From contig JAQGDQ010000447.1 of assembly GCA_030141605.1 (NCBI GenBank), positions 1 through 64,000 of the forward strand: DNA of 64,000 nucleotides, written 5' to 3'. Position 1 is the first letter of the stretch, and each line of letters starts with the position of its first letter. Under the pieces are notes generated by a model. It was not told the DNA's origin and searched no databases. It saw nothing but the letters and a program-made list of their open reading frames with translations. Origin of the DNA: Tubiluchus corallicola. Its lineage: Eukaryota > Animalia > Priapulida. Below are positions 1-64,000 of this stretch, in pieces. The translations under genes and the position numbers were made by a program.

Positions 1-985
1 ATGGATGGAATGGAGTGAAGTAAGGTGGAGTAAAGTGGATGGAGTAAAGTGAAGTAAGGTGGAGTAAAGTAGAATGGTTGGAGTGGAGTGAACTAACGTG
101 AAGTAAAGCAGAATGGATGGAGTGAAGTGAAGTAAGGTGGTGCAAAGTAGAATGGATGGAATGGAGTGAAGTAAGGTGGAGTAAAGTGGATGGAGTAAAG
201 TGAAGTAAGGTGGAGTAAAGTAGAATGGTTGGAGTGGAGTGAACTAACGTGAAGTAAAGCAGAATGGATGGAGTGAAGTGAAGTAAGGTGGTGCAAAGTA
301 GAATGGATGGAATGGAGTGAAGTAAGGTGGAGTAAAGTGGATGGAGTAAAGTGAAGTAAGGTGGAGTAAAGTAGAATGGTTGGAGTGGAGTGAACTAACG
401 TGAAGTAAAGCAGAATGGATGGAGTGGAGTGAAGTAAGGTGGAGCAAAGTAGAATGGATGGAATGGAGTGAAGTAAGGTGGAGTAAGTAGTGGATGGAGT
501 AAAGTGAAGTAAGGTGGAGTAAAGTAGAATGGTTGGAGTGGAGTGAACTAACGTGAAGTAAAGCAGAATGGATGGAGTGAAGTGAAGTAAGGTGGTGCAA
601 AGTAGAATGGATGGAATGGAGTGAAGTAAGGTGGAGTAAAGTGGATGGAGTAAAGTGAAGTAAGGTGGAGTAAAGTAGAATGGTTGGAGTGGAGTGAACT
701 AACGTGAAGTAAAGCAGAATGGATGGAGTGAAGTGAAGTAAGGTGGTGCAAAGTAGAATGGATGGAATGGAGTGAAGTAAGGTGGAGCAAAGTGGATGGA
801 GTAAAGTGAAGTGAGGTGGAGTAAAGTAGAATTGATGGAGTGAAGTAAAGTGGAGTAAACTAGAGTAGTTGGAGTGGAGTAAAGTGAAGTAAGATGGAGT
901 AAAGTAGAATGGATAGAGTGAAGTAAAGTGGAGTAAACTAGAGTAGTTGGAGTGGAGTGAAGTGAAGTAAGGTGGAGTAAAGTAG
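1..985. repeat. Purine-rich satellite, ~151-bp unit built from GGAGT/GAAGT/AAAGT-like pentamers
   Basis: Marker AACTAACGT recurs at 91, 242, 393, 546, 697; degenerates after ~790; runs off the window start. Confidence 0.95.
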
Positions 986-1934
986 CTAAGCATTATTAAG
1001 GGAAGGTAGGGAAGTGAATAAGAGTGGAAGGCTAATGCAGAAAGAAAGAGGCAGCAAATGCAAAAGAAAGGAAAATTTGAGGGATTGAAAAGAAAGAATG
1101 AGACAGAACTGTTATGAAAGATCCCGTGCTTGTGTTTTCTGAGAAAATTAAAAAAGTCCTTTTCATTCAAACATCATTTTTTCCCAGGGGTTCTGGAATC
1201 CATATTGTTATATTCACTAAATACTCTGCGTGATTATTCGGTGCTCTGCGTTTAGTCACGTGTTGCTCTTTAACAGGTTGTGCCACTTTTTCTGCTCGTT
1301 CCATTTTTCTTCTTTTGTCGCTGTCACTGCCAAAAACCACGGAGTCGATTACCAAACATAAATTGATTGTTACGACTTCCTTACGATGTTATTTTACAGT
1401 AATAAAACCTACGAGGTCTCGTGTCACGAGTCAACCAGCCACCCGTGCTGCTGTGTAACACACACACACACACACACAACCACACAGGCGCCTTGGTAAA
1501 TGTGTCTTTATAAATGTTATCATATGGGTGTTGTAAAAGTCTATGTAAGCTTTACAATATTATGATGTCATTGTTATTTTCGTGTTGAAACTTGTTGACT
1601 TGGTTTATCTGTATGTCGACGTCAGACGAAGCAGCGTCTTGTTTCAATGTTTTTTGTAAATATCCAGCAGGTCGATTGAGTCGTGTTAGTCAGACAGAGA
1701 GTCAGATGGTTGTGGGTTCGGATCTCAAATACTGATGTTTTAATTTGGCATCGTTTTTTGCGATTATGAATCCTCAAAGAGGAGTTGATAAATCTATATT
1801 TGTACAATATATACATATACATACATACAAAATATACAGGGTTTGAAATTCGTAATAAATTAATGTAAATCGCCCATTGTTTGCTTGACACACACCATGT
1901 TATTTCAATATATGGAATTTCCTGCAACTAAAAA

Positions 1935-1974
<40 letters not shown>

Positions 1975-2008
1975 GACGACGACGACGACGACGACGACGA
2001 TGATGATG

Positions 2009-2082
<74 letters not shown>

Positions 2083-2091
2083 GATGATGAT
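1935..2091. repeat. Compound (GAT)n/(GAC)n microsatellite
   Basis: Seen directly. Confidence 0.97.
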
Positions 2092-3454
2092 TATAAATCT
2101 TTATTTGCACAATATATATATATGTATATACATGCAAGGCTTCTATTTGCAGACCGATAATTCTGCACTGTGTCATGATATAAGAGTATATATACAACAC
2201 GGTCAATTATAATTATGTCCTTAATACATGTACCACAAACTTGCTTATAAAACATTTTAGCAATTATTTATAATAATTAAGGTCCATAATAACAGAATTC
2301 ATTCACAGGAACTATCTAGACTGCACTATTATGAAAGTATTAAAAATTACAAACTTTTCTACATGCACGCTTTACTTGCAAATGTATAAGAACAAGGACT
2401 TTGACTAAGACTAAAATTTACGATAAAACCAGGCTAAATTTGCTGAGTTATACATATATGTACATAGAGTTATTCATATATGTATATAAACCTATATACA
2501 CATGTGTGCATGAGCTACAATTTATATTATATTAAGCATTTAACCCTTTTACATCCCTTTACAAACTGATAAGATAAAATACGTCCCTTTATTTAATGCT
2601 TCTTCTTTTTTTAAAAATACGCTGGTTATGTTTTCCTCCTGTAGGGTTTCTGATAGGTGTTTTCTTAGGTTAGCGTCTACTTTGTTACAGTTGCATATTA
2701 GCTGTTCAGGTGTCTGAATACCCGAAATAACCGTACTAACAAATGTCAAATACATTGTACTAGTATAGCCTACCTCAGCCAAAGCGTGTGGCAAAGTGCT
2801 CAGTCATTACCTGCTATTTAGAGTAATTTACAATTTCAGAACAAATGCTAAGAATGTGAAATGTATTGCAAGTCGTTGTGCTGCCCACAGCTATTTGTCT
2901 GAACACTGAACTCTACGAAATTCTGAAGTTTGAAGCTTACTAATGAACAGACGTGGTCGCAAGTTCGATGCTATATCTTGCCTATTTTTTAATAACCTAC
3001 TAAAAGTCAAGTAGTGTATGTCTGGGAACAAGTTGCTTACGTTAATTCTGGAGCTTTTGAACTACGTAATCTTAGTCGTTCGTTGGAGAGTGGAGCGCTT
3101 GCGCAATTTTGTACACGTCGTTACACAGTCTGTGTTTCAGCCTTCAAGCACTTTCACACTTTAACGATCAAATCGCTCATTAATCTGTTATGAGTTTAAC
3201 GACCAAGCGCTCAACCTATATTTATGTGTCAGTGCACATACTTTAGCTTCAAGACTGTGGGCGGAGCTTTTCTTACGCACACAACTTCTTTCATTTTTTT
3301 AATTTACGTTATTAAAGAGACGGAAAGGCCGAAAGGGACCGACAGACAGATAGAGTAGTGGCGCAAGAGGAAGAGAATGAGAGTAAGAGAGACAGCAAAA
3401 GAGGTAGAGAGAAAAAAGGAAGAGAGAGAAAAAAGAGAGGAAAGATGGAGGAGA

Positions 3455-3525
<71 letters not shown>
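3455..3525. repeat. (GA)n microsatellite
   Basis: Seen directly. Confidence 0.97.
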
Positions 3526-3528
<3 letters not shown>

Positions 3529-4504
3529 AAAGGGGGAGAAACAGAAAAATGAAAAGCGATTAAGGAGAAGAACAAGCAGACAGAGACATCTTTTGCCGAA
3601 ATTTCTACAAACACTAAATGCCACGTGACTTTGATGACGTGCTCAGAAGGAGTGACTTATTTTTCCAGTTCCGGAAAGTGGAGGTCAGTTTCCCATGTAC
3701 CCCAAACAGGCCTATACTTTACCTTCAGTCCTGGAATTCAAAATTTGTTTTGAATGACTTGCTGGTGCCAGAGTCGTAAAACATTCGTCTAATTGTCTGG
3801 ATGAGCAAATATTATCGTCTGCTATAAGAACCATTATGTTTTAGCTATGAATGTACCGAAAGTCAAAAAGCCAAAATCGCTAACAGAATCTTAAACAATT
3901 TAAACAATTCGCGTTGCTTTTTCCACATACTTTTACTTTTGTGTTATTCTAACAATTGTTTACCTTGTAGTAGTAATACTGCAAATTGTACACTACGTGG
4001 AACATGCGCGCCTTGTTGATCATTGTGGAGCGAAGGATATAGACGAAGTGACCACGGTCAGTGCTTGGTGATGGAAGTTAATGAACATCAATCCTGGCTA
4101 GTAAGTGGATGGCTAACTGCCTAAACTACTACTTTTGAATAACCGATTCTGCGTTCGAATCCCACTCAATGGTTTTTTTTAGAACTGCCCAGGCAACTGC
4201 TTCTGGATAACCGGTTCTGCGTTCAAATCTCACTTTTTCTAAAACCATTTACGGCTCGGACAGTGACCGCCTCACTAGCCCTGCTTGGCTTTAATTGTGT
4301 ACTTGATCACGTACTGGAGAAAGAGGGGCTACCCACCTGCCCTCTTTACATGGCGAGTCTCCATATAGGCATAGACCATTTTTGTTAAGTATCTCTCAAA
4401 ATAGGTTGGTTATTTGTAATAATAACAATGATTTCGTTTAGGACATAGTCCAGGGTAACATCTTAAGTAACTCAATACCTATTTCAAGTCAGTCCGGATT
4501 ATTG

Positions 4505-5150
4505 TAGGTTTTACATGTCAAATGTAGACCTGCGTTAACTCAAATGTAGATTTTGTTAATTCAAATGTGTCTTGGTAACTCATATGTAGATTTAGGTAAT
4601 TCAAATGTGTCTTGGTAACTCATATGTAGACTTGGGTAGTTCAAATGTGTTAACAATGGTTTTCAACAAATCTTAAGCGCTTTTGGTAAGTCAAATGTGA
4701 CATTGGTATTTCAAATGTGGATAGGTGGTAAAGTTTAAGGATGTTAAATTTAATCTCCTTTAATCTTAATTTAATAATTACTGTGAAAATAATAACTTTA
4801 TAGGTCTACTAATAGTTCATTAATACTCTGTAAACTTTACATACCATTGGAACTGTTAGAGAAAACAATACATTCTTAAAATAAACAATGTTTCTTGAGA
4901 GAATATAATTCATTAACGCAGTGCTTATGCATTACTTAAAAAACCAATTAGTGATTCACTGTTAATTGGGAAGGGATAAACAACACATTTTTCAAAGTTA
5001 TGAAAGAGGCGATGACTATCTTTGGTTTATTTTTTGTAATTTGCATTTAAATGAGTTAATTACTGATTTATTAAAAGTAATGCAGTCTACATTTGACTTA
5101 CCTAAGTCACATTTGAACTTTCCTATGTCTACATTTGTGTAAAACTTATA
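4505..5150 (-). mobile_element. MITE family A (TIR TAGGTTTTACAyGTCAAATGTAGAC, ~20-bp subterminal repeats)
   Basis: Same termini as copies at 5640, 12890, 31689, 43025; opposite orientation to them. Confidence 0.85.
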
Positions 5151-5639
5151 GTACCTGCATGTTATGTCGATAACCTATCGTGCTTGTTGTAAGGAACAGC
5201 TGTACTATTTTTTAGTCTTTGGTATGAGATTAAGTCGGGAAATGAACCCGCCACCTACTGGGTAAAAAGCCAGTTACACCAACCGGTAGAATATAAGGAT
5301 CCCTGGAAACTTTGAATTGCACTCTTAATGCTGGGAGCAGCAATTTTTCGTCTCTGCGTTTTTTTTTGTCTCTTGAATGTTCACGTGAGTTGACTTCGTT
5401 TGTTTAAGGATCACATCACAAAGGTCAATAAGATGGTATGCGAATAGTGAGATACGAGGGACACCGCAAATATAGTCTCAAAGTCAATATTGACATTAAA
5501 ATTCGTCTGCAGCTATTCGGGATGTAAATATTAACAGAAATGTTGAAACGACATTTGGAAAAGTTGAAAAACGAAAAGTTGAAAAAGTGATGTGGTTTCA
5601 TGCATTAAACCTTATTGTTAATCTCCACTTTCAAGCTTG

Positions 5640-6581
5640 TATAGGTTTTACACGTCAAATGTAGACATAGGAATTTCAAATGCGTTTTGGTAACTCAAAT
5701 GTAGACACAGGAATTCCGAATGTGTTTTGGTAACTCAAATATGACTTAGATAACTCAAATGTAGCTGCATTACTTTGAATACATCGGTAATCAACTCATT
5801 TAAGTGCAAATTACAAAAAGATAAAAACCAAATTAAAATTATATTTTATGGTCTTGGTGCTATCGGCAGCATCAATTTTTATTATATTTAATTAATTTGC
5901 AACTATTTGTATGGACTATTTATATACACCAATTCTACATTTTATTTGTCAACGTTTTTCAAAAAATGTCGGCAGAAAAGAATAAATCGGTTCCCACTTC
6001 CCAATGAACAGTGAATCACTAATTAGTTTTTAAAGCAGTGCATTAGCACTGCATTAATGAATTAGTTTCTCTCGAGAAACATTGTTTATTTTAAGAATGT
6101 ATTGTTTTCTCTAACAGTTCCAATGGTATGTAAAGTTTGTAGAATATTAGTAGACCTATAACATTGTTATTTTAACTTAAGACCAATTATTAAATTGAAA
6201 TTAAAAAAGATTAAATTTAACATCCTTAAGCTTTACCACCTATCCACATTTGAGATACCAATGTCACATTTGACTTGCCAAAAACGCTTAAGATTTCTTG
6301 AAAACCATTGTTAACACATTTGAACTACCTAAGTCTACATTTGAGTTACCAAGACACATTTGAATTACCTAAATCTACATTTGAGTTACCAAGACCCATT
6401 TGAATTACCTAAATCTACATTTGAGTTACCAAGACACATTTGAACTACCTAAGTCTACATTTGAGTTACCAAGACACATTTGAACTACCTAAGTTTACTT
6501 TTGAGTTACCAAGACACATTTGAATTACCTAAATCTACATTTGAGTTAACGCAGGTCTACAGTTGACATGTAAAACCTATA
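5640..6581 (+). mobile_element. MITE family A, longest copy
   Basis: TATAGGTTTTACACGTCAAATGTAGAC ... GTCTACAGTTGACATGTAAAACCTATA; expanded ~40-bp subterminal repeats 6315-6550. Confidence 0.9.
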
Positions 6582-6998
6582 ATAGAGAAGGATATATTTT
6601 CTTTCTACACGAACAGAATAATAGCTTATAAAATCAATATAAATGCTTACTTTGCTTTAATTTGCTGATGGTACTTAATGGAATGACTCTCTGCCTTTGT
6701 TAGTTATCATAAGAAAGTCAGATGACATTGTAAAATGTCTACAAAAGCTAGACAAAATCAAACAAGGGTTAATAGTCCTTCATCGGAAGTTCGAGGTTAA
6801 GAAAATGAAAGTGACGGATTTGAGTTCTTACCTCGGAATTAGTGACTGCTCCGCGCTTTGTTCAAAGGCATCGGAATTATCAAAGTTTGACATTAAAAAC
6901 AGTATTATCAGATTTATGCCATTGACAAAATATTTATTAAATTCGGAGAGATTAAATTGCGATTTTTCTTTCCATGGAGAGTATAGCTCACGACATGT

Positions 6999-7525
6999 TG
7001 TTGTTGTTGTTGTTGGCTGATGTCCTTCTGTCTCGGAAGACAATGGAGTGTGCGCCAAGAGAGTCGGTTATTGATCACATTGATGGAGCTCCTGCGTAGA
7101 CTATGGCTGAGCAGTCCGATCCTTGAACTACTGGAGTGGCCTCTCCAGGGCGCACGCCTGGGCAAGGTGTATGGAGATCCTGAGTTGCCCAGACAACAGG
7201 AGCCCCCTCTCTTCCTCCATGGTGTAGTCCAAAGGGAAGCGGAGGGATACATTTGTCACGAGGCTGGCTGCAGGAGCTGCCGGAGTCAGTGAGCATGCTG
7301 CACTGGTCCGCCTTCGGGGCTCCACTCCTGATTTGGAAGGTTTACTCCTCTACACATGGCCGTTGGTTGCTTGTACAGCTCCTCCGCCTAGTGTCGAGAT
7401 ACAGTGCGGGCATCCCGCAAGCCTAACGCACCTGGTATTCCTAGGCGGTCACCCATCCAAGTACTAGCCAGGCTCTACGTTGCTTAACTTTGGCGATCAG
7501 ACGAGAACCGGTGTTTTCAACGTGA
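6999..7525 (-). mobile_element. 5S rRNA-headed SINE (SINE3-like) with RTE-derived body, copy 1
   Basis: 5S head ~7419-7525 (about 10 nt 5'-truncated), (CAA)n tail, TSD TATAGyTCACGACATGT at 6982-6998 and 7526-7542. Confidence 0.92.
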
Positions 7526-8143
7526 TATAGTTCACGACATGTAGTTCTCTGTAAACAGGAATCACGCGTTCAAATCTCGGCTAGTCAGTAATTTTTCCTT
7601 GCTTTTCTTTGGTTCACTTGGATGAATCCTTGAAATCATTATTAGGGCAAAATAAAAACTACGTTCGCTGGTACACGACGCCCAAATTCCAAAATCCCTT
7701 GCAGGTATCGTGAGTGGACAGCATAACTAATAAACTAGAACAAGCTAGAACACTTGCGTGACTGCGGTTTCAATCTTTCTTTACGACTTTATCGTTCTTG
7801 TTCAAAGCCGGAAAAACTGTTTCTCAATTGCTAAAGCGACTTACAAGGAGGAGAATTATCGCAGACGTGCCTTTTTTCCTCGCAGCGAGTTGACAACAAT
7901 CATTGTGTGAACTGACAACGACTTCGCTAAACGATTTTCAATAGTTCCCGTTTGTAGGTTAAAACCCGGGCGACATCATTAGAGGTGAAAGACACTTGTG
8001 GTTGGTTCGAAATGCAACCGATGGTTTTTATTTCTATAAGCAAATAAAAATTCAGCTACGTTTGGTAGTATTGTTTACAAACAGTAGCGTACTAATGGTG
8101 ATTACCACTAATCAAAGTGACGTAATCTAGCTAAATCAATAAA

Positions 8144-8194
8144 ATGTCTATGTTATCGTTATACTTCAGCTCGTACAGTACGAGTCATCAACAG
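8144..8194 (+). CDS. Possible first coding exon of the TRIM2/3-like gene (MSMLSLYFSSYSTSHQQ)
   Basis: ATG in AAAATG context, CAG|GTAAGA donor, phase 0 matches the open phase-0 acceptor at 24826; no homology or transcript support. Confidence 0.3.
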
Positions 8195-8954
8195 GTAAGA
8201 AAATATTTCATTTACAAAATCATATTTTTCTACTATTTTCGTGTAATCGTAAAAGTTATATCTCACATTATTCACATAACGTTGCTAACTGCAGGAAAAC
8301 TACAAGCAATGACACGTTTGAAAGACTTGGGAACTGTTTCGTGATTAGTTTGCAAATTCTCCCATTATTTTGCTTTGTCCTCGTGGTTTTAATCGTTTCC
8401 ATCTCTTGTTTTTAGCAAGTTTTTAGATTTGATACTAATACGACGATAACTATATTATCAGTGTTATTTTGCTGATCGTCTTGCGTTATTACTGCTTATA
8501 AACTTCATTATACAAAGTTATACTTTACCTTATTTAGTCATCGATTGAATATACACAACTGGTCATATCGTTTGTGATTTTTGATGAAACATCAAAGAGA
8601 CCGCCGCCACACTGCACAAACAAGTCGGTTTGGTTTTTGTAATAACCATCATCACATTTTTATGGTTTTACTGCTTCTTTGCTTACAGGCGTGATGCTTA
8701 TGATGTGACGTCACACGCTTTTTTTCATGACTATAGTTTGATAGTTACACAGTCCAGATTTTTTTTATAATTCACATTTGTAGACAGATTGGCATTATAT
8801 AGTGTAGTGTTCCTATAGCTAAATAACCATGTGTGTTGAAGTGTATTGCACGATTTTGCAGAGGTAACTTTATATATTTGTGAAATCTATAATTAGTAAT
8901 TAAAATTGGTGACTGCAGTAAAATTGTACGTGCGCAAAATGTAAATTATTAGTA

Positions 8955-9265
8955 ACCTTTTATCTACCCGAAATAGCAAATAAGGAGTATATTTTGTAAC
9001 TCCAAAACTATTGGAAAAAAGGAATTCCGACTGGGATTCGAACTCTGGATTTTCTCCTCAAATTGTCTACCTGAAATAGCAAATAAGGAGTAAATTTTGT
9101 AACTTCAAAACTATTGGAAAAAAGGAATTCCGACTGGGACTCGAACTCTGGATTTTCCCCTCAAATTGTCTACCTGAAACAGCAAATTAGTAGTAAATTT
9201 TGTAGCTGCAAAACTATTGGAAAAAAGGAATTCCGACTGGGATTCGAACTCTGGATTTTCGCCTC
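8955..9265. repeat. Three tandem ~107-bp units with a tRNA B-box-like motif on the minus strand
   Basis: GGAAAAAAGGAATTCCGACTGGGAyTCGAACTCTGGATTTT three times. Confidence 0.85.
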
Positions 9266-10626
9266 AAACGCTCATGCGATAAACAAGTGCTATTTCACGA
9301 TTGAAGTTTCATTTAGAATTGCCAATTACTTGTATTCTGTGATTAACTTATTTATACAGGTGTCTTACGTGTAGCGTTACATTCCCGTGGTAATTTCTTT
9401 TTTAATTATCTAAATTTAAATGTAGTCATATACTGTATTAGAGCTTTGTCACGTAGTTTTTACGAAAAAAGTTCGTACTCTAAATAAAAATGTTTTCAGC
9501 ACAGTAGGGCAATCTTTCCAACGTGGAGTGGATGGGCTTGAAACTTTATTTCACTTTTCAAACTCAAAATAGCACCAGTTTTACTGCTTCGGTAACGCCT
9601 TTTTGAGCTGCCATGGTATTTCAGTCTTTTCTTGTGGTGTATTTTGATGTTCTTGCTCGATTTTATGGGTTTTTATTGCTTTGCGACTTCCCCACGTTCA
9701 TACAGCCACACGAGTGCATTGTTCTCTTTAATAAAATTCATTCACGTACCATATTGAATCCAGGTAAAAAAGTCACAGGTAAAAAAAGTTCCAGCAAAAA
9801 AGAAAATAACCCTAAGATGTTGAACAAAACCTGACTTTTTTCACGTACGTGTTTGGCCATCATATATAAATCATATGCAGTCATATATAAATATAGAAGT
9901 ATCATATGTCGTCAATATGTACAAGTCATGTATTACCAGTTAATAACTGATTTAAATTTTTTTCTGTTTTATTACTGTAATTGTTTATGGTATTTAAATA
10001 CATTGTGACTGATTTGAGCAGTTTCGCATGATTACTTGACTTACTTTCCTAGCCAAAATTGTGACTTTTTTCTGTGACTTTTTACCTATGGCTTTATTAC
10101 TAGATAGATAGATAGGTAGGCAGGTAAGCAGGCAGGCAGGCAGATAGATCGACAGATAGATGATAACATTTATTTTCGTCTCATCTATAGAACATTCAAG
10201 TACACATAACACCACTGCAACAAATAGGAGCTGAACTTCAGTCATAATTGACCAAAATTTCACAAAATTAAAGTAAAACAATTAGAGAAACAGATGACAT
10301 AGTGCGAGTGTAGGTACTAACACTAGGAAGTCATTTGTACGTCATAAAAGTACAGAGTTTGTGAATACTTGAATAGATAAAACTAATAAATTAATTAATA
10401 TTTCACCTTCATTTTATCTATACAATAGTCTTCTTATCTTTTCCAACATCTCAAGGAAAACTTTGACAGCAATTTTACACATCTCAGGATTTCCCATGAA
10501 GTAAACAAACTTATTTAAATCATTCTAGTTATTAAAGTTGGCTTCGCATTGAACTATAGATTCTATCAAATTAGTACGTCAAACGCGTTATATGTAACGA
10601 AAAGTGTGTCTCGTCCTCAATAGCAC

Positions 10627-10917
<291 letters not shown>

Positions 10918-11677
10918 AATAGCACCACAATTATATATCTGACGTAATCGTTCATCAACCGGGATTATTCCTTAACGTCCATTTCAATTCTAAGTGGGGG
11001 CAGTGCCGCACCTAGGTGACGCAAATGATCTAGGAAATTTTAAAAGATAGGTTTTTTGAATTAAGATATGTTTCCTTACCGAAAACACCAGTCACATGCG
11101 TGGTAGATGTACAGGCATGTGGATTTTCATATCTTTATTAAGACAGCCAAAAACCCGTTTATGTTCATTATTCGTCTCAAGTGAGTAATATCGTCATCAT
11201 CATGGCAATATCTGTCAAAAACTTGCTCAGTTACCATGTAAGAAATGTTCAATCTTTACCAGTTGACCACCTACGGCTCTGGTGGAATTTTGCATTTTTT
11301 TCACGTAATTTTCTATTGTTTAACCATAAACTCGAGATGATAGAGAAGCTATACTCAACTGCTATAGTACAATGCGTTGTTGCGAGGTCACAGAGAAACG
11401 CCTCTGGACATAAACTGCGGTAACTAGGCTACCTAAACGCGTTACGTAAACGCGTAAAACTATAATGGGTGCAATGATACGCAATAATAATTCTAGATAC
11501 CCTGTAATTTGCTAAATGTTGTACATGTATAACACACAAGGATTTGTTATGCTTTACGTAGCCTGTTCTGTAAAACTTATAGATTTAAGGCGTGCTAATG
11601 CCTGTCCACTGCAATTAGTGAATTTTAGATGATAAATCCTGTAGGATTGGCATTCGTCACGGGATTAGACAGTAGGT

Positions 11678-11950
11678 GGCGACACTCCTTTTTGATGAGA
11701 TGTCAAAGATTCATATTACGCTATGAGTATGCCTGAATAAGCCTTTTCGCAGTTTCATTGTGCGCACGTGCAGTTGCTGTAGGTCAAAGGTTAAGTGTAC
11801 CATAGCAGCGCGTCTTAACGACAACCATTACAAAACATGTGGGCAAAGCAAAGCCGTTTGCCGCATCAGTTCAGTGACTTCAGTTATTTTATTTGGAGTA
11901 TCTTGCTCGGTAGAAATCAACTTGCAGCAGCTGTCAGAGAGTTTGCAATG
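11678..11950 (-). mobile_element. Partial MITE of the TAAGCCTTTTC family
   Basis: Reverse-complement similarity to 28381-28764 and 56408-56786. Confidence 0.7.
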
Positions 11951-12889
11951 AATTGTCGACATTAACTCGCAAAGTAGTTCACACTTGCGAGTTTACCGTC
12001 AGAGAGAAAACCCGTGACAGAAATTTCGAAATGTGAACGCGTCCCGTAAAAGACGAAACTGCTTTATTAATTGTTAATTACTGTTATTAGCAGATGTTGA
12101 TCATTTATTACGAAAGCGTTATAATATAACAATTCTACAACATATTTCTAATCCTGTTTAAATTAACATAGCAGAGTAGTGCATCACTACCGAAATTTGT
12201 GTTCTATGAAGAAATACTTTTTCAATAATTCTACATGGTAAAATTTCTCCCCAAACGGCATCAGCTTATAAAAATAATAATAGTTCTTTTTAATTTGGCG
12301 CAGTTTTAGTGAAAATTGTTACAACTGGAAGTCAAACAAATTTATTGCTTTACAATTCGACATAAATACGATTTATCATCAGAAAGATTTCCTGCACATC
12401 TTGAAGATTTTTAAAAATAGCTTCCGGCGATGTGAGTACACCTAGTTTTATCTTGAAACATGAAATATCGAATTATCATGAAATCATGACTGTTTTTCGT
12501 TAAATTTTGCATTTTCAAAATCAGGAATAAACTAGGAAGAAAAATAAACAAACTCTGCTCGCTTATGTAGGTTACTCGTTTGTAAGATAGCCCAAGGGAT
12601 TAACCGATTATCGTCACGAGAGAGAAAAAAATCGTTAGTTCCTCCAAGCGCAAATTCACCACTTTTAAGAAGTTACACCAAATTGGCAAAAATGAGGTGA
12701 GACCCGTAAGGGATAAGGCGTTCGCGTAATGCGCTAATCCTGTTCGGCTAGTGTAGATGTTTTGATGTACAGTACATTCATACAACACTCGTTTAAATAG
12801 GAGCACTACGAAATTGTGAATATTTTATACTACATATACAAAAGTAGCTCCAGCATAAGCTGTTTACATGTCTGCATTTACTAATTCTG

Positions 12890-13177
12890 TAGGTTTTACA
12901 CGTCAAATGTAGACACAGGAAAGTTCAAATGTGACTTAGGTAAGTCAAATGTAGACATAAGAATTTCGAATGTGTTTTGGTAACTCAAATGTGACTTACG
13001 TAAGTCAAATGTAGACATAGGACATTTGACTTACCAAAAGCCCTTAAGATTTCTTGAAAATCATTGTTAACACATTTGAACTACCTAAGTCTACATTTGA
13101 GTTACCAAGACACATTTGAATTACCTAAATCTACATTTGACTTAACGTAGGTCTACATTTCGCATGTAAAACCTATA
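12890..13177 (+). mobile_element. MITE family A, short internally deleted copy
   Basis: Both TIRs present. Confidence 0.88.
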
Positions 13178-14884
13178 TTATAGGTGAATATAAAGTTGTA
13201 AATAAAATACCGATTGTATACTTTATAACACGTTTAATATAATGTAATGAGTGTATGAAAAGCACTGTATACAGCATTAATTCAGAGTCACCATCCATAG
13301 ATATTTGTACAGTAAATTACTAATTTTCATTACTAATTTTCATTACTATGACAGTAAAACGATATCATGGCAGTAAAATAATTCGTTCAAAACACTGTCA
13401 GTCAATAGGCAAGATAATCAGAAAAGCGACAATCTGGCCCTGGAATTTAGTAAATTTTTTCTCAATTTCAAGAAGAGATGGACCAAGGCCAGACGTACCC
13501 TGTCAATTATTGCAAGCTTTATTAAAATTAAAGGTTCGCTAATGGCTTTATAATTAACTGCATTTCTACACTCGCCCAGTGAGACTTTTGTGGAGCAATG
13601 ATCTGAAATATTTACCGTTCTAGGACAAGTGCCAGAACAGCTTAAGAAATATCGGCGATACAGCAGATAATCGTGGTGGTTTGAATATTTTGAGTAAAGT
13701 AGTTTATAATGTCTGACATGGTTAGTAAGTGCATTTATTAGACAGAGATCGTATGAAATGAATTTCAATGACGTTTTTCATTGTATTATTACACACAAAA
13801 TTGAGTATTTAATCATGGCTGTAGAGTCGGTTATTATGATTATTTAGATTTACGCATAAATATATAGAGTCAGTAAATAAACACACCGTTCGCGGTGACC
13901 TCTAGCTGAGTGAAACCATGTTTAATCGAAAAATGATATATTATTAATGTGACTTACGAATCTAGGTTGTCGACAAAATTTCGAAAAATGGTATGAATGA
14001 TTATGTATAAATTGCTTGTTAAATTACATGTAAATGACCTCTCGCGATGGCCAAATGAAATCCTGCTACAATTGTCTCTGCTGACGAGACACGTAGGCGT
14101 AGTAATACAGTCCAAACTTTACAGTTTGCAAATAGTTCCACACACTCACTATAAAAGTGTGGCCTTAATATCATAGTTTATTGACTGACCGCTAACTTTA
14201 ATTGCCGCATATTAACTTGACAAATATCAAAACATATTTGTACTGATAAACAAGGCGTACTACGAAGTATTTACTGTCAGATCAGCGGGTAATGATGGTC
14301 ATTCAGTACCTATAGTTTCCCGCTGAAATTCAGTTATAAAAATGCAGATTTCGTCATTTTTCAAACGGTCTAATTTCAAGGAAGATAGTGTGATTTTTTA
14401 ATATACTACCCCATTTTTAAGTTAGATAAAAGTATACATTTTAACATAGTTAATACTGCAAAAGCGTTTCTGATATTTAAATAATAGATGGAAAACTTCA
14501 TTATAACTTCAGTCGATAAGTAAATAGCCTGACCACTCAGCTGTTAGACTAGCAAAACTGAGAACAAACTTTAGATCTATATAATAAATTTGTCTACTTT
14601 AGCATAAATGCAATGTTGTAAAGTTAAAACAAAACAATTTGGCGAAATCTTTTTGACAAATTTTTAATTTTTATTACAGGTATTTTAAGTAGGCTATAAT
14701 AGCAGGGCGTAATAAGCTGCAAAAGCAAACTTTAGTAAGAAGTTGTTTAGTGCGTTATACTTTTTTCTTTGCCACTTGGTAGCGCCATGTGTTTTGCATT
14801 TATGCCATAAGTGTTAAAAAATAAAGTAATGCAATATTAAAGTAATGTCAGCTAATTACATTCGAACAATCTAGCGTTTAATTT

Positions 14885-15170
14885 TTGTGACAAAAAATCC
14901 TTTTCAAATTTTGACTAAATTTTGTGACAAAATAATTTTCAAATCTTGCTGACATCTAGAGACAAAAAATCGTATTTAGATTTGGTGAAATCTTGAGACT
15001 AAAAATCTTTTTTTAGATTTTGATAAAATCTCAAGACAAAAAATCGTTTTTAGGTTTGATGAAATCTTGAGACAAAAAATCGTATTTAGATTTGGTGAAA
15101 TATTGAGACAAAAAATCATTTTTAGATTTGAGACAAAAAATCGTTTTTAAATTTGATGAAATCTTGATAC
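14885..15170. repeat. Degenerate ~36-40-bp tandem repeat
   Basis: GACAAAAAATCGTATTTAGATTTGGTGAAATCTTGA-like units. Confidence 0.8.
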
Positions 15171-15474
15171 CCTTAGCAAACATGGTTTTTATCCAGGTAA
15201 AACTGCTCCTGTAAAAAAATTTTCCCGGTAAGTATACAAGCATCCAGAAGAGCGTTATTAGGAAAGCTATTAAATGTAGCGGAAACCACAATACAAACAC
15301 ATTAAATTCTATGCACACATCCGCTTAACATTGTGAATCCTGCAAGGATTACGTGCTGAACTGTTGTTCTTACCCTGACAAAACAAACAAAACTTCTATG
15401 AATGATGTGAAAAAAAACGCGATGCACTAAACAGCTGATTTGAGAGCTAAAGAGAAGGCGGAGCCTTCTGACAA

Positions 15475-16155
15475 GTTAGGCTTATTTCAATGTTCGCGAA
15501 AAATGTTAGAAGGATTTAGTAATAAAACTGTAATAACCGCCTCGTGTAATTAGTAAAATCACCTTAAAAAGTCGCGATTACTTCGTGCTTGAACGCTCCG
15601 ATTTTGAACGCCTGTTCTTCCACCAATGACGTCATTCGTCCCGAAGCACTGTCAGTCGTCGTCAAAAGAAACTTGGGCTTAGAAAAATATAACAAAGAAA
15701 CTTGAAAAAACTGCCTTTGAAGCATAAATTTAAAATACACTACTCAGAATAGAAATTTTCTGGCGCAGTGGTTGCCGCCATTCACTTAAAAATCATGACG
15801 TAACTGGGAGACATCGTGACTTTTCGTAAGCGCGTCGTGGCTTTCCGTAAGAGCGAGCTGCTTAAACTAATTCAAACTTTTTGCAGCTTACCTAATGTTC
15901 GTGCAAAATATCACAAAATTAGCTATCTAATTTTTTTGTAAAACATACTATACTTTTGATGAAAGATTGACAGTGCGTTGCTTTTCTTCAAGACGAATGA
16001 CGTCATTGGAAGACGAATGCTCATTGAAAATGGGAGCGTCCACGCATGAAGTGATCGCGACTTTAAAGTGATTTTACTAGTTACACGAGGCGCTCATTGC
16101 AGTTTTATTATTAAGTCCTTCTAACATTTTTCGCTGACATTGAAATAAGTCTGAC
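15475..16155. mobile_element. Long-TIR non-autonomous DNA element
   Basis: CTTATTTCAATGTTCGCGAAAAATGTTAGAAGGA... is mirrored by ...TCCTTCTAACATTTTTCGCTGACATTGAAATAAG; related partial copy at ~50130-50600. Confidence 0.8.
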
Positions 16156-16596
16156 CGCCTAGAATGCTTGATCTTTCCTTTAAGTGATTCTGTTTGAAAG
16201 GTTTATCTTCTGAATTTTTTGTCTATGTTCTGCTGTCATTTTACATTTCGTGATACATTACTTTCACTATATCGTAGAAAGTCAACAATACTTACTATCA
16301 AACTTTCTATAGAAGAATCTATTGCTAATAATAGCATTTGCTCAACTCTTCTCAAGCGCCATTTGCCATTTACCGCTATCTGAGCTTTTAATCTAGCACA
16401 AATATTTGAACCATTTTTCTAAATTTGAATAAGCTATCCTCTGGAATGCAGAAGTACATGTACTTAGCAGACTGATAGTGTATGGTATCTTAAAGTAGCG
16501 CTTATCGGGCGGACTTATTTCAAACAATTCCGCAAGAACACGTTGTGTTTTATTAGTTTATAAACTATGCCAGCTGCATCACTGTGTTATAGTTTA

Positions 16597-17147
16597 CCTT
16601 ACCTTAGACCTTAGTCCTTCCTGCGCATTGATGCACATTGGGCAAACAGCATTTTCCACTGAGTTCTATGGGCGGCTTCGTTCTCTACGTTTTCCCAACA
16701 TCTGTTGACAGCTCGAAGGTCTTCTTTGAAGGATCTGCGCCACGTTGTTTTTGGCCGACCTCTTTTTCGTTTCCCACCAGGTGGTTCCCACTGTACTGCT
16801 GTTTTGGCGTAGCGACTTTCTGATAGACGGAGAATATGTCCAGCCAGTTTCATTCTTCTCTTTGTAACTATATCTTGTAACCGCAATGACTGCGCTCGTT
16901 GAAGAACTTCTACATTGGTGACATGGTCGCGGTAGGAGATTTTTAGTATCTTTCGAAGGCATTTTTGGTGGAAGACGTTCAGTTTCTTTGATAACTCCGC
17001 TGTGACTTTCCAGGTTTCGCTGGCATAGAGAGCCGTTGGCAGCACAATGGCGTTGTACAGACGAAGTTTGATTTTCATGTCAATTTTCTTGCTTGTCCAG
17101 ATTTTTCCCATCTTCCTAAATACTGCTGTTGCAATATTTTAGCAATA
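16597..17147 (-). mobile_element. 5'-truncated RTE-clade LINE 3' end
   Basis: ORF 16611-17111 with KLRLYNAIVLPTALYASETW, GHILR and GKRKRGRPKTTW motifs; short repeat tail; possible TSD TATAGTTTA. Confidence 0.92.
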
Positions 17148-17454
17148 TATAGTTTAACAATATTAAAATCCAGATGCAAGTACTTGTTTAAAAGATTTAG
17201 GTGTATCCTTTGCCTCCACGGAACATTGAACTGCTTTTTCTGTGTTTTGCTGTTTGTTGCTATATTATAAGTTAACTTGTATAATAGTGTAGGCTTTTTG
17301 GCACATTTTGTGGAGGTCTATTATTGGTCATAAGCTGCTTAATCTTTTTTTATACAGTTTGTAAAGTATATTGTCATATCAGTCCTAATACCCTCATACT
17401 AAATTATGTTGTTGTTATGTGTCCTGTATTTAGTGTGAAAGGTGATAAATAAAT

Positions 17455-17472
17455 GACTTACTTACTTACTTA

Positions 17473-17545
<73 letters not shown>

Positions 17546-17641
17546 CTACCTACCTACCTACCTACCTACCTACCTACCTACCTACCTACCTACCTACCTA
17601 CCTACCTACCTACCTACCTACCTACCTACCTACTTACTTAC
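17455..17641. repeat. (TACT)n/(TACC)n microsatellite
   Basis: Seen directly. Confidence 0.97.
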
Positions 17642-18446
17642 TGCTAGAACGTATGTGAATAAATGACGTTAATATCTTATTTACTAAACCTGAAAATGTT
17701 GTAACGTTTAAACGTTACAGTTAGGCTATGCAGTGTTGCCCTACAATCTCAACTGTCACACTCTGTCTGCTAAATGCATTACGCCAACAAGATTAATTTA
17801 ATCTAATCTAATCTAATTTAATTTAATTTAATATAATTTAATCTAATTTAGTCTAATTTAGACACGTTTAAAGTTTTGGGAATACAGCCATCGTACAAAT
17901 CAAAAATGTTAAAGAAAAACCGGATCCAATCTTAAATTATAGTTCATATAAAATATATACTCAATTCAATTTCAATTTATTTATATCTTTGTAGTGTTAC
18001 AATAAAACATGATTAATAAAAGAATCTCTAATAAGTTTTGAAAAATGGTTAAAATGTATAGATAGATCTAGAACTAGAGAAAGGATAGCGAAAAGACTAT
18101 AAAGTCACCTAGTCTGCTATCCTTGAATACTAATAATATATACCTTATGAAAGACAGGTGCTGTGTCTCTCTGTTCAAAGGTGTTCAGTTGTGACGTAAC
18201 CCACACGTTCGAAAGCTCATGCGTTGGCACTTGAAATTTCGATTTTAAACTTAAAATTCACCGAGTTTTTTCTATCACAGAAAATGTTGTACAGTAGCGC
18301 TGTACTTCAATTTTCGCTTTCGCAAGCACGTGCAACATGCTCATGGAATGTTTGTGCTGTTGAAAATACGTTCATTTGTGATGTCATCATTAGTTTAGCT
18401 CATCTGCATTTAATTAAGTTTTTAGCGTATTAATTAATTATGAGTA

Positions 18447-18782
18447 ACACCTTGGTATTATTATAGGTGTTACAGTGTATACTTCTACTGTATTTCAAAA
18501 TGGGGTAGGAAATGAAACTCGTGTTGTTTTCCTTTAATTAAACTAATTTTAGCTGAGCAGGTACATGTTAATGTACGAATGATGAATGCACGGTGCACAG
18601 TAAGGGAAAGGTGACACCTTGGCATTATTATAGGTGTTACAGTGTACACTTTTACTGTTCCTCAAAATGGGGTAGGATATGAAACTTGTGTTGTTTTCCT
18701 TTAATTAAACTAATTTTAGCTGAGCAGGTACATGTTAATGTACGAATGATGAACGCACGGTGCACAGTAAGGGAAAGGTGAC
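18447..18782. repeat. Two-copy ~167-bp tandem duplication
   Basis: ACACCTTGGyATTATTATAGGTGTTACAGTG at ~18447 and ~18614. Confidence 0.9.
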
Positions 18783-21038
18783 TTAACAAACAACTGGCTT
18801 TTTTGTATAAGTTCTTATGATTGAGCATAATTAGTTTTTAGTGTCTTAATCAAGTTCAGAGTTCCTTTTAAGACCAACATTGTAACTAAACAAAGCAATG
18901 CATTGTATGCACTATGAGCTGCATTGTATGCTCTGTGAAGTATCTAGCGTTTGAAGTGTTCACGTTAATTATAACAGTGGTAATGACACCAGGAAACAGG
19001 CGTATCTCTTGTCAAAATCAATGCTTTCTGTTTTATTAATGTTCGGCTACAGGAGTGCAGAGGCAAATTCTGGACGGAAGAGAGTGTTTTTGATGACGTT
19101 TCCGGTGTAATGAGCTTTTAAATAAACAAGTTGATCGTAATGCAATTCAATAAATTTTATTGTGTAATTGTTATATTGTGTAGTATATACGCGCTCGACA
19201 ATTAACATTATAAAATAATGACGGGCACAATAAGTCTTTTCACAGTTCCAGCTGTGATTGATGATGATCGTGAAAAGGTCAAAGGTTAAGTGTACCAGAC
19301 AACGCATTTTTGTACACTTGACAACACCTCGCAGCCCAAGCTGTTGTAATAGGCGCACTAAACGTTTTAACAGTTAGCTAGAAGCTAAGTGGACTTCTTG
19401 CATTGATATTATATTATTAGTGCAATTGTTATTGGTTGTCAATAGATGATTGCCGTCCGCCCCCCCCCCCGCCCCAAACTAGAGCAACTTAGAAATTTTT
19501 TACGGCAGATTCCTTATGCCCCCTCTTCCTTGTGAAACTTCTACCCGTACGCCTATGGGTGAATAGATTTATTTCAAAGAACAAATTACTTATATTACTG
19601 ACTGGCCTTGCCGTGACAATGTTTGACACAACTCACACTAGAGGGCGGAAACGCATCCTTTTAAAAATTTAGACACCTACAATTATTAACATCTATTCAG
19701 TGCAAGTATTAGGTCGTCAGTAATGCGATGGTCTTGAATCGAGAGAGTTAAAAGACTCGTTACACAGTTCACTAACCGAGAATAAAGAGGAAGAACTAGG
19801 CGTCAGATTGTTTTAAATTGATATCTCAGTGAAAGAGGTGATCGAGTTGGAAGGGTGTAGAGGAGAAGACGATTTGGGGCACGTGCAAAAAGCGTTGAAA
19901 AAGCGTCGTACCCATCATGCGAATCTAATATCTAACCATTGCACGGGTGCACAAACGACCCCGCTTTTACACTCCAGGTTTAAAGTACCTACGGTTCCCC
20001 AAACACTTTTAAGACTAATGTTTGTTAAAGAAGAGATATGTGTTTGTTTAGCTGAGATTTTGTAAAGTAGGCGCCTATCAGTGAACGTGAGTGAAGTAAG
20101 CCGACGTTGAAGTTCCTCAAAAAGTTGAAAACGCGGACACCATTTTAAATTGAGTAACAATGCAAGAAGTTGTACAGTATGAAGCTTTGCCAACTTTCTG
20201 AGATATTAACTAGCCTATAACATTTGATTTGGTAATTTAAATTTAGCCTAGCTTACCCCAGACATCGTTTATAGTCAGTTCATTCTGCACTCGTGCTAGA
20301 TTCTCTGCAGTTGAAATAAGACAGATTCTTTCTTGAGAATGTGGAAAGACAATTCATGCTCTGCGCCAAGTGTGTGTTCTGTATTTTTATTGAAAAAAAG
20401 GGCACAAGTGTTGTGGCATGCACTGTTCCTTTACGACTCGCTGGAACTCAGAAGAAATGTTTTTGAATTGTCTTTTTCTAATATGCGATTTTTCTACCAC
20501 TGTCACAACTTCACGCCATCTTGATAATGCTCAAAATGGCGGAATAAGTAATTTTTTTACATAGCACTTTAATTAAGTTGATATAATTGTAAAATGGTAA
20601 AAATTCAGGACTACTTCTTATGCTTCTAGGTAATATATACGTTACTATCTTCTAATTATTATACATAGTATTACTGTACACGATAGAAGCACTGTAGAAG
20701 CAGTCAGTGTACAGAAATTGCAACATCGGATGACAGCAGAGCTTTGCACACCTTTTCTGCTGTCAAAATTCTTTAATATAAACATTTACAACAATGCGTC
20801 CACCCTTGTAATGAAAGGATTTTAATCTCTCGCGGCAGACGTTTCGTCATGAAATGTGTTACAGTGTCATCAATGCAAATTTCATCATAACTTTGGATTT
20901 TCTAGGTTATGTAACAAAGAACAATAGTCTGCAGCAACTACTGGAACGTGCTGTGTTTATTTAACAATTAATGTTTTATTGTACTATTACTGATTTTATT
21001 TGACTGGTAAAACATTGCATTTTCCTTTAAACAATTAA

Positions 21039-21483
21039 CCCTTTCATACCCGTTGTATCCCGTGGGATACGAGAATATTTTCTGCCTTTAAAATTAAAAA
21101 AATTTTAAAACTGACATTTATTTGATCTGTTAGTAGTTATTTTGATTCAAGCCAATAACAATAGACTAAAAATAGTGATAAAATGGCAAACTAGAAAATC
21201 TACATGCGCAAGGTATAGTACTTTAGAGATGACTTTGTACAGATCAGCATAGCATGCCTACTAAATGTCTTAAATACTTTAAAAAATTATCAGCAGTTGC
21301 AAAATGAAGCACATTTTATGCTTCCACTGAATCCCAATGTATCCCGTGGGATACAGGCTATATTTAGCACGCGGGCACAGGTAGAAAAAAATAATTAGTA
21401 TGTGTAAACAAGATGGACGTACTGAACAAAAGTACCAAGCCAAAATTTTTTCTTATTAAAAAAGTAATTTGGGACTGAAAGGG
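21039..21483 (+). mobile_element. piggyBac-like MITE, copy 1
   Basis: TTAA|CCCTTTCA ... TGAAAGGG|TTAA. Confidence 0.9.
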
Positions 21484-22018
21484 TTAAAGAGTAGATTGTT
21501 TTAACCTACAGTTTACGATTGGGTTTTGCTTTAAGGCACCATAGGATACGTAAACCTTTCAAGAAGGTTTTAGCAGACTGGAATGTCAGTTCTTACAATA
21601 TCTTTGTCACTTTACAACAATGGATAATTTAACCTTAAATACATTAAAGGGCAGCTATCTTCATGATAACGTCTTTCAAACTTTACAAACCACGAAACGG
21701 CTTTCATCTTCAAACTTGAATCTGATTACTTTAAAGTGGTGAGATTTTTATCTAGTTGAACGCTTTGTGAAATTTAAAGTTTCGAATCGTAGATGCAATC
21801 CTGAGTGGAAGAGGCTCGATGATGAATATGGGTTCTTTATTTCCGGTCTGATATCCGCCGCAATCATAGGTCTGGACAATCATATTTCTGTTCAACCTGA
21901 TTGTAAAATCACTGATTGAGTAATGAAGTGTTTATTTGCTAATTTGCCGTAATCATTAACTGTAAATAAGTTTCAAAATCATATTTAAAATATATTACAC
22001 GGTAGATCATGATTATAA

Positions 22019-22476
22019 CCCTTTCATACCCGTTGTATCCCGTGGAATACGAGAATATTTTCTGCCTTTAAAATTAATAAAATTTTAAGACTGACAGTTA
22101 TTTGATCTGTTAATAGTTATTTTGATTTAATCCAATAACAATAGACTAAAAATGGTGATAAAATGGCAAACTAGAAAATCTACATAGCATAAAAAACTGC
22201 TCAAGGTACAGTACTTTAGAGACGACTTTGTACAGATCAGCATAGCATGCATACTAAATGTCTTAAATACTTTAAAAAATTATCAGCAGTTGCAAAATGA
22301 AGCACATTTTGTGCTTCCATTAAATCCCAATGTGTCCCGTGGGATACAGGCTATATTTAGTACACGGGCACAGGTAGAAAAAAATAATTATCATGTGTAA
22401 ACAAGATGGACATACTAAACAAAAGTACCAAATCAAAAAAATTTTCTTATTAAAAAATAATTTGGGACTGAAAGGG
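22019..22476 (+). mobile_element. piggyBac-like MITE, copy 2
   Basis: Near-identical to 21039-21483; ATAA/TTAA flanks. Confidence 0.9.
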
Positions 22477-22799
22477 TTAACAGCTTGTGTCTGTCTTAGT
22501 TTGCTGATTAACTAACTAAATGGACTTGAATTTTAATCTTTTTTTGTTAAATCATTGAATGTCGTTATTTTCGGGAAATCATGTGTGATACACGAAGCGA
22601 TAGAGATATCAGAAAATCACTGAGTTTGAGATGTTACATAGATTTGCATACATTTAAGCAGAGTATACCATATTCCCAGTTCTTGTATTACTGTGTTTTA
22701 TTTTAATGATTTAGCAACGGATTTTATGGTCGTAGCATATTATCAATTCTGAAGTTTTATCTGTGTTAGAATGTAAATAAATAAGTTCTGTGCTTCTTT

Positions 22800-23150
22800 A
22801 ACATCTGAGATGTGCAATTAAGGTCCCATGTAGTGTCCTCTTGTACTTCGAACAATCAGGATGTGGAACAAGCTTCCTGGCATAGCAGTAAATGCTAGTT
22901 CCGTCGAGACGTTCTGGCGGGTGACTCTTGAAGCCATCAGAGTCATGGAGACGCCTTTTCGTATGGGAAATTGTAAAAAAATACACGTCTTTAAATGCCT
23001 CATTAATAAACCACGCCTGACACTTTGTTCCTTTATGATATCGAGTAGACATTGTTGGTTGATGCACTGGGCACATTGACGTCACACATGAGTCCATGTT
23101 TTTTTAGGTTTTGGAATTAACAATGAAGATTCAATCAATCAATCAATCAA
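22800..23150 (+). mobile_element. CR1/L2-like LINE 3' remnant
   Basis: RTIRMWNKLPGIAVNASSVETF resembles the CR1/L2 ORF2 C-terminal WNxLP motif; ends at (TCAA)n. Confidence 0.65.
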
Positions 23151-24855
23151 TTTATTTCACTCCAGCAATACATATACAATACATCAACATACAATATTAT
23201 TGAAATAAAAGGAAACAGTATAGGTAAAAAAACGTTGGCGAAGTAAAAATAACCAAATAAAAGAGTTGCTGTATGGCACCTTGAAAGCTTGGCTTGTTAA
23301 AGTGGCACAAATGGGTGAATGAAAGAATGGTTAGGGTTAGTAGACATGATGGAATGGAAAAAATAATAAGATTAGGGAAAGGAAGAAGGAAAAGAGGAGA
23401 AGAAACGACCACACTAAAGATTGAAGTAGTTGGCACAAATGTTGTGCGTAAAAATCCTAAAAAGTAAAAACGGGGAAGTTTGTAGATAGTAAGAAATATT
23501 TCAAACACAGGTGGTTTTTTTATAGCCTATTGGTCGTAAAAGTAAATTAGGTATGTTTGTCTCCAAATTTTTTCACGTCACGTCTGGTCCTTACTACAAC
23601 CACTGTATTTTTTATTTGTTGATAATTCTTGAAATAGGGTTACCACGTCTCATTAGTCTCAATTTAACGAATACCATTTTGGCTTAGCTAGGAAACCACA
23701 ACATGTATTGATTTGTTATACGTTCATGCGCTTCAGCTTAACACTAGTAGGTGTAGGCACGTAGATCTGCCCATTGTAGTGCCAGACTACTGCCTTACTG
23801 TTGTCAGGTGTGTGAACTAGCCTTTACTGTACTTCGGCGTTGTTGCAGCGCCGCAGGTTGTGTGAGACGTCTCGAACAAGACTTAATCATAAGTTTCCTC
23901 ACGAGTCGGCTCGAAGAATCAGAGCAGAACGTTGAGATGGTCGTCCCTAGGTACGTGTCCACTAAGATGACAAATCAACAGCGCGAGTAAAAAATGATCT
24001 GAACGAGTTTTGCAAGCCTCGGGCGCGGATGTGTTAGCAATAAAACCGCAAACTAATCATTCCACCTAAAACACGACATACATCAATCTGGACGCATAGA
24101 CGTTTGGGCCTCTATTGGTCAATACTTGTAAACCGCAAAATTACACAGTTGGCAAGTTATTCGTTGCTTGGGTATACTGTACCCATGTAGAGATACTGAC
24201 TGCATGTAGTAGGGTAATTATACCTAAATAGGAGGGCCAGCAAACTGTTTTGTGGATGGAGCTTTATTGAAAGCGAAATTAGTCAATAGGTTGACAATCA
24301 GTCACATTGCAATGGGTCACATTTCCAGCACACCGAAGACCGAAGACTGCCGTAGCTAATCTCGTGGAATCCCTTCGGTGCCCAAGGAAATTATGGCCCC
24401 CGGCAAAGTGAAGGAAAACGAATTTTATCCGCTGCCGTTACCTGTGCTTGCAGATCATTTGGAACCATGTCAAGAACTGTTACGCGCTTCTGGTAGGAGT
24501 TTCGTGAACTAAATGTAATCATGTTTTCGAAAATGTCAGACAGCTTATAGAGGGCAAAACGGCAAAAACTGTGTTACACTTATTACTGTGTTACTGCTGT
24601 CTGTTTGTTATTCGAACAGTCATTCAGTCTGTCTGTTTATCAATCTATCTATCTGTAGGAAATAAACCATAATGAAATTGGCTGGTACTCCACACTAATA
24701 ATCATTTTACGTTTTATTACGTTTCATTGACCAAGATATATATTTGTGTATATATATATATATACCATATCTACTCATAATGCCCAATAATAACACGCAA
24801 TAATGTCTACTCATTTATTTTACAGGTCACCACTTTTAGTGGGACAGAGATTGAG

Positions 24856-27039
24856 ATGGAATCAAGCGGGTTGTCAGTGGCAAAACAGATAGACAAGCAA
24901 TTCCTCAATTGTGGAATCTGTTTAGAGAGGTATCATACACCCAAAGTGCTACCATGTTTGCACACTTTCTGTGAACAGTGTCTCAGCGAGTACATACCAT
25001 CTCAGAGTCTTACCCTCACTTGCCCCATCTGCAGACAACAAAGCATACTACCAGAGCGAGGCGTTGCAGCATTGCAAAACAATTTCTTCATCTCAAACCT
25101 AATGGAAGTCCTCAAGGAGCCCTCTCTATGTACGACATGTCATCGTAACGCAACCGCCACGTCAAAGTGCACGGATTGCGGCGACCTCTTGTGCAACGAA
25201 TGTACGGAATCACATCGCGATGTGAGAATCACACAAACTCATCACGTGGTCAGCTTGAGTGAACTGGCCATGAGTGAAGCATCTGGTGATTCCAGTTCTG
25301 ACATGGAACTTATGTGTCCAAGTCATGACCATCAGCAGTTAAAATTTTACTGTGAAACATGTGAGACAGCTATCTGTAATGACTGCACTGAAAGTGAGCA
25401 TATAGAACACAGTATTACCGTACTCACAGATGCTATTCAAGAACATAAATCATCACTTAGGACTCTGTTGGACAAAGTTAACTCTCAGGTTCCATGTCTA
25501 AAAGAAGGCATTTCTGTAGTGAACGATGTGGCTAAGTCTTTGTCAGAAAAGTGTTCAGATGCTGAGACCCTTGTTCGAGAAACATTTGACTGTTTAAATC
25601 GTGTCGTCGAAGAACGAAAGGAGAAATTGCTGGAAGAGTTAGAATGCCTTCATTATTCCAAGCAGGAAGTGCTGAGTAGCCAAAAAGAAACTCTAGAGAA
25701 CTACCTAAGCAGCATAGAAAGTTGTGTGGACTTTACCGAAAATGCGCTCCAGCATGCTAACGAAACCGAAATACTTTTAGTGAAAAAGCAGATGTCGGAG
25801 AAACTTCTTGAAATCTCCGAGATGAACATGACTGTGCAACCCGAAGAAAACGATTACCTGGTTTACAGCAGTGATGATAAAGAGACAATAGAGAAGTTAT
25901 TGTCGAATTTGGGCACTGTGCGCAGCAGTAGCGCAGTACCACATGAAACAATAGCCAGTGGTGAAGGACTTAAACAGTGCATTGTTGGTAAAGAAGCTCT
26001 AGTCAGCATCACGACAAAGGATCGTAACGGTGAGATCATCAAAACAGGTTACTCAGACATCACGGCTGAGATTGTGTCTGAAAGTGGCAAATCTGTGATA
26101 CCAGACATCTCTGATAACAAAAATGGCAATTATGATTTAAGTTACATAGTGAAGGATGAAGGGAGGCACCATATGTCAATTAGACTTTATGGCCAGCACA
26201 TAAAGGGAAGTCCTTTCAAGGTGCGAGCCAAGTCTGAGGATGGCAGCAGTGGTGGCCGCCCATCAAGCTCCAAGATTCCCCGAACAGCGATAAGGCAAAA
26301 AGCCACCAAAAGGCCACCTAGTGCACGGTCGGGCGGGTCTAACCGAAAAAGTAATCCAATAGAAGACGACCTCTTGAGAAAATCTGGTCAGAAAGGACGA
26401 AGCAGAGGCGAGTTTACCAACCCGCAAGGTGTATGTTGCACGAGCAACAACCGCATTGTTGTCACAGACAGCAACAACCAGAATGTCCAGATTTTTACTA
26501 GTGAAGGCGACTACAAGTTTCGTTTTGGGATCCGCGGTCGCACACCCGGCCAACTGCAACGTCCAACAGGAATAGCAGTAATGGCCAATGGAAACTTTGT
26601 GGTGGCAGATTATGAGAATAAGTGGATTAACATATTCACTCCAGAAGGCAAATTCCTGCATAAGCTTGGGTCTGGTAAACTACTTGGTCCAAAAGGTGTG
26701 GCTGTTGACAAAAATAATCACATCATTGTTGTTGACAACAAAGCTAGTTCTGTGTTTGTGTTCCAACCCAATGGCAAATTAATTCATAAATTTGGATCAA
26801 GAGGCAATGGTGACGGGCAGTTTGCCGGACCGCATTTTGTTGCCGTTAACACCTCTAATGACATCATTGTTTCCGATTTCCACAATCACGCTGTCAAAGT
26901 TTTCGATAGCGAGGGTCAGTTTCTGTTCAGCTTTGGTTCAAACGGTGAAGGAAATGGTCAGTTCAATGCACCTACTGGAGTCGCTGTAGACAAAAAGGGA
27001 AACATCCTAGTGGCTGACTGGGGAAACAGCAGAATACAG
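24856..27039 (+). CDS. TRIM2/3: TRIM2/TRIM3-like TRIM-NHL E3 ligase, large coding exon (RING, 2 B-boxes, coiled coil, filamin, NHL repeats)
   Basis: QIDKQFLNCGICLERYHTPKVLPCLHTFCEQCL...GVAALQNNFFI closely matches TRIM2/3; acceptor before 24826, donor CAG|GTAACC at 27040. Confidence 0.95.
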
Positions 27040-27612
27040 GTAACCTCCAATTAATCTAATGTAGAGCACAAGAACAAGTGATGCCTAATCATTATTAATT
27101 ACTTTTGATGTCTCCTACAGACCTCATTTAAGTGAATGTGTGGCTTTTTGGATGATAAAGTATTTTGACAGATTTTATTATCAAGAAAAAAATCATACTT
27201 TTAATTACTCATACTCAATAACAGTAATGCAAAATTTTTATTTCCATTTGCACTAAAAATTCTTCTGGTTTCGCCGAATTTTTGAAATGTCATTACAATT
27301 TTGTGGCGTGTTAGCAAAATCATTTATTTGCGTTAATTTGTGTAGTACCCTGTTGCATTGAAAATATTCATTTTCATGTTAGTGCTGCCATCTGTTGGTG
27401 TTGTTTGTCTGCTCGGGTGCCTACTGTTGGCTTTTGTTAATAAACTCGGTTGATTTGATGTCTAGTTAAATGGATTTGTTCTTTCAATTTATTTTTTGAT
27501 GTGCTACAGTCAAGTAAAAAAGCTGGGAGTTAAAAAAATTATTGTATTTAGATTTTGTATTGTAATTACCATTGGCCTTCACAAATGTCAAGGCAAATCG
27601 CCTTCTAGTCAT

Positions 27613-28021
27613 TAGGGGTGAGCATTTTCTACCAGAAAGCGAATTCGAATCGAACTGAATTTGTGACTTTCGAATTCGAATCGAACCAAACTTCAGTGTT
27701 TCGAATTCGAATTGAGATTGAAAGATTTTCGAACAAGTTTTCGAACCACCAGTAAAAATTAGTCTTACAAAGATCATGCATATCACTAGATTTTGTTCTA
27801 CAATAAAACGACTAGTAATTTCTTAAAAATTGTGCGCAGAAATCACAGCTAAATTATGCTAATTGCATGATGTTTCAATCGTTTTAGTGATAAAGAACAT
27901 ATGTGATTGTGTGAAAGTGCTGAATTATTCGAATCTATAGTTTTGGATTCGAACTAAAAAAACTCGTTCGAATAGAATTCGAGCGATCAAATTCGATTCG
28001 AACGTTCGATGCTCACCCCTA
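27613..28021 (+). mobile_element. hAT-like MITE family D (TTCGAA-rich) in the TRIM intron
   Basis: TIR TAGGGGTGAGCAT; TSD CTAGTCAT/CTGGTCAT; inverted copy at 61707. Confidence 0.9.
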
Positions 28022-28173
28022 CTGGTCATCTGAACCACTGGGCCATAAAATGGCTAATAATAAACTTTGATTTGTCTTCTGGATTTTATTTGGGCTGCGT
28101 TTATGACCAATTAAATAAAGTGGACACTACTAAAAACTTTACAGCTATTCTGATGTTATGTCACGTTTTACAG

Positions 28174-28326
28174 GTTTTCGACTGCCAAGGTTCTTTTCTC
28201 TCGTACATCAATACAGCTGGAGATCCTCTTTATGGCCCGCAAGGAATAACGGTAACTCACGATGGCCACGTACTGGTAGCGGATTCAGGCAATCACTGTT
28301 TTAAGATATACAAGTACTTACAGTAG
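28174..28326 (+). CDS. TRIM2/3: TRIM2/3-like last coding exon (final NHL repeat)
   Basis: TTTTACAG|GTT; [24 protein letters not shown]...[16 protein letters not shown] matches the TRIM2/3 C-terminus. Confidence 0.95.
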
Positions 28327-28380
28327 TAATTAATGCGAGTCGTTAATTACGCTTAGTTGCTGCACTAAGTAACTCTTTAA

Positions 28381-28764
28381 TAACCTTTTCACAGGTCCAG
28401 CGATTGATGATGATCGTGAAAAGGTCAAAGGTTAAGTGTACCAGACAATGCATTTGTTTACACTTGACAACGCCTCGCAGCCCATGCTATTGTAATAGTA
28501 ACAGTTTTAACATCTACCTAGAACCTTACCTAGTTCAATATTTTCTTATTCCTGAGCAAGATTCTGCTAGTAAATTACTCTATGCACAGACTAATGCTTA
28601 ATTAAGTAAAGTCTACATCATACAACTGAAGTTACTGAACTGATGGGGCTGACGGATTAAATACACATCACATGACATTTCTAGTTAAGATGTGTTGCTG
28701 TGGTACACTTAACCTTTGACCTACAGCAAATGCACGTGTGCACGACGAATTTGTGAAAGGCTTA
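28381..28764 (+). mobile_element. MITE (TAAGCCTTTTC termini, possibly PIF/Harbinger-like) in the presumed TRIM 3' UTR
   Basis: Terminal IR plus perfect 22-bp internal IR at 28422-28443 and 28701-28722; relatives at 11678, 19231, 56408. Confidence 0.8.
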
Positions 28765-29677
28765 TTAGAGTGGTAACAGACTTGTTTATAAGCAGCTTGT
28801 TTTTAACAAGTTTTGACATGCAATGTTTTTTCTACATCATTGTGAAATTGCCTTTTGATTTGTGATTAAATACCTTGGACCAAATAATTGTGACAATAAT
28901 TTACTTGAGTGTCTACAATTGTAGGCATTATAAAGTACTGAATTTGAAAATAGTAAAAAGTATCATAGATAACTTGGGCTTAATACAGATAAAGATGTAT
29001 ACCAGTTATGTACTTATATTATATAGTTGCACATGAATGAATACAAGTTGTTTTAGCAATATAAACTATTCACTAGTATTTATGAATGTAAGTAAGATAC
29101 TATATTTGTACATAGTTGTCACTTGGTACATTAAATATCGCTATTACTGTTGTCGTTATTAGAGTTAAATTAGTTTTAAAAAAAGTTTAGAAAATTTTCT
29201 TCCAAGTTCATTGTTCTCTAATGGGTACTATAATGTTTAGATAAAAGTGCAAATTTATTAATTGACTGAACTAGCAATATTTCCACGCTATTGGACGTCG
29301 TACAGCATTATTTGATTGTTGTTAAATTCATCGTTTTCTGAAAGTCAAAATTTCAAACTAATAAAATGAAGTTTCTGATTTGTAACAGTAAAACATTTAT
29401 TAAATTTCTGACAAAAACATTTCTGTATTTGCTTAATTATTTCGTGTTTATCAAAACTGAGTGCAGAAAAACACGGGTTACAGAGTTTTGAATAAAATTT
29501 GCCAATAAACCCGCATAAGATACGCAAACTTTGATAGGGCGGGCCGTCTGCCCTACTAGGACCAGTGATGAGTAACATTAAACATCGAAGCCCTGAGATT
29601 CTTCTGATCAAACTGATTCATTTAACTGCCTTTGAAGTTTTGTCACTTATGTTACGTAACAAACAGGTGACCACACT

Positions 29678-30027
29678 CAGGGCCTATTTCATGGGGGGGG
29701 GGGGGCAGTAGGGATACTTCCCCGGGGTCTCACCCTTCAGGGGGGCCTCGCGCCAAGGTAACATTTTTTTGCTTTATGCGAACATACTGCCTCCTCTCTC
29801 TCTCTCTTGCCACACGCGCGCCGTTTGCCAGTATTGACAAGTATTAAGGACTGGTCTTGAGAATAAAGCAATTTTTCTTTCAATTGTTCTTTCCTTTAAC
29901 AACTGTATAACTCCATATTTTCCCTTCGTAAATGCTTCTCTGGCATTCTAGCAGTTCAAAAATTTTCAGTTCAAAAGCCTCACATGCCCCACTTCCCTGG
30001 GCCTAGCTTAGACTGAAATAGGCCGTG
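29678..30027 (-). mobile_element. hAT-like MITE family B, copy 2
   Basis: TSD ACCACACT on both sides; TIR CAGGGCCTATTTC. Confidence 0.88.
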
Positions 30028-30626
30028 ACCACACTATCAAACCTCTTTATACCACCAACTTTAGGTCTGCAAAAAAGTTGTCGTTATAAGGAGGTTCCTT
30101 AATACATACATGTCTATGCAAATATAGACATTTTTACTAAAATCAGGGTGAGGTTGGTATTATAAAGGGGGACGTTATAATGAGGTTTGACTACACATTT
30201 CTGTTGTTGGTTTTATTAGCAGTTAGAAACACTCAGTATTAAATAATTACTATACAGTTATTTTCATCTTATATTAATGACTTGCAGCTACTTGGACTAG
30301 AAGTAAAATATGACTTTTCAAAACATCTGGACTGATTTTTCTTTAGCAAGTAATATAAATAAACAAGCTCAACAATATTCAGTAAACAATGAAATCCATA
30401 TCTAAACATGTACAACAAGGTTATAAACAAGTTTTGATAGCATTCTTTATAGACAACAATTAGTTTACCTCTACACTACTTCACTGCTTATATGCAGTGT
30501 CATGTAATATATATTAGACATGCTTTATAATAAGCCTTCATTGTTGTAAATGACTTAACGTAATGGCTAATACAAATCCGTATCACAAATCGTACTTCCT
30601 GTAATAAATCCAGGCACCAAGCCAAA

Positions 30627-30950
30627 ACTCAAGAAACTATTTTAGAAGTTATTAAAATTTATATTACAAACCATATATTTCTACTTTCAGGACAGATAGT
30701 GGTAATTTCATTACAATGCATATTAGTAATGTGTATCACACAGTCTGTGTAGTACAGTGACATTAAGCTACAACCGTCTTGTAAGGGTTAATGGCATCCG
30801 ATCTAGTAGAAAAAAACTACCCGCACTATCTTTGGGATCGTGGCACAGCTGGATACACTCAATTAATCGCCCGGGCCGCACTTTCATTAGGTTGACAAAT
30901 CTCTTCGCGGGTCGCGCAAATTCTCTCGGCGGGCCGGAATTTGCACACCT
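30627..30950 (-). mobile_element. Partial hAT-like MITE family E
   Basis: Reverse complement of ~51330-51655. Confidence 0.85.
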
Positions 30951-31212
30951 CAGAGCTAAAGTTCAAGCCTTCAGTACTCAAGACTGAATACAAAGTTGAG
31001 TACTGCACTTTAAAGTATCTTCCATTCCAACAACAAAAAAAAAAAAACCAAAAAGTTTCAAGTTGTGGAAAGCTAAAATTGATCGTATTCATTAGTACAG
31101 TGGATCACTGCTATAAGAATTGCCATTAAGCTTGCTACAGTCAATTCAAAGCTTAGTATTTAGGTGATGCCAAATAAAAGGCGTATACTGCCTTGAAAAC
31201 ATGCCATAAAAT

Positions 31213-31579
31213 CAGTGCCGTGGAGTCGGAGTTGTTAAAACTTGGGGTTTTGGAGTCGGAGTTCGGATTCAGGAGTACACTTACTGTTAGAGGAATCGGT
31301 GTTAGAGTCAGTAAAAAATAGACAAACTCGAACTCCAGTTACTTCTAACATTTAACGCATTTATGCATAACGTACACCTTCGTATTGGCATCTATGCAAC
31401 TAGACCGTTTTTCGAGTAGTTGCGATGAAATGCCACTGTAGCTGAACACTGAGAGTACTACAAACTTAAAAGCGGGAGTCGGGAGGTGGGGCTCCTAAAA
31501 TTTTAGGAGTCTGAGTTGGATCTTCAAAAAATTCTATGAGTCAGAGACGGGAGTTTAATGTACCGACTCCACAGTCCTG
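31213..31579. mobile_element. hAT-like MITE (GGAGTC-rich)
   Basis: CAGTGCCGTGGAGTCGG ... CCGACTCCACAGTCCTG; TSD CATAAAAT. Confidence 0.85.
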
Positions 31580-31688
31580 CATAAAATCCATGAACTGAAT
31601 ATGTAACAAACGGAAATACTAATGCATCACTATGTTTCCAGTTAGACTGAAAACTCACTTGCACAGCACAGGGTAAAGTAAAGTATAG

Positions 31689-32212
31689 TATAGGTTTTAC
31701 ACGTCAAATGTAGACACAGGAAAGTTCAAATGTGACTTAGGCAAGTCAAATGTAGACATAGGAATTTCGAATGTGTTTTGGTAACTCAAATGTGACTTAG
31801 GTAAGTCAAATGTAGATGCCTTACTTTGAATGAATCAGTAATTAAGTTATTTAAGTGCAAATTACAAAAAGATAAACCAAAGATAGTGCATCTATTAGTA
31901 GGCCTATAACGTTGTTATTTTAACTTAGGAGCAATTATTAAATTGAAATTAAAGAAGATTAAATTTAACATCCTTAAACTTTAACACCTATCCACATTTG
32001 ACTTGACATGTGTCTACATTTGACTTTACCAAAAATGCTTAAGATTTGTTGAAAACTATTGTTAACACATTTGAACTACCTAAGTCTACATTTGAGTTAC
32101 CAAGTCACATTTGAACTACCTAAGTCTACATTTGAGTTACCAAGACACATTTGAATTACCTAAATCTACATTTGAGTTCACGCAGGTCTACAGTTGACAT
32201 GTAAAACCAATA
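31689..32212 (+). mobile_element. MITE family A
   Basis: Both TIRs present. Confidence 0.88.
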
Positions 32213-32954
32213 TTACAAACTACACATGATGCTTGTGCATAAAACTTTTTAAGCACATAATCACAAATGTTTCCGAACAGAACAAACCTCGCAGCTTGAA
32301 AGGCCAGCACACGGTTACGGTTTGTTCCCAGCATAGCCAACAGTTACGATTTAATTTCATGTGAATATTTTCCAGTCACTAAAATTAGACAAGTTTCAGC
32401 ATAATTTCTTTGCACAATGTATAAAGCTATAAGAAAAAAATAAGCTGACATGTAAACTAATTATCTTTCTTAGTACTATCCGTACCTAATTATCTGCTAT
32501 GTAAAGAAAATAAATCAGTTAAATAAAAGAAAAAGTATAATCTGTTACTACTATGTGCTTCATACCGGTATAAGTATAAAAACAGATTACATAGCATTTG
32601 TACGTATTTCTGCCCGGTTAATGATCTTAAACTTCATACTTAGAAAGCTACGCGGGAAACGAAAACGTACATAAGCCAGGGACAATAAAATCTTGAGTAC
32701 CTGTTATGATGCTATGTTTATATTTATTTATTTATTTATATTTATTTATTAAATACTAAATATAAAGTTACGAAACAACAATTAGCATAATTATTCAACA
32801 AAGAGCGTGTCAGTGAAAAAATTTAAAACATAATTAACTTAAAGACAACAATAGCAACAAAAAAACGTACATCAATCGAAAATGCCAAATAAAATGACTA
32901 GCATGAACAAATTAATTCATCAGCTGTGTGCTTACGTAGCAGAAACGTCCATAA

Positions 32955-33515
32955 ATCAGTAGTTAAGCTTTTTTCAGTTATTCACATGTGTATGTTCTAA
33001 ATCTCCATTTCATGAGGATCATTTTGATACCAAGCTCATTGCTTTATTTCATTTCTAAGCTGAGATAATCCAGGTTAAAGTTGAGGTGCAGGTTGTGCAC
33101 TGAAAAACACAACCTTGACAAAATTGCAGTTAAAGTTCGCCATTGTTTTTTGTCGTGTTTCTGCAAAACATTTAGCAACCGTACAAATGTCAGTTGCTAT
33201 GGACTTTGCAAGAACACATTGAAGTTGTGTTTAAATCCAATAGACGGCTCTCCCAGACGAAGATCTGGGCTTCGCAACAGAAAAAATTGCAAGCACAATG
33301 ATTGCTTCCACAAGATACTATTGGAGTTTGAAAATACGATTTTCTAACAGTAGTTTTTAGCCTGAGAAGTGGGTAAGTGGAGATAAGTCCAATATATTTA
33401 GTTTGTTTTTATAAAAAGAAATTGGCATTTGACCCAATCTTTCGCGCATTCTACTCTGAAGCGCCAAAAGGTAGTTTTAACTAAGCCGACTAATGGATGG
33501 TTTTGATTTGTAAGC
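32955..33515. repeat. Interspersed repeat, probable DNA-transposon relic
   Basis: Colinear diverged copy at ~37150-37762. Confidence 0.75.
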
Positions 33516-33877
33516 ACAAATACTTTTTCTCAAAAATGAGAAACTGCACAAGATTATATGGGACTAGTATTTGACCTCAAATTTGCTTACTGATATGTAC
33601 ATGTTAACTATATGTTAACATTATGTTCAATTCATTTGATAAATATCACAAAACAACCACATTTACAAAAGCACTATAAATTTACTGGTTTTGTCACAGG
33701 TGCGACGTCGTCATATATGACAAGTTCTTCAGAAAATTACATTGTATACAGAGAACAGCATAAGCACAAAAAATCGCTTACAACATAAAAAGAAAAAAGA
33801 AAAAAGAAAAAAATGACTAGAAATATCTGCAAATACTGATCAAATGATGATAAAATGTTCCAAACCGAGACGATAAC

Positions 33878-36800
33878 TCACTCCTTCCGTCGTTTTAATT
33901 TACTCTTTGCAGTAGAGGGTTTCTGACCTCCGCCTAACAGAGAAGTTACCATTTCAGAAAGTTCTGGTAGATCGTACTTTGGCATATTATTCATTTGATT
34001 CTGTAATTCCTAAAAAGTAAAATACTTACATTATATGCAAAAATGATTACAAGAGATGCAATTACAAGAAAGAAGCCAGTATCAAATTATAGACCTCAGC
34101 TTGTATGATCATGATCTGTGACACAAATATTGATTTTTAATTAAGCCCCACTTATATTAAAGGCCTCGAATTATTGAAAAAACTGTCGGTCAAAAGTTAC
34201 TACCTTTTGGGTTTCCGGATCTTGAGTATTGATCAATTTTGGTAGAACAGCGATGACTAGAAGAGGCAGAACCATCATTAAAACCTGCAAATAAACAGCA
34301 AACCTCATCACACAGGTCAAAAATAGCCACAAATTTATCAGACCTGTAATGACACATAGACGTATTGATGCACTGTGATGTGTTCTGGATACGTGTATCG
34401 CCAAAATCCACACGCATCGTGATAATACGAGTCAATGATATTTAGCAAAGTAGCACGCGCCGACTGTAGGCTGATAAAAACAATTTGAAGTGATTCAAGC
34501 TGCAGCTGTAGAGCGTACTGTAGATATGTAACAATCACTGAAGTAATTCAAGCTGCAGCTGTAGAGTGTACTGTAGATACATAACAATCAGTGAAATAAT
34601 TCAAGCTGCAGCTGTAGAGTTTACTGTAGATACGTAACAATCAGTGAAATAATTCAAGCTGTAGCTGTAGAGCATACTGTAGATACATAACAATCAGTGA
34701 AGTGATTCAAGCTGCAGCTGTAGAGTTTACTGTAGATACATAACAATCAGTGAAGTAATTCAAGCTGCAGCTGCAGAGCATACTGTAGATACATAACAAT
34801 CAGTGAAGTAATTCAAGCTGCAGCTGTAGAGTGCACTGTATATACGTAACAATCAGTGAAGTAATTCAAGCTGCAGCTGTAGAGCATACTGTACATACGT
34901 AACCATCAGTGAAGTAATTCAAGCGGCAGCTGTAGAGCATACTGTAGATACATAACAATCAGTGAAGTAATTCAAGCTGCAGCTGTAGAGTTTACTGTAG
35001 ATACGTAACAATCAGTGAAGTGATTCAAGCTGCAGCTGTAGAGTTTACTGTAGATACATAACAATCAGTGAAGTGATTCAAGCTGCAGCTGTAGAGTTTA
35101 CTGTAGATACATAACAATCAGTGAAGTAATTCAAGCTACAGCTGTGGAGTTTACTGTAGATACGTAAAAATCAGTGAAGTAATTCAAGCTGCAGCTGTAG
35201 AGTTTACTGTAGATGCTTAACAATCAGTGAAGTAATTCAAGCTGCAGCTGTAGAGTTTACTGTAGATACATAACAATCAGTGAAGTGATTCAAGCTGCAG
35301 CTGTAGAGCATACTGTAGATACGTAACAATCAGTGAAGTGATTCAAGCTGCAGCTGTAGAGTGTACTGTAGATACCCCTCAATCAGCCCAGTGAACAGCA
35401 GTTGACTTGATACAGGCACTGCTAGTAGCCAAAGCAGTTGAAATCTGTTTAATCTGTAGTAGGGTAATTATGTTGTTTATATATAAATTTGTGAAATGGC
35501 AAAAATGAACCAGAAACGCACAAGCCACTTTTAAGCCTAAAGTATTTGCTATATTTTGCTTTTCTGGTGACTTACAATGCAAACAATAGCTTACACATTG
35601 CACAAGTAAGAAATAAGAAATCAAAGAGTTTGTCGAGTTATTTTCGCATTTAGCAATCCTAAAACTGTTGATTGATAAAATATGTTTTGCGTTTATTATC
35701 AATGCCTTCATCTAGTTTCTTTATATAAAGTCTGCAAACATTAACTAGGGTGCATCGTGAGGTTTGTATCGTGATACGTATCATATCGTGACCTAGATGT
35801 ATCGTTACAGCTGTAACAGTCATCAGGTTTACGAAAATCTACCCAGAATGCCTTGAAACGTAAGTTAAGTACGCATGTCAAGTTTACTCTGTGCAAGAAA
35901 ATTGAAAATATGAACTTTCGTTCTACCATTTTTTAATTAAAAAATGCAACTCGATAAAGCAAGTGAAATTATGTGATAAAAAATTGAAAAATGGCTGAAA
36001 AGTGACTTGAAAATAATGGTCTTGGACTAACTGTACATTTCCTGTAATACTAGTCAAACTTAGCAGGTCGGTGTTAAGATTTGTAATGAGCTAATAACAT
36101 TTTTTACATGATTATCAATGTACCATAATGTAAAATATAAACAGCTGAGTACTCGTTCTACTATTTCTAATTCAACTGTCGGTACTAAGCCAGTAACATC
36201 AAGTCTGTTGGTATCTTTCAACAAGTGATATTTTCTACAAAAATCAGAAAACGCATCGTTCTTTTTTACATCAGTTGTCATAAACTTGTCAAAAAGCCGA
36301 AGCAAATGATTTCATAAGTAACGAGTTCAACAGAATGAAAAACACCATTTTAACGAATTGTAGACCATTTAAATGTAACACATTAGGTAAAATTCTAACC
36401 TAAATTAAAAATATCTAATAATTCTCTTGTTATCAGCACAAGAAGTAACTTCAATGTGTGACATGTCACCTTGTTCACAAGCATCGGAAAACATGAATGT
36501 TGGTGTCAAGCAATTTAATCTAGCATTCTATAATTATTTGTTTTCTTTTCGCATTTTTACAAACATGCATTTCCTGAAAGTGTTTAAAACGAAGCCAGCC
36601 TTAGTCATGTGACCTAAGCTTTAGTAGTATACGCCACCTATCAATCACACTTGTTTTTATACGTAGTTACATTTTCTGTTGCCGCTATGCTGATCATGCC
36701 GTTTGGTGATACTTGCATTGCCTTGTCTATTTTGTTACAATTTAACAGTCACTAGTTGTATTTTCAAGCCAAACTTGTCACCAGTAAATGTAAGTCACCA

Positions 36801-39440
36801 TCTACTTTAATAATTAGTTAATAGTTTAAATGGGTTAGAATTGCTTCAAATGTCTAGAATCATAAAGTAATAATTTGTGTTTCAGTCTTCTTAAATCTAA
36901 CTTTTTATTTTGTCTAAATAGTAATAACCTTTAGCACATTCTTAAGCACTTTTTGTGATCTGTTATTTTAATAAATTGCAGGTCTATCACACAGTTCAAT
37001 ACTGATTTTTGCCATTTCTTTGCCGGGACTGTTCATGAAATTCTCAAAAACTACAAACCAGTAAAAGTTTCAAAAAAATACAGGTGACACTTTTACAGTC
37101 TGTCAGTTACTATTTGTGTGCTTGCATAGCAAAATCATTTATACGTCGGCAATTAAACTTTTTTAGTTATTCACATATCCGGAATCTCCATTTCACGAGG
37201 ATCATTTTATTACCAAGTTCCTCACTCTATGTTATTTCTAAGCTCAGATAATCCACGTTGAAATTGAGGTGCAGGCTACGCACTGAAAAACATAATCTTG
37301 AGAAAAATGCTATTAAAGTTTGGCATTGTTTTTGTCGCGATTCTACAAAACACTTAGCAACTGCACGAGCTGGCGGTTGCTATGGATTTTACAAAAGTGT
37401 TTGAAGTTACATTTAAATCCTGTAGATGGCTCTTCCTGATGAAGATCTGGGCTTGGCTACAGAAAAAACCCGAAGTAAAATGATTGCTTCACAAGCTACT
37501 ATCGGAGTTCGAATATACAAATTTTTCACAATTGCAGTTTCTAGTCAGAAAAGTGGGTATGGGGTTATAAAATTAGATTTTTAGTATTTTATGAATATTT
37601 TCTTGATAATTTGATGCTAGATTATAAAAGCCCAATATATTTAGCATTTGCTTTATAAAAAACAAAAAAATTGACATTTGACCAATTTTTTGGTGCATTC
37701 TACTTTGAAGCATCAAAACATAGTTTTATGCCGACTTATGGATGGTTTTGGTTTGCAAGCATACAGTTGATGATTGGACTTACCATTGGACTAAGCAACA
37801 TGTCAGTAATACGCCACGCTTCCCTTTTTTGAAAATAGTTAATCGGACCCTTCAACTGGAATCTCAAGGGATACTGTAAAATTTCCACCTGTGTAGATAA
37901 GAACGTCAAAATTGTAAAACTTGAAATTGAAATTAATAAGAATGCCACAAAACTGTGATAAAAAATGAACTGAAAAGTTTAAAACATGATCGAAAAACTA
38001 TCCAATCAAGTGGCTGCATTATGAATACTCGGAAGTGGTGCTGACAAGCCACTGGCGTAGCAGTGTCTAGTTTCTTGCTGGATTACTGCTGCGTTTACCT
38101 GTCTAAGGCAGATTTCTTTTATTTTAGAATTCTGCCTGCCAAATGTCTACAATAGACGTGACGGGCGTATGATGATGATGATGATTATGAATAACTTTTT
38201 AAGGCCGACAGTAAAAATACTTCTGCTTCCATGTAACCAGCCGGGTAATTTTTTTCTCGCACACCTGTCCAAGAAATTAAGAATTTTTTTGTACGTTTAT
38301 ATACTTTACCTGAAACAGTCATATGAAAGCGTATTTTTTTAATTTAAAATGTAAAACACAGTAATTAGAATGACATCATTGTTCTGGGCATGTTTTTCTA
38401 CGGCTAACTCTCGGCCAGGGTTGCCGTTTTGTGTGATGCTGATTATCGTATTGAAGTCTAAAAAGTATTTTCTAGTATTTTCAACAAAATTATCGCATTA
38501 AAGGCTGAGTAATGCTACCGCTCACACCACAATTATGAGAACATATGTTCATACTGTAGGAAAAAGAGATTTTACGATAATTATGCGATAATTTAGTAAC
38601 GTGAAACAAAAAACTAAAAAACAAAGCGTAAATATAAACATCAAAAATGTGCATTGAAAAAATTTAAGACATTACTGCTAACCAGTGGGAAATAAACAAA
38701 CTTTGATTTTAACTCAAGTTTAAATATTCCAAAATTCAGTTTTTCCTCCCTCCCTACTAATATTTTTTGAGTTCATGAAGTAAGACAGAAACAAATATTT
38801 TTGTGACTGACCTAACTTATCATATTTAAGATCTAATATTTGAAAAAGAAGTGATCGTAATTTTACCAGCATTACAGACAGGTGTGTTTTAGTTTTACCT
38901 GTGAACTCTGAAGATAATTTACTCTTCTCGCACGAACCTTTCCCTTGCTATTGATGTCGACTCTTATGGGTTCAAATTCAAAGTCCGGATTAGCGGCTTC
39001 AAACACATATGATCCTGGTGAAAGGTTATGTACAGAAAAACCACCATCGTTCCTATACATTAGAAAATAATAAATATGAACAATGAAGCTTAGTACAAGT
39101 TAGCTCAGTTTCCTTGTCTAGTTTCTATTGTTGATGTCATTTCTGTCTAGTATTAGGTACTAATACCTTACTTTTTCTATAAAAGCGCCACAATGAGCTC
39201 CATAATCGACAATATTACTTATTAGCATTGGCATTACCTGACGAATCCAAGATACTCGCCACCGTTTACTAAAATTTTCGTTCGCACAGCCCAACTAGGA
39301 TCATAATCTCTAAGAGACGGCACTTTTCCATCTATTGTGATCCTTAAAATTGGACTAGCTTCTTCAATTGCAAGACAAAATGAAAAAAGTTTTAATAAAC
39401 AGAAAATAAAAGAATTCAATATAAACAAGTATAGCGCCAT
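33878..39440 (-). CDS. EMC7: ER membrane protein complex subunit 7; coding exons 39238-39440, 38899-39052, 37784-37888, 34204-34284, 33878-34009 (224 aa)
   Basis: Signal peptide; GGEYLGFVRNDGGFSVHNLSPGSYV, RVDINSKGKVRARRVNYLQ, YFQKREAWRITDMLLSPMVLMMVLP, DLPELSEM motifs; all introns GT-AG with compatible phases. Confidence 0.96.
34485..35375. repeat. 53-bp minisatellite (~17 copies) in EMC7 intron 3
   Basis: Unit AACAATCAGTGAAGTAATTCAAGCTGCAGCTGTAGAGTTTACTGTAGATACAT. Confidence 0.97.
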
Positions 39441-39621
39441 TTTATTGTACTTTATCAAACTGTAGAATTCCTGTGAATTAGACGTCAGGTCAAAAAAAGG
39501 CAAGTCCTTTTAGTTTTGTTTTGTTTTTAATTCAATGTGATATCTTGACGGTCCGTTCAGTTAGGGTTTCATCCCGGGGCCCAGGGCGCCAACTGAATGA
39601 TGTGAATTTTTTATTAGGTTA

Positions 39622-39672
<51 letters not shown>

Positions 39673-41227
39673 GCATTATTATTATTATTAACGTTATCAA
39701 AATTATTGTCACCATTTTATCACTGTAACTCAGCTTAGTTGTCATTTTGCATTTATTTGTGAATCTTATTCCAAGTCTATAAGCTAACAATGAAACTGAT
39801 TACAATTATATTGGGTGTTACTAGGCATCGAAAGGTACAAAAACAACTTAATTAAGTTACTGCCAGATACTACTTTATACAGCAAAACATAACAGACCCC
39901 CTGCTATGACGTCAAAGTACTCTGAAACAACAAAATCCGTCGGGGTGTTGATATTTAGCATGAAAGCTTTGCGCAGCTTGCAATCTTGAAAGTATGATTA
40001 CAGCAATGACTTGAAAACTCTGGGACTGATTTTCACAATTGAATTGAATCACTATTGGGCTTTCATTTCAACTTTTCGACAATGTTGACTGTTCTACGCA
40101 ATAAAATTGAATGCTAAGTAAAAGAAATGAAATACCATGTTAATAGTGACTGTTGTGGCTCTTATTAAAAATCTCTAAAAGCAAAATGAGCATTGAAAGT
40201 AAAAATAAACACAGTTTTTGCTTCTGTAAAAATAATTTATGTACAATACATTCATCATACAAACCAGAATAATACATAAATCACACAATAAATTTGGCAT
40301 CACTGACTCATCTTAGCTGTTCTCCATTAAAAAACATAAAATTTATGTTTGTAATTCACAATTAGCAAGCTGGCATCGAATTAAAAATAAATCATCAAAT
40401 TTCAAAAAATAAAACCAAGAGAGCACAAGAAATCCTAACTGTGTCAAAATTCAGAGAGCACCAAAACACAACGATTTCCACTCAACATTTCAAACCTGAT
40501 CACATGACACTGATCTATATCACCGCTCAAGTTTAATATTTCAAATTAATAGAATTATGCACAACCATATCGAATCTTGAACGAAAATCACATGGCGGTG
40601 ATGTACCAGCAATGTTTCAGCTCATTTGTAGCACAAATCTTACACAACCGTGAACAAACCAATACAAAAATATGTGTAGGACGGAATAGACTAAGCTCAT
40701 GAGCTAAGTATTTCTTGGCGTAGTAGTTTTGCCTTCTAGTTTTTTGGTCCCTCTTCTACAAATTCATTATCAAATAAAAATTTAAGTAACATCAACACTG
40801 ATATGCCATACAAACTCATTGCTCAGCATAAGTACACAATATTCCTAAGTAAAAGACATTCTTGCAAATTGCAACAAAATTGTCCAAACTCACAAGTGCT
40901 GACAAGGTATGCATGGGATTCCATTAACATACAGATGATTTGGATTAAATTTACAATATGCCTTGATAAGAATCACTTTACAAGACAGTAAAACAAGTTA
41001 GAGCCAATATCTGGTAACACGACTGAAACTATAAGTTACCCGCACAAACTTATCACTCTACATTCATTTTTTTACAAAAATAACAAAAATGACATTCCTG
41101 TACACATGTGCGGTGCGGTGCAGTTTCACCTACTGGTACTGCAGCTGATGCATGCTGCAGTTTAAATTAAATAATACGTCTGTCAAAGGCAAGAAAGTGT
41201 TGTAGTACTACACTAAAGTCTATAACA

Positions 41228-41455
41228 TTAGGCATAAGATTCAGAACCGCTGACTGTATGCCGTCGTGACGTTTCCGAATAACTCGATGAAAATTGCCTA
41301 TAAAAGTGGACTCCCGATTCACCAATGATTGATCTCTTCCTATCCACTTCATGAATACTGTCTCTCCACGAATCCACCTCGTCCACGATTCCACTTTCCT
41401 GTTTCCGCTTGCGTTTGTAATATTGCAACACTTCGAAGGAAAGCAGCACAGTCAG
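41228..41455 (-). CDS. SLC18B1: SLC18B1-like last coding exon (cytosolic tail)
   Basis: TTTGTAG|CTG phase 0; LTVLLSFEVLQYYKRKRK...SESYA*. Confidence 0.8.
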   Translation of the reverse strand: MTVLLSFEVLQYYKRKRKQESGIVDEVDSWRDSIHEVDRKRSIIGESGVHFYRQFSSSYSETSRRHTVSGSESYA

Positions 41456-44400
41456 CTACAAACAGAGAAAGTTGTGAAAAAAAATCTCAAAACATTTTTG
41501 AAGACCAAGATGAACTGCTGCTTCCGGACAGTTCCGGACAGTTTTCCTGCTTACTAACAATGGCAAGCCCAAAGAAAAACAGCAACCAATTTTATATTCA
41601 GTGTTGGGTAAGCCCAAAAAATGTAACATCAACCTTCTGGAAAAAAGTAAGTAACTACAGCTACATCAACCTTCTGGAAAAAAGTAGCTAACTACAGCTA
41701 CACCAACCACTAGAAAAAAGTAGTTAACTACACCTACACCAACTTCTGGAAAAAAGTAGTTAACTACAGCTACATCAACTTCTGGAAAAAGCAGCTGAAT
41801 ACAGCTACATCAACCTCTGGAAAAAAGTAGTTAACTACAGCTACATCAACCTCTGGAAGTAGTTAACTACAGCTACACCAACCTCTGGAAAAAAGTAGTT
41901 AACTACAGCTACACCAACCTCTGGAAAAAAGTAGTTAACTACAGCTACACCAACCTCTGGAAAAAAGTAGTTAACTACAGCTACACCAACCTCTAGAAAA
42001 AAGTAAGTAACTACAGCTACATCAACCTCTGGAAAAAAGTTGTTAACTACAGCTACACCAACCTCTGGAAAAAAGTAGTTAACTACAGCTACACCAACCT
42101 CTAGAAAAAAGTAAGTAACTACAGCTACACCAACTTCTGGAAAAATTAACTAACTGGAGCTACAGCTACCTCTGTAGTAGTGCTACACTAATGCTGTGAA
42201 AAAATATAGCTAACTACAGTGGCGCTACTAAAACAGCTGTAGACACTGTTACCCAACACTGTTTATACTGGGTTAAGATACATTATGGCATAAAATACTG
42301 ACATTCCCTAACTCTGTCATTATATGGTTTCTTTAAACTGTAGATAATGTTAATATTCTCATACGACTGCAAGCAGTGCAAATACACACTTGCGTTGTTT
42401 TACTAACTCGCCCCTAGGTGGCAGACAAAAAATTGCCAGGTCACCATAGTAACGTCAACTTTCTGGCAGTGTGACGTTAGAAGATACAGCAGGACAATGA
42501 GCATAGCGGCTGCATGTAACAAACACCTATTGTTCCACCTAAGCTATGACTTGCTGCTGCGTGAAATTTTACACAATTTTTTTACAAACATCATTAGCGC
42601 ACAAAAAGTTTATTCCAACATTTGCATAAATAACATATTCCAGTGGGAGGTTTCATCAGCTATTTAAAGCTGTTGGTTGTTTTTGTTTAAGTAAGTAAAT
42701 AATTTAACTACTTGAGAAAAACCTGCTGGAGTCCCGTGAAAAACGCTTTATTTACTGAACAAAACAGCATAAAATACTTAATAAAGTTACTGAAAATGCA
42801 CAAAAACCGAAAAATGATCTTGACACAAAAATGTGATCATTATAAACCTTAAGAACCCCTCTTAATAGATCCATTGACTGTTTTTACCAGCAAAAACTCA
42901 TTGTAACATAATTAACGACTATTGTGTAAAAAGTGAAAATGCTCAATGACGAGCAAGTTGATCGGGCACAACAATGAAACCTGTAATTGCAGTCATACGC
43001 TGTTGTGTATTATGTTCACTGCTATATAGCTTTTACATGTCAAATGTAGACACGGGAAAATTCAAATGTGACTTAGGTAAGTCAAATGTAGACATAGGAA
43101 TTTCGAATGTGTTTTAGTAACTCAAATGTGACTTAGGTGATGGGTGATTTAACACCTATACACATTTGAGATACCAATGTCACATTTGACTTGACATGTG
43201 TCTACACTTGACTTACCAAAAGCGCTCAAGATTCGTTGAAAGCCATTGTTAACACATTTGAGCTACCAAAGTCTACATTTGAGTTACCAAGACACATTTG
43301 AATTACCTAAATCTACATTTGAGTAAACGCAGGTCTACATTTGACATGTAAAACCTATAGAAGTTCCAAATCAACTTACCAATATTAAGTGCAGTGCGGC
43401 TACTATAGTTGTGGTCCACTCAAAGTTAATTGCTTGTACCAGAGCGCCACCTACTGATGGACCAAAGAATGCTCTGGAATAGAAACTAGCGTAAATAAAC
43501 GACGTGTAATCTTCCAGATCATTATTAAAGTTGTTTGGCAAGAGTAAAATAGATAGGGTTACCATATTGTCCGAGTTGAAAAAGAGGACACGGGTACTTG
43601 GCCTTCATTTCATCTGTAAATGCACACTGTCATTTCGGCATTGCTACTTTCTAACTTTTACCAGTTGCTCAAAACTGCAAAACAGTGTAACTATACAAAT
43701 TTAAAGAAATTCACATAAAAGCGAACAAAATGGCTCCCGGAAGCTGACGTCATTTTAAGTCGTTAGCGAATACGCCGAATATCGACAGTGGTGTGCGTCG
43801 TGTGACCCATAGTGATGTGCTCATTGCTTACTTTTGTTCAGTAAATATGTACGCAAAGCTTTTACAAGGGTTGCATTTGAGATGTTAGCAACATCTTGTA
43901 GTGAAAATTAACGAGCTTTTCTTTGTCTCGTACTGTCATACGCCTCTGCAGTTGGCAACGTCTGTACATACTTACGGATTGAGACAAAACCCGGACAGAG
44001 GCCCAAAAAGAGGACGTGTCCGGGGAAACCCGGACCTATGGTAACCCTAAAAATAAAGGCCGCTTTCACAAAGACGTTGTTATTACATTCACTTAACTAT
44101 TAATAAGGACGTCGTCAAGTTAGTGATGCCTTCGTAAAACTGCGCCTGGTACTTCGGAGAATTTAACAAAGAGGTTTTTCAACCAAACCAACATTTGGTT
44201 CCGTAATGGTAGCAGCTATGTACATACCCGAAGGAAAAACATGATGAAAATAAACCAGAGACAAGACCGTAAGTTTCAAAGTTATCTGGAAATCCATGAG
44301 CTCTGAAAAAAAACAAAAGCTATGAAATTCACAAGACGCATCAGACTAGAATTGAAATAAAATGGCAAAAGTTTCGTTGAAAATAAAATGCGATCAAACA

Positions 44401-47400
44401 TTAGGAAAGCTCTTTTGCTTGTAACTGCCCAAACTTAAAACAGTTTAAATACAGTGTGTCTGTCTCAAAAGTCACCACACACTGTGATTTTTCTTTTTCT
44501 TTTTGAAGTTTTCTCCAATCTCAGCAAGGTCTTACAAGAATAAATGCGGGTCTTTGACAGTTCTTTTAATTTGTTTTTTCACTGGAACACGGTTGCTATG
44601 ATGATGAACTGGGGCGAAAAACCTCAAAAAATGGTAATTTTTCGGACGTTTTTTTGCAAAAGTTATACGCGTGAGATCTGGAGAACGGGAATGGGCCGAG
44701 GGCGGTGCTGGCTATGGATAAATAGCCCGTTCAGCGGTGGGTGTAGTAGGCATATTTAGAATTTGCGAGAGAGTTACGGCGTCCCGTAACGGGCGTTTTC
44801 CCGGACCCAACTCGTGATTTTTTCGAAATTTTGACCAAACGGCATGAGGAAAAAACGCCTTAGCCTGGTGGGACTCTTGGAAGGAGATATACGGCTCTTT
44901 ACAAAGAGGAAGAACAGGGCTATACGATGATGTGAGCTATATTTTAGGGAAGGTCCACTGAGAGGAGTAGCGAGGAGTTAATTACATGTTCTATTTTCGA
45001 CAATTTTCGCTTAGAAAACTGCTGACGCAAAGCCATTGTTCTGACGTCATCCATTATGCTCTGTCTATAACCTTATAGCTTTAATTCAGTAAAAGCTGCT
45101 GCTCTGGCTTTGCGTTAGGTAAGTAAACAAACACTAGGTGGAACGTTTGCGTATTTTTGATTCTACGTGTATTTATACGCAAAATTTTTTACGGGGTCTT
45201 TGCTAGTCTATATATTAATATTCTTGATATATATATAAGATTCGAGGCTACAGCTCGGACGACGGCACCATTTGCGGCGATCTATACATCAAACGAAAGG
45301 TCTCGATCTAGTGTCGTGCCATTGGGGGTTTATTTTTCGAATCGGGCCCACCGGGACGAACGGGGGGCGAAAAACCTCCAAAAATGGCCATTTTTCGGCC
45401 GTTTTTTGCAAAAGTTATACGCCTGAGATCTGAAGAACGGGAACGGGCCATGGGTGGTGCTGGCTATGGATAGATAGCCCGTTCAGCGGTGGGTGTCATA
45501 GGCATATTTAGAATTCGCGAGAGGGCCACGGCATCCGGTAACGGGCGTTTTCCCGGACCCAACTCGCAATTTTTCGAAATTTTAGTCAAACAGCCTGCGG
45601 AAAAAACATTCTAGCGGCACCTGGTGGGACTTTCGGAAGGAGATATATGGCTCTTTAGAAAGAGGAGAACAGGACTACACGATGATGTGGGCTATATTTT
45701 AGGACACGTCCACCAAGAGGAGTACCGACGAGTTAATTAGATGTTCTATTTTCCGCAATTTTCGTTTGGAAAATTACATCATCCATTATATTCTGCCTAT
45801 AACCTTACAACTTTAATTCAGTAAAAGCTGTTACTGGCTTTGCGTTATAAATGAGGACTATATAGGATGTTTGCGTATTTTTGATTATACGTGTAGTTAT
45901 ATGCAAAATTTTTTGCGGGGCCTTTGCTAGTATAAAATTATTACATTTTGCTGGTTAACCTCAACAGGAAAGATTCAGTTGTTTGGCAAACCAGAACTAC
46001 TTGAAAAACGTAATAAACAAACTACTCCTCTCAAGCCTCATCTTTCAGTACACAATTACTCAATTCGCAAGCGGTTTTGTCTTTACTTTTATAGACAATA
46101 AAAAAGCTCTCCTAACTACGCAACAAAGCATGTAACTACTTTCAAAACTTCCTTAAACTCAGAACACCCAAAATTCAAACTTATACTTAAATTTTCAGTA
46201 CATAATTACTCAGTTCACAAGCGGTTTCGTCTTTACTTTTATAGACAAAAAAAAGCTCTCCTAACTAAGCAACAAAGCATCCAACTACTTTCAAAACTTC
46301 CTTAAACTCAGAACACCCAAAATTCAAACTCATACTTAAATTTTCTGTACATAATTACTCAGTTCGCAAGCGGTTTTGTCTTTACTTTTATGGACAAGAA
46401 AAGCTTTCCTAGCTAAGCAACAAAGCATCCAACTACTTTCAAAACTTCCTTAAACTCAGAGCACCCAAAATTCAAACTCATACTTAAATTTTCTGTACAT
46501 AATTACTCAGTTCGCAAGCGGTTTTGTCTTTACTTTTATGGACAAGAAAAGCTTTCCTAGCTAAGCAACAAAGCATCCAACTACTTTCAAAACTTCCTTA
46601 AACTCAGAGCACCCAAAATTTAAACTCATACTTAAATTTTCTGTACATAATTACTCAGTTCACAAGCGGTTTTGTCTTTACTTTTATAGACAATAAAAAA
46701 GCTCTCCTAACTACGCAACAAAGCATGTAACTACTTTCAAAACTTCCTTAAACTCAGAACACCCAAAATTCAAACTTATACTTAAATTTTCAGTACATAA
46801 TTACTCAGTTCACAAGCGGTTTTGTCTTTACTTTTATAGACAATAAAAAAGCTCTCCTAACTACGCAACAAAGCATGTAACTACTTTCAAAACTTCCTTA
46901 AACTCAGAACACCCAAAATTCAAAGTCATACTTAAACTTTCAGTGCATACAAATATTAAAACAAACTGTTTTTGAAATATTTTAAACGTTTCTCGAAGTC
47001 ACCGATACCACGGAGTTTTAAATCCATACTTAACTTTCAATACGGACAAATATTAACAGAAAATCACTTACAGAGACTGGACTAGACAGTCTTTAAATGG
47101 CGGCACGAGCTGCAGGCCGATTCCGAGACCAGTGACGCACAGAGCTAAAATCACTAACCATAAACCTGCCGACCTGAAAAAACGCAAAGCAACTTTTATG
47201 TCATTTATGATTTTTAAAAATTATAATGATTAGAAGTGATCACTTTAGTGCTTCGGAGGGCACAACGGTCTAGCCGGTTCCTCGGCTTCTGAGATTCCTA
47301 GGCAGTCACCCATCCAAGTACTAACCAGGCTCTACGTTACTTAACTTCGGTGATCAGATGAGAACCGGTGTTTTCAACGTGATATGGCCTATGTACTACT

Positions 47401-50400
47401 CGTAGTTATATACAGTCACCGCCGTTTATTACACTCACAGTTAGTAGAATCAGTCGCTTAATTGACTCAAATAATTATGCACAGCTGACTCAAAATTTTT
47501 GCTACAGGCACTTAAAATAAGACACCAGTGTGTGAGCGAAGAACTTTTACTACTTTTACATCGTTTACAAAAATGATCAAATACAACATCATCGCTGTTT
47601 AGTGGAAGTAGTTTTTCATGAACCCATGTAAAATGCAGCAAACGTTTACGGTCCCCTGGGAGTTACTTGAGTCAAAACACTTCCGTTCTAAAGTGAGTCT
47701 ATTAAGTGGCGCATACTATAACACTACGGCCAAATCACGTTGAAAACATCGGTTCTCATCTGATCACTGAAGTTAAGCAACATAGAGCCTGGTTAGTGCT
47801 TGGATGGGTGACCGCCTAGGAATATCAGGTGCTGTAGGCTTGCGGGATGCCCACACTGTATCTCGACACTAGGAGGAGGAGCTGCACAAGCAGCCAACGG
47901 CTAGAGGGCGGAGGAGGTCAAGTGACCCAACGGCCATGTGTAGAGGTGTAGACCTTCTAAATCAGGACTGGAGCCCCGAAGGCGGACCAGTGCAGCATGC
48001 TCACTGACTCAGGCAGCTCCTGCAGCCAACCTGGTGCCAAACGTATCGCCACACTTTCCTTTGGACTACACCAGGGAGGAGGAGAGAGGGTTCCTGTTGT
48101 CTGGGCAACTCAGGATCTCCATACACCTTGCCCAGGCGTGTGCCCTGGAGACGTTCAAGGATCGGACTCTCTTGGCACCCACTCCATTGTCTTCCGAGAC
48201 AGAAGGATGCCAACAACAACAACTATAACACTGAAGAAGTACAACATCTGTTAATGAAAATTCCACTAACCCTCGCTCTATGAAGAATATCGGTGAAGGT
48301 CCCAAAAGCAACATTCCCATCATGCACAGAACGCAGCCAGCAGACATAAACAACTTCGCATGAGCCTGTAAACAAAAAGTATATCTCAATATGCTTGAGT
48401 AGCGAGGCAGACAAACAAACAAACGAGCACACAGAGGTTGCAATCATATAACAGAAATTTGAAAAGTAAAAATCATCTAAAGATACAAAATGATTCATAT
48501 AAGAAAAAACACGGCAAAGCTAAAAACTGAACCCAGATTTGAACCCAGGATTTTCAGTTACAATGTAAATGCTCAACCATCAGACCACACATCAAACAAT
48601 TCTAAAATTCTGTCACAGTCGCTTTGTCTCCAACTGAAGGTAAGTTGATCTGTTTACCGCGACTTGAGCAGCTACTGGAATGAAGCCAGAATCCCTCAAA
48701 ATAAAAATCACTGTAGGCCTAGTGGCTGAGAAGTTGAGCTTATGGCACGGAGATTCCTAGTTCAAGCCCAGGCTTAGCCATGACCTTTTTATCTTTTCCA
48801 TTTTTGGAAATTTGATTTCAAAATTAAATGGTAATAAGTTTTGGCTTAAACTAATACCTTAACATGGAAAATAGCATAAGACAAGGTATGAATTATTACA
48901 ATTATTAGCATGCTCATTATTGGTATTGTACAACCACTATCATAACTTTTTTTAGCACTGTAAATATGCACTTTCTTGCACGCCCAAAGATAATATATGT
49001 ATTAAAACAAAATTTCACAATGTAATTAATGTTTGGCTAAAACTATTCTATCACATGTAAGAGATGGTGCTGAGTCCATGGCAGTGAATGCTCGTGTATA
49101 CGTACTGTGGAACTGCAGCACTCCCTTTTCACTCCATATTATTGATGATATTCAACCTAGCCACTGGGGGGGGGGGTGGCAAGCCAGCCCAACTCAGTGC
49201 CGGTCCCAAGCCCGGATAAATAGGGAGGGTTGGGGTCAGGAAGGGCATCCGCCTGTAAAAACTGCGCCAAAACCGTCTATGAATGAGTCGGTGAGACTTA
49301 AAGGTAATGTCCACAAAGAAGTGGTCGCACCCGCTCTAATCTATGGGCTGGAAGCAGCTTCTCTAAAGAAGACCGAAGAGAAGAAAATGGGTGTGGTGGA
49401 GATGAGGATGTTGAGATGAATGGTGGGAATAACAAGAAGAGATAAAATTAGAAATAATAATATCAGAGGAACAGTAAAAGTAGTGGAAGCCTCGCAAGAT
49501 TGCGATGGTATGGACACCTGAAAAGAAGAGTCGGGGAAGATCATGTGGGAAGGGAGGTCATGGAAATGGAAGAGCTGGGAAATAGAAGAAGAGGACGACC
49601 CAAGCGGAGATGGATTGAATGTTATTAATGGAGACCTTAGAGAGAAGAACATAAATGAAGAGATGGTCAAATACAGGAATGTGTGGAGAAGATTCATTCA
49701 CAACGGCGACCCCGCATAGGGAAAAGCTGGAAAGAAGAAGAAGAAGAAGAAGAAGAAATTATCGACGATATTCAATATAATGAGACGTTTTCTTTAATTG
49801 TTTCTTTACACTTGTACATATTTGTAAATCCTTGTATTTAACAAAATTGGAACAGTTTTACACACTAAAATCAGCTTGTAACACTGGTGGAAAAGTATAA
49901 ATCTGAGGTACAAATCATGAAATGATGTACATTTACTGTAGTCTAAGTAACTAATATCGGACATTCATCTCTGAATCCAGTTTCACATCACCAAAAGTCA
50001 CACAATCATAGACAAACAGGAAACAAAATATCCATGCAAAAAATCACAACAAACAGTTTTTCAACAAGAACAGTACATAACTACTGTTGCTGCATCAGTG
50101 AATTAAAGGAAAAGTCAACCCTTTTGGGAATTCAGGCTTTTTTCAACGTTCGTTAAAAATGTTAGAAGGATTTAGTAATAAAAGTGTGAAAAGATCCTCA
50201 TGTAGTTAGCAAAAATCAGTTTAAAGTCGCGATTATCTCACGCTTCGGAATTCCCATTTTGGACGCCCGTTCTTCCATCTATGCATCAGTTATCAGCTGA
50301 AGAAAAGTAGTGCACTGTCAATCTTCATCAAAAAGTACAGGATTTTACAAAAAAGGCAGCTGATTTTGTGATATTTTTGCATGAACATTATAAATAAGCT

Positions 50401-53400
50401 GCAGAAGTTTGAATGCACGGTGAGCTTACGGAAAGCCTCGAAGTTGACTACTTACGTCATAATTTTCAAGTGAATGGTGGCTCCCCCACCTGCCTGAAAA
50501 TTCCTACACAGTGGTAGTATTAATTAGCTTGGTGTTTTATAGACAATTTTTTCTCAAATTCCTTTGCCACATTTTTCCGAGTTTTCTAAGTGATAACAGT
50601 AAAATGAACACAAAGTGACTAGTGCTTTCCTTTAAATGTCTGACCCGCTAACCAGCTTTACTAGACCAGTAGAGAGTAGAAGGTCTCTACAGAATACTTA
50701 CGCAAGTGTCGCTAAGATAACCCCAGAGTGGGGTGACAACCGTGTCAACTCCGAACATGCACAGAAACACAAGGCCTACCTTTTCGGCTCCTAAATTGTA
50801 CTGAAACATCAAAAACCCAAAAATTACACTACGGATAGAGGAGATATTCTGAACACGTATACTTACGTAGTTGTCGCTGAGATAACCCCAGAACGGGGCA
50901 GTAATCGTGTACACTCCGGACATGCAGAGAAATACGAGGCCGACAATTTCTGGTCCTATATTGTACTGAAATATCAAAAGGAAAATAAGCAAAAACCGGA
51001 AAACAAAGAATAAGACGAGCACAGGCAACGAAAGCAGGGATGTAAGAAATTTCAGCTTGAACTTTTTATATCTTTGTTTATGCAGAGTGTTTTCTTGTGC
51101 TTTAACAAAGACACGGAAAAAGTGAAGAAGTTGAAAATGCATGTAGTAGCTTGCAGCTCAGACTGTTGATTGTTATTTAGGACATGAGTTACAATTTACA
51201 GACAAAACATTAATTTGTCAATCAAAAGTGCTAATATGAGACTAAAAGCGCACAGAAAAGTGATAAATAAATTGGAATAGAATTACTGAACACAAGAATA
51301 TCAAAGAAGATTGTCTTATTAAGGCAGGGGTGTGCAAATTCTGGCCAGCCGAGAGAATTTGTGCAGCCCGCAAAGAGGTTTGTCAACCTAATGAAAGTGC
51401 GGCCTGGGAATTAATTGAGTGTATCCAGCTGAAGTCCGTGCCACGATCCCAAAGATAGTGCGGGTAGTTTTTTCTACTAGATCAGATGCCATTAACCCTT
51501 ACAAGACGGTTGTAGCTTAATAACACTGTACTACACAGACTGTGTGATACACATTACTAATATGCATTGTAATGAAATTACCACTATCTGTCCTGAAAGT
51601 AAAAATATATGGTTTGTAATATAAATTTTAATAACTTCTAAAATAGTTTCTTGAGTGTAGTTGTAATGATGTACGCAGGTCGGATGCAAAAAAAATCATT
51701 ATTAGGCCTTTCAGTACTTGGCTCCTTGATCAAACTGCCCGTGGCCCGCAGGAATTGCGGGAAAGTTTAATGTGACCCAGCTAGTCAGATAATTTGCACC
51801 CCCTGTATTAAGGGAAACTAGAATATTCTATAAGCATGTGAAAATACAGTGTGACTACTAAAGCAAGCAAAGCAACATGAAAATAAGCTTCATTACTGTC
51901 ACACTTAAGTGATTACTTGTCTAATTAATTATCTCTATATTTAGCTTGTGTAGACAGCTTTAGATAGCAATGAACGCTGTGAATACTGGGGCTGGTATCC
52001 GGTGAATGTAACAAGACTTGAGATTACATGTTGAAATATTGCCAGAGAGCGTATAACATCTGTAGGGAAGACACTTGTGAAAAAGATGAGAAACTTTTGG
52101 ATAATTCACCAGGCCAGGGATGAGAATGACAAATTGCAAAAAACTCTGAAACAGGCCGGGGGTTTTGGGGCCGCCTAGGCCCCCAATGGGGTTCAAGGGA
52201 AGCCCCCTTGGAGTCAGCAACAAATTGCAATTTTGTGAACATAGAGAACCTCTAAGTGGACTTACAATATCAATTACATTGTTTCATGCATAATTTAAAA
52301 TACCCAACTATCAAGGATACATGATACCTAATTGTCTCAAAAACGCCTAAGTACTGGTCGCTCCTATACAAAAGTTATAAAAACTGTCTGCAATTGACTC
52401 AAATAACTCCGCACAATTGATTCTATATTTTTATACATAGAGATCTACACGTGGTTACACTGATGTACGTGATGTAAACAAAGTGATGGCCTGCCAACTA
52501 GCGGTCAGCTTGTGAAATAATGTATTGGGTCCGTAAAAATTTTCTCAACAAAAATGGCACTACTGGTCTTCCAAAAACTCGGAATTCCGCGTATCCGCGG
52601 AAAATTCTCATCCCTGCACCAGGCTCGAGACTAATAATGTTCAGTTAAAAACAGAAACACTCGCACATTAATGCAGGCACAAAATTTCGCATTAGTAATG
52701 TTTTTCCTTTAAAAAGCATGCATGCAGTAAAAAAATTTCTTACGGGAAATTTTTAGCACTCGGAAATTTTTTACCTAATACACATTTCACGGGTTTCCGG
52801 AAATTTTCCATAACAAACTTTATAATTATATAGTATCACATTATCAAGCATTTGCATGAAACACGGAAAACTACAGTGTCAGCTTTTTATCTATGTACCA
52901 AAATTGTGTGCACAATGTTGCCCAGTGCAAGACTGCAAAAGCTAAGAAATTATTGGTAATAAAGGTATAACAACAAAGGTATGTTCTCTTCATTGATTCT
53001 TAGTAGTTTAACTGACTACGGCCAAATCACGTTGAAAACACCGGTTCTCGTCTGATCACCGAAGTTAAGCAACGTAGAGCCTGGTTAGTACTTGGATTGG
53101 TGACCGCCAAGGAATACCAGGTGCTGTAGGCTTGCGGGATGCCCACACTGTATCTTGACACTAGGCGGAGGAGCTGCACAAGCAGCCAACGGCTAGAGGA
53201 CGGAGGAGGTCAAGTGACCCAACGGCCATGTGTAGAGGAGTAAACCTTCCAAATCAGGAGTGGAGCTCCGAAGGCGGACCAGTGCAGCATGCTCACTGAC
53301 TCCGGCAGTTCCTGCAGTCAACCTGGTGCCAAACGTATCGCTCCGCTTTCCTTTGAACTACACCAGGGAGGAAGAGAGGGGGGTTCCTGTTGTCTGGGCA

Positions 53401-56400
53401 ACACAGGATCTCCATACACCTTGCCCAGGCGTGTGCCCTGGAGGCGTTCAAGGATCGCACTGCTCAGCCACAGTTGATGCTGCAGCTCCATCAATTTGAT
53501 CAATAACTGACTCTCTTGCCGCACACTCCATTGTCTTCCGAAACAGAAGGATGCCAACCAGTAGTTTAACACCTTCAGAACCGTAAGTGTTTGCTACATT
53601 TTACATGGGTTCATGAAAAACTGCTCTCACTAAGCAGCGATTACGCTATATTTCATAGTTTTTGTAGGTTTTTACTCCTTACGGGTTGGATTTTAATGCA
53701 AAATTATACATGGAGGGCATCTGCTCACCTTAGACAGATTAAAAATCGATTTTTGGCTAAAAACCTTTAAGTAACTGCAGCGTTTGCCCTGTAGCAATAT
53801 ACAGTATCACTTGTGTGAAATCGGCCAATGCAGAAAGTTTCAACTATCCAGACACAACATTCTGATGCACTTTGGCCTCAAGTCTATTTTTAAGGAGAAA
53901 TTCCTGTTAAAACATGAAATGACCTTAATTTGTCCTTGACTGATCTGTTGGTTTTTTCTGGAATAGCAACAGAACACTGCACAGCTTGCGCTGTAGCAAG
54001 CAGGCGATCAATAAAATCATGTGTACGAACACGCAAGTGTACAACAGACTAAGCTACTCAATAGGCTAAGTTGGAGTGCCTGGAGTGGGTGTGTTTTTTC
54101 TTAATTTTATCCAATTAAATCACTTATAAATGTTTAAACAAATAGCATGATTGGATAACCGAGATTCTCCTGAATAGAAAAGTACCAAATTTAGTTATCA
54201 CTTAGTTATGTCTGTGCTGATAAGGTAGCAGAAAAGTCAAAGGTCTTATAAGACCTATTTTCAATGATACATTCTTACTCAATTTTATCGAATTAAATTA
54301 GTTATAAATGTTTAAACAAATGGCATGATTGGATAGCCAAGATTCTCCTAAATAGAACAATATTTAATTTGTAATCATTTAGTTATGTCTGTGTTCATAC
54401 AGTAACAGAAAAGTCATAGGTCTTACAAGACCTAATTTGAACGGTGCGCTCCTGAAGGAGTTAAAGCGAGCTAAAACTCGGCAGGTAACGGTCAACACTT
54501 AAAACATTGCACCAATGCCAAAGTAGTTTAAGTGAGTATCATAACTTGTCTACGTCGATTTCGCAAATATTTCTAGCGGTGCTCGGGTTTCATTGTGCTG
54601 CTAAGGAACTAATGCTGTGTTCTTCAAAGGTAGTTTGCATTTCCAATTCTTAAGAGCCAACTACGTTTGACTTTATGGACCAACCAATACAGAAAACAAT
54701 AAATTTATTATTCATTACGTTCTCGAATGGTAATATTATCCGCCTCAGATATCTAACAACACAGCATTATGTTTGCGACGGACAAAATACTATAATTACC
54801 ACCACAGAGAAAATGATTTACACATTGAAGACAGATTAATCTATAAATTAAAGCTTTCAACAGTGAAAACAGTTTGCAGCGTGCGACACATAACCTACAA
54901 AGTAATCAGTGCATGAAGACAAAGAGACGATGAAACATACAGGGGAGGCTTGCAGAAAAAATTGTCTAAAAACATCAGTACAGTGAAAGAGTTGAGTCAC
55001 GACGCAGGTAAAAAGTGAGGCACTATACTCGACAAAGAACCTATTCCAAATTTGTCTCGGTGACAAGCAGAATTAAAGAAAATGTTGCAATGAAAGAATT
55101 ACTAAGACGCTAAAGAATTTAAATTATAAACAGAGAGAATGAAGAATTTTTGCAGAAAAACTGGAACGGTGAAATAGTGCTGTGTGATGACATGTGGTAC
55201 TACTACGGTGCACGCTGTACCTGACGAAGAGCGGGTTCCAGGTTGGGTTCGACGACCGTTATCGTCACGGCAGCAGAAGAGATGGTAGCGGACGACACCA
55301 GCACCGTTGGTATTGTCAGCAGCGTTAGAAACGAATGAGGAGAACTGATCACTTGATCTGTGAAACAAGCAATTTTAGAAAAGCAAGCACAAGCAAAAGA
55401 AAAATTAATTCCAGGCAAAAGCTATTCTACGAAAGAGTATGGAAATTAGATAAGGTAACAGTAATTGCAAAAAGAAGTTAAGCATTGATTAATCATTATA
55501 TAATACTATATTTGGATAGTAGCAAAATTTTTAATACGAGATATCAAAAAATATGCTTATAAAGTACTGTTTCAGCATCATAAGAGTAACTTAAAAAAAA
55601 CATCATATATTCGAAATAGCAATAAATATCTATTACCAAGTACGTCAAATTTATTCAGTTCTTACCACCTAGAATATTCAATAAATACGTTTTCTATATT
55701 TCAAAAAATTTAAAGAAAGAATTAAAAAATAATGTAATAACGATCAGATGAAACAGTGACGTAATCAAGTCGAATTTAACTAAACAAGTTTTGAAACTCT
55801 CACAATTTTTTCAACGCAATTATAGCAGAATTTAATGATTTGCTAAATTAAAGCTAAACTGTGGCAAATTTTGATGACGTATAATCTTTTTCATAAAAAA
55901 AATGCGTGCAGCATTTGCTAGCACAAGAAGAGCAAAGCAGCAAATGAATTAGTACGGCACAGCAGAGTGTGGATGCATACGGATCATACGTGGAAACATT
56001 CAACACTAACTAATAACCAATTTCCCCATTCACTGTGTTAAAAGTATGAAACAGAAGCATAGAGAAGAGAAAAATCGATGGGGCGAGCTCAAAAGATATG
56101 GAATTGCTACATTAATCACAAAGAAACACTAGGTCATGTCTGTAAGACCAGTACAAGAAAGACTAGTGCGTTTGGTAAGGGTTGTAGTCTCAACATTTTA
56201 CAACACAAAGGAAAATTCTATTTCGCAAAACAATATTGAGTTAATAATAGTTTTCAACAAATGCAACAAAAGTCAACATACAACACCAACAAACGACGAT
56301 ATGCTACTAGAAGTCGTACGCTGATTTATTCACTAGATGTCACATGTATGCTGTGGCAGCGTTACATGATGTGTCACACGATAGATCTCAAATCACTTTC

Positions 56401-59400
56401 AAGATAATAAGCCTTTTCAAAAATGTAGCAATTGATGATGATCGTGAAAAAGTCAAAGTTTAAGTGTACCAGACCACGCATTTGTGTACACTTGGCAACG
56501 CCTCGCAGCCCAAGCTATTGACATAGTGACCATCTTAACACCTAGCTAGAACCTTACTTAGTTCATTTTTCCTTGTTCCCAAGCAAGATCCTGCTAGCAA
56601 TTAGATTAATGCATAATTAAGTAAAGACCACATAAAACAATTGAAGTTACTGAACTGACGTGGCAGACAGTTTTGATTCACCCACGGGTCACGTGACGGT
56701 TGTAGCTGAGATGCGTTGCAGTAGCACACTTAACCTTTGACCTACAGCAACTGCGAGTGCGCACAACGAAACTGTGAAAAGGCTTACTATAATGTAATAA
56801 CTCTCTGAACGATTAAAGAGATGTTCAACATAACAAATTTTTAACTCACTACAGAAGTCCTTTAAAACCGCATTAACTTAATGCGCAATGATGTTAGTTT
56901 TTTTTGCTAAAATATTTATGGAGCTTAGAAAGACACAATTAAGCACGTTTTTGAAAACAGGTATAAGAATCTCATTAAAGATTTTGATCCAATGTACATA
57001 CATGTTTTTGTTTTTTTACAGAAATTTTCTAAAGCACAAGAAAGTGTTTTTGCGACTTTTGGTGTACTTTTGCGTTGCACGTAATATCCAAGAAATACTT
57101 ATTCTTAATCTTAATCTTAATACTTAATCCTGATGAAAGTGACATGATATCAATACTATTGGAAGATCTTCTAATCAGGGTTAGACGTGAAGGCAAGCTG
57201 AGTGATTCATTTTTCACAAATAAAGGTGTACCTCAAGGAGACTGCCTAAGTCCTGTTCTGTTCACTTTCTACCTTGCTGTGGCATTAATGGACAGGAATA
57301 GTATAACAAGAAAACAACTTTGTGACCACAAATATTAATCGAAGCTAGATCCAGAATGACTGCTGTCGGGAACAGAGGTAGAATGAACACCATTACGCTA
57401 ACCAAACGGAATATCTTATCACCATAGACGTGTATTAAGTGAAACTTAAAAGCTACGCAAACTTCGGACAATGTCAAAGAACAGTATTCTGTAAATAAAC
57501 AATTTGTTAAAAACAAGCAAACACACACACACGGCATAAATAAAAAAATAAGCTACTATAGCAGTTAATGAATGGAACAGTCAACAAAGAATTTCACGGT
57601 TCATATAGAACACACGCACATCTGAAAAAAAATAATTGTCAGCAAGTAGGTCTACTCCACTACTAATGCAAAACAGCAGCCTACAAAAAATCAATAATTG
57701 CATTAGCACATACAAAAATACAATAAGTAAAAATTATAACAGAGAGCAGATTTAAAACAAACAATAAACGATACACTGTCCTGCTATCGCAATACAAATC
57801 CTGCAAAACATTAATAAATATATTAGTATGCATAACAACGCCAGAAACAAATACAAGTAGTTCGAAACTGACGACAAAAAATGAACCACCTGTGAGAAAA
57901 ATCGGAAACTGAATGTTAGTATAGAAGACGCATCTAACAGACGGATTACAAAACTGAAACAAAACAGAACTTGTCAAAAAAACTTGGCCCAAGTGCCTCT
58001 GCAGTGAACAATAATTTCAATTAGCGGATGAGATGTAAATGTAGTGGGTGCATAGGCCCTTTTTTGGTTTTAAATTTAGTTCTCAATTACTGCCACGGTG
58101 CTGCCACCTGTTTGTTTATTTAGTAGGCTTTTTACCTTTTACTGTAGTCACTCTTTTAAAATTGAAGCACCTAATATCCTTGAATACATTAGCATTTTGG
58201 CCTTTCGTGAGCTATAGCTGTAGTAGTTGTATGACATTTTACCTGTCTTTTGGTTCTCTCCGCCATTGCTCTATTTTTCTTACGCATTATGACTGTGAAT
58301 TTCTTACGAATTCATTGTTGTGACATTGTTGTTCTTAAGGCAACTTGGAGTTCTCATTCCTGTCTTTGTAACTGTTAAAGGCTCTAACAACGTAAGTTAT
58401 TGTTAATTAATTTCAATATAGTCTACATAATTTTTATATCAGTACTTAGTTATAGCAATACATTTAATCATACAACTAATCTTCTTCTATTCAATGTAAG
58501 TTAAACTAAATGTTAATAATTGTATTTCAGAATAAAGAAACTTTTGGTCAACATGTTAAACTGGTGTTTGGTATCCATTTCAGTAAAAAAATCTAAGCTT
58601 TTGGGTTTTTGCTATATGAATTTACAGAGCTTAAGATATTACAGCATCTGTAGGCCAAGGTAATGTCCACCAAGTGTACACCACAAACAATTTTCACAAA
58701 TTGACAGATTTAAGACAGTTAAAGGTAGCCAATGTTCTTCACTTATTCCAACGGCGAGGTTGTGTGAGTTACCAAAACTTATCTACTTACTTTTTGCTTC
58801 TACCGTCACTTAAACTGTGTCAATGTGAATTGTGATGAAAACTGTTGTCAAACAATGACGATTTCATATTCGTTTTGGTTTGTTGCGTACACTTGGAAAG
58901 GACATCATCATGCCTCGTAAACACAGCACAGCATGCCAACATCTGAGCCGCGAAGCTTACCGCTCAAAAATACCGTAATCCTAAAATACCTCTGCCAGTC
59001 TTCCTGCCAGGAACGGTTCGATAACTCCTATCGTGCTACCGGCTACCACAATAGTTAAACCGCCAAGAATGTTCGTCGGGATCCTTACTAGTGAGAGTAT
59101 TGAAAAGCCAGACTTGGGAACTTGGTCTAGAAGAAAGCAATGATGTAACACGTGAAAACACGCAAATGCCCGACGTGTCTTAATGTAATAAAATATTGTG
59201 AAAATTAAATTCCAAGACAAAGCCATTTTTTTTCGCTTACTCAGTACTGATTAGGTTTAAGCATTCTGTATCAGAAAGCAACAAATGGAATGGAATTTGT
59301 GACTTTCGAACTCGAATCAAACCGAATTCCATTTTGGAATTCAATTTTAAAGACTTTCGAATAAATTTTTCAATCATTAATAAAAAATGATCTCACAGAG

Positions 59401-62400
59401 ATTATGCAAACTGTAGGTCAAAACAATTTACTCTTTAAAATATTGAAAAGAAACATACTATTTTTCAAAAATGGCTCATGTGAAAGAATTATTACCACAC
59501 AAACATGATTTCATGTTCGTGCCACTAGTTCTTCGCTGTTAGATGCATTTTTAGATCCATTCGCTAGTTAAAAGGGCACTAGCATCTGCATCTTGGAAAC
59601 AGATTGCACAAAAACAGGGGCTGTAAATCTCAGTTCAGATGTGTTAGTTTGTGACAAACTACACACGTTCGACAGCTCATGCGTGAGCAAGTGGTAAATT
59701 TGAAATTTGAATTCTTATCTTAGAACTTGCCTAGTTTTAGTACAACACACAGTATTACCTTACACTATATCTTACAGTGGCACTGTACTTCAATTTTCGC
59801 TTTTGCAAACACGTGCAACACGCTTGTGAAATATCTTTGCTGCTAAAAATTATGTTAGTTTGTGATATCATCAACAGTTGGGCTCGTCTGCCAGTGATTA
59901 AAGTTTTAATCTGTCATATAATTATTAGAAATGCTTTTGCAGTATTAAATGTGTTAAAATGTATGTTTTTTACCGTACTTGAAAATAAGGTAGTATACGA
60001 AAAATCATCCAGTCTTCATTTAAGCTTTACATCAAAGTGCGAAAGTGTTACCTACCATTCTGAGCGGGCAATAAGAATGTGCTCACCGCTGCACAAGTCA
60101 ACAATATGCAACCCATGACTAAAAACGGCAAAATAAAACCTCCAGCCTGAAAAAGACACCAGCAAAATGCACAAGCATATTTCATGAAAACAAAACTTGT
60201 CTGGACACGTTTTACGCCATCTGAAATGCACAATGACTGTTTCTATCTAAAATTACAGCACCATGCATAACATTAAGGATGCTGGTACACTGCTAACTTT
60301 TATCATCCAAGAAAAACCGTCATTGTGCCACAGGTGCCAGCTTTCGTTTGTCGACTTTTATCATTCGACAAAAATCTTAAGTGATTGTTCAACTTTTGCT
60401 TGCAAACTTCACAGACACCTTTGTGCAGACTTTAGAACACTCCTGTACTTTTTGATAAAAGTAGTGTCATATCAATGAAAATCAGAAATGGCCAAAACAT
60501 TCAAAATATTTTGTAACATTTTGTTGACAATTTTTCTTGGCCGCTGTATTGACTCTAGTTGTCATCAGAAGAGCTCTGTTTAACCACCAGACAAAATATT
60601 GCAACATTAGTCGAGGAAATTATGAAGTCAAAACTCTTCCTGAAGTCGGGAAACACAGAAGATTTCACTGCAAGTCAGCGGCTGTATGTGGAAAAATCAT
60701 TAGTCTAGTATAAAAAAACCTAAAAACGAACATAAAAAGAAAAAGGTCGTGCATAAACAAATAAAATCTGCAAAGAAATCTACGCATCTGAAATAAAAAA
60801 GCAGATGAATTAAAAGAAATTAAATAAAAATAAATATGCATCCACACTCTGCTGTATGATCTATTTCAGCATTAATAATACGGCTTTGCAGTTGATAATC
60901 CTCAAAAAGCTTGCCAGCTTTGCACATTTTGCGGAATGTACTATTACATTTCACATTACCAACCGTACGTAATTGTAATCAAGCGTTGATTTGACGTACA
61001 GCGTGTATTTCTTCGCGCTTCAATAATAACGACGTAATCACACGTCATGCGCGTTGGTTAGTTCAGCAGTTGGCGAAAACCGAAGAAAAATATTGCTGGC
61101 ATGCAAGTAATTTCGTAAGAACACATGCACGGTAAAATGGATTGGAACATTTTTGTATCCAACTGAAAGCATAAGAAGGATATGATTTCACAGGGCAGCA
61201 TGCCAATTATACCCACCGTCCTGTTCAGGCAACAGAAACAAACTGATTACGACGCAGATGAGCATGATCCCGCCCATGACCTCAAACGGTAGTAACCATC
61301 CACCAATCTGTGCAAAGGTTACATATGAACGTCAAAAAAAGTACAACCAGGGAAAATAGTTATAACATACATGCTTGCACTACATGCTAAAATTTTTGCT
61401 ACAATCTAGTACAGTAAGTCCTCGCTCATCGACGCTAAGGCATTGCAGCAAAATGCGATGTTAAGCAAAATGTCATTAATCAAAGCCAGGACTTCCATAA
61501 AAAGTAATGTAAAAGAATTGGCATACGTTCCAGAGACAAAAATCACTGCTGCTTAAAATCATATAACTCATGAGTTATGAGTTTTATTATATTTCTACCA
61601 TTTAATTTCTTTCTGTTTCCTTGAAAGCAGGTATCTTTCTTAGCAATACTTAGCTAGACTTGCTAGTAAATTCTCTTTCGTTAACGATGAAGCACTGTAC
61701 AGACAGTAGGGGTGAGCATCGAACGCTCGAATTCGATAGGAACGAGTTTTTTTAGTTGGAACTCAATTCGAATCCAAAACAATAGATTCGAATAATTCAG
61801 CACTTCAGTCACATACGTTCTTTATCATTAAAACGATTGAAATGCAATTAGCATTATTTAGCAGTGATTTCTGTGCACAATTTTAAACAAATTACTAGTC
61901 GTTTTATTGCAGAACAAAATCTAGTGATATGCATGATCTTTGTAAGACTAATTTTTACTGGTGGTTCGAAAACTTGTTCGAAAATCTTTCAATCTCGAAT
62001 TCGAAACACTGAAGTTCGGTTCGATTCGAATTCGCTTTCTGGTAAAGAATGCTCACCCCAAACAGACAGTAGCGATTAAACACTGCATAGTGAAATCCAA
62101 GCCCTGGAGTACTAGTCTAGTTGCTATATAGCAACAGGTTGCAGACAAAATTCCTTGGCATAAAGTTTGAACTCAGTGTCTGGAGACATATAAATCACAA
62201 ACAGATCTCGCTTGACACAAATGGTTAGCAGTTAGTAGTCAGCCGGGAAGCAAAAACATTTAATAATTGTACTGTTTTACATTAGTACTACGTTTTAGGA
62301 CAGAATGATGCAATATGCATCGTTTTAAAGCTTCAAATTATATAAAAAAAGTTGTTGATAAATGGCTTTGAGCGAAGTAAAAAAATCGTTGTTAAAATGA

Positions 62401-64000
62401 AACTTACGTCATTAAGTTAGAAAAAGGTGTCAAATGTTCAGTGTCGTTAAAACGAAGCATCGCTAAATGGGAGGCGTTAAGTGAGAACTTACTGTACTAA
62501 CGTGCCATGAGTTTGTCGTTAGCGTAACTTATCGGGAAAGTCGCATACAAAAGATTCGTTTTTTTTAAAAAACTGGGTGATAAGAAACCGACGGATAACA
62601 GCTGTTTATATATTAAAATGCAGTGCAAAAGCGAAACTAATAGGAAGCAATCTAAACCGTGCAAAAAAAATAACAAAATTTAAAACATTTATCCAACTAA
62701 ACATTTCTCCATGGCATAATATCGGCATAAAAAACGTGACAACAAAAACATCTGCAACTCACCCCATACAAAACTCCACCAATGGGAGGTCCTACCATTA
62801 ATCCCAGACCGGTGAATGTTTCTAAAAGGCCCTAAAAGACAAAACGTAATTTGTTTTAAATAAGAAGCAGACTGAAAATTCTATTTCAAATATGCAGTTC
62901 CCAAAACTAAAAAATACAATTTAGATTCAGGTAGGTTTATTTACCTTTTGTAATACACAAAAAATCAAGTACATAGCAAAATATGTTTAGTAGTTAGAGA
63001 AAGTGTAACCTAGCCACTGGGGGGGGGGGGGGGAGGGTGAGGCAAGCCAGCTCAACTCAGTGACGGTCCCAAGCCCAGATAAATAGGGAGGGTCAGGGTC
63101 AGGAAGGTCATCCGCCTGTAAAAACTGCGCCATAACCTTCTATGAATGAGTCATGAGACTTGAAGGTAAAGTCCGCAAAGAAGTGGTCAGACCCACTCTA
63201 ATCTATGGGCTAGAAACAGCTTCTCTAAAGAGGAATGAAGAGGGGTGTGGTGGAGATGAGGATGTTGAGACGGATGGTGGGAATAACAAGAAGAGATAAA
63301 ATTAGAAATAATAATATCAGAGGAACAGTAAAAGTAGTGGAAGCCTCGCAAGATTGCGATGGCATGGACACCTGAAAAGAAGAGTCGGTGAAGATCACGT
63401 GGGAGGGGAAGACATAAATGAAGAGATGGTCAACAACAGGAATGCGTGGAGAAGACTTATTCACAACGGCTACCCCGCATAGGGTAAAGCTGGGAAGAAG
63501 AAGAAGAAGAAGTTAGAGAAAGTGTGGCGAAAAAACCTTAGAGGTTAGCAAATCAGCCACCTTTTTAGTTAAAATTAGTACAAGAATATCTAGCGACGAT
63601 TTAAGCTGGTATGAAACACGAAAATCATGTCAATCTGAAAAAATATAATAAGGAAATGATTAAGAAAAAAATAAATCAAACTAGTTTTAAGTGGTAAAGT
63701 AACACGCCAAAATAAAAACAAGAACAAAACAAACATAAGCAAAAGAGATTGAGAGACAAAAAACTATCAGAAGTGGATAATTTAGTGTTGATAGGAATTC
63801 TCACTCCTTTAAAGCAAATAACGAAGGTGCGAAAGGCAGTAGAAACCAACGGTTCAGTTCACATTCAGCTTTTTTACTTACGAAAACGGTCGCCACTCTT
63901 CCCGGAAACTCGTTGGCAATGATGGCAAAAGAAGCCGTTACAAATGCCGTAGCTGCAATGGACTCACATATCCGTACCGCAAAACACAGCCCAACAAATA
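41228..64000 (-). CDS. SLC18B1: SLC18B1/VPAT-like MFS vesicular amine/polyamine transporter, 5' end outside the window. Exons: 63882->64000, 62763-62831, [61217-61307 or 60056-60146], [58990-59126 or 55221-55357], [50867-50965 or 50702-50800], 48271-48365, 47072-47173, 44228-44302, 43380-43473, 41228-41455
   Basis: Peptides CFAVRICESIAATAFVTASFAIIANEFPGRVATVF, GLLETFTGLGLMVGPPIGGVLY, GFPDNFETYGLVSGLFSSCFSFGAFFGPSVGG match SLC18B1 as I recall it; every intron GT-AG with consistent phase. Confidence 0.92.
41599..42261. mobile_element. hAT-like MITE containing a 36-bp minisatellite (~41628-42170)
   Basis: TIR CAGTGTTGGGTAA; TSD TTTATATT/TTTATACT; unit AACTACAGCTACACCAACCTCTGGAAAAAAGTAGTT. Confidence 0.88.
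43025..43359 (+). mobile_element. MITE family A
   Basis: Both TIRs; ends ~20 bp from the exon boundary at 43380. Confidence 0.88.
43380..43473 (-). CDS. SLC18B1: SLC18B1-like exon (TM11-12)
   Basis: AFFGPSVGGALVQAINFEWTTTIVAALHLIL; CAG/GTAAGT. Confidence 0.92.
43554..44049. mobile_element. hAT-like MITE
   Basis: TIR TAGGGTTACCATA; TSD AAAATAGA/AAAATAAA. Confidence 0.85.
44228..44302 (-). CDS. SLC18B1: SLC18B1-like exon (TM11 start)
   Basis: AHGFPDNFETYGLVSGLFSSCFSF; phase 2/2. Confidence 0.92.
44595..45930 (+). mobile_element. Tandem non-autonomous Helitron-like pair (5'-truncated copy to 45206, full copy 45207-45930)
   Basis: 5' TCTATATA start, 3' CTAG ends, GCAAAA-TT-TTTTGC hairpin ~14 nt before the end, exact CTAG|TC junction. 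Confidence 0.78.
46045..46950. repeat. ~149-bp tandem repeat, ~6 copies
   Basis: AATTACTC at ~46054, 46204, 46353, 46501, 46649, 46799. Confidence 0.95.
47072..47173 (-). CDS. SLC18B1: SLC18B1-like exon (TM10)
   Basis: SAGLWLVILALCVTGLGIGLQLVPPFKDCLVQS; TTTTTCAG/GTAAGT. Confidence 0.92.
47294..47389 (-). pseudogene. 5S rRNA-derived fragment (about nt 7-102) fused to a different downstream sequence
   Basis: GGCCATATCACGTTGAAAACACCGGTTCTC...GATGGGTGACTGCCTAGGAAT followed by non-5S sequence. Confidence 0.88.
47724..48221 (+). mobile_element. 5S-headed RTE-derived SINE, copy 2
   Basis: 5S head 47724-47841, (CAA)n tail, TSD ACTATAACACT (47715-47725, 48222-48232). Confidence 0.93.
48271..48365 (-). 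CDS. SLC18B1: SLC18B1-like exon (TM9)
   Basis: AHAKLFMSAGCVLCMMGMLLLGPSPIFFIER; phase 0/2. Confidence 0.9.
49156..49757 (+). mobile_element. Non-autonomous bipartite RTE (Expander/Rex3-like) element, copy 1
   Basis: 5'UTR-like segment joined to decayed ORF end (VVAPALIYGLEA, EMRMLR), (GAA)n tail, TSD ATTATyGAyGATATTCAA. Confidence 0.88.
50702..50800 (-). CDS. SLC18B1: SLC18B1-like alternative exon TM8-b (99 bp)
   Basis: YNLGAEKVGLVFLCMFGVDTVVTPLWGYLSDTC; TTTCAG/GTAAGT. Confidence 0.88.
50867..50965 (-). CDS. SLC18B1: SLC18B1-like alternative exon TM8-a (99 bp)
   Basis: YNIGPEIVGLVFLCMSGVYTITAPFWGYLSDNY; TTTCAG/GTAAGT. Confidence 0.92.
51325..51805 (+). mobile_element. hAT-like MITE family E
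   Basis: TIR CAGGGGkGTGCAAATT; TSD TATTAAGG. Confidence 0.9.
52115..52616. mobile_element. hAT-like MITE
   Basis: TIR CAGGGATGAGAAT; TSD CACCAGGC. Confidence 0.88.
53013..53559 (+). mobile_element. 5S-headed RTE-derived SINE, copy 3
   Basis: Full 120-nt 5S head 53014-53133 with no oligo-T terminator; TSD AGTAGTTTAAC (53002-53012, 53560-53570). Confidence 0.93.
54098..54440. repeat. Two-copy ~180-bp tandem duplication, possibly inside a TTAA-flanked element (~53570-54460)
   Basis: TTATAAATGTTTAAACAAATrGCATGATTGGATArCC occurs twice. Confidence 0.75.
55221..55357 (-). CDS. SLC18B1: SLC18B1-like alternative exon TM7-b (137 bp)
   Basis: DQVISSPHSFLTLLTIPTVLVSSATISSAAVTITVVEPNLEPALRQ; TTTCACAG/GTACAG; phase 1/0. 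Confidence 0.87.
56408..56786 (+). mobile_element. MITE, TAAGCCTTTTC family
   Basis: TAAGCCTTTTCA ... TGAAAAGGCTTA; colinear with 28381-28764. Confidence 0.8.
57125..57338 (+). mobile_element. LINE reverse-transcriptase fragment
   Basis: SDSFFTNKGVPQGDCLSPVLFTFYL, a non-LTR RT motif. Confidence 0.85.
58990..59126 (-). CDS. SLC18B1: SLC18B1-like alternative exon TM7-a (137 bp)
   Basis: DQVPKSGFSILSLVRIPTNILGGLTIVVAGSTIGVIEPFLAGRLAE; TTCTTCTAG/GTATTT; phase 1/0. Confidence 0.87.
60056..60146 (-). CDS. SLC18B1: SLC18B1-like alternative exon TM6-b (91 bp)
   Basis: AGGFILPFLVMGCILLTCAAVSTFLLPAQN; TTTTCAG/GTAGGT; phase 0/1. Confidence 0.9.
61217..61307 (-). CDS. SLC18B1: SLC18B1-like alternative exon TM6-a (91 bp)
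   Basis: IGGWLLPFEVMGGIMLICVVISLFLLPEQD; GCACAG/GTGGGT; phase 0/1. Confidence 0.88.
61707..62061 (-). mobile_element. hAT-like MITE family D, copy 2
   Basis: TSD ACAGACAG; reverse complement of 27613-28021. Confidence 0.9.
62763..62831 (-). CDS. SLC18B1: SLC18B1-like exon (TM5)
   Basis: GLLETFTGLGLMVGPPIGGVLYG (MFS motif C-like); TTTTAG/GTGAGT. Confidence 0.93.
63007..63510 (+). mobile_element. Non-autonomous bipartite RTE element, copy 2
   Basis: Colinear with 49156-49757 plus one extra deletion; TSD AGTTAGAGAAAGTGT. Confidence 0.88.
63882..64000 (-). CDS. SLC18B1: SLC18B1-like exon (TM4), cut by the window end
   Basis: FVGLCFAVRICESIAATAFVTASFAIIANEFPGRVATVF; GTAAGT donor. Confidence 0.92.

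Follow-up and report, generated by a model that had tools for sequence, protein, structure and literature searches.

Three consecutive pairs of probably exclusive exons in an SLC18B1-like gene of Tubiluchus corallicola, with predicted RNA linkage between two of the pairs

When three neighbouring exons of a transporter gene are each present in two versions, is one copy of each pair used, and are the choices free or linked? The question is raised by an SLC18B1-like gene of the priapulid Tubiluchus corallicola in the first 64,000 nt of contig JAQGDQ010000447.1 (assembly GCA_030141605.1), hereafter the window. The reading that we favour, with some reserve, is that one exon of each pair is likely spliced in and that pairs 6 and 7 are linked by competing predicted intronic helices rather than chosen freely.

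Gene layout and transporter identity

The gene lies on the minus strand and runs through the window from exon 4 to the stop codon, exons 1-3 being beyond the 64 kb.

63882..64000, minus strand: exon 4 (TM4), one copy, truncated by the window edge, 92% identity to Priapulus caudatus protein P0001
62763..62831, minus strand: exon 5 (TM5), one copy, with the E171 equivalent
61217..61307, minus strand: exon 6a (TM6 variant), with W4 and E9, residues that 0/140 homologues have
60056..60146, minus strand: exon 6b (TM6 variant), 25/30 identity to the P. caudatus exon
58990..59126, minus strand: exon 7a (central loop helix and TM7), donor weakest among 12 scored
55221..55357, minus strand: exon 7b (central loop helix and TM7)
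50867..50965, minus strand: exon 8a (TM8), family-typical, Y284 equivalent retained
50801..50866, minus strand: 8a-8b intron, 66 nt, candidate branch motif at about +40 to +44
50702..50800, minus strand: exon 8b (TM8 variant), Y284D- and A281F-equivalent substitutions
48271..48365, minus strand: exon 9, one copy
47072..47173, minus strand: exon 10, one copy
44228..44302, minus strand: exon 11, one copy
43380..43473, minus strand: exon 12, one copy
41228..41455, minus strand: last coding exon, with stop codon

The first-pass annotation was right that three adjacent exons are each duplicated at equal length (6a/6b 91/91 nt, 7a/7b 137/137, 8a/8b 99/99), in matching phase and with AG acceptors and GT donors at all six copies. 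Its figures for amino-acid identity (17/30, 20/46 and 22/33) were reproduced as well, pair 7 standing at 19/45 when whole codons are counted and at 20/46 with the junction residue; at the nucleotide level the pairs share 50/91, 63/137 and 76/99 positions. Exon profiles from 144 homologues recovered two copies each of exons 6, 7 and 8 in the 64 kb and one each of exons 5, 9 and 10, and exons 4, 5 and 9-13 each gave only one locus by tblastn in the window, confirming that the flanking exons are single-copy. A candidate third exon 7 at about 56694-56830 was rejected as a repeat: it contains a stop, resembles another part of the window, has high depth and matches no exon profile. The order of the copies had been taken to exclude a single block duplication; no single event does yield all three pairs, but a two-exon block placed into intron 6 could yield 6a, 6b, 7a, 7b.

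Homology assigns the gene to the SLC18B1/VPAT-like transporters over other SLC18 members, P0001 (P. caudatus XP_014668059.1) matching human SLC18B1 with an E value of 1.7e-67 and the best VMAT2 with 2.6e-9. It has the MFS_1 fold and exon-by-exon homology in common with human VPAT (PDB 9D7U series). The charged pocket positions R137, D140, E171 and D255 are R, E, E and E here, D140 and D255 being present as Glu, with E83 beyond the window. F277, M280 and F380 are retained, Y284 is found in 8a only, and F144, F251 and W384 are replaced by A, I and F. TM6, encoded by exon 6, carries 0 mapped human VPAT contacts. In TM7, 7a and 7b agree at contact positions 251 and 255, each having I and E there. 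In 8b, the Tyr that 133/134 homologues have at the Y284-equivalent position is an Asp; mutation of Y284 in human VPAT is reported to impair transport (PMC12049414). The earlier proposal that the isoforms would differ in their substrate pockets thus holds mainly for pair 8, 8b being the sole variant to alter a mapped pocket residue.

Reading frame, selection and the probable use of one exon per pair

All 8/8 combinations with one exon per pair are open, without internal stop, through the last exon, in agreement with the stop-free copies noted at first pass. Inclusion of 6a together with 6b shifts the frame and meets a stop at codon 122 of 399, and 7a with 7b does the same at codon 140 of 414. 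For pair 8, the only candidate block to joint inclusion is the 66-nt intron, whose candidate branch motif lies ~43 nt from the donor, below the 50-nt criterion given in PMC5740500. Selection between the copies, which had been put forward as a check, was seen in 3/3 pairs as dN < dS (pN and pS of 0.29 and 1.0 for pair 6, 0.47 and 0.71 for pair 7, and 0.17 and 0.44 for pair 8; Fisher p 1.6e-9, 0.013 and 0.009). Because this holds in every pair, both copies appear to be selected as protein; selection of this kind acting on the 8b branch by itself is doubtful. The frame shift in pairs 6 and 7, the short intron in pair 8 and dN < dS together lend good indirect support to mutually exclusive use, and one exon per pair is likely the rule. 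The early stops that arise when both exons of pair 6 or of pair 7 are included would also suit duplicates kept for unproductive splicing, in which frame shifts from joint inclusion or skipping lower the transporter level through nonsense-mediated decay, but selection on both copies as protein argues against this and we hold it to be very improbable.

A more serious alternative, though in our judgement still unlikely, is that only 6b-7b-8a is used, the other copies, chiefly 8b, being rare or decaying spares and the helices described below serving mainly to exclude exons; the locus would then represent ordinary retained duplicate exons. The three exons concerned have the best family profile scores (6b 45.3 vs 6a 35.7; 7b 33.7 vs 7a 18.6; 8a 51.2 vs 8b 29.1), 7a has the weakest donor, and the polarisable differences of pair 8 fall 7/7 on 8b and 0 on 8a. 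With its Tyr lost at a position where substitution impairs the human protein (PMC12049414), 8b may be decaying, if it is not a specialised exon. Against this, silent sites are saturated in pair 6 and almost so in pair 7 (dS 2.25), yet both pairs have kept exact length, frame and splice sites, and a second exon 7 also persists in P. caudatus.

Recurrence of the pairs in relatives, an expectation raised at first pass, was seen for exon 7 in P. caudatus, the nearest relative: P0001 has two exon-7 copies, back to back in the protein model. It is the only one of 287 proteins with a lone exon-7 repeat, and among the 286 others the non-priapulid members show no duplicated-exon pattern (gene models, not genomes). 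The structure model of P0001 gives the first exon-7 copy a pLDDT of 41-60 and the second >90. Tests of the orthology of 7a and 7b to the two P. caudatus copies returned AU p values of 0.70, 0.30 and 0.30, and trees of exons 6 and 7 did not resolve the branching. Another protein, P0147, has an exon-8 form with 30/33 identity to P0001. Searches of protein databases found no transcript-derived priapulid isoform, and a metagenome scan gave 8 distant loci (26-48% identity) that were left out of the comparisons.

Predicted intronic helices and proposed linkage of pairs 6 and 7

The proposed linkage between pairs 6 and 7 rests on the following predicted elements.

60834..60870, minus strand: element D, within intron 6a-6b, a predicted docking site for two partners
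60147..60182, minus strand: 6b acceptor with its polypyrimidine tract, first predicted partner of D, -37.5 kcal/mol
58935..58968, minus strand: 5' arm of candidate helix H3, directly past the 7a donor, suggestive only
55958..55980, minus strand: element S2, within intron 7a-7b, second predicted partner of D, 23 bp, -41.2 kcal/mol
51130..51170, minus strand: 3' arm of candidate helix H3, ~200 nt upstream of the 8a acceptor, suggestive only

In shuffle tests, D was complementary to both partners above chance. The D-S2 helix compares with a best value of -28.6 kcal/mol in 40 shuffles; S2 lies 4.9 kb downstream of D, and the helix is predicted to loop out 6b and 7a. The pairing of D with the 6b acceptor was matched by 0/2000 local and 0/25 gene-wide shuffles, and D scores -13.1 to -21.5 kcal/mol against the other 11 acceptors. 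An all-against-all scan placed D with the 6b acceptor at -36.8, barely beyond the null maxima of -35.2, -33.5 and -35.1 (the third being the maximum among the duplexes scanned), and H3 at -34.5, inside the range of the three maxima. These scans covered helix starts as far downstream as 60335 in one and 54753 in the other. In a targeted test H3 was matched by 2/421 shuffles, having been picked post hoc among 21 pairs. All helix arms are partly paired locally, with a mean unpaired probability of 0.29-0.52.

Several other candidates were dropped: an inverted pair at 50324-50352/60431-60459 (-26.0 kcal/mol) was within its shuffles, and duplexes of 6a with the 6b donor (-33.2), of 58687 with exon 8a (-32.7) and of the stretch after 8b with that before exon 9 (-32.2) were inside the null values. 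The duplex search found no common docking site for 8a and 8b, and Rfam matched no known structure at the helices. A local hairpin at 58911/58701 (-35.9) was slightly beyond the three null maxima.

The 21-nt inverted repeat within D-S2 is perfect and encloses exactly 6b and 7a in repeat-rich introns, as transposon ends around a mobile or interleaved paralogue fragment would, or as might arise by an assembly artefact. We regard these origins as the least probable of all. The 21-mer occurs at these two places alone, the arms are low-copy, with a binned depth in DNA run X1 of ~6 vs thousands in repeats, and the sequence has no target-site duplication. The flanking exons are single-copy, the exon copies are too far apart for alleles because their DNA identity is 46-77%, and P. 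caudatus likewise has two exon-7 copies. Two sequencing runs were compared over 53700-62950, an interval holding exons 5 to 7b. X2 gave repeats only and is uninformative either way, no RNA read or contig falling on an exon and no splice junction being seen. X1 behaves as DNA and may be the source sample; its contig pieces cover 6a and 7b, and 7a in part, together with adjoining intron.

The helix predictions suggest a model with 6b-7b-8a as the default, family-typical isoform. D would first pair with the 6b acceptor and hide it, favouring 6a and blocking 6a-6b joining. Once S2 is transcribed, 4.9 kb later, it could capture D in a helix more stable by ~9 kcal/mol, so that 6b and 7a are looped out and 6a comes to lie beside 7b. 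The 6b acceptor is, however, released when D-S2 forms, and this helix could on balance have the reverse effect. Splicing of exon 5 to 6b would remove D with the intron and leave 7a usable, perhaps aided by the weaker H3, which would loop out 7b and lead to 8a, and the 66-nt intron likely blocks 8a-8b joining sterically. The model predicts an output of ~4 to 6 isoforms, among which those joining 6a to 7a would be rare. That the predicted D helices oppose 6b, the conserved copy, fits promotion of 6a and speaks against unused spares.

The first-pass annotation had envisaged a free, Dscam-like choice giving 8 isoforms. This found no support: although all combinations are open reading frames and the helices are predictions only, the 23-bp helix predicted across 6b and 7a is highly significant, the same 5' arm would mask the 6b acceptor, and pairs 6 and 7 scarcely differ in pocket contacts. 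Independent choice of the three pairs is in our view improbable, and the choices in pairs 6 and 7 are likely linked through the predicted helices. A tentative extension, which we put forward as a conjecture rather than an expectation, is that one intronic RNA switch wires adjacent exclusive clusters, hiding an acceptor in one pair or bridging over the next, to give a set menu of TM6-TM7-TM8 modules, in which 8b, having exchanged a near-invariant pocket Tyr for an additional carboxylate, would carry a different amine or differ in proton coupling.

Relation to known exclusive exons and RNA switches

What sets this gene apart is the succession of three probably exclusive pairs together with the predicted cross-pair linkage; exclusive exons in transporters are already known. 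A literature search found no paper describing exclusive exons for SLC18B1, in keeping with the first-pass impression. If correct, the reading would show the SLC18 family to vary by isoform in a phylum with little molecular study, and it would supply a natural Tyr-to-Asp substitution in the pocket, where the equivalent residue of human VPAT has been tested. Linkage between neighbouring exclusive clusters is usually read from long reads, with a mechanism lacking; this locus is a compact, mutable candidate, where one 23-bp helix and one masked acceptor predict the missing combination.

Exclusive homologous exons are described in SLC12A1, SLC25A3, SLC39A14, ABCC9 and Drosophila and C. elegans MRP, and according to the same accounts tandem duplicated exon substitutions recur in ion transport genes, with ligand residues mostly unchanged between variants (PMC9741552, PMC5740500). 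As in those genes, equal-length homologous exons here exchange a membrane segment; the difference is that three consecutive exons are all duplicated, over TM6-TM8, with no constitutive exon between. In human CUX1, interleaved clusters are reported in which choice in one depends on another (PMC5740500), a dependence that is only predicted here. CUX1 is a transcription factor with nested clusters, and the account in PMC5740500 gives no RNA helix mechanism.

A mechanistic precedent is ATE1 (exons 7a/7b; R1/R3/R4 and R2/R5), where an element between exclusive exons is described as hiding a 3' splice site and having a competing partner (PMC7797038), as is predicted for D. The ATE1 partners hide either acceptor of one pair; D shows no such pairing to the acceptor of 6a (-14.1 kcal/mol) and, unlike the ATE1 element, would link two pairs because its second partner sits inside the next pair. 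Docking-site/selector systems and bidirectional pairing, reported for Dscam, 14-3-3zeta, Mhc, MRP1 and srp (PMC6071210, PMC4691838), resemble D in having one site, competing partners and looped-out exons, and the crossing of D-S2 and H3 recalls the srp pseudoknot (PMC6071210, PMC4691838). A title-level search found no helix spanning members of two adjacent clusters, and the MRP structures may offer a closer precedent. As those systems are described, their structures act inside one cluster, whereas D-S2 would span adjacent clusters.

The duplicated exons and their gene

The transporter gene occupies one end of the window, which has a base composition of about 36% G+C.

Window end to about 41228, minus strand: SLC18B1-like gene, with exons 1-3 beyond the window

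Exons are numbered as in the first-pass annotation. When exon 4 was compared with 16 candidates, one relative was matched, the Priapulus caudatus SLC18B1-like protein model P0001 (XP_014668059.1, 92% identity), which makes a priapulid other than P. caudatus the likely source of this animal DNA. P0001 in turn matched structures of human SLC18B1 (E 1.7e-67) far better than VMAT2 or VAChT. A second gene begins just downstream of the transporter, with minus-strand exons at about 38875-39500 that presumably resemble EMC7, and a TRIM2/3-like RING-B-box-Filamin-NHL gene lies on the plus strand at 24781-28323, mostly as one 757-codon open frame. Tandem repeats are found at 41600-42150 (last intron) and 46050-46950 (intron after exon 10). 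There are also three full-length 5S rRNA matches, at 53014-53132 and in the intron between exons 9 and 10; two of them run on into a common 300-nt repeat, which suggests a 5S-derived mobile element.

The reported duplication of exons 6, 7 and 8, with equal lengths, intact splice sites and no stops, was confirmed. All six exons (6a-8b) have AG/GT ends, the copies of each pair are equally long (91, 137 and 99 nt), and all eight exon combinations can be read from exon 4 to the terminal stop as 369 codons with no stop in between. A search with exon profiles derived from 144 homologues hit exons 5, 9 and 10 once each and exons 6, 7 and 8 twice each, so that the flanking exons are single copy, as annotated; by the same profiles, the family-typical member of each pair is 6b, 7b and 8a, respectively. 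Amino-acid identity is 17/30 (6a/6b), 19/45 (7a/7b) and 22/33 (8a/8b). Silent differences exceed replacement differences throughout (pS/pN 1.0/0.29, 0.71/0.47 and 0.44/0.17 for pairs 6, 7 and 8; p 1.6e-9, 0.013 and 0.009), and dS is 0.67 in pair 8. Judged from sequence, the duplicated-exon feature is real and under selection, with pairs 6 and 7 old and pair 8 younger. Contig pieces from a DNA run mapped onto the locus (X1), which may be the source sample, extend across 6a, 7b and part of 7a, each with adjoining intron. In exon 6a (61217-61307), Trp4 and Glu9, the latter near the start of TM6, each occur in 0/140 homologues.

In P0001, two exon-7 segments stand directly in tandem. Repeated segments were present in 12 of 287 proteins, with a lone exon-7 repeat in P0001 only; the remainder seem to reflect repeats of the whole gene or cross-hits. 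The AlphaFold model of P0001 gives copy 1 a pLDDT of 41-60 and places copy 2 as TM7 at >90, a ranking that the input alignment may sway; this model quality fits an annotation that merged two alternative exons, and the public protein model is probably misannotated. Its exon-7 copies are joined at residues 236-337, and its TM3 region is short and odd. Exon 6 of P0001 is closer to 6b (25/30 vs 16/30 with 6a) and exon 8 to 8a (25/33 vs 19/33 with 8b). A genomic fragment, P0147, carries an exon 8 identical to that of P0001 at 30/33 positions. The fragment may stem from a second copy, from another allele or from a sister species. P0002 and several related proteins are models with two fused SLC18B1 units (e.g. 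Strigamia, 849 aa), and Littorina and Branchiostoma have many same-species paralogues; in other animals the family seems to have diversified through whole-gene duplication.

Likely exclusive splicing and predicted intronic helices

Joint inclusion of 6a and 6b shifts the frame to a stop at codon 122, and that of 7a and 7b to a stop at codon 140. Inclusion of both 8a and 8b keeps the frame. The intron between them is only 66 nt long, and a steric block is a candidate here because its putative branch motif lies about 43 nt from the donor, below the 50-nt criterion for steric exclusion in the available part of the source (PMC5740500). Splicing within pairs is thus likely exclusive.

A 21-nt perfect inverted repeat, found at two sites only, extends to a predicted 23-bp helix with the following arms:

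60834-60856: D, in the intron between 6a and 6b
55958-55980: S2, in the intron between 7a and 7b

In X1, read depth over each arm is that of single-copy DNA. The predicted D-S2 helix (-41.2 kcal/mol vs -28.6 for the best of 40 shuffles) would loop out 6b and 7a. The second predicted partner of D is the 6b polypyrimidine tract and AG (-37.5, reached by 0/2000 local and 0/25 gene-wide shuffles), compared with -13.1 to -21.5 for the other 11 acceptors. In an all-against-all scan, D-S2 scored -44.0 and D/6b acceptor -36.8, where the null runs reached at best -35.2, -33.5 and -35.1; D-S2 is therefore strong, while D/6b acceptor depends on the conditional test. A third candidate helix, H3 (-34.5), would pair a stretch just past the 7a donor with one about 200 nt upstream of 8a, looping out 7b and crossing D-S2. 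It is the best among 21 donor/acceptor neighbourhood pairs, with 2/421 shuffles reaching its score, but falls inside the all-against-all null and is therefore suggestive only. A local hairpin is also predicted past the 7a donor (58665-58912, -35.9 kcal/mol); its 3' arm could also pair with exon 8a (-32.7, within null values), covering the two codons most altered in 8b.

The default isoform would likely consist of the family-typical copies. Emerging D would mask the 6b acceptor and favour 6a, and S2 would subsequently take D, bridging 6a to 7b. Where exon 5 is joined to 6b, D would be lost with the intron, leaving 7a usable; the 7a donor is the weakest among 12 scored and may require H3. The combination 6a-7a is predicted to be absent. 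Instead of the free 2x2x2 choice of up to eight isoforms proposed earlier, the predicted D helices favour coupled choices in pairs 6 and 7, with about 4 to 6 isoforms, and we consider such coupling the best mechanism, with somewhat better than even confidence. Because D-S2 would free the 6b acceptor too, there is less certainty about which way the link works than about its existence.

Protein consequences and known systems

Exon 6 encodes TM6, exon 7 the central loop helix and TM7, and exon 8 TM8. The pocket of human VPAT (SLC18B1), as listed in the accessible portions of two papers, comprises M48, Y51, F79, E83, R137, D140, F144, M148, E171, F251, D255, F277, M280, Y284, F380 and W384 (PMC12049414, PMC13490608), and TM6 contains none of these listed residues. 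Copies 7a and 7b both have I at 251 and E at 255, and vary at neighbouring positions (248 G/A, 252 G/T). In pair 8, F277 and M280 are common to both copies. Copy 8a has S at 281 and Y at 284, and 8b has F and D; among 134 homologues, F at 281 occurs in none and Y at 284 in 133. We take S338 and Y341 of VMAT2 to be the equivalents of positions 281 and 284. The available excerpts describe S338 and Y341 as substrate contacts in VMAT2 (PMC11695631), and a Y284 mutation in human VPAT as lowering Vmax and raising KM over twofold (PMC12049414). All polarisable pair-8 differences (7/7) fall on 8b, which fits either new function or relaxed selection. The suggestion that the isoforms have different substrate pockets thus narrows to 8b, where 281 and 284 are altered, and does not extend to TM6 or to the 251/255 contacts of TM7.

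Searches of a literature including few subscription papers returned no report of exclusive exons in SLC18B1 or priapulids, and none of helices joining adjacent exon clusters. As far as the available sections of the sources go, duplicated exclusive exons are recurrent in transport genes, with ligand residues mostly retained (PMC9741552), and multi-cluster and interleaved clusters of such exons are already known (PMC5740500). ATE1, srp, Dscam and MRP likewise offer known examples of competing helices, of masked acceptors and of pseudoknotted pairs (PMC7797038, PMC6071210, PMC4691838).
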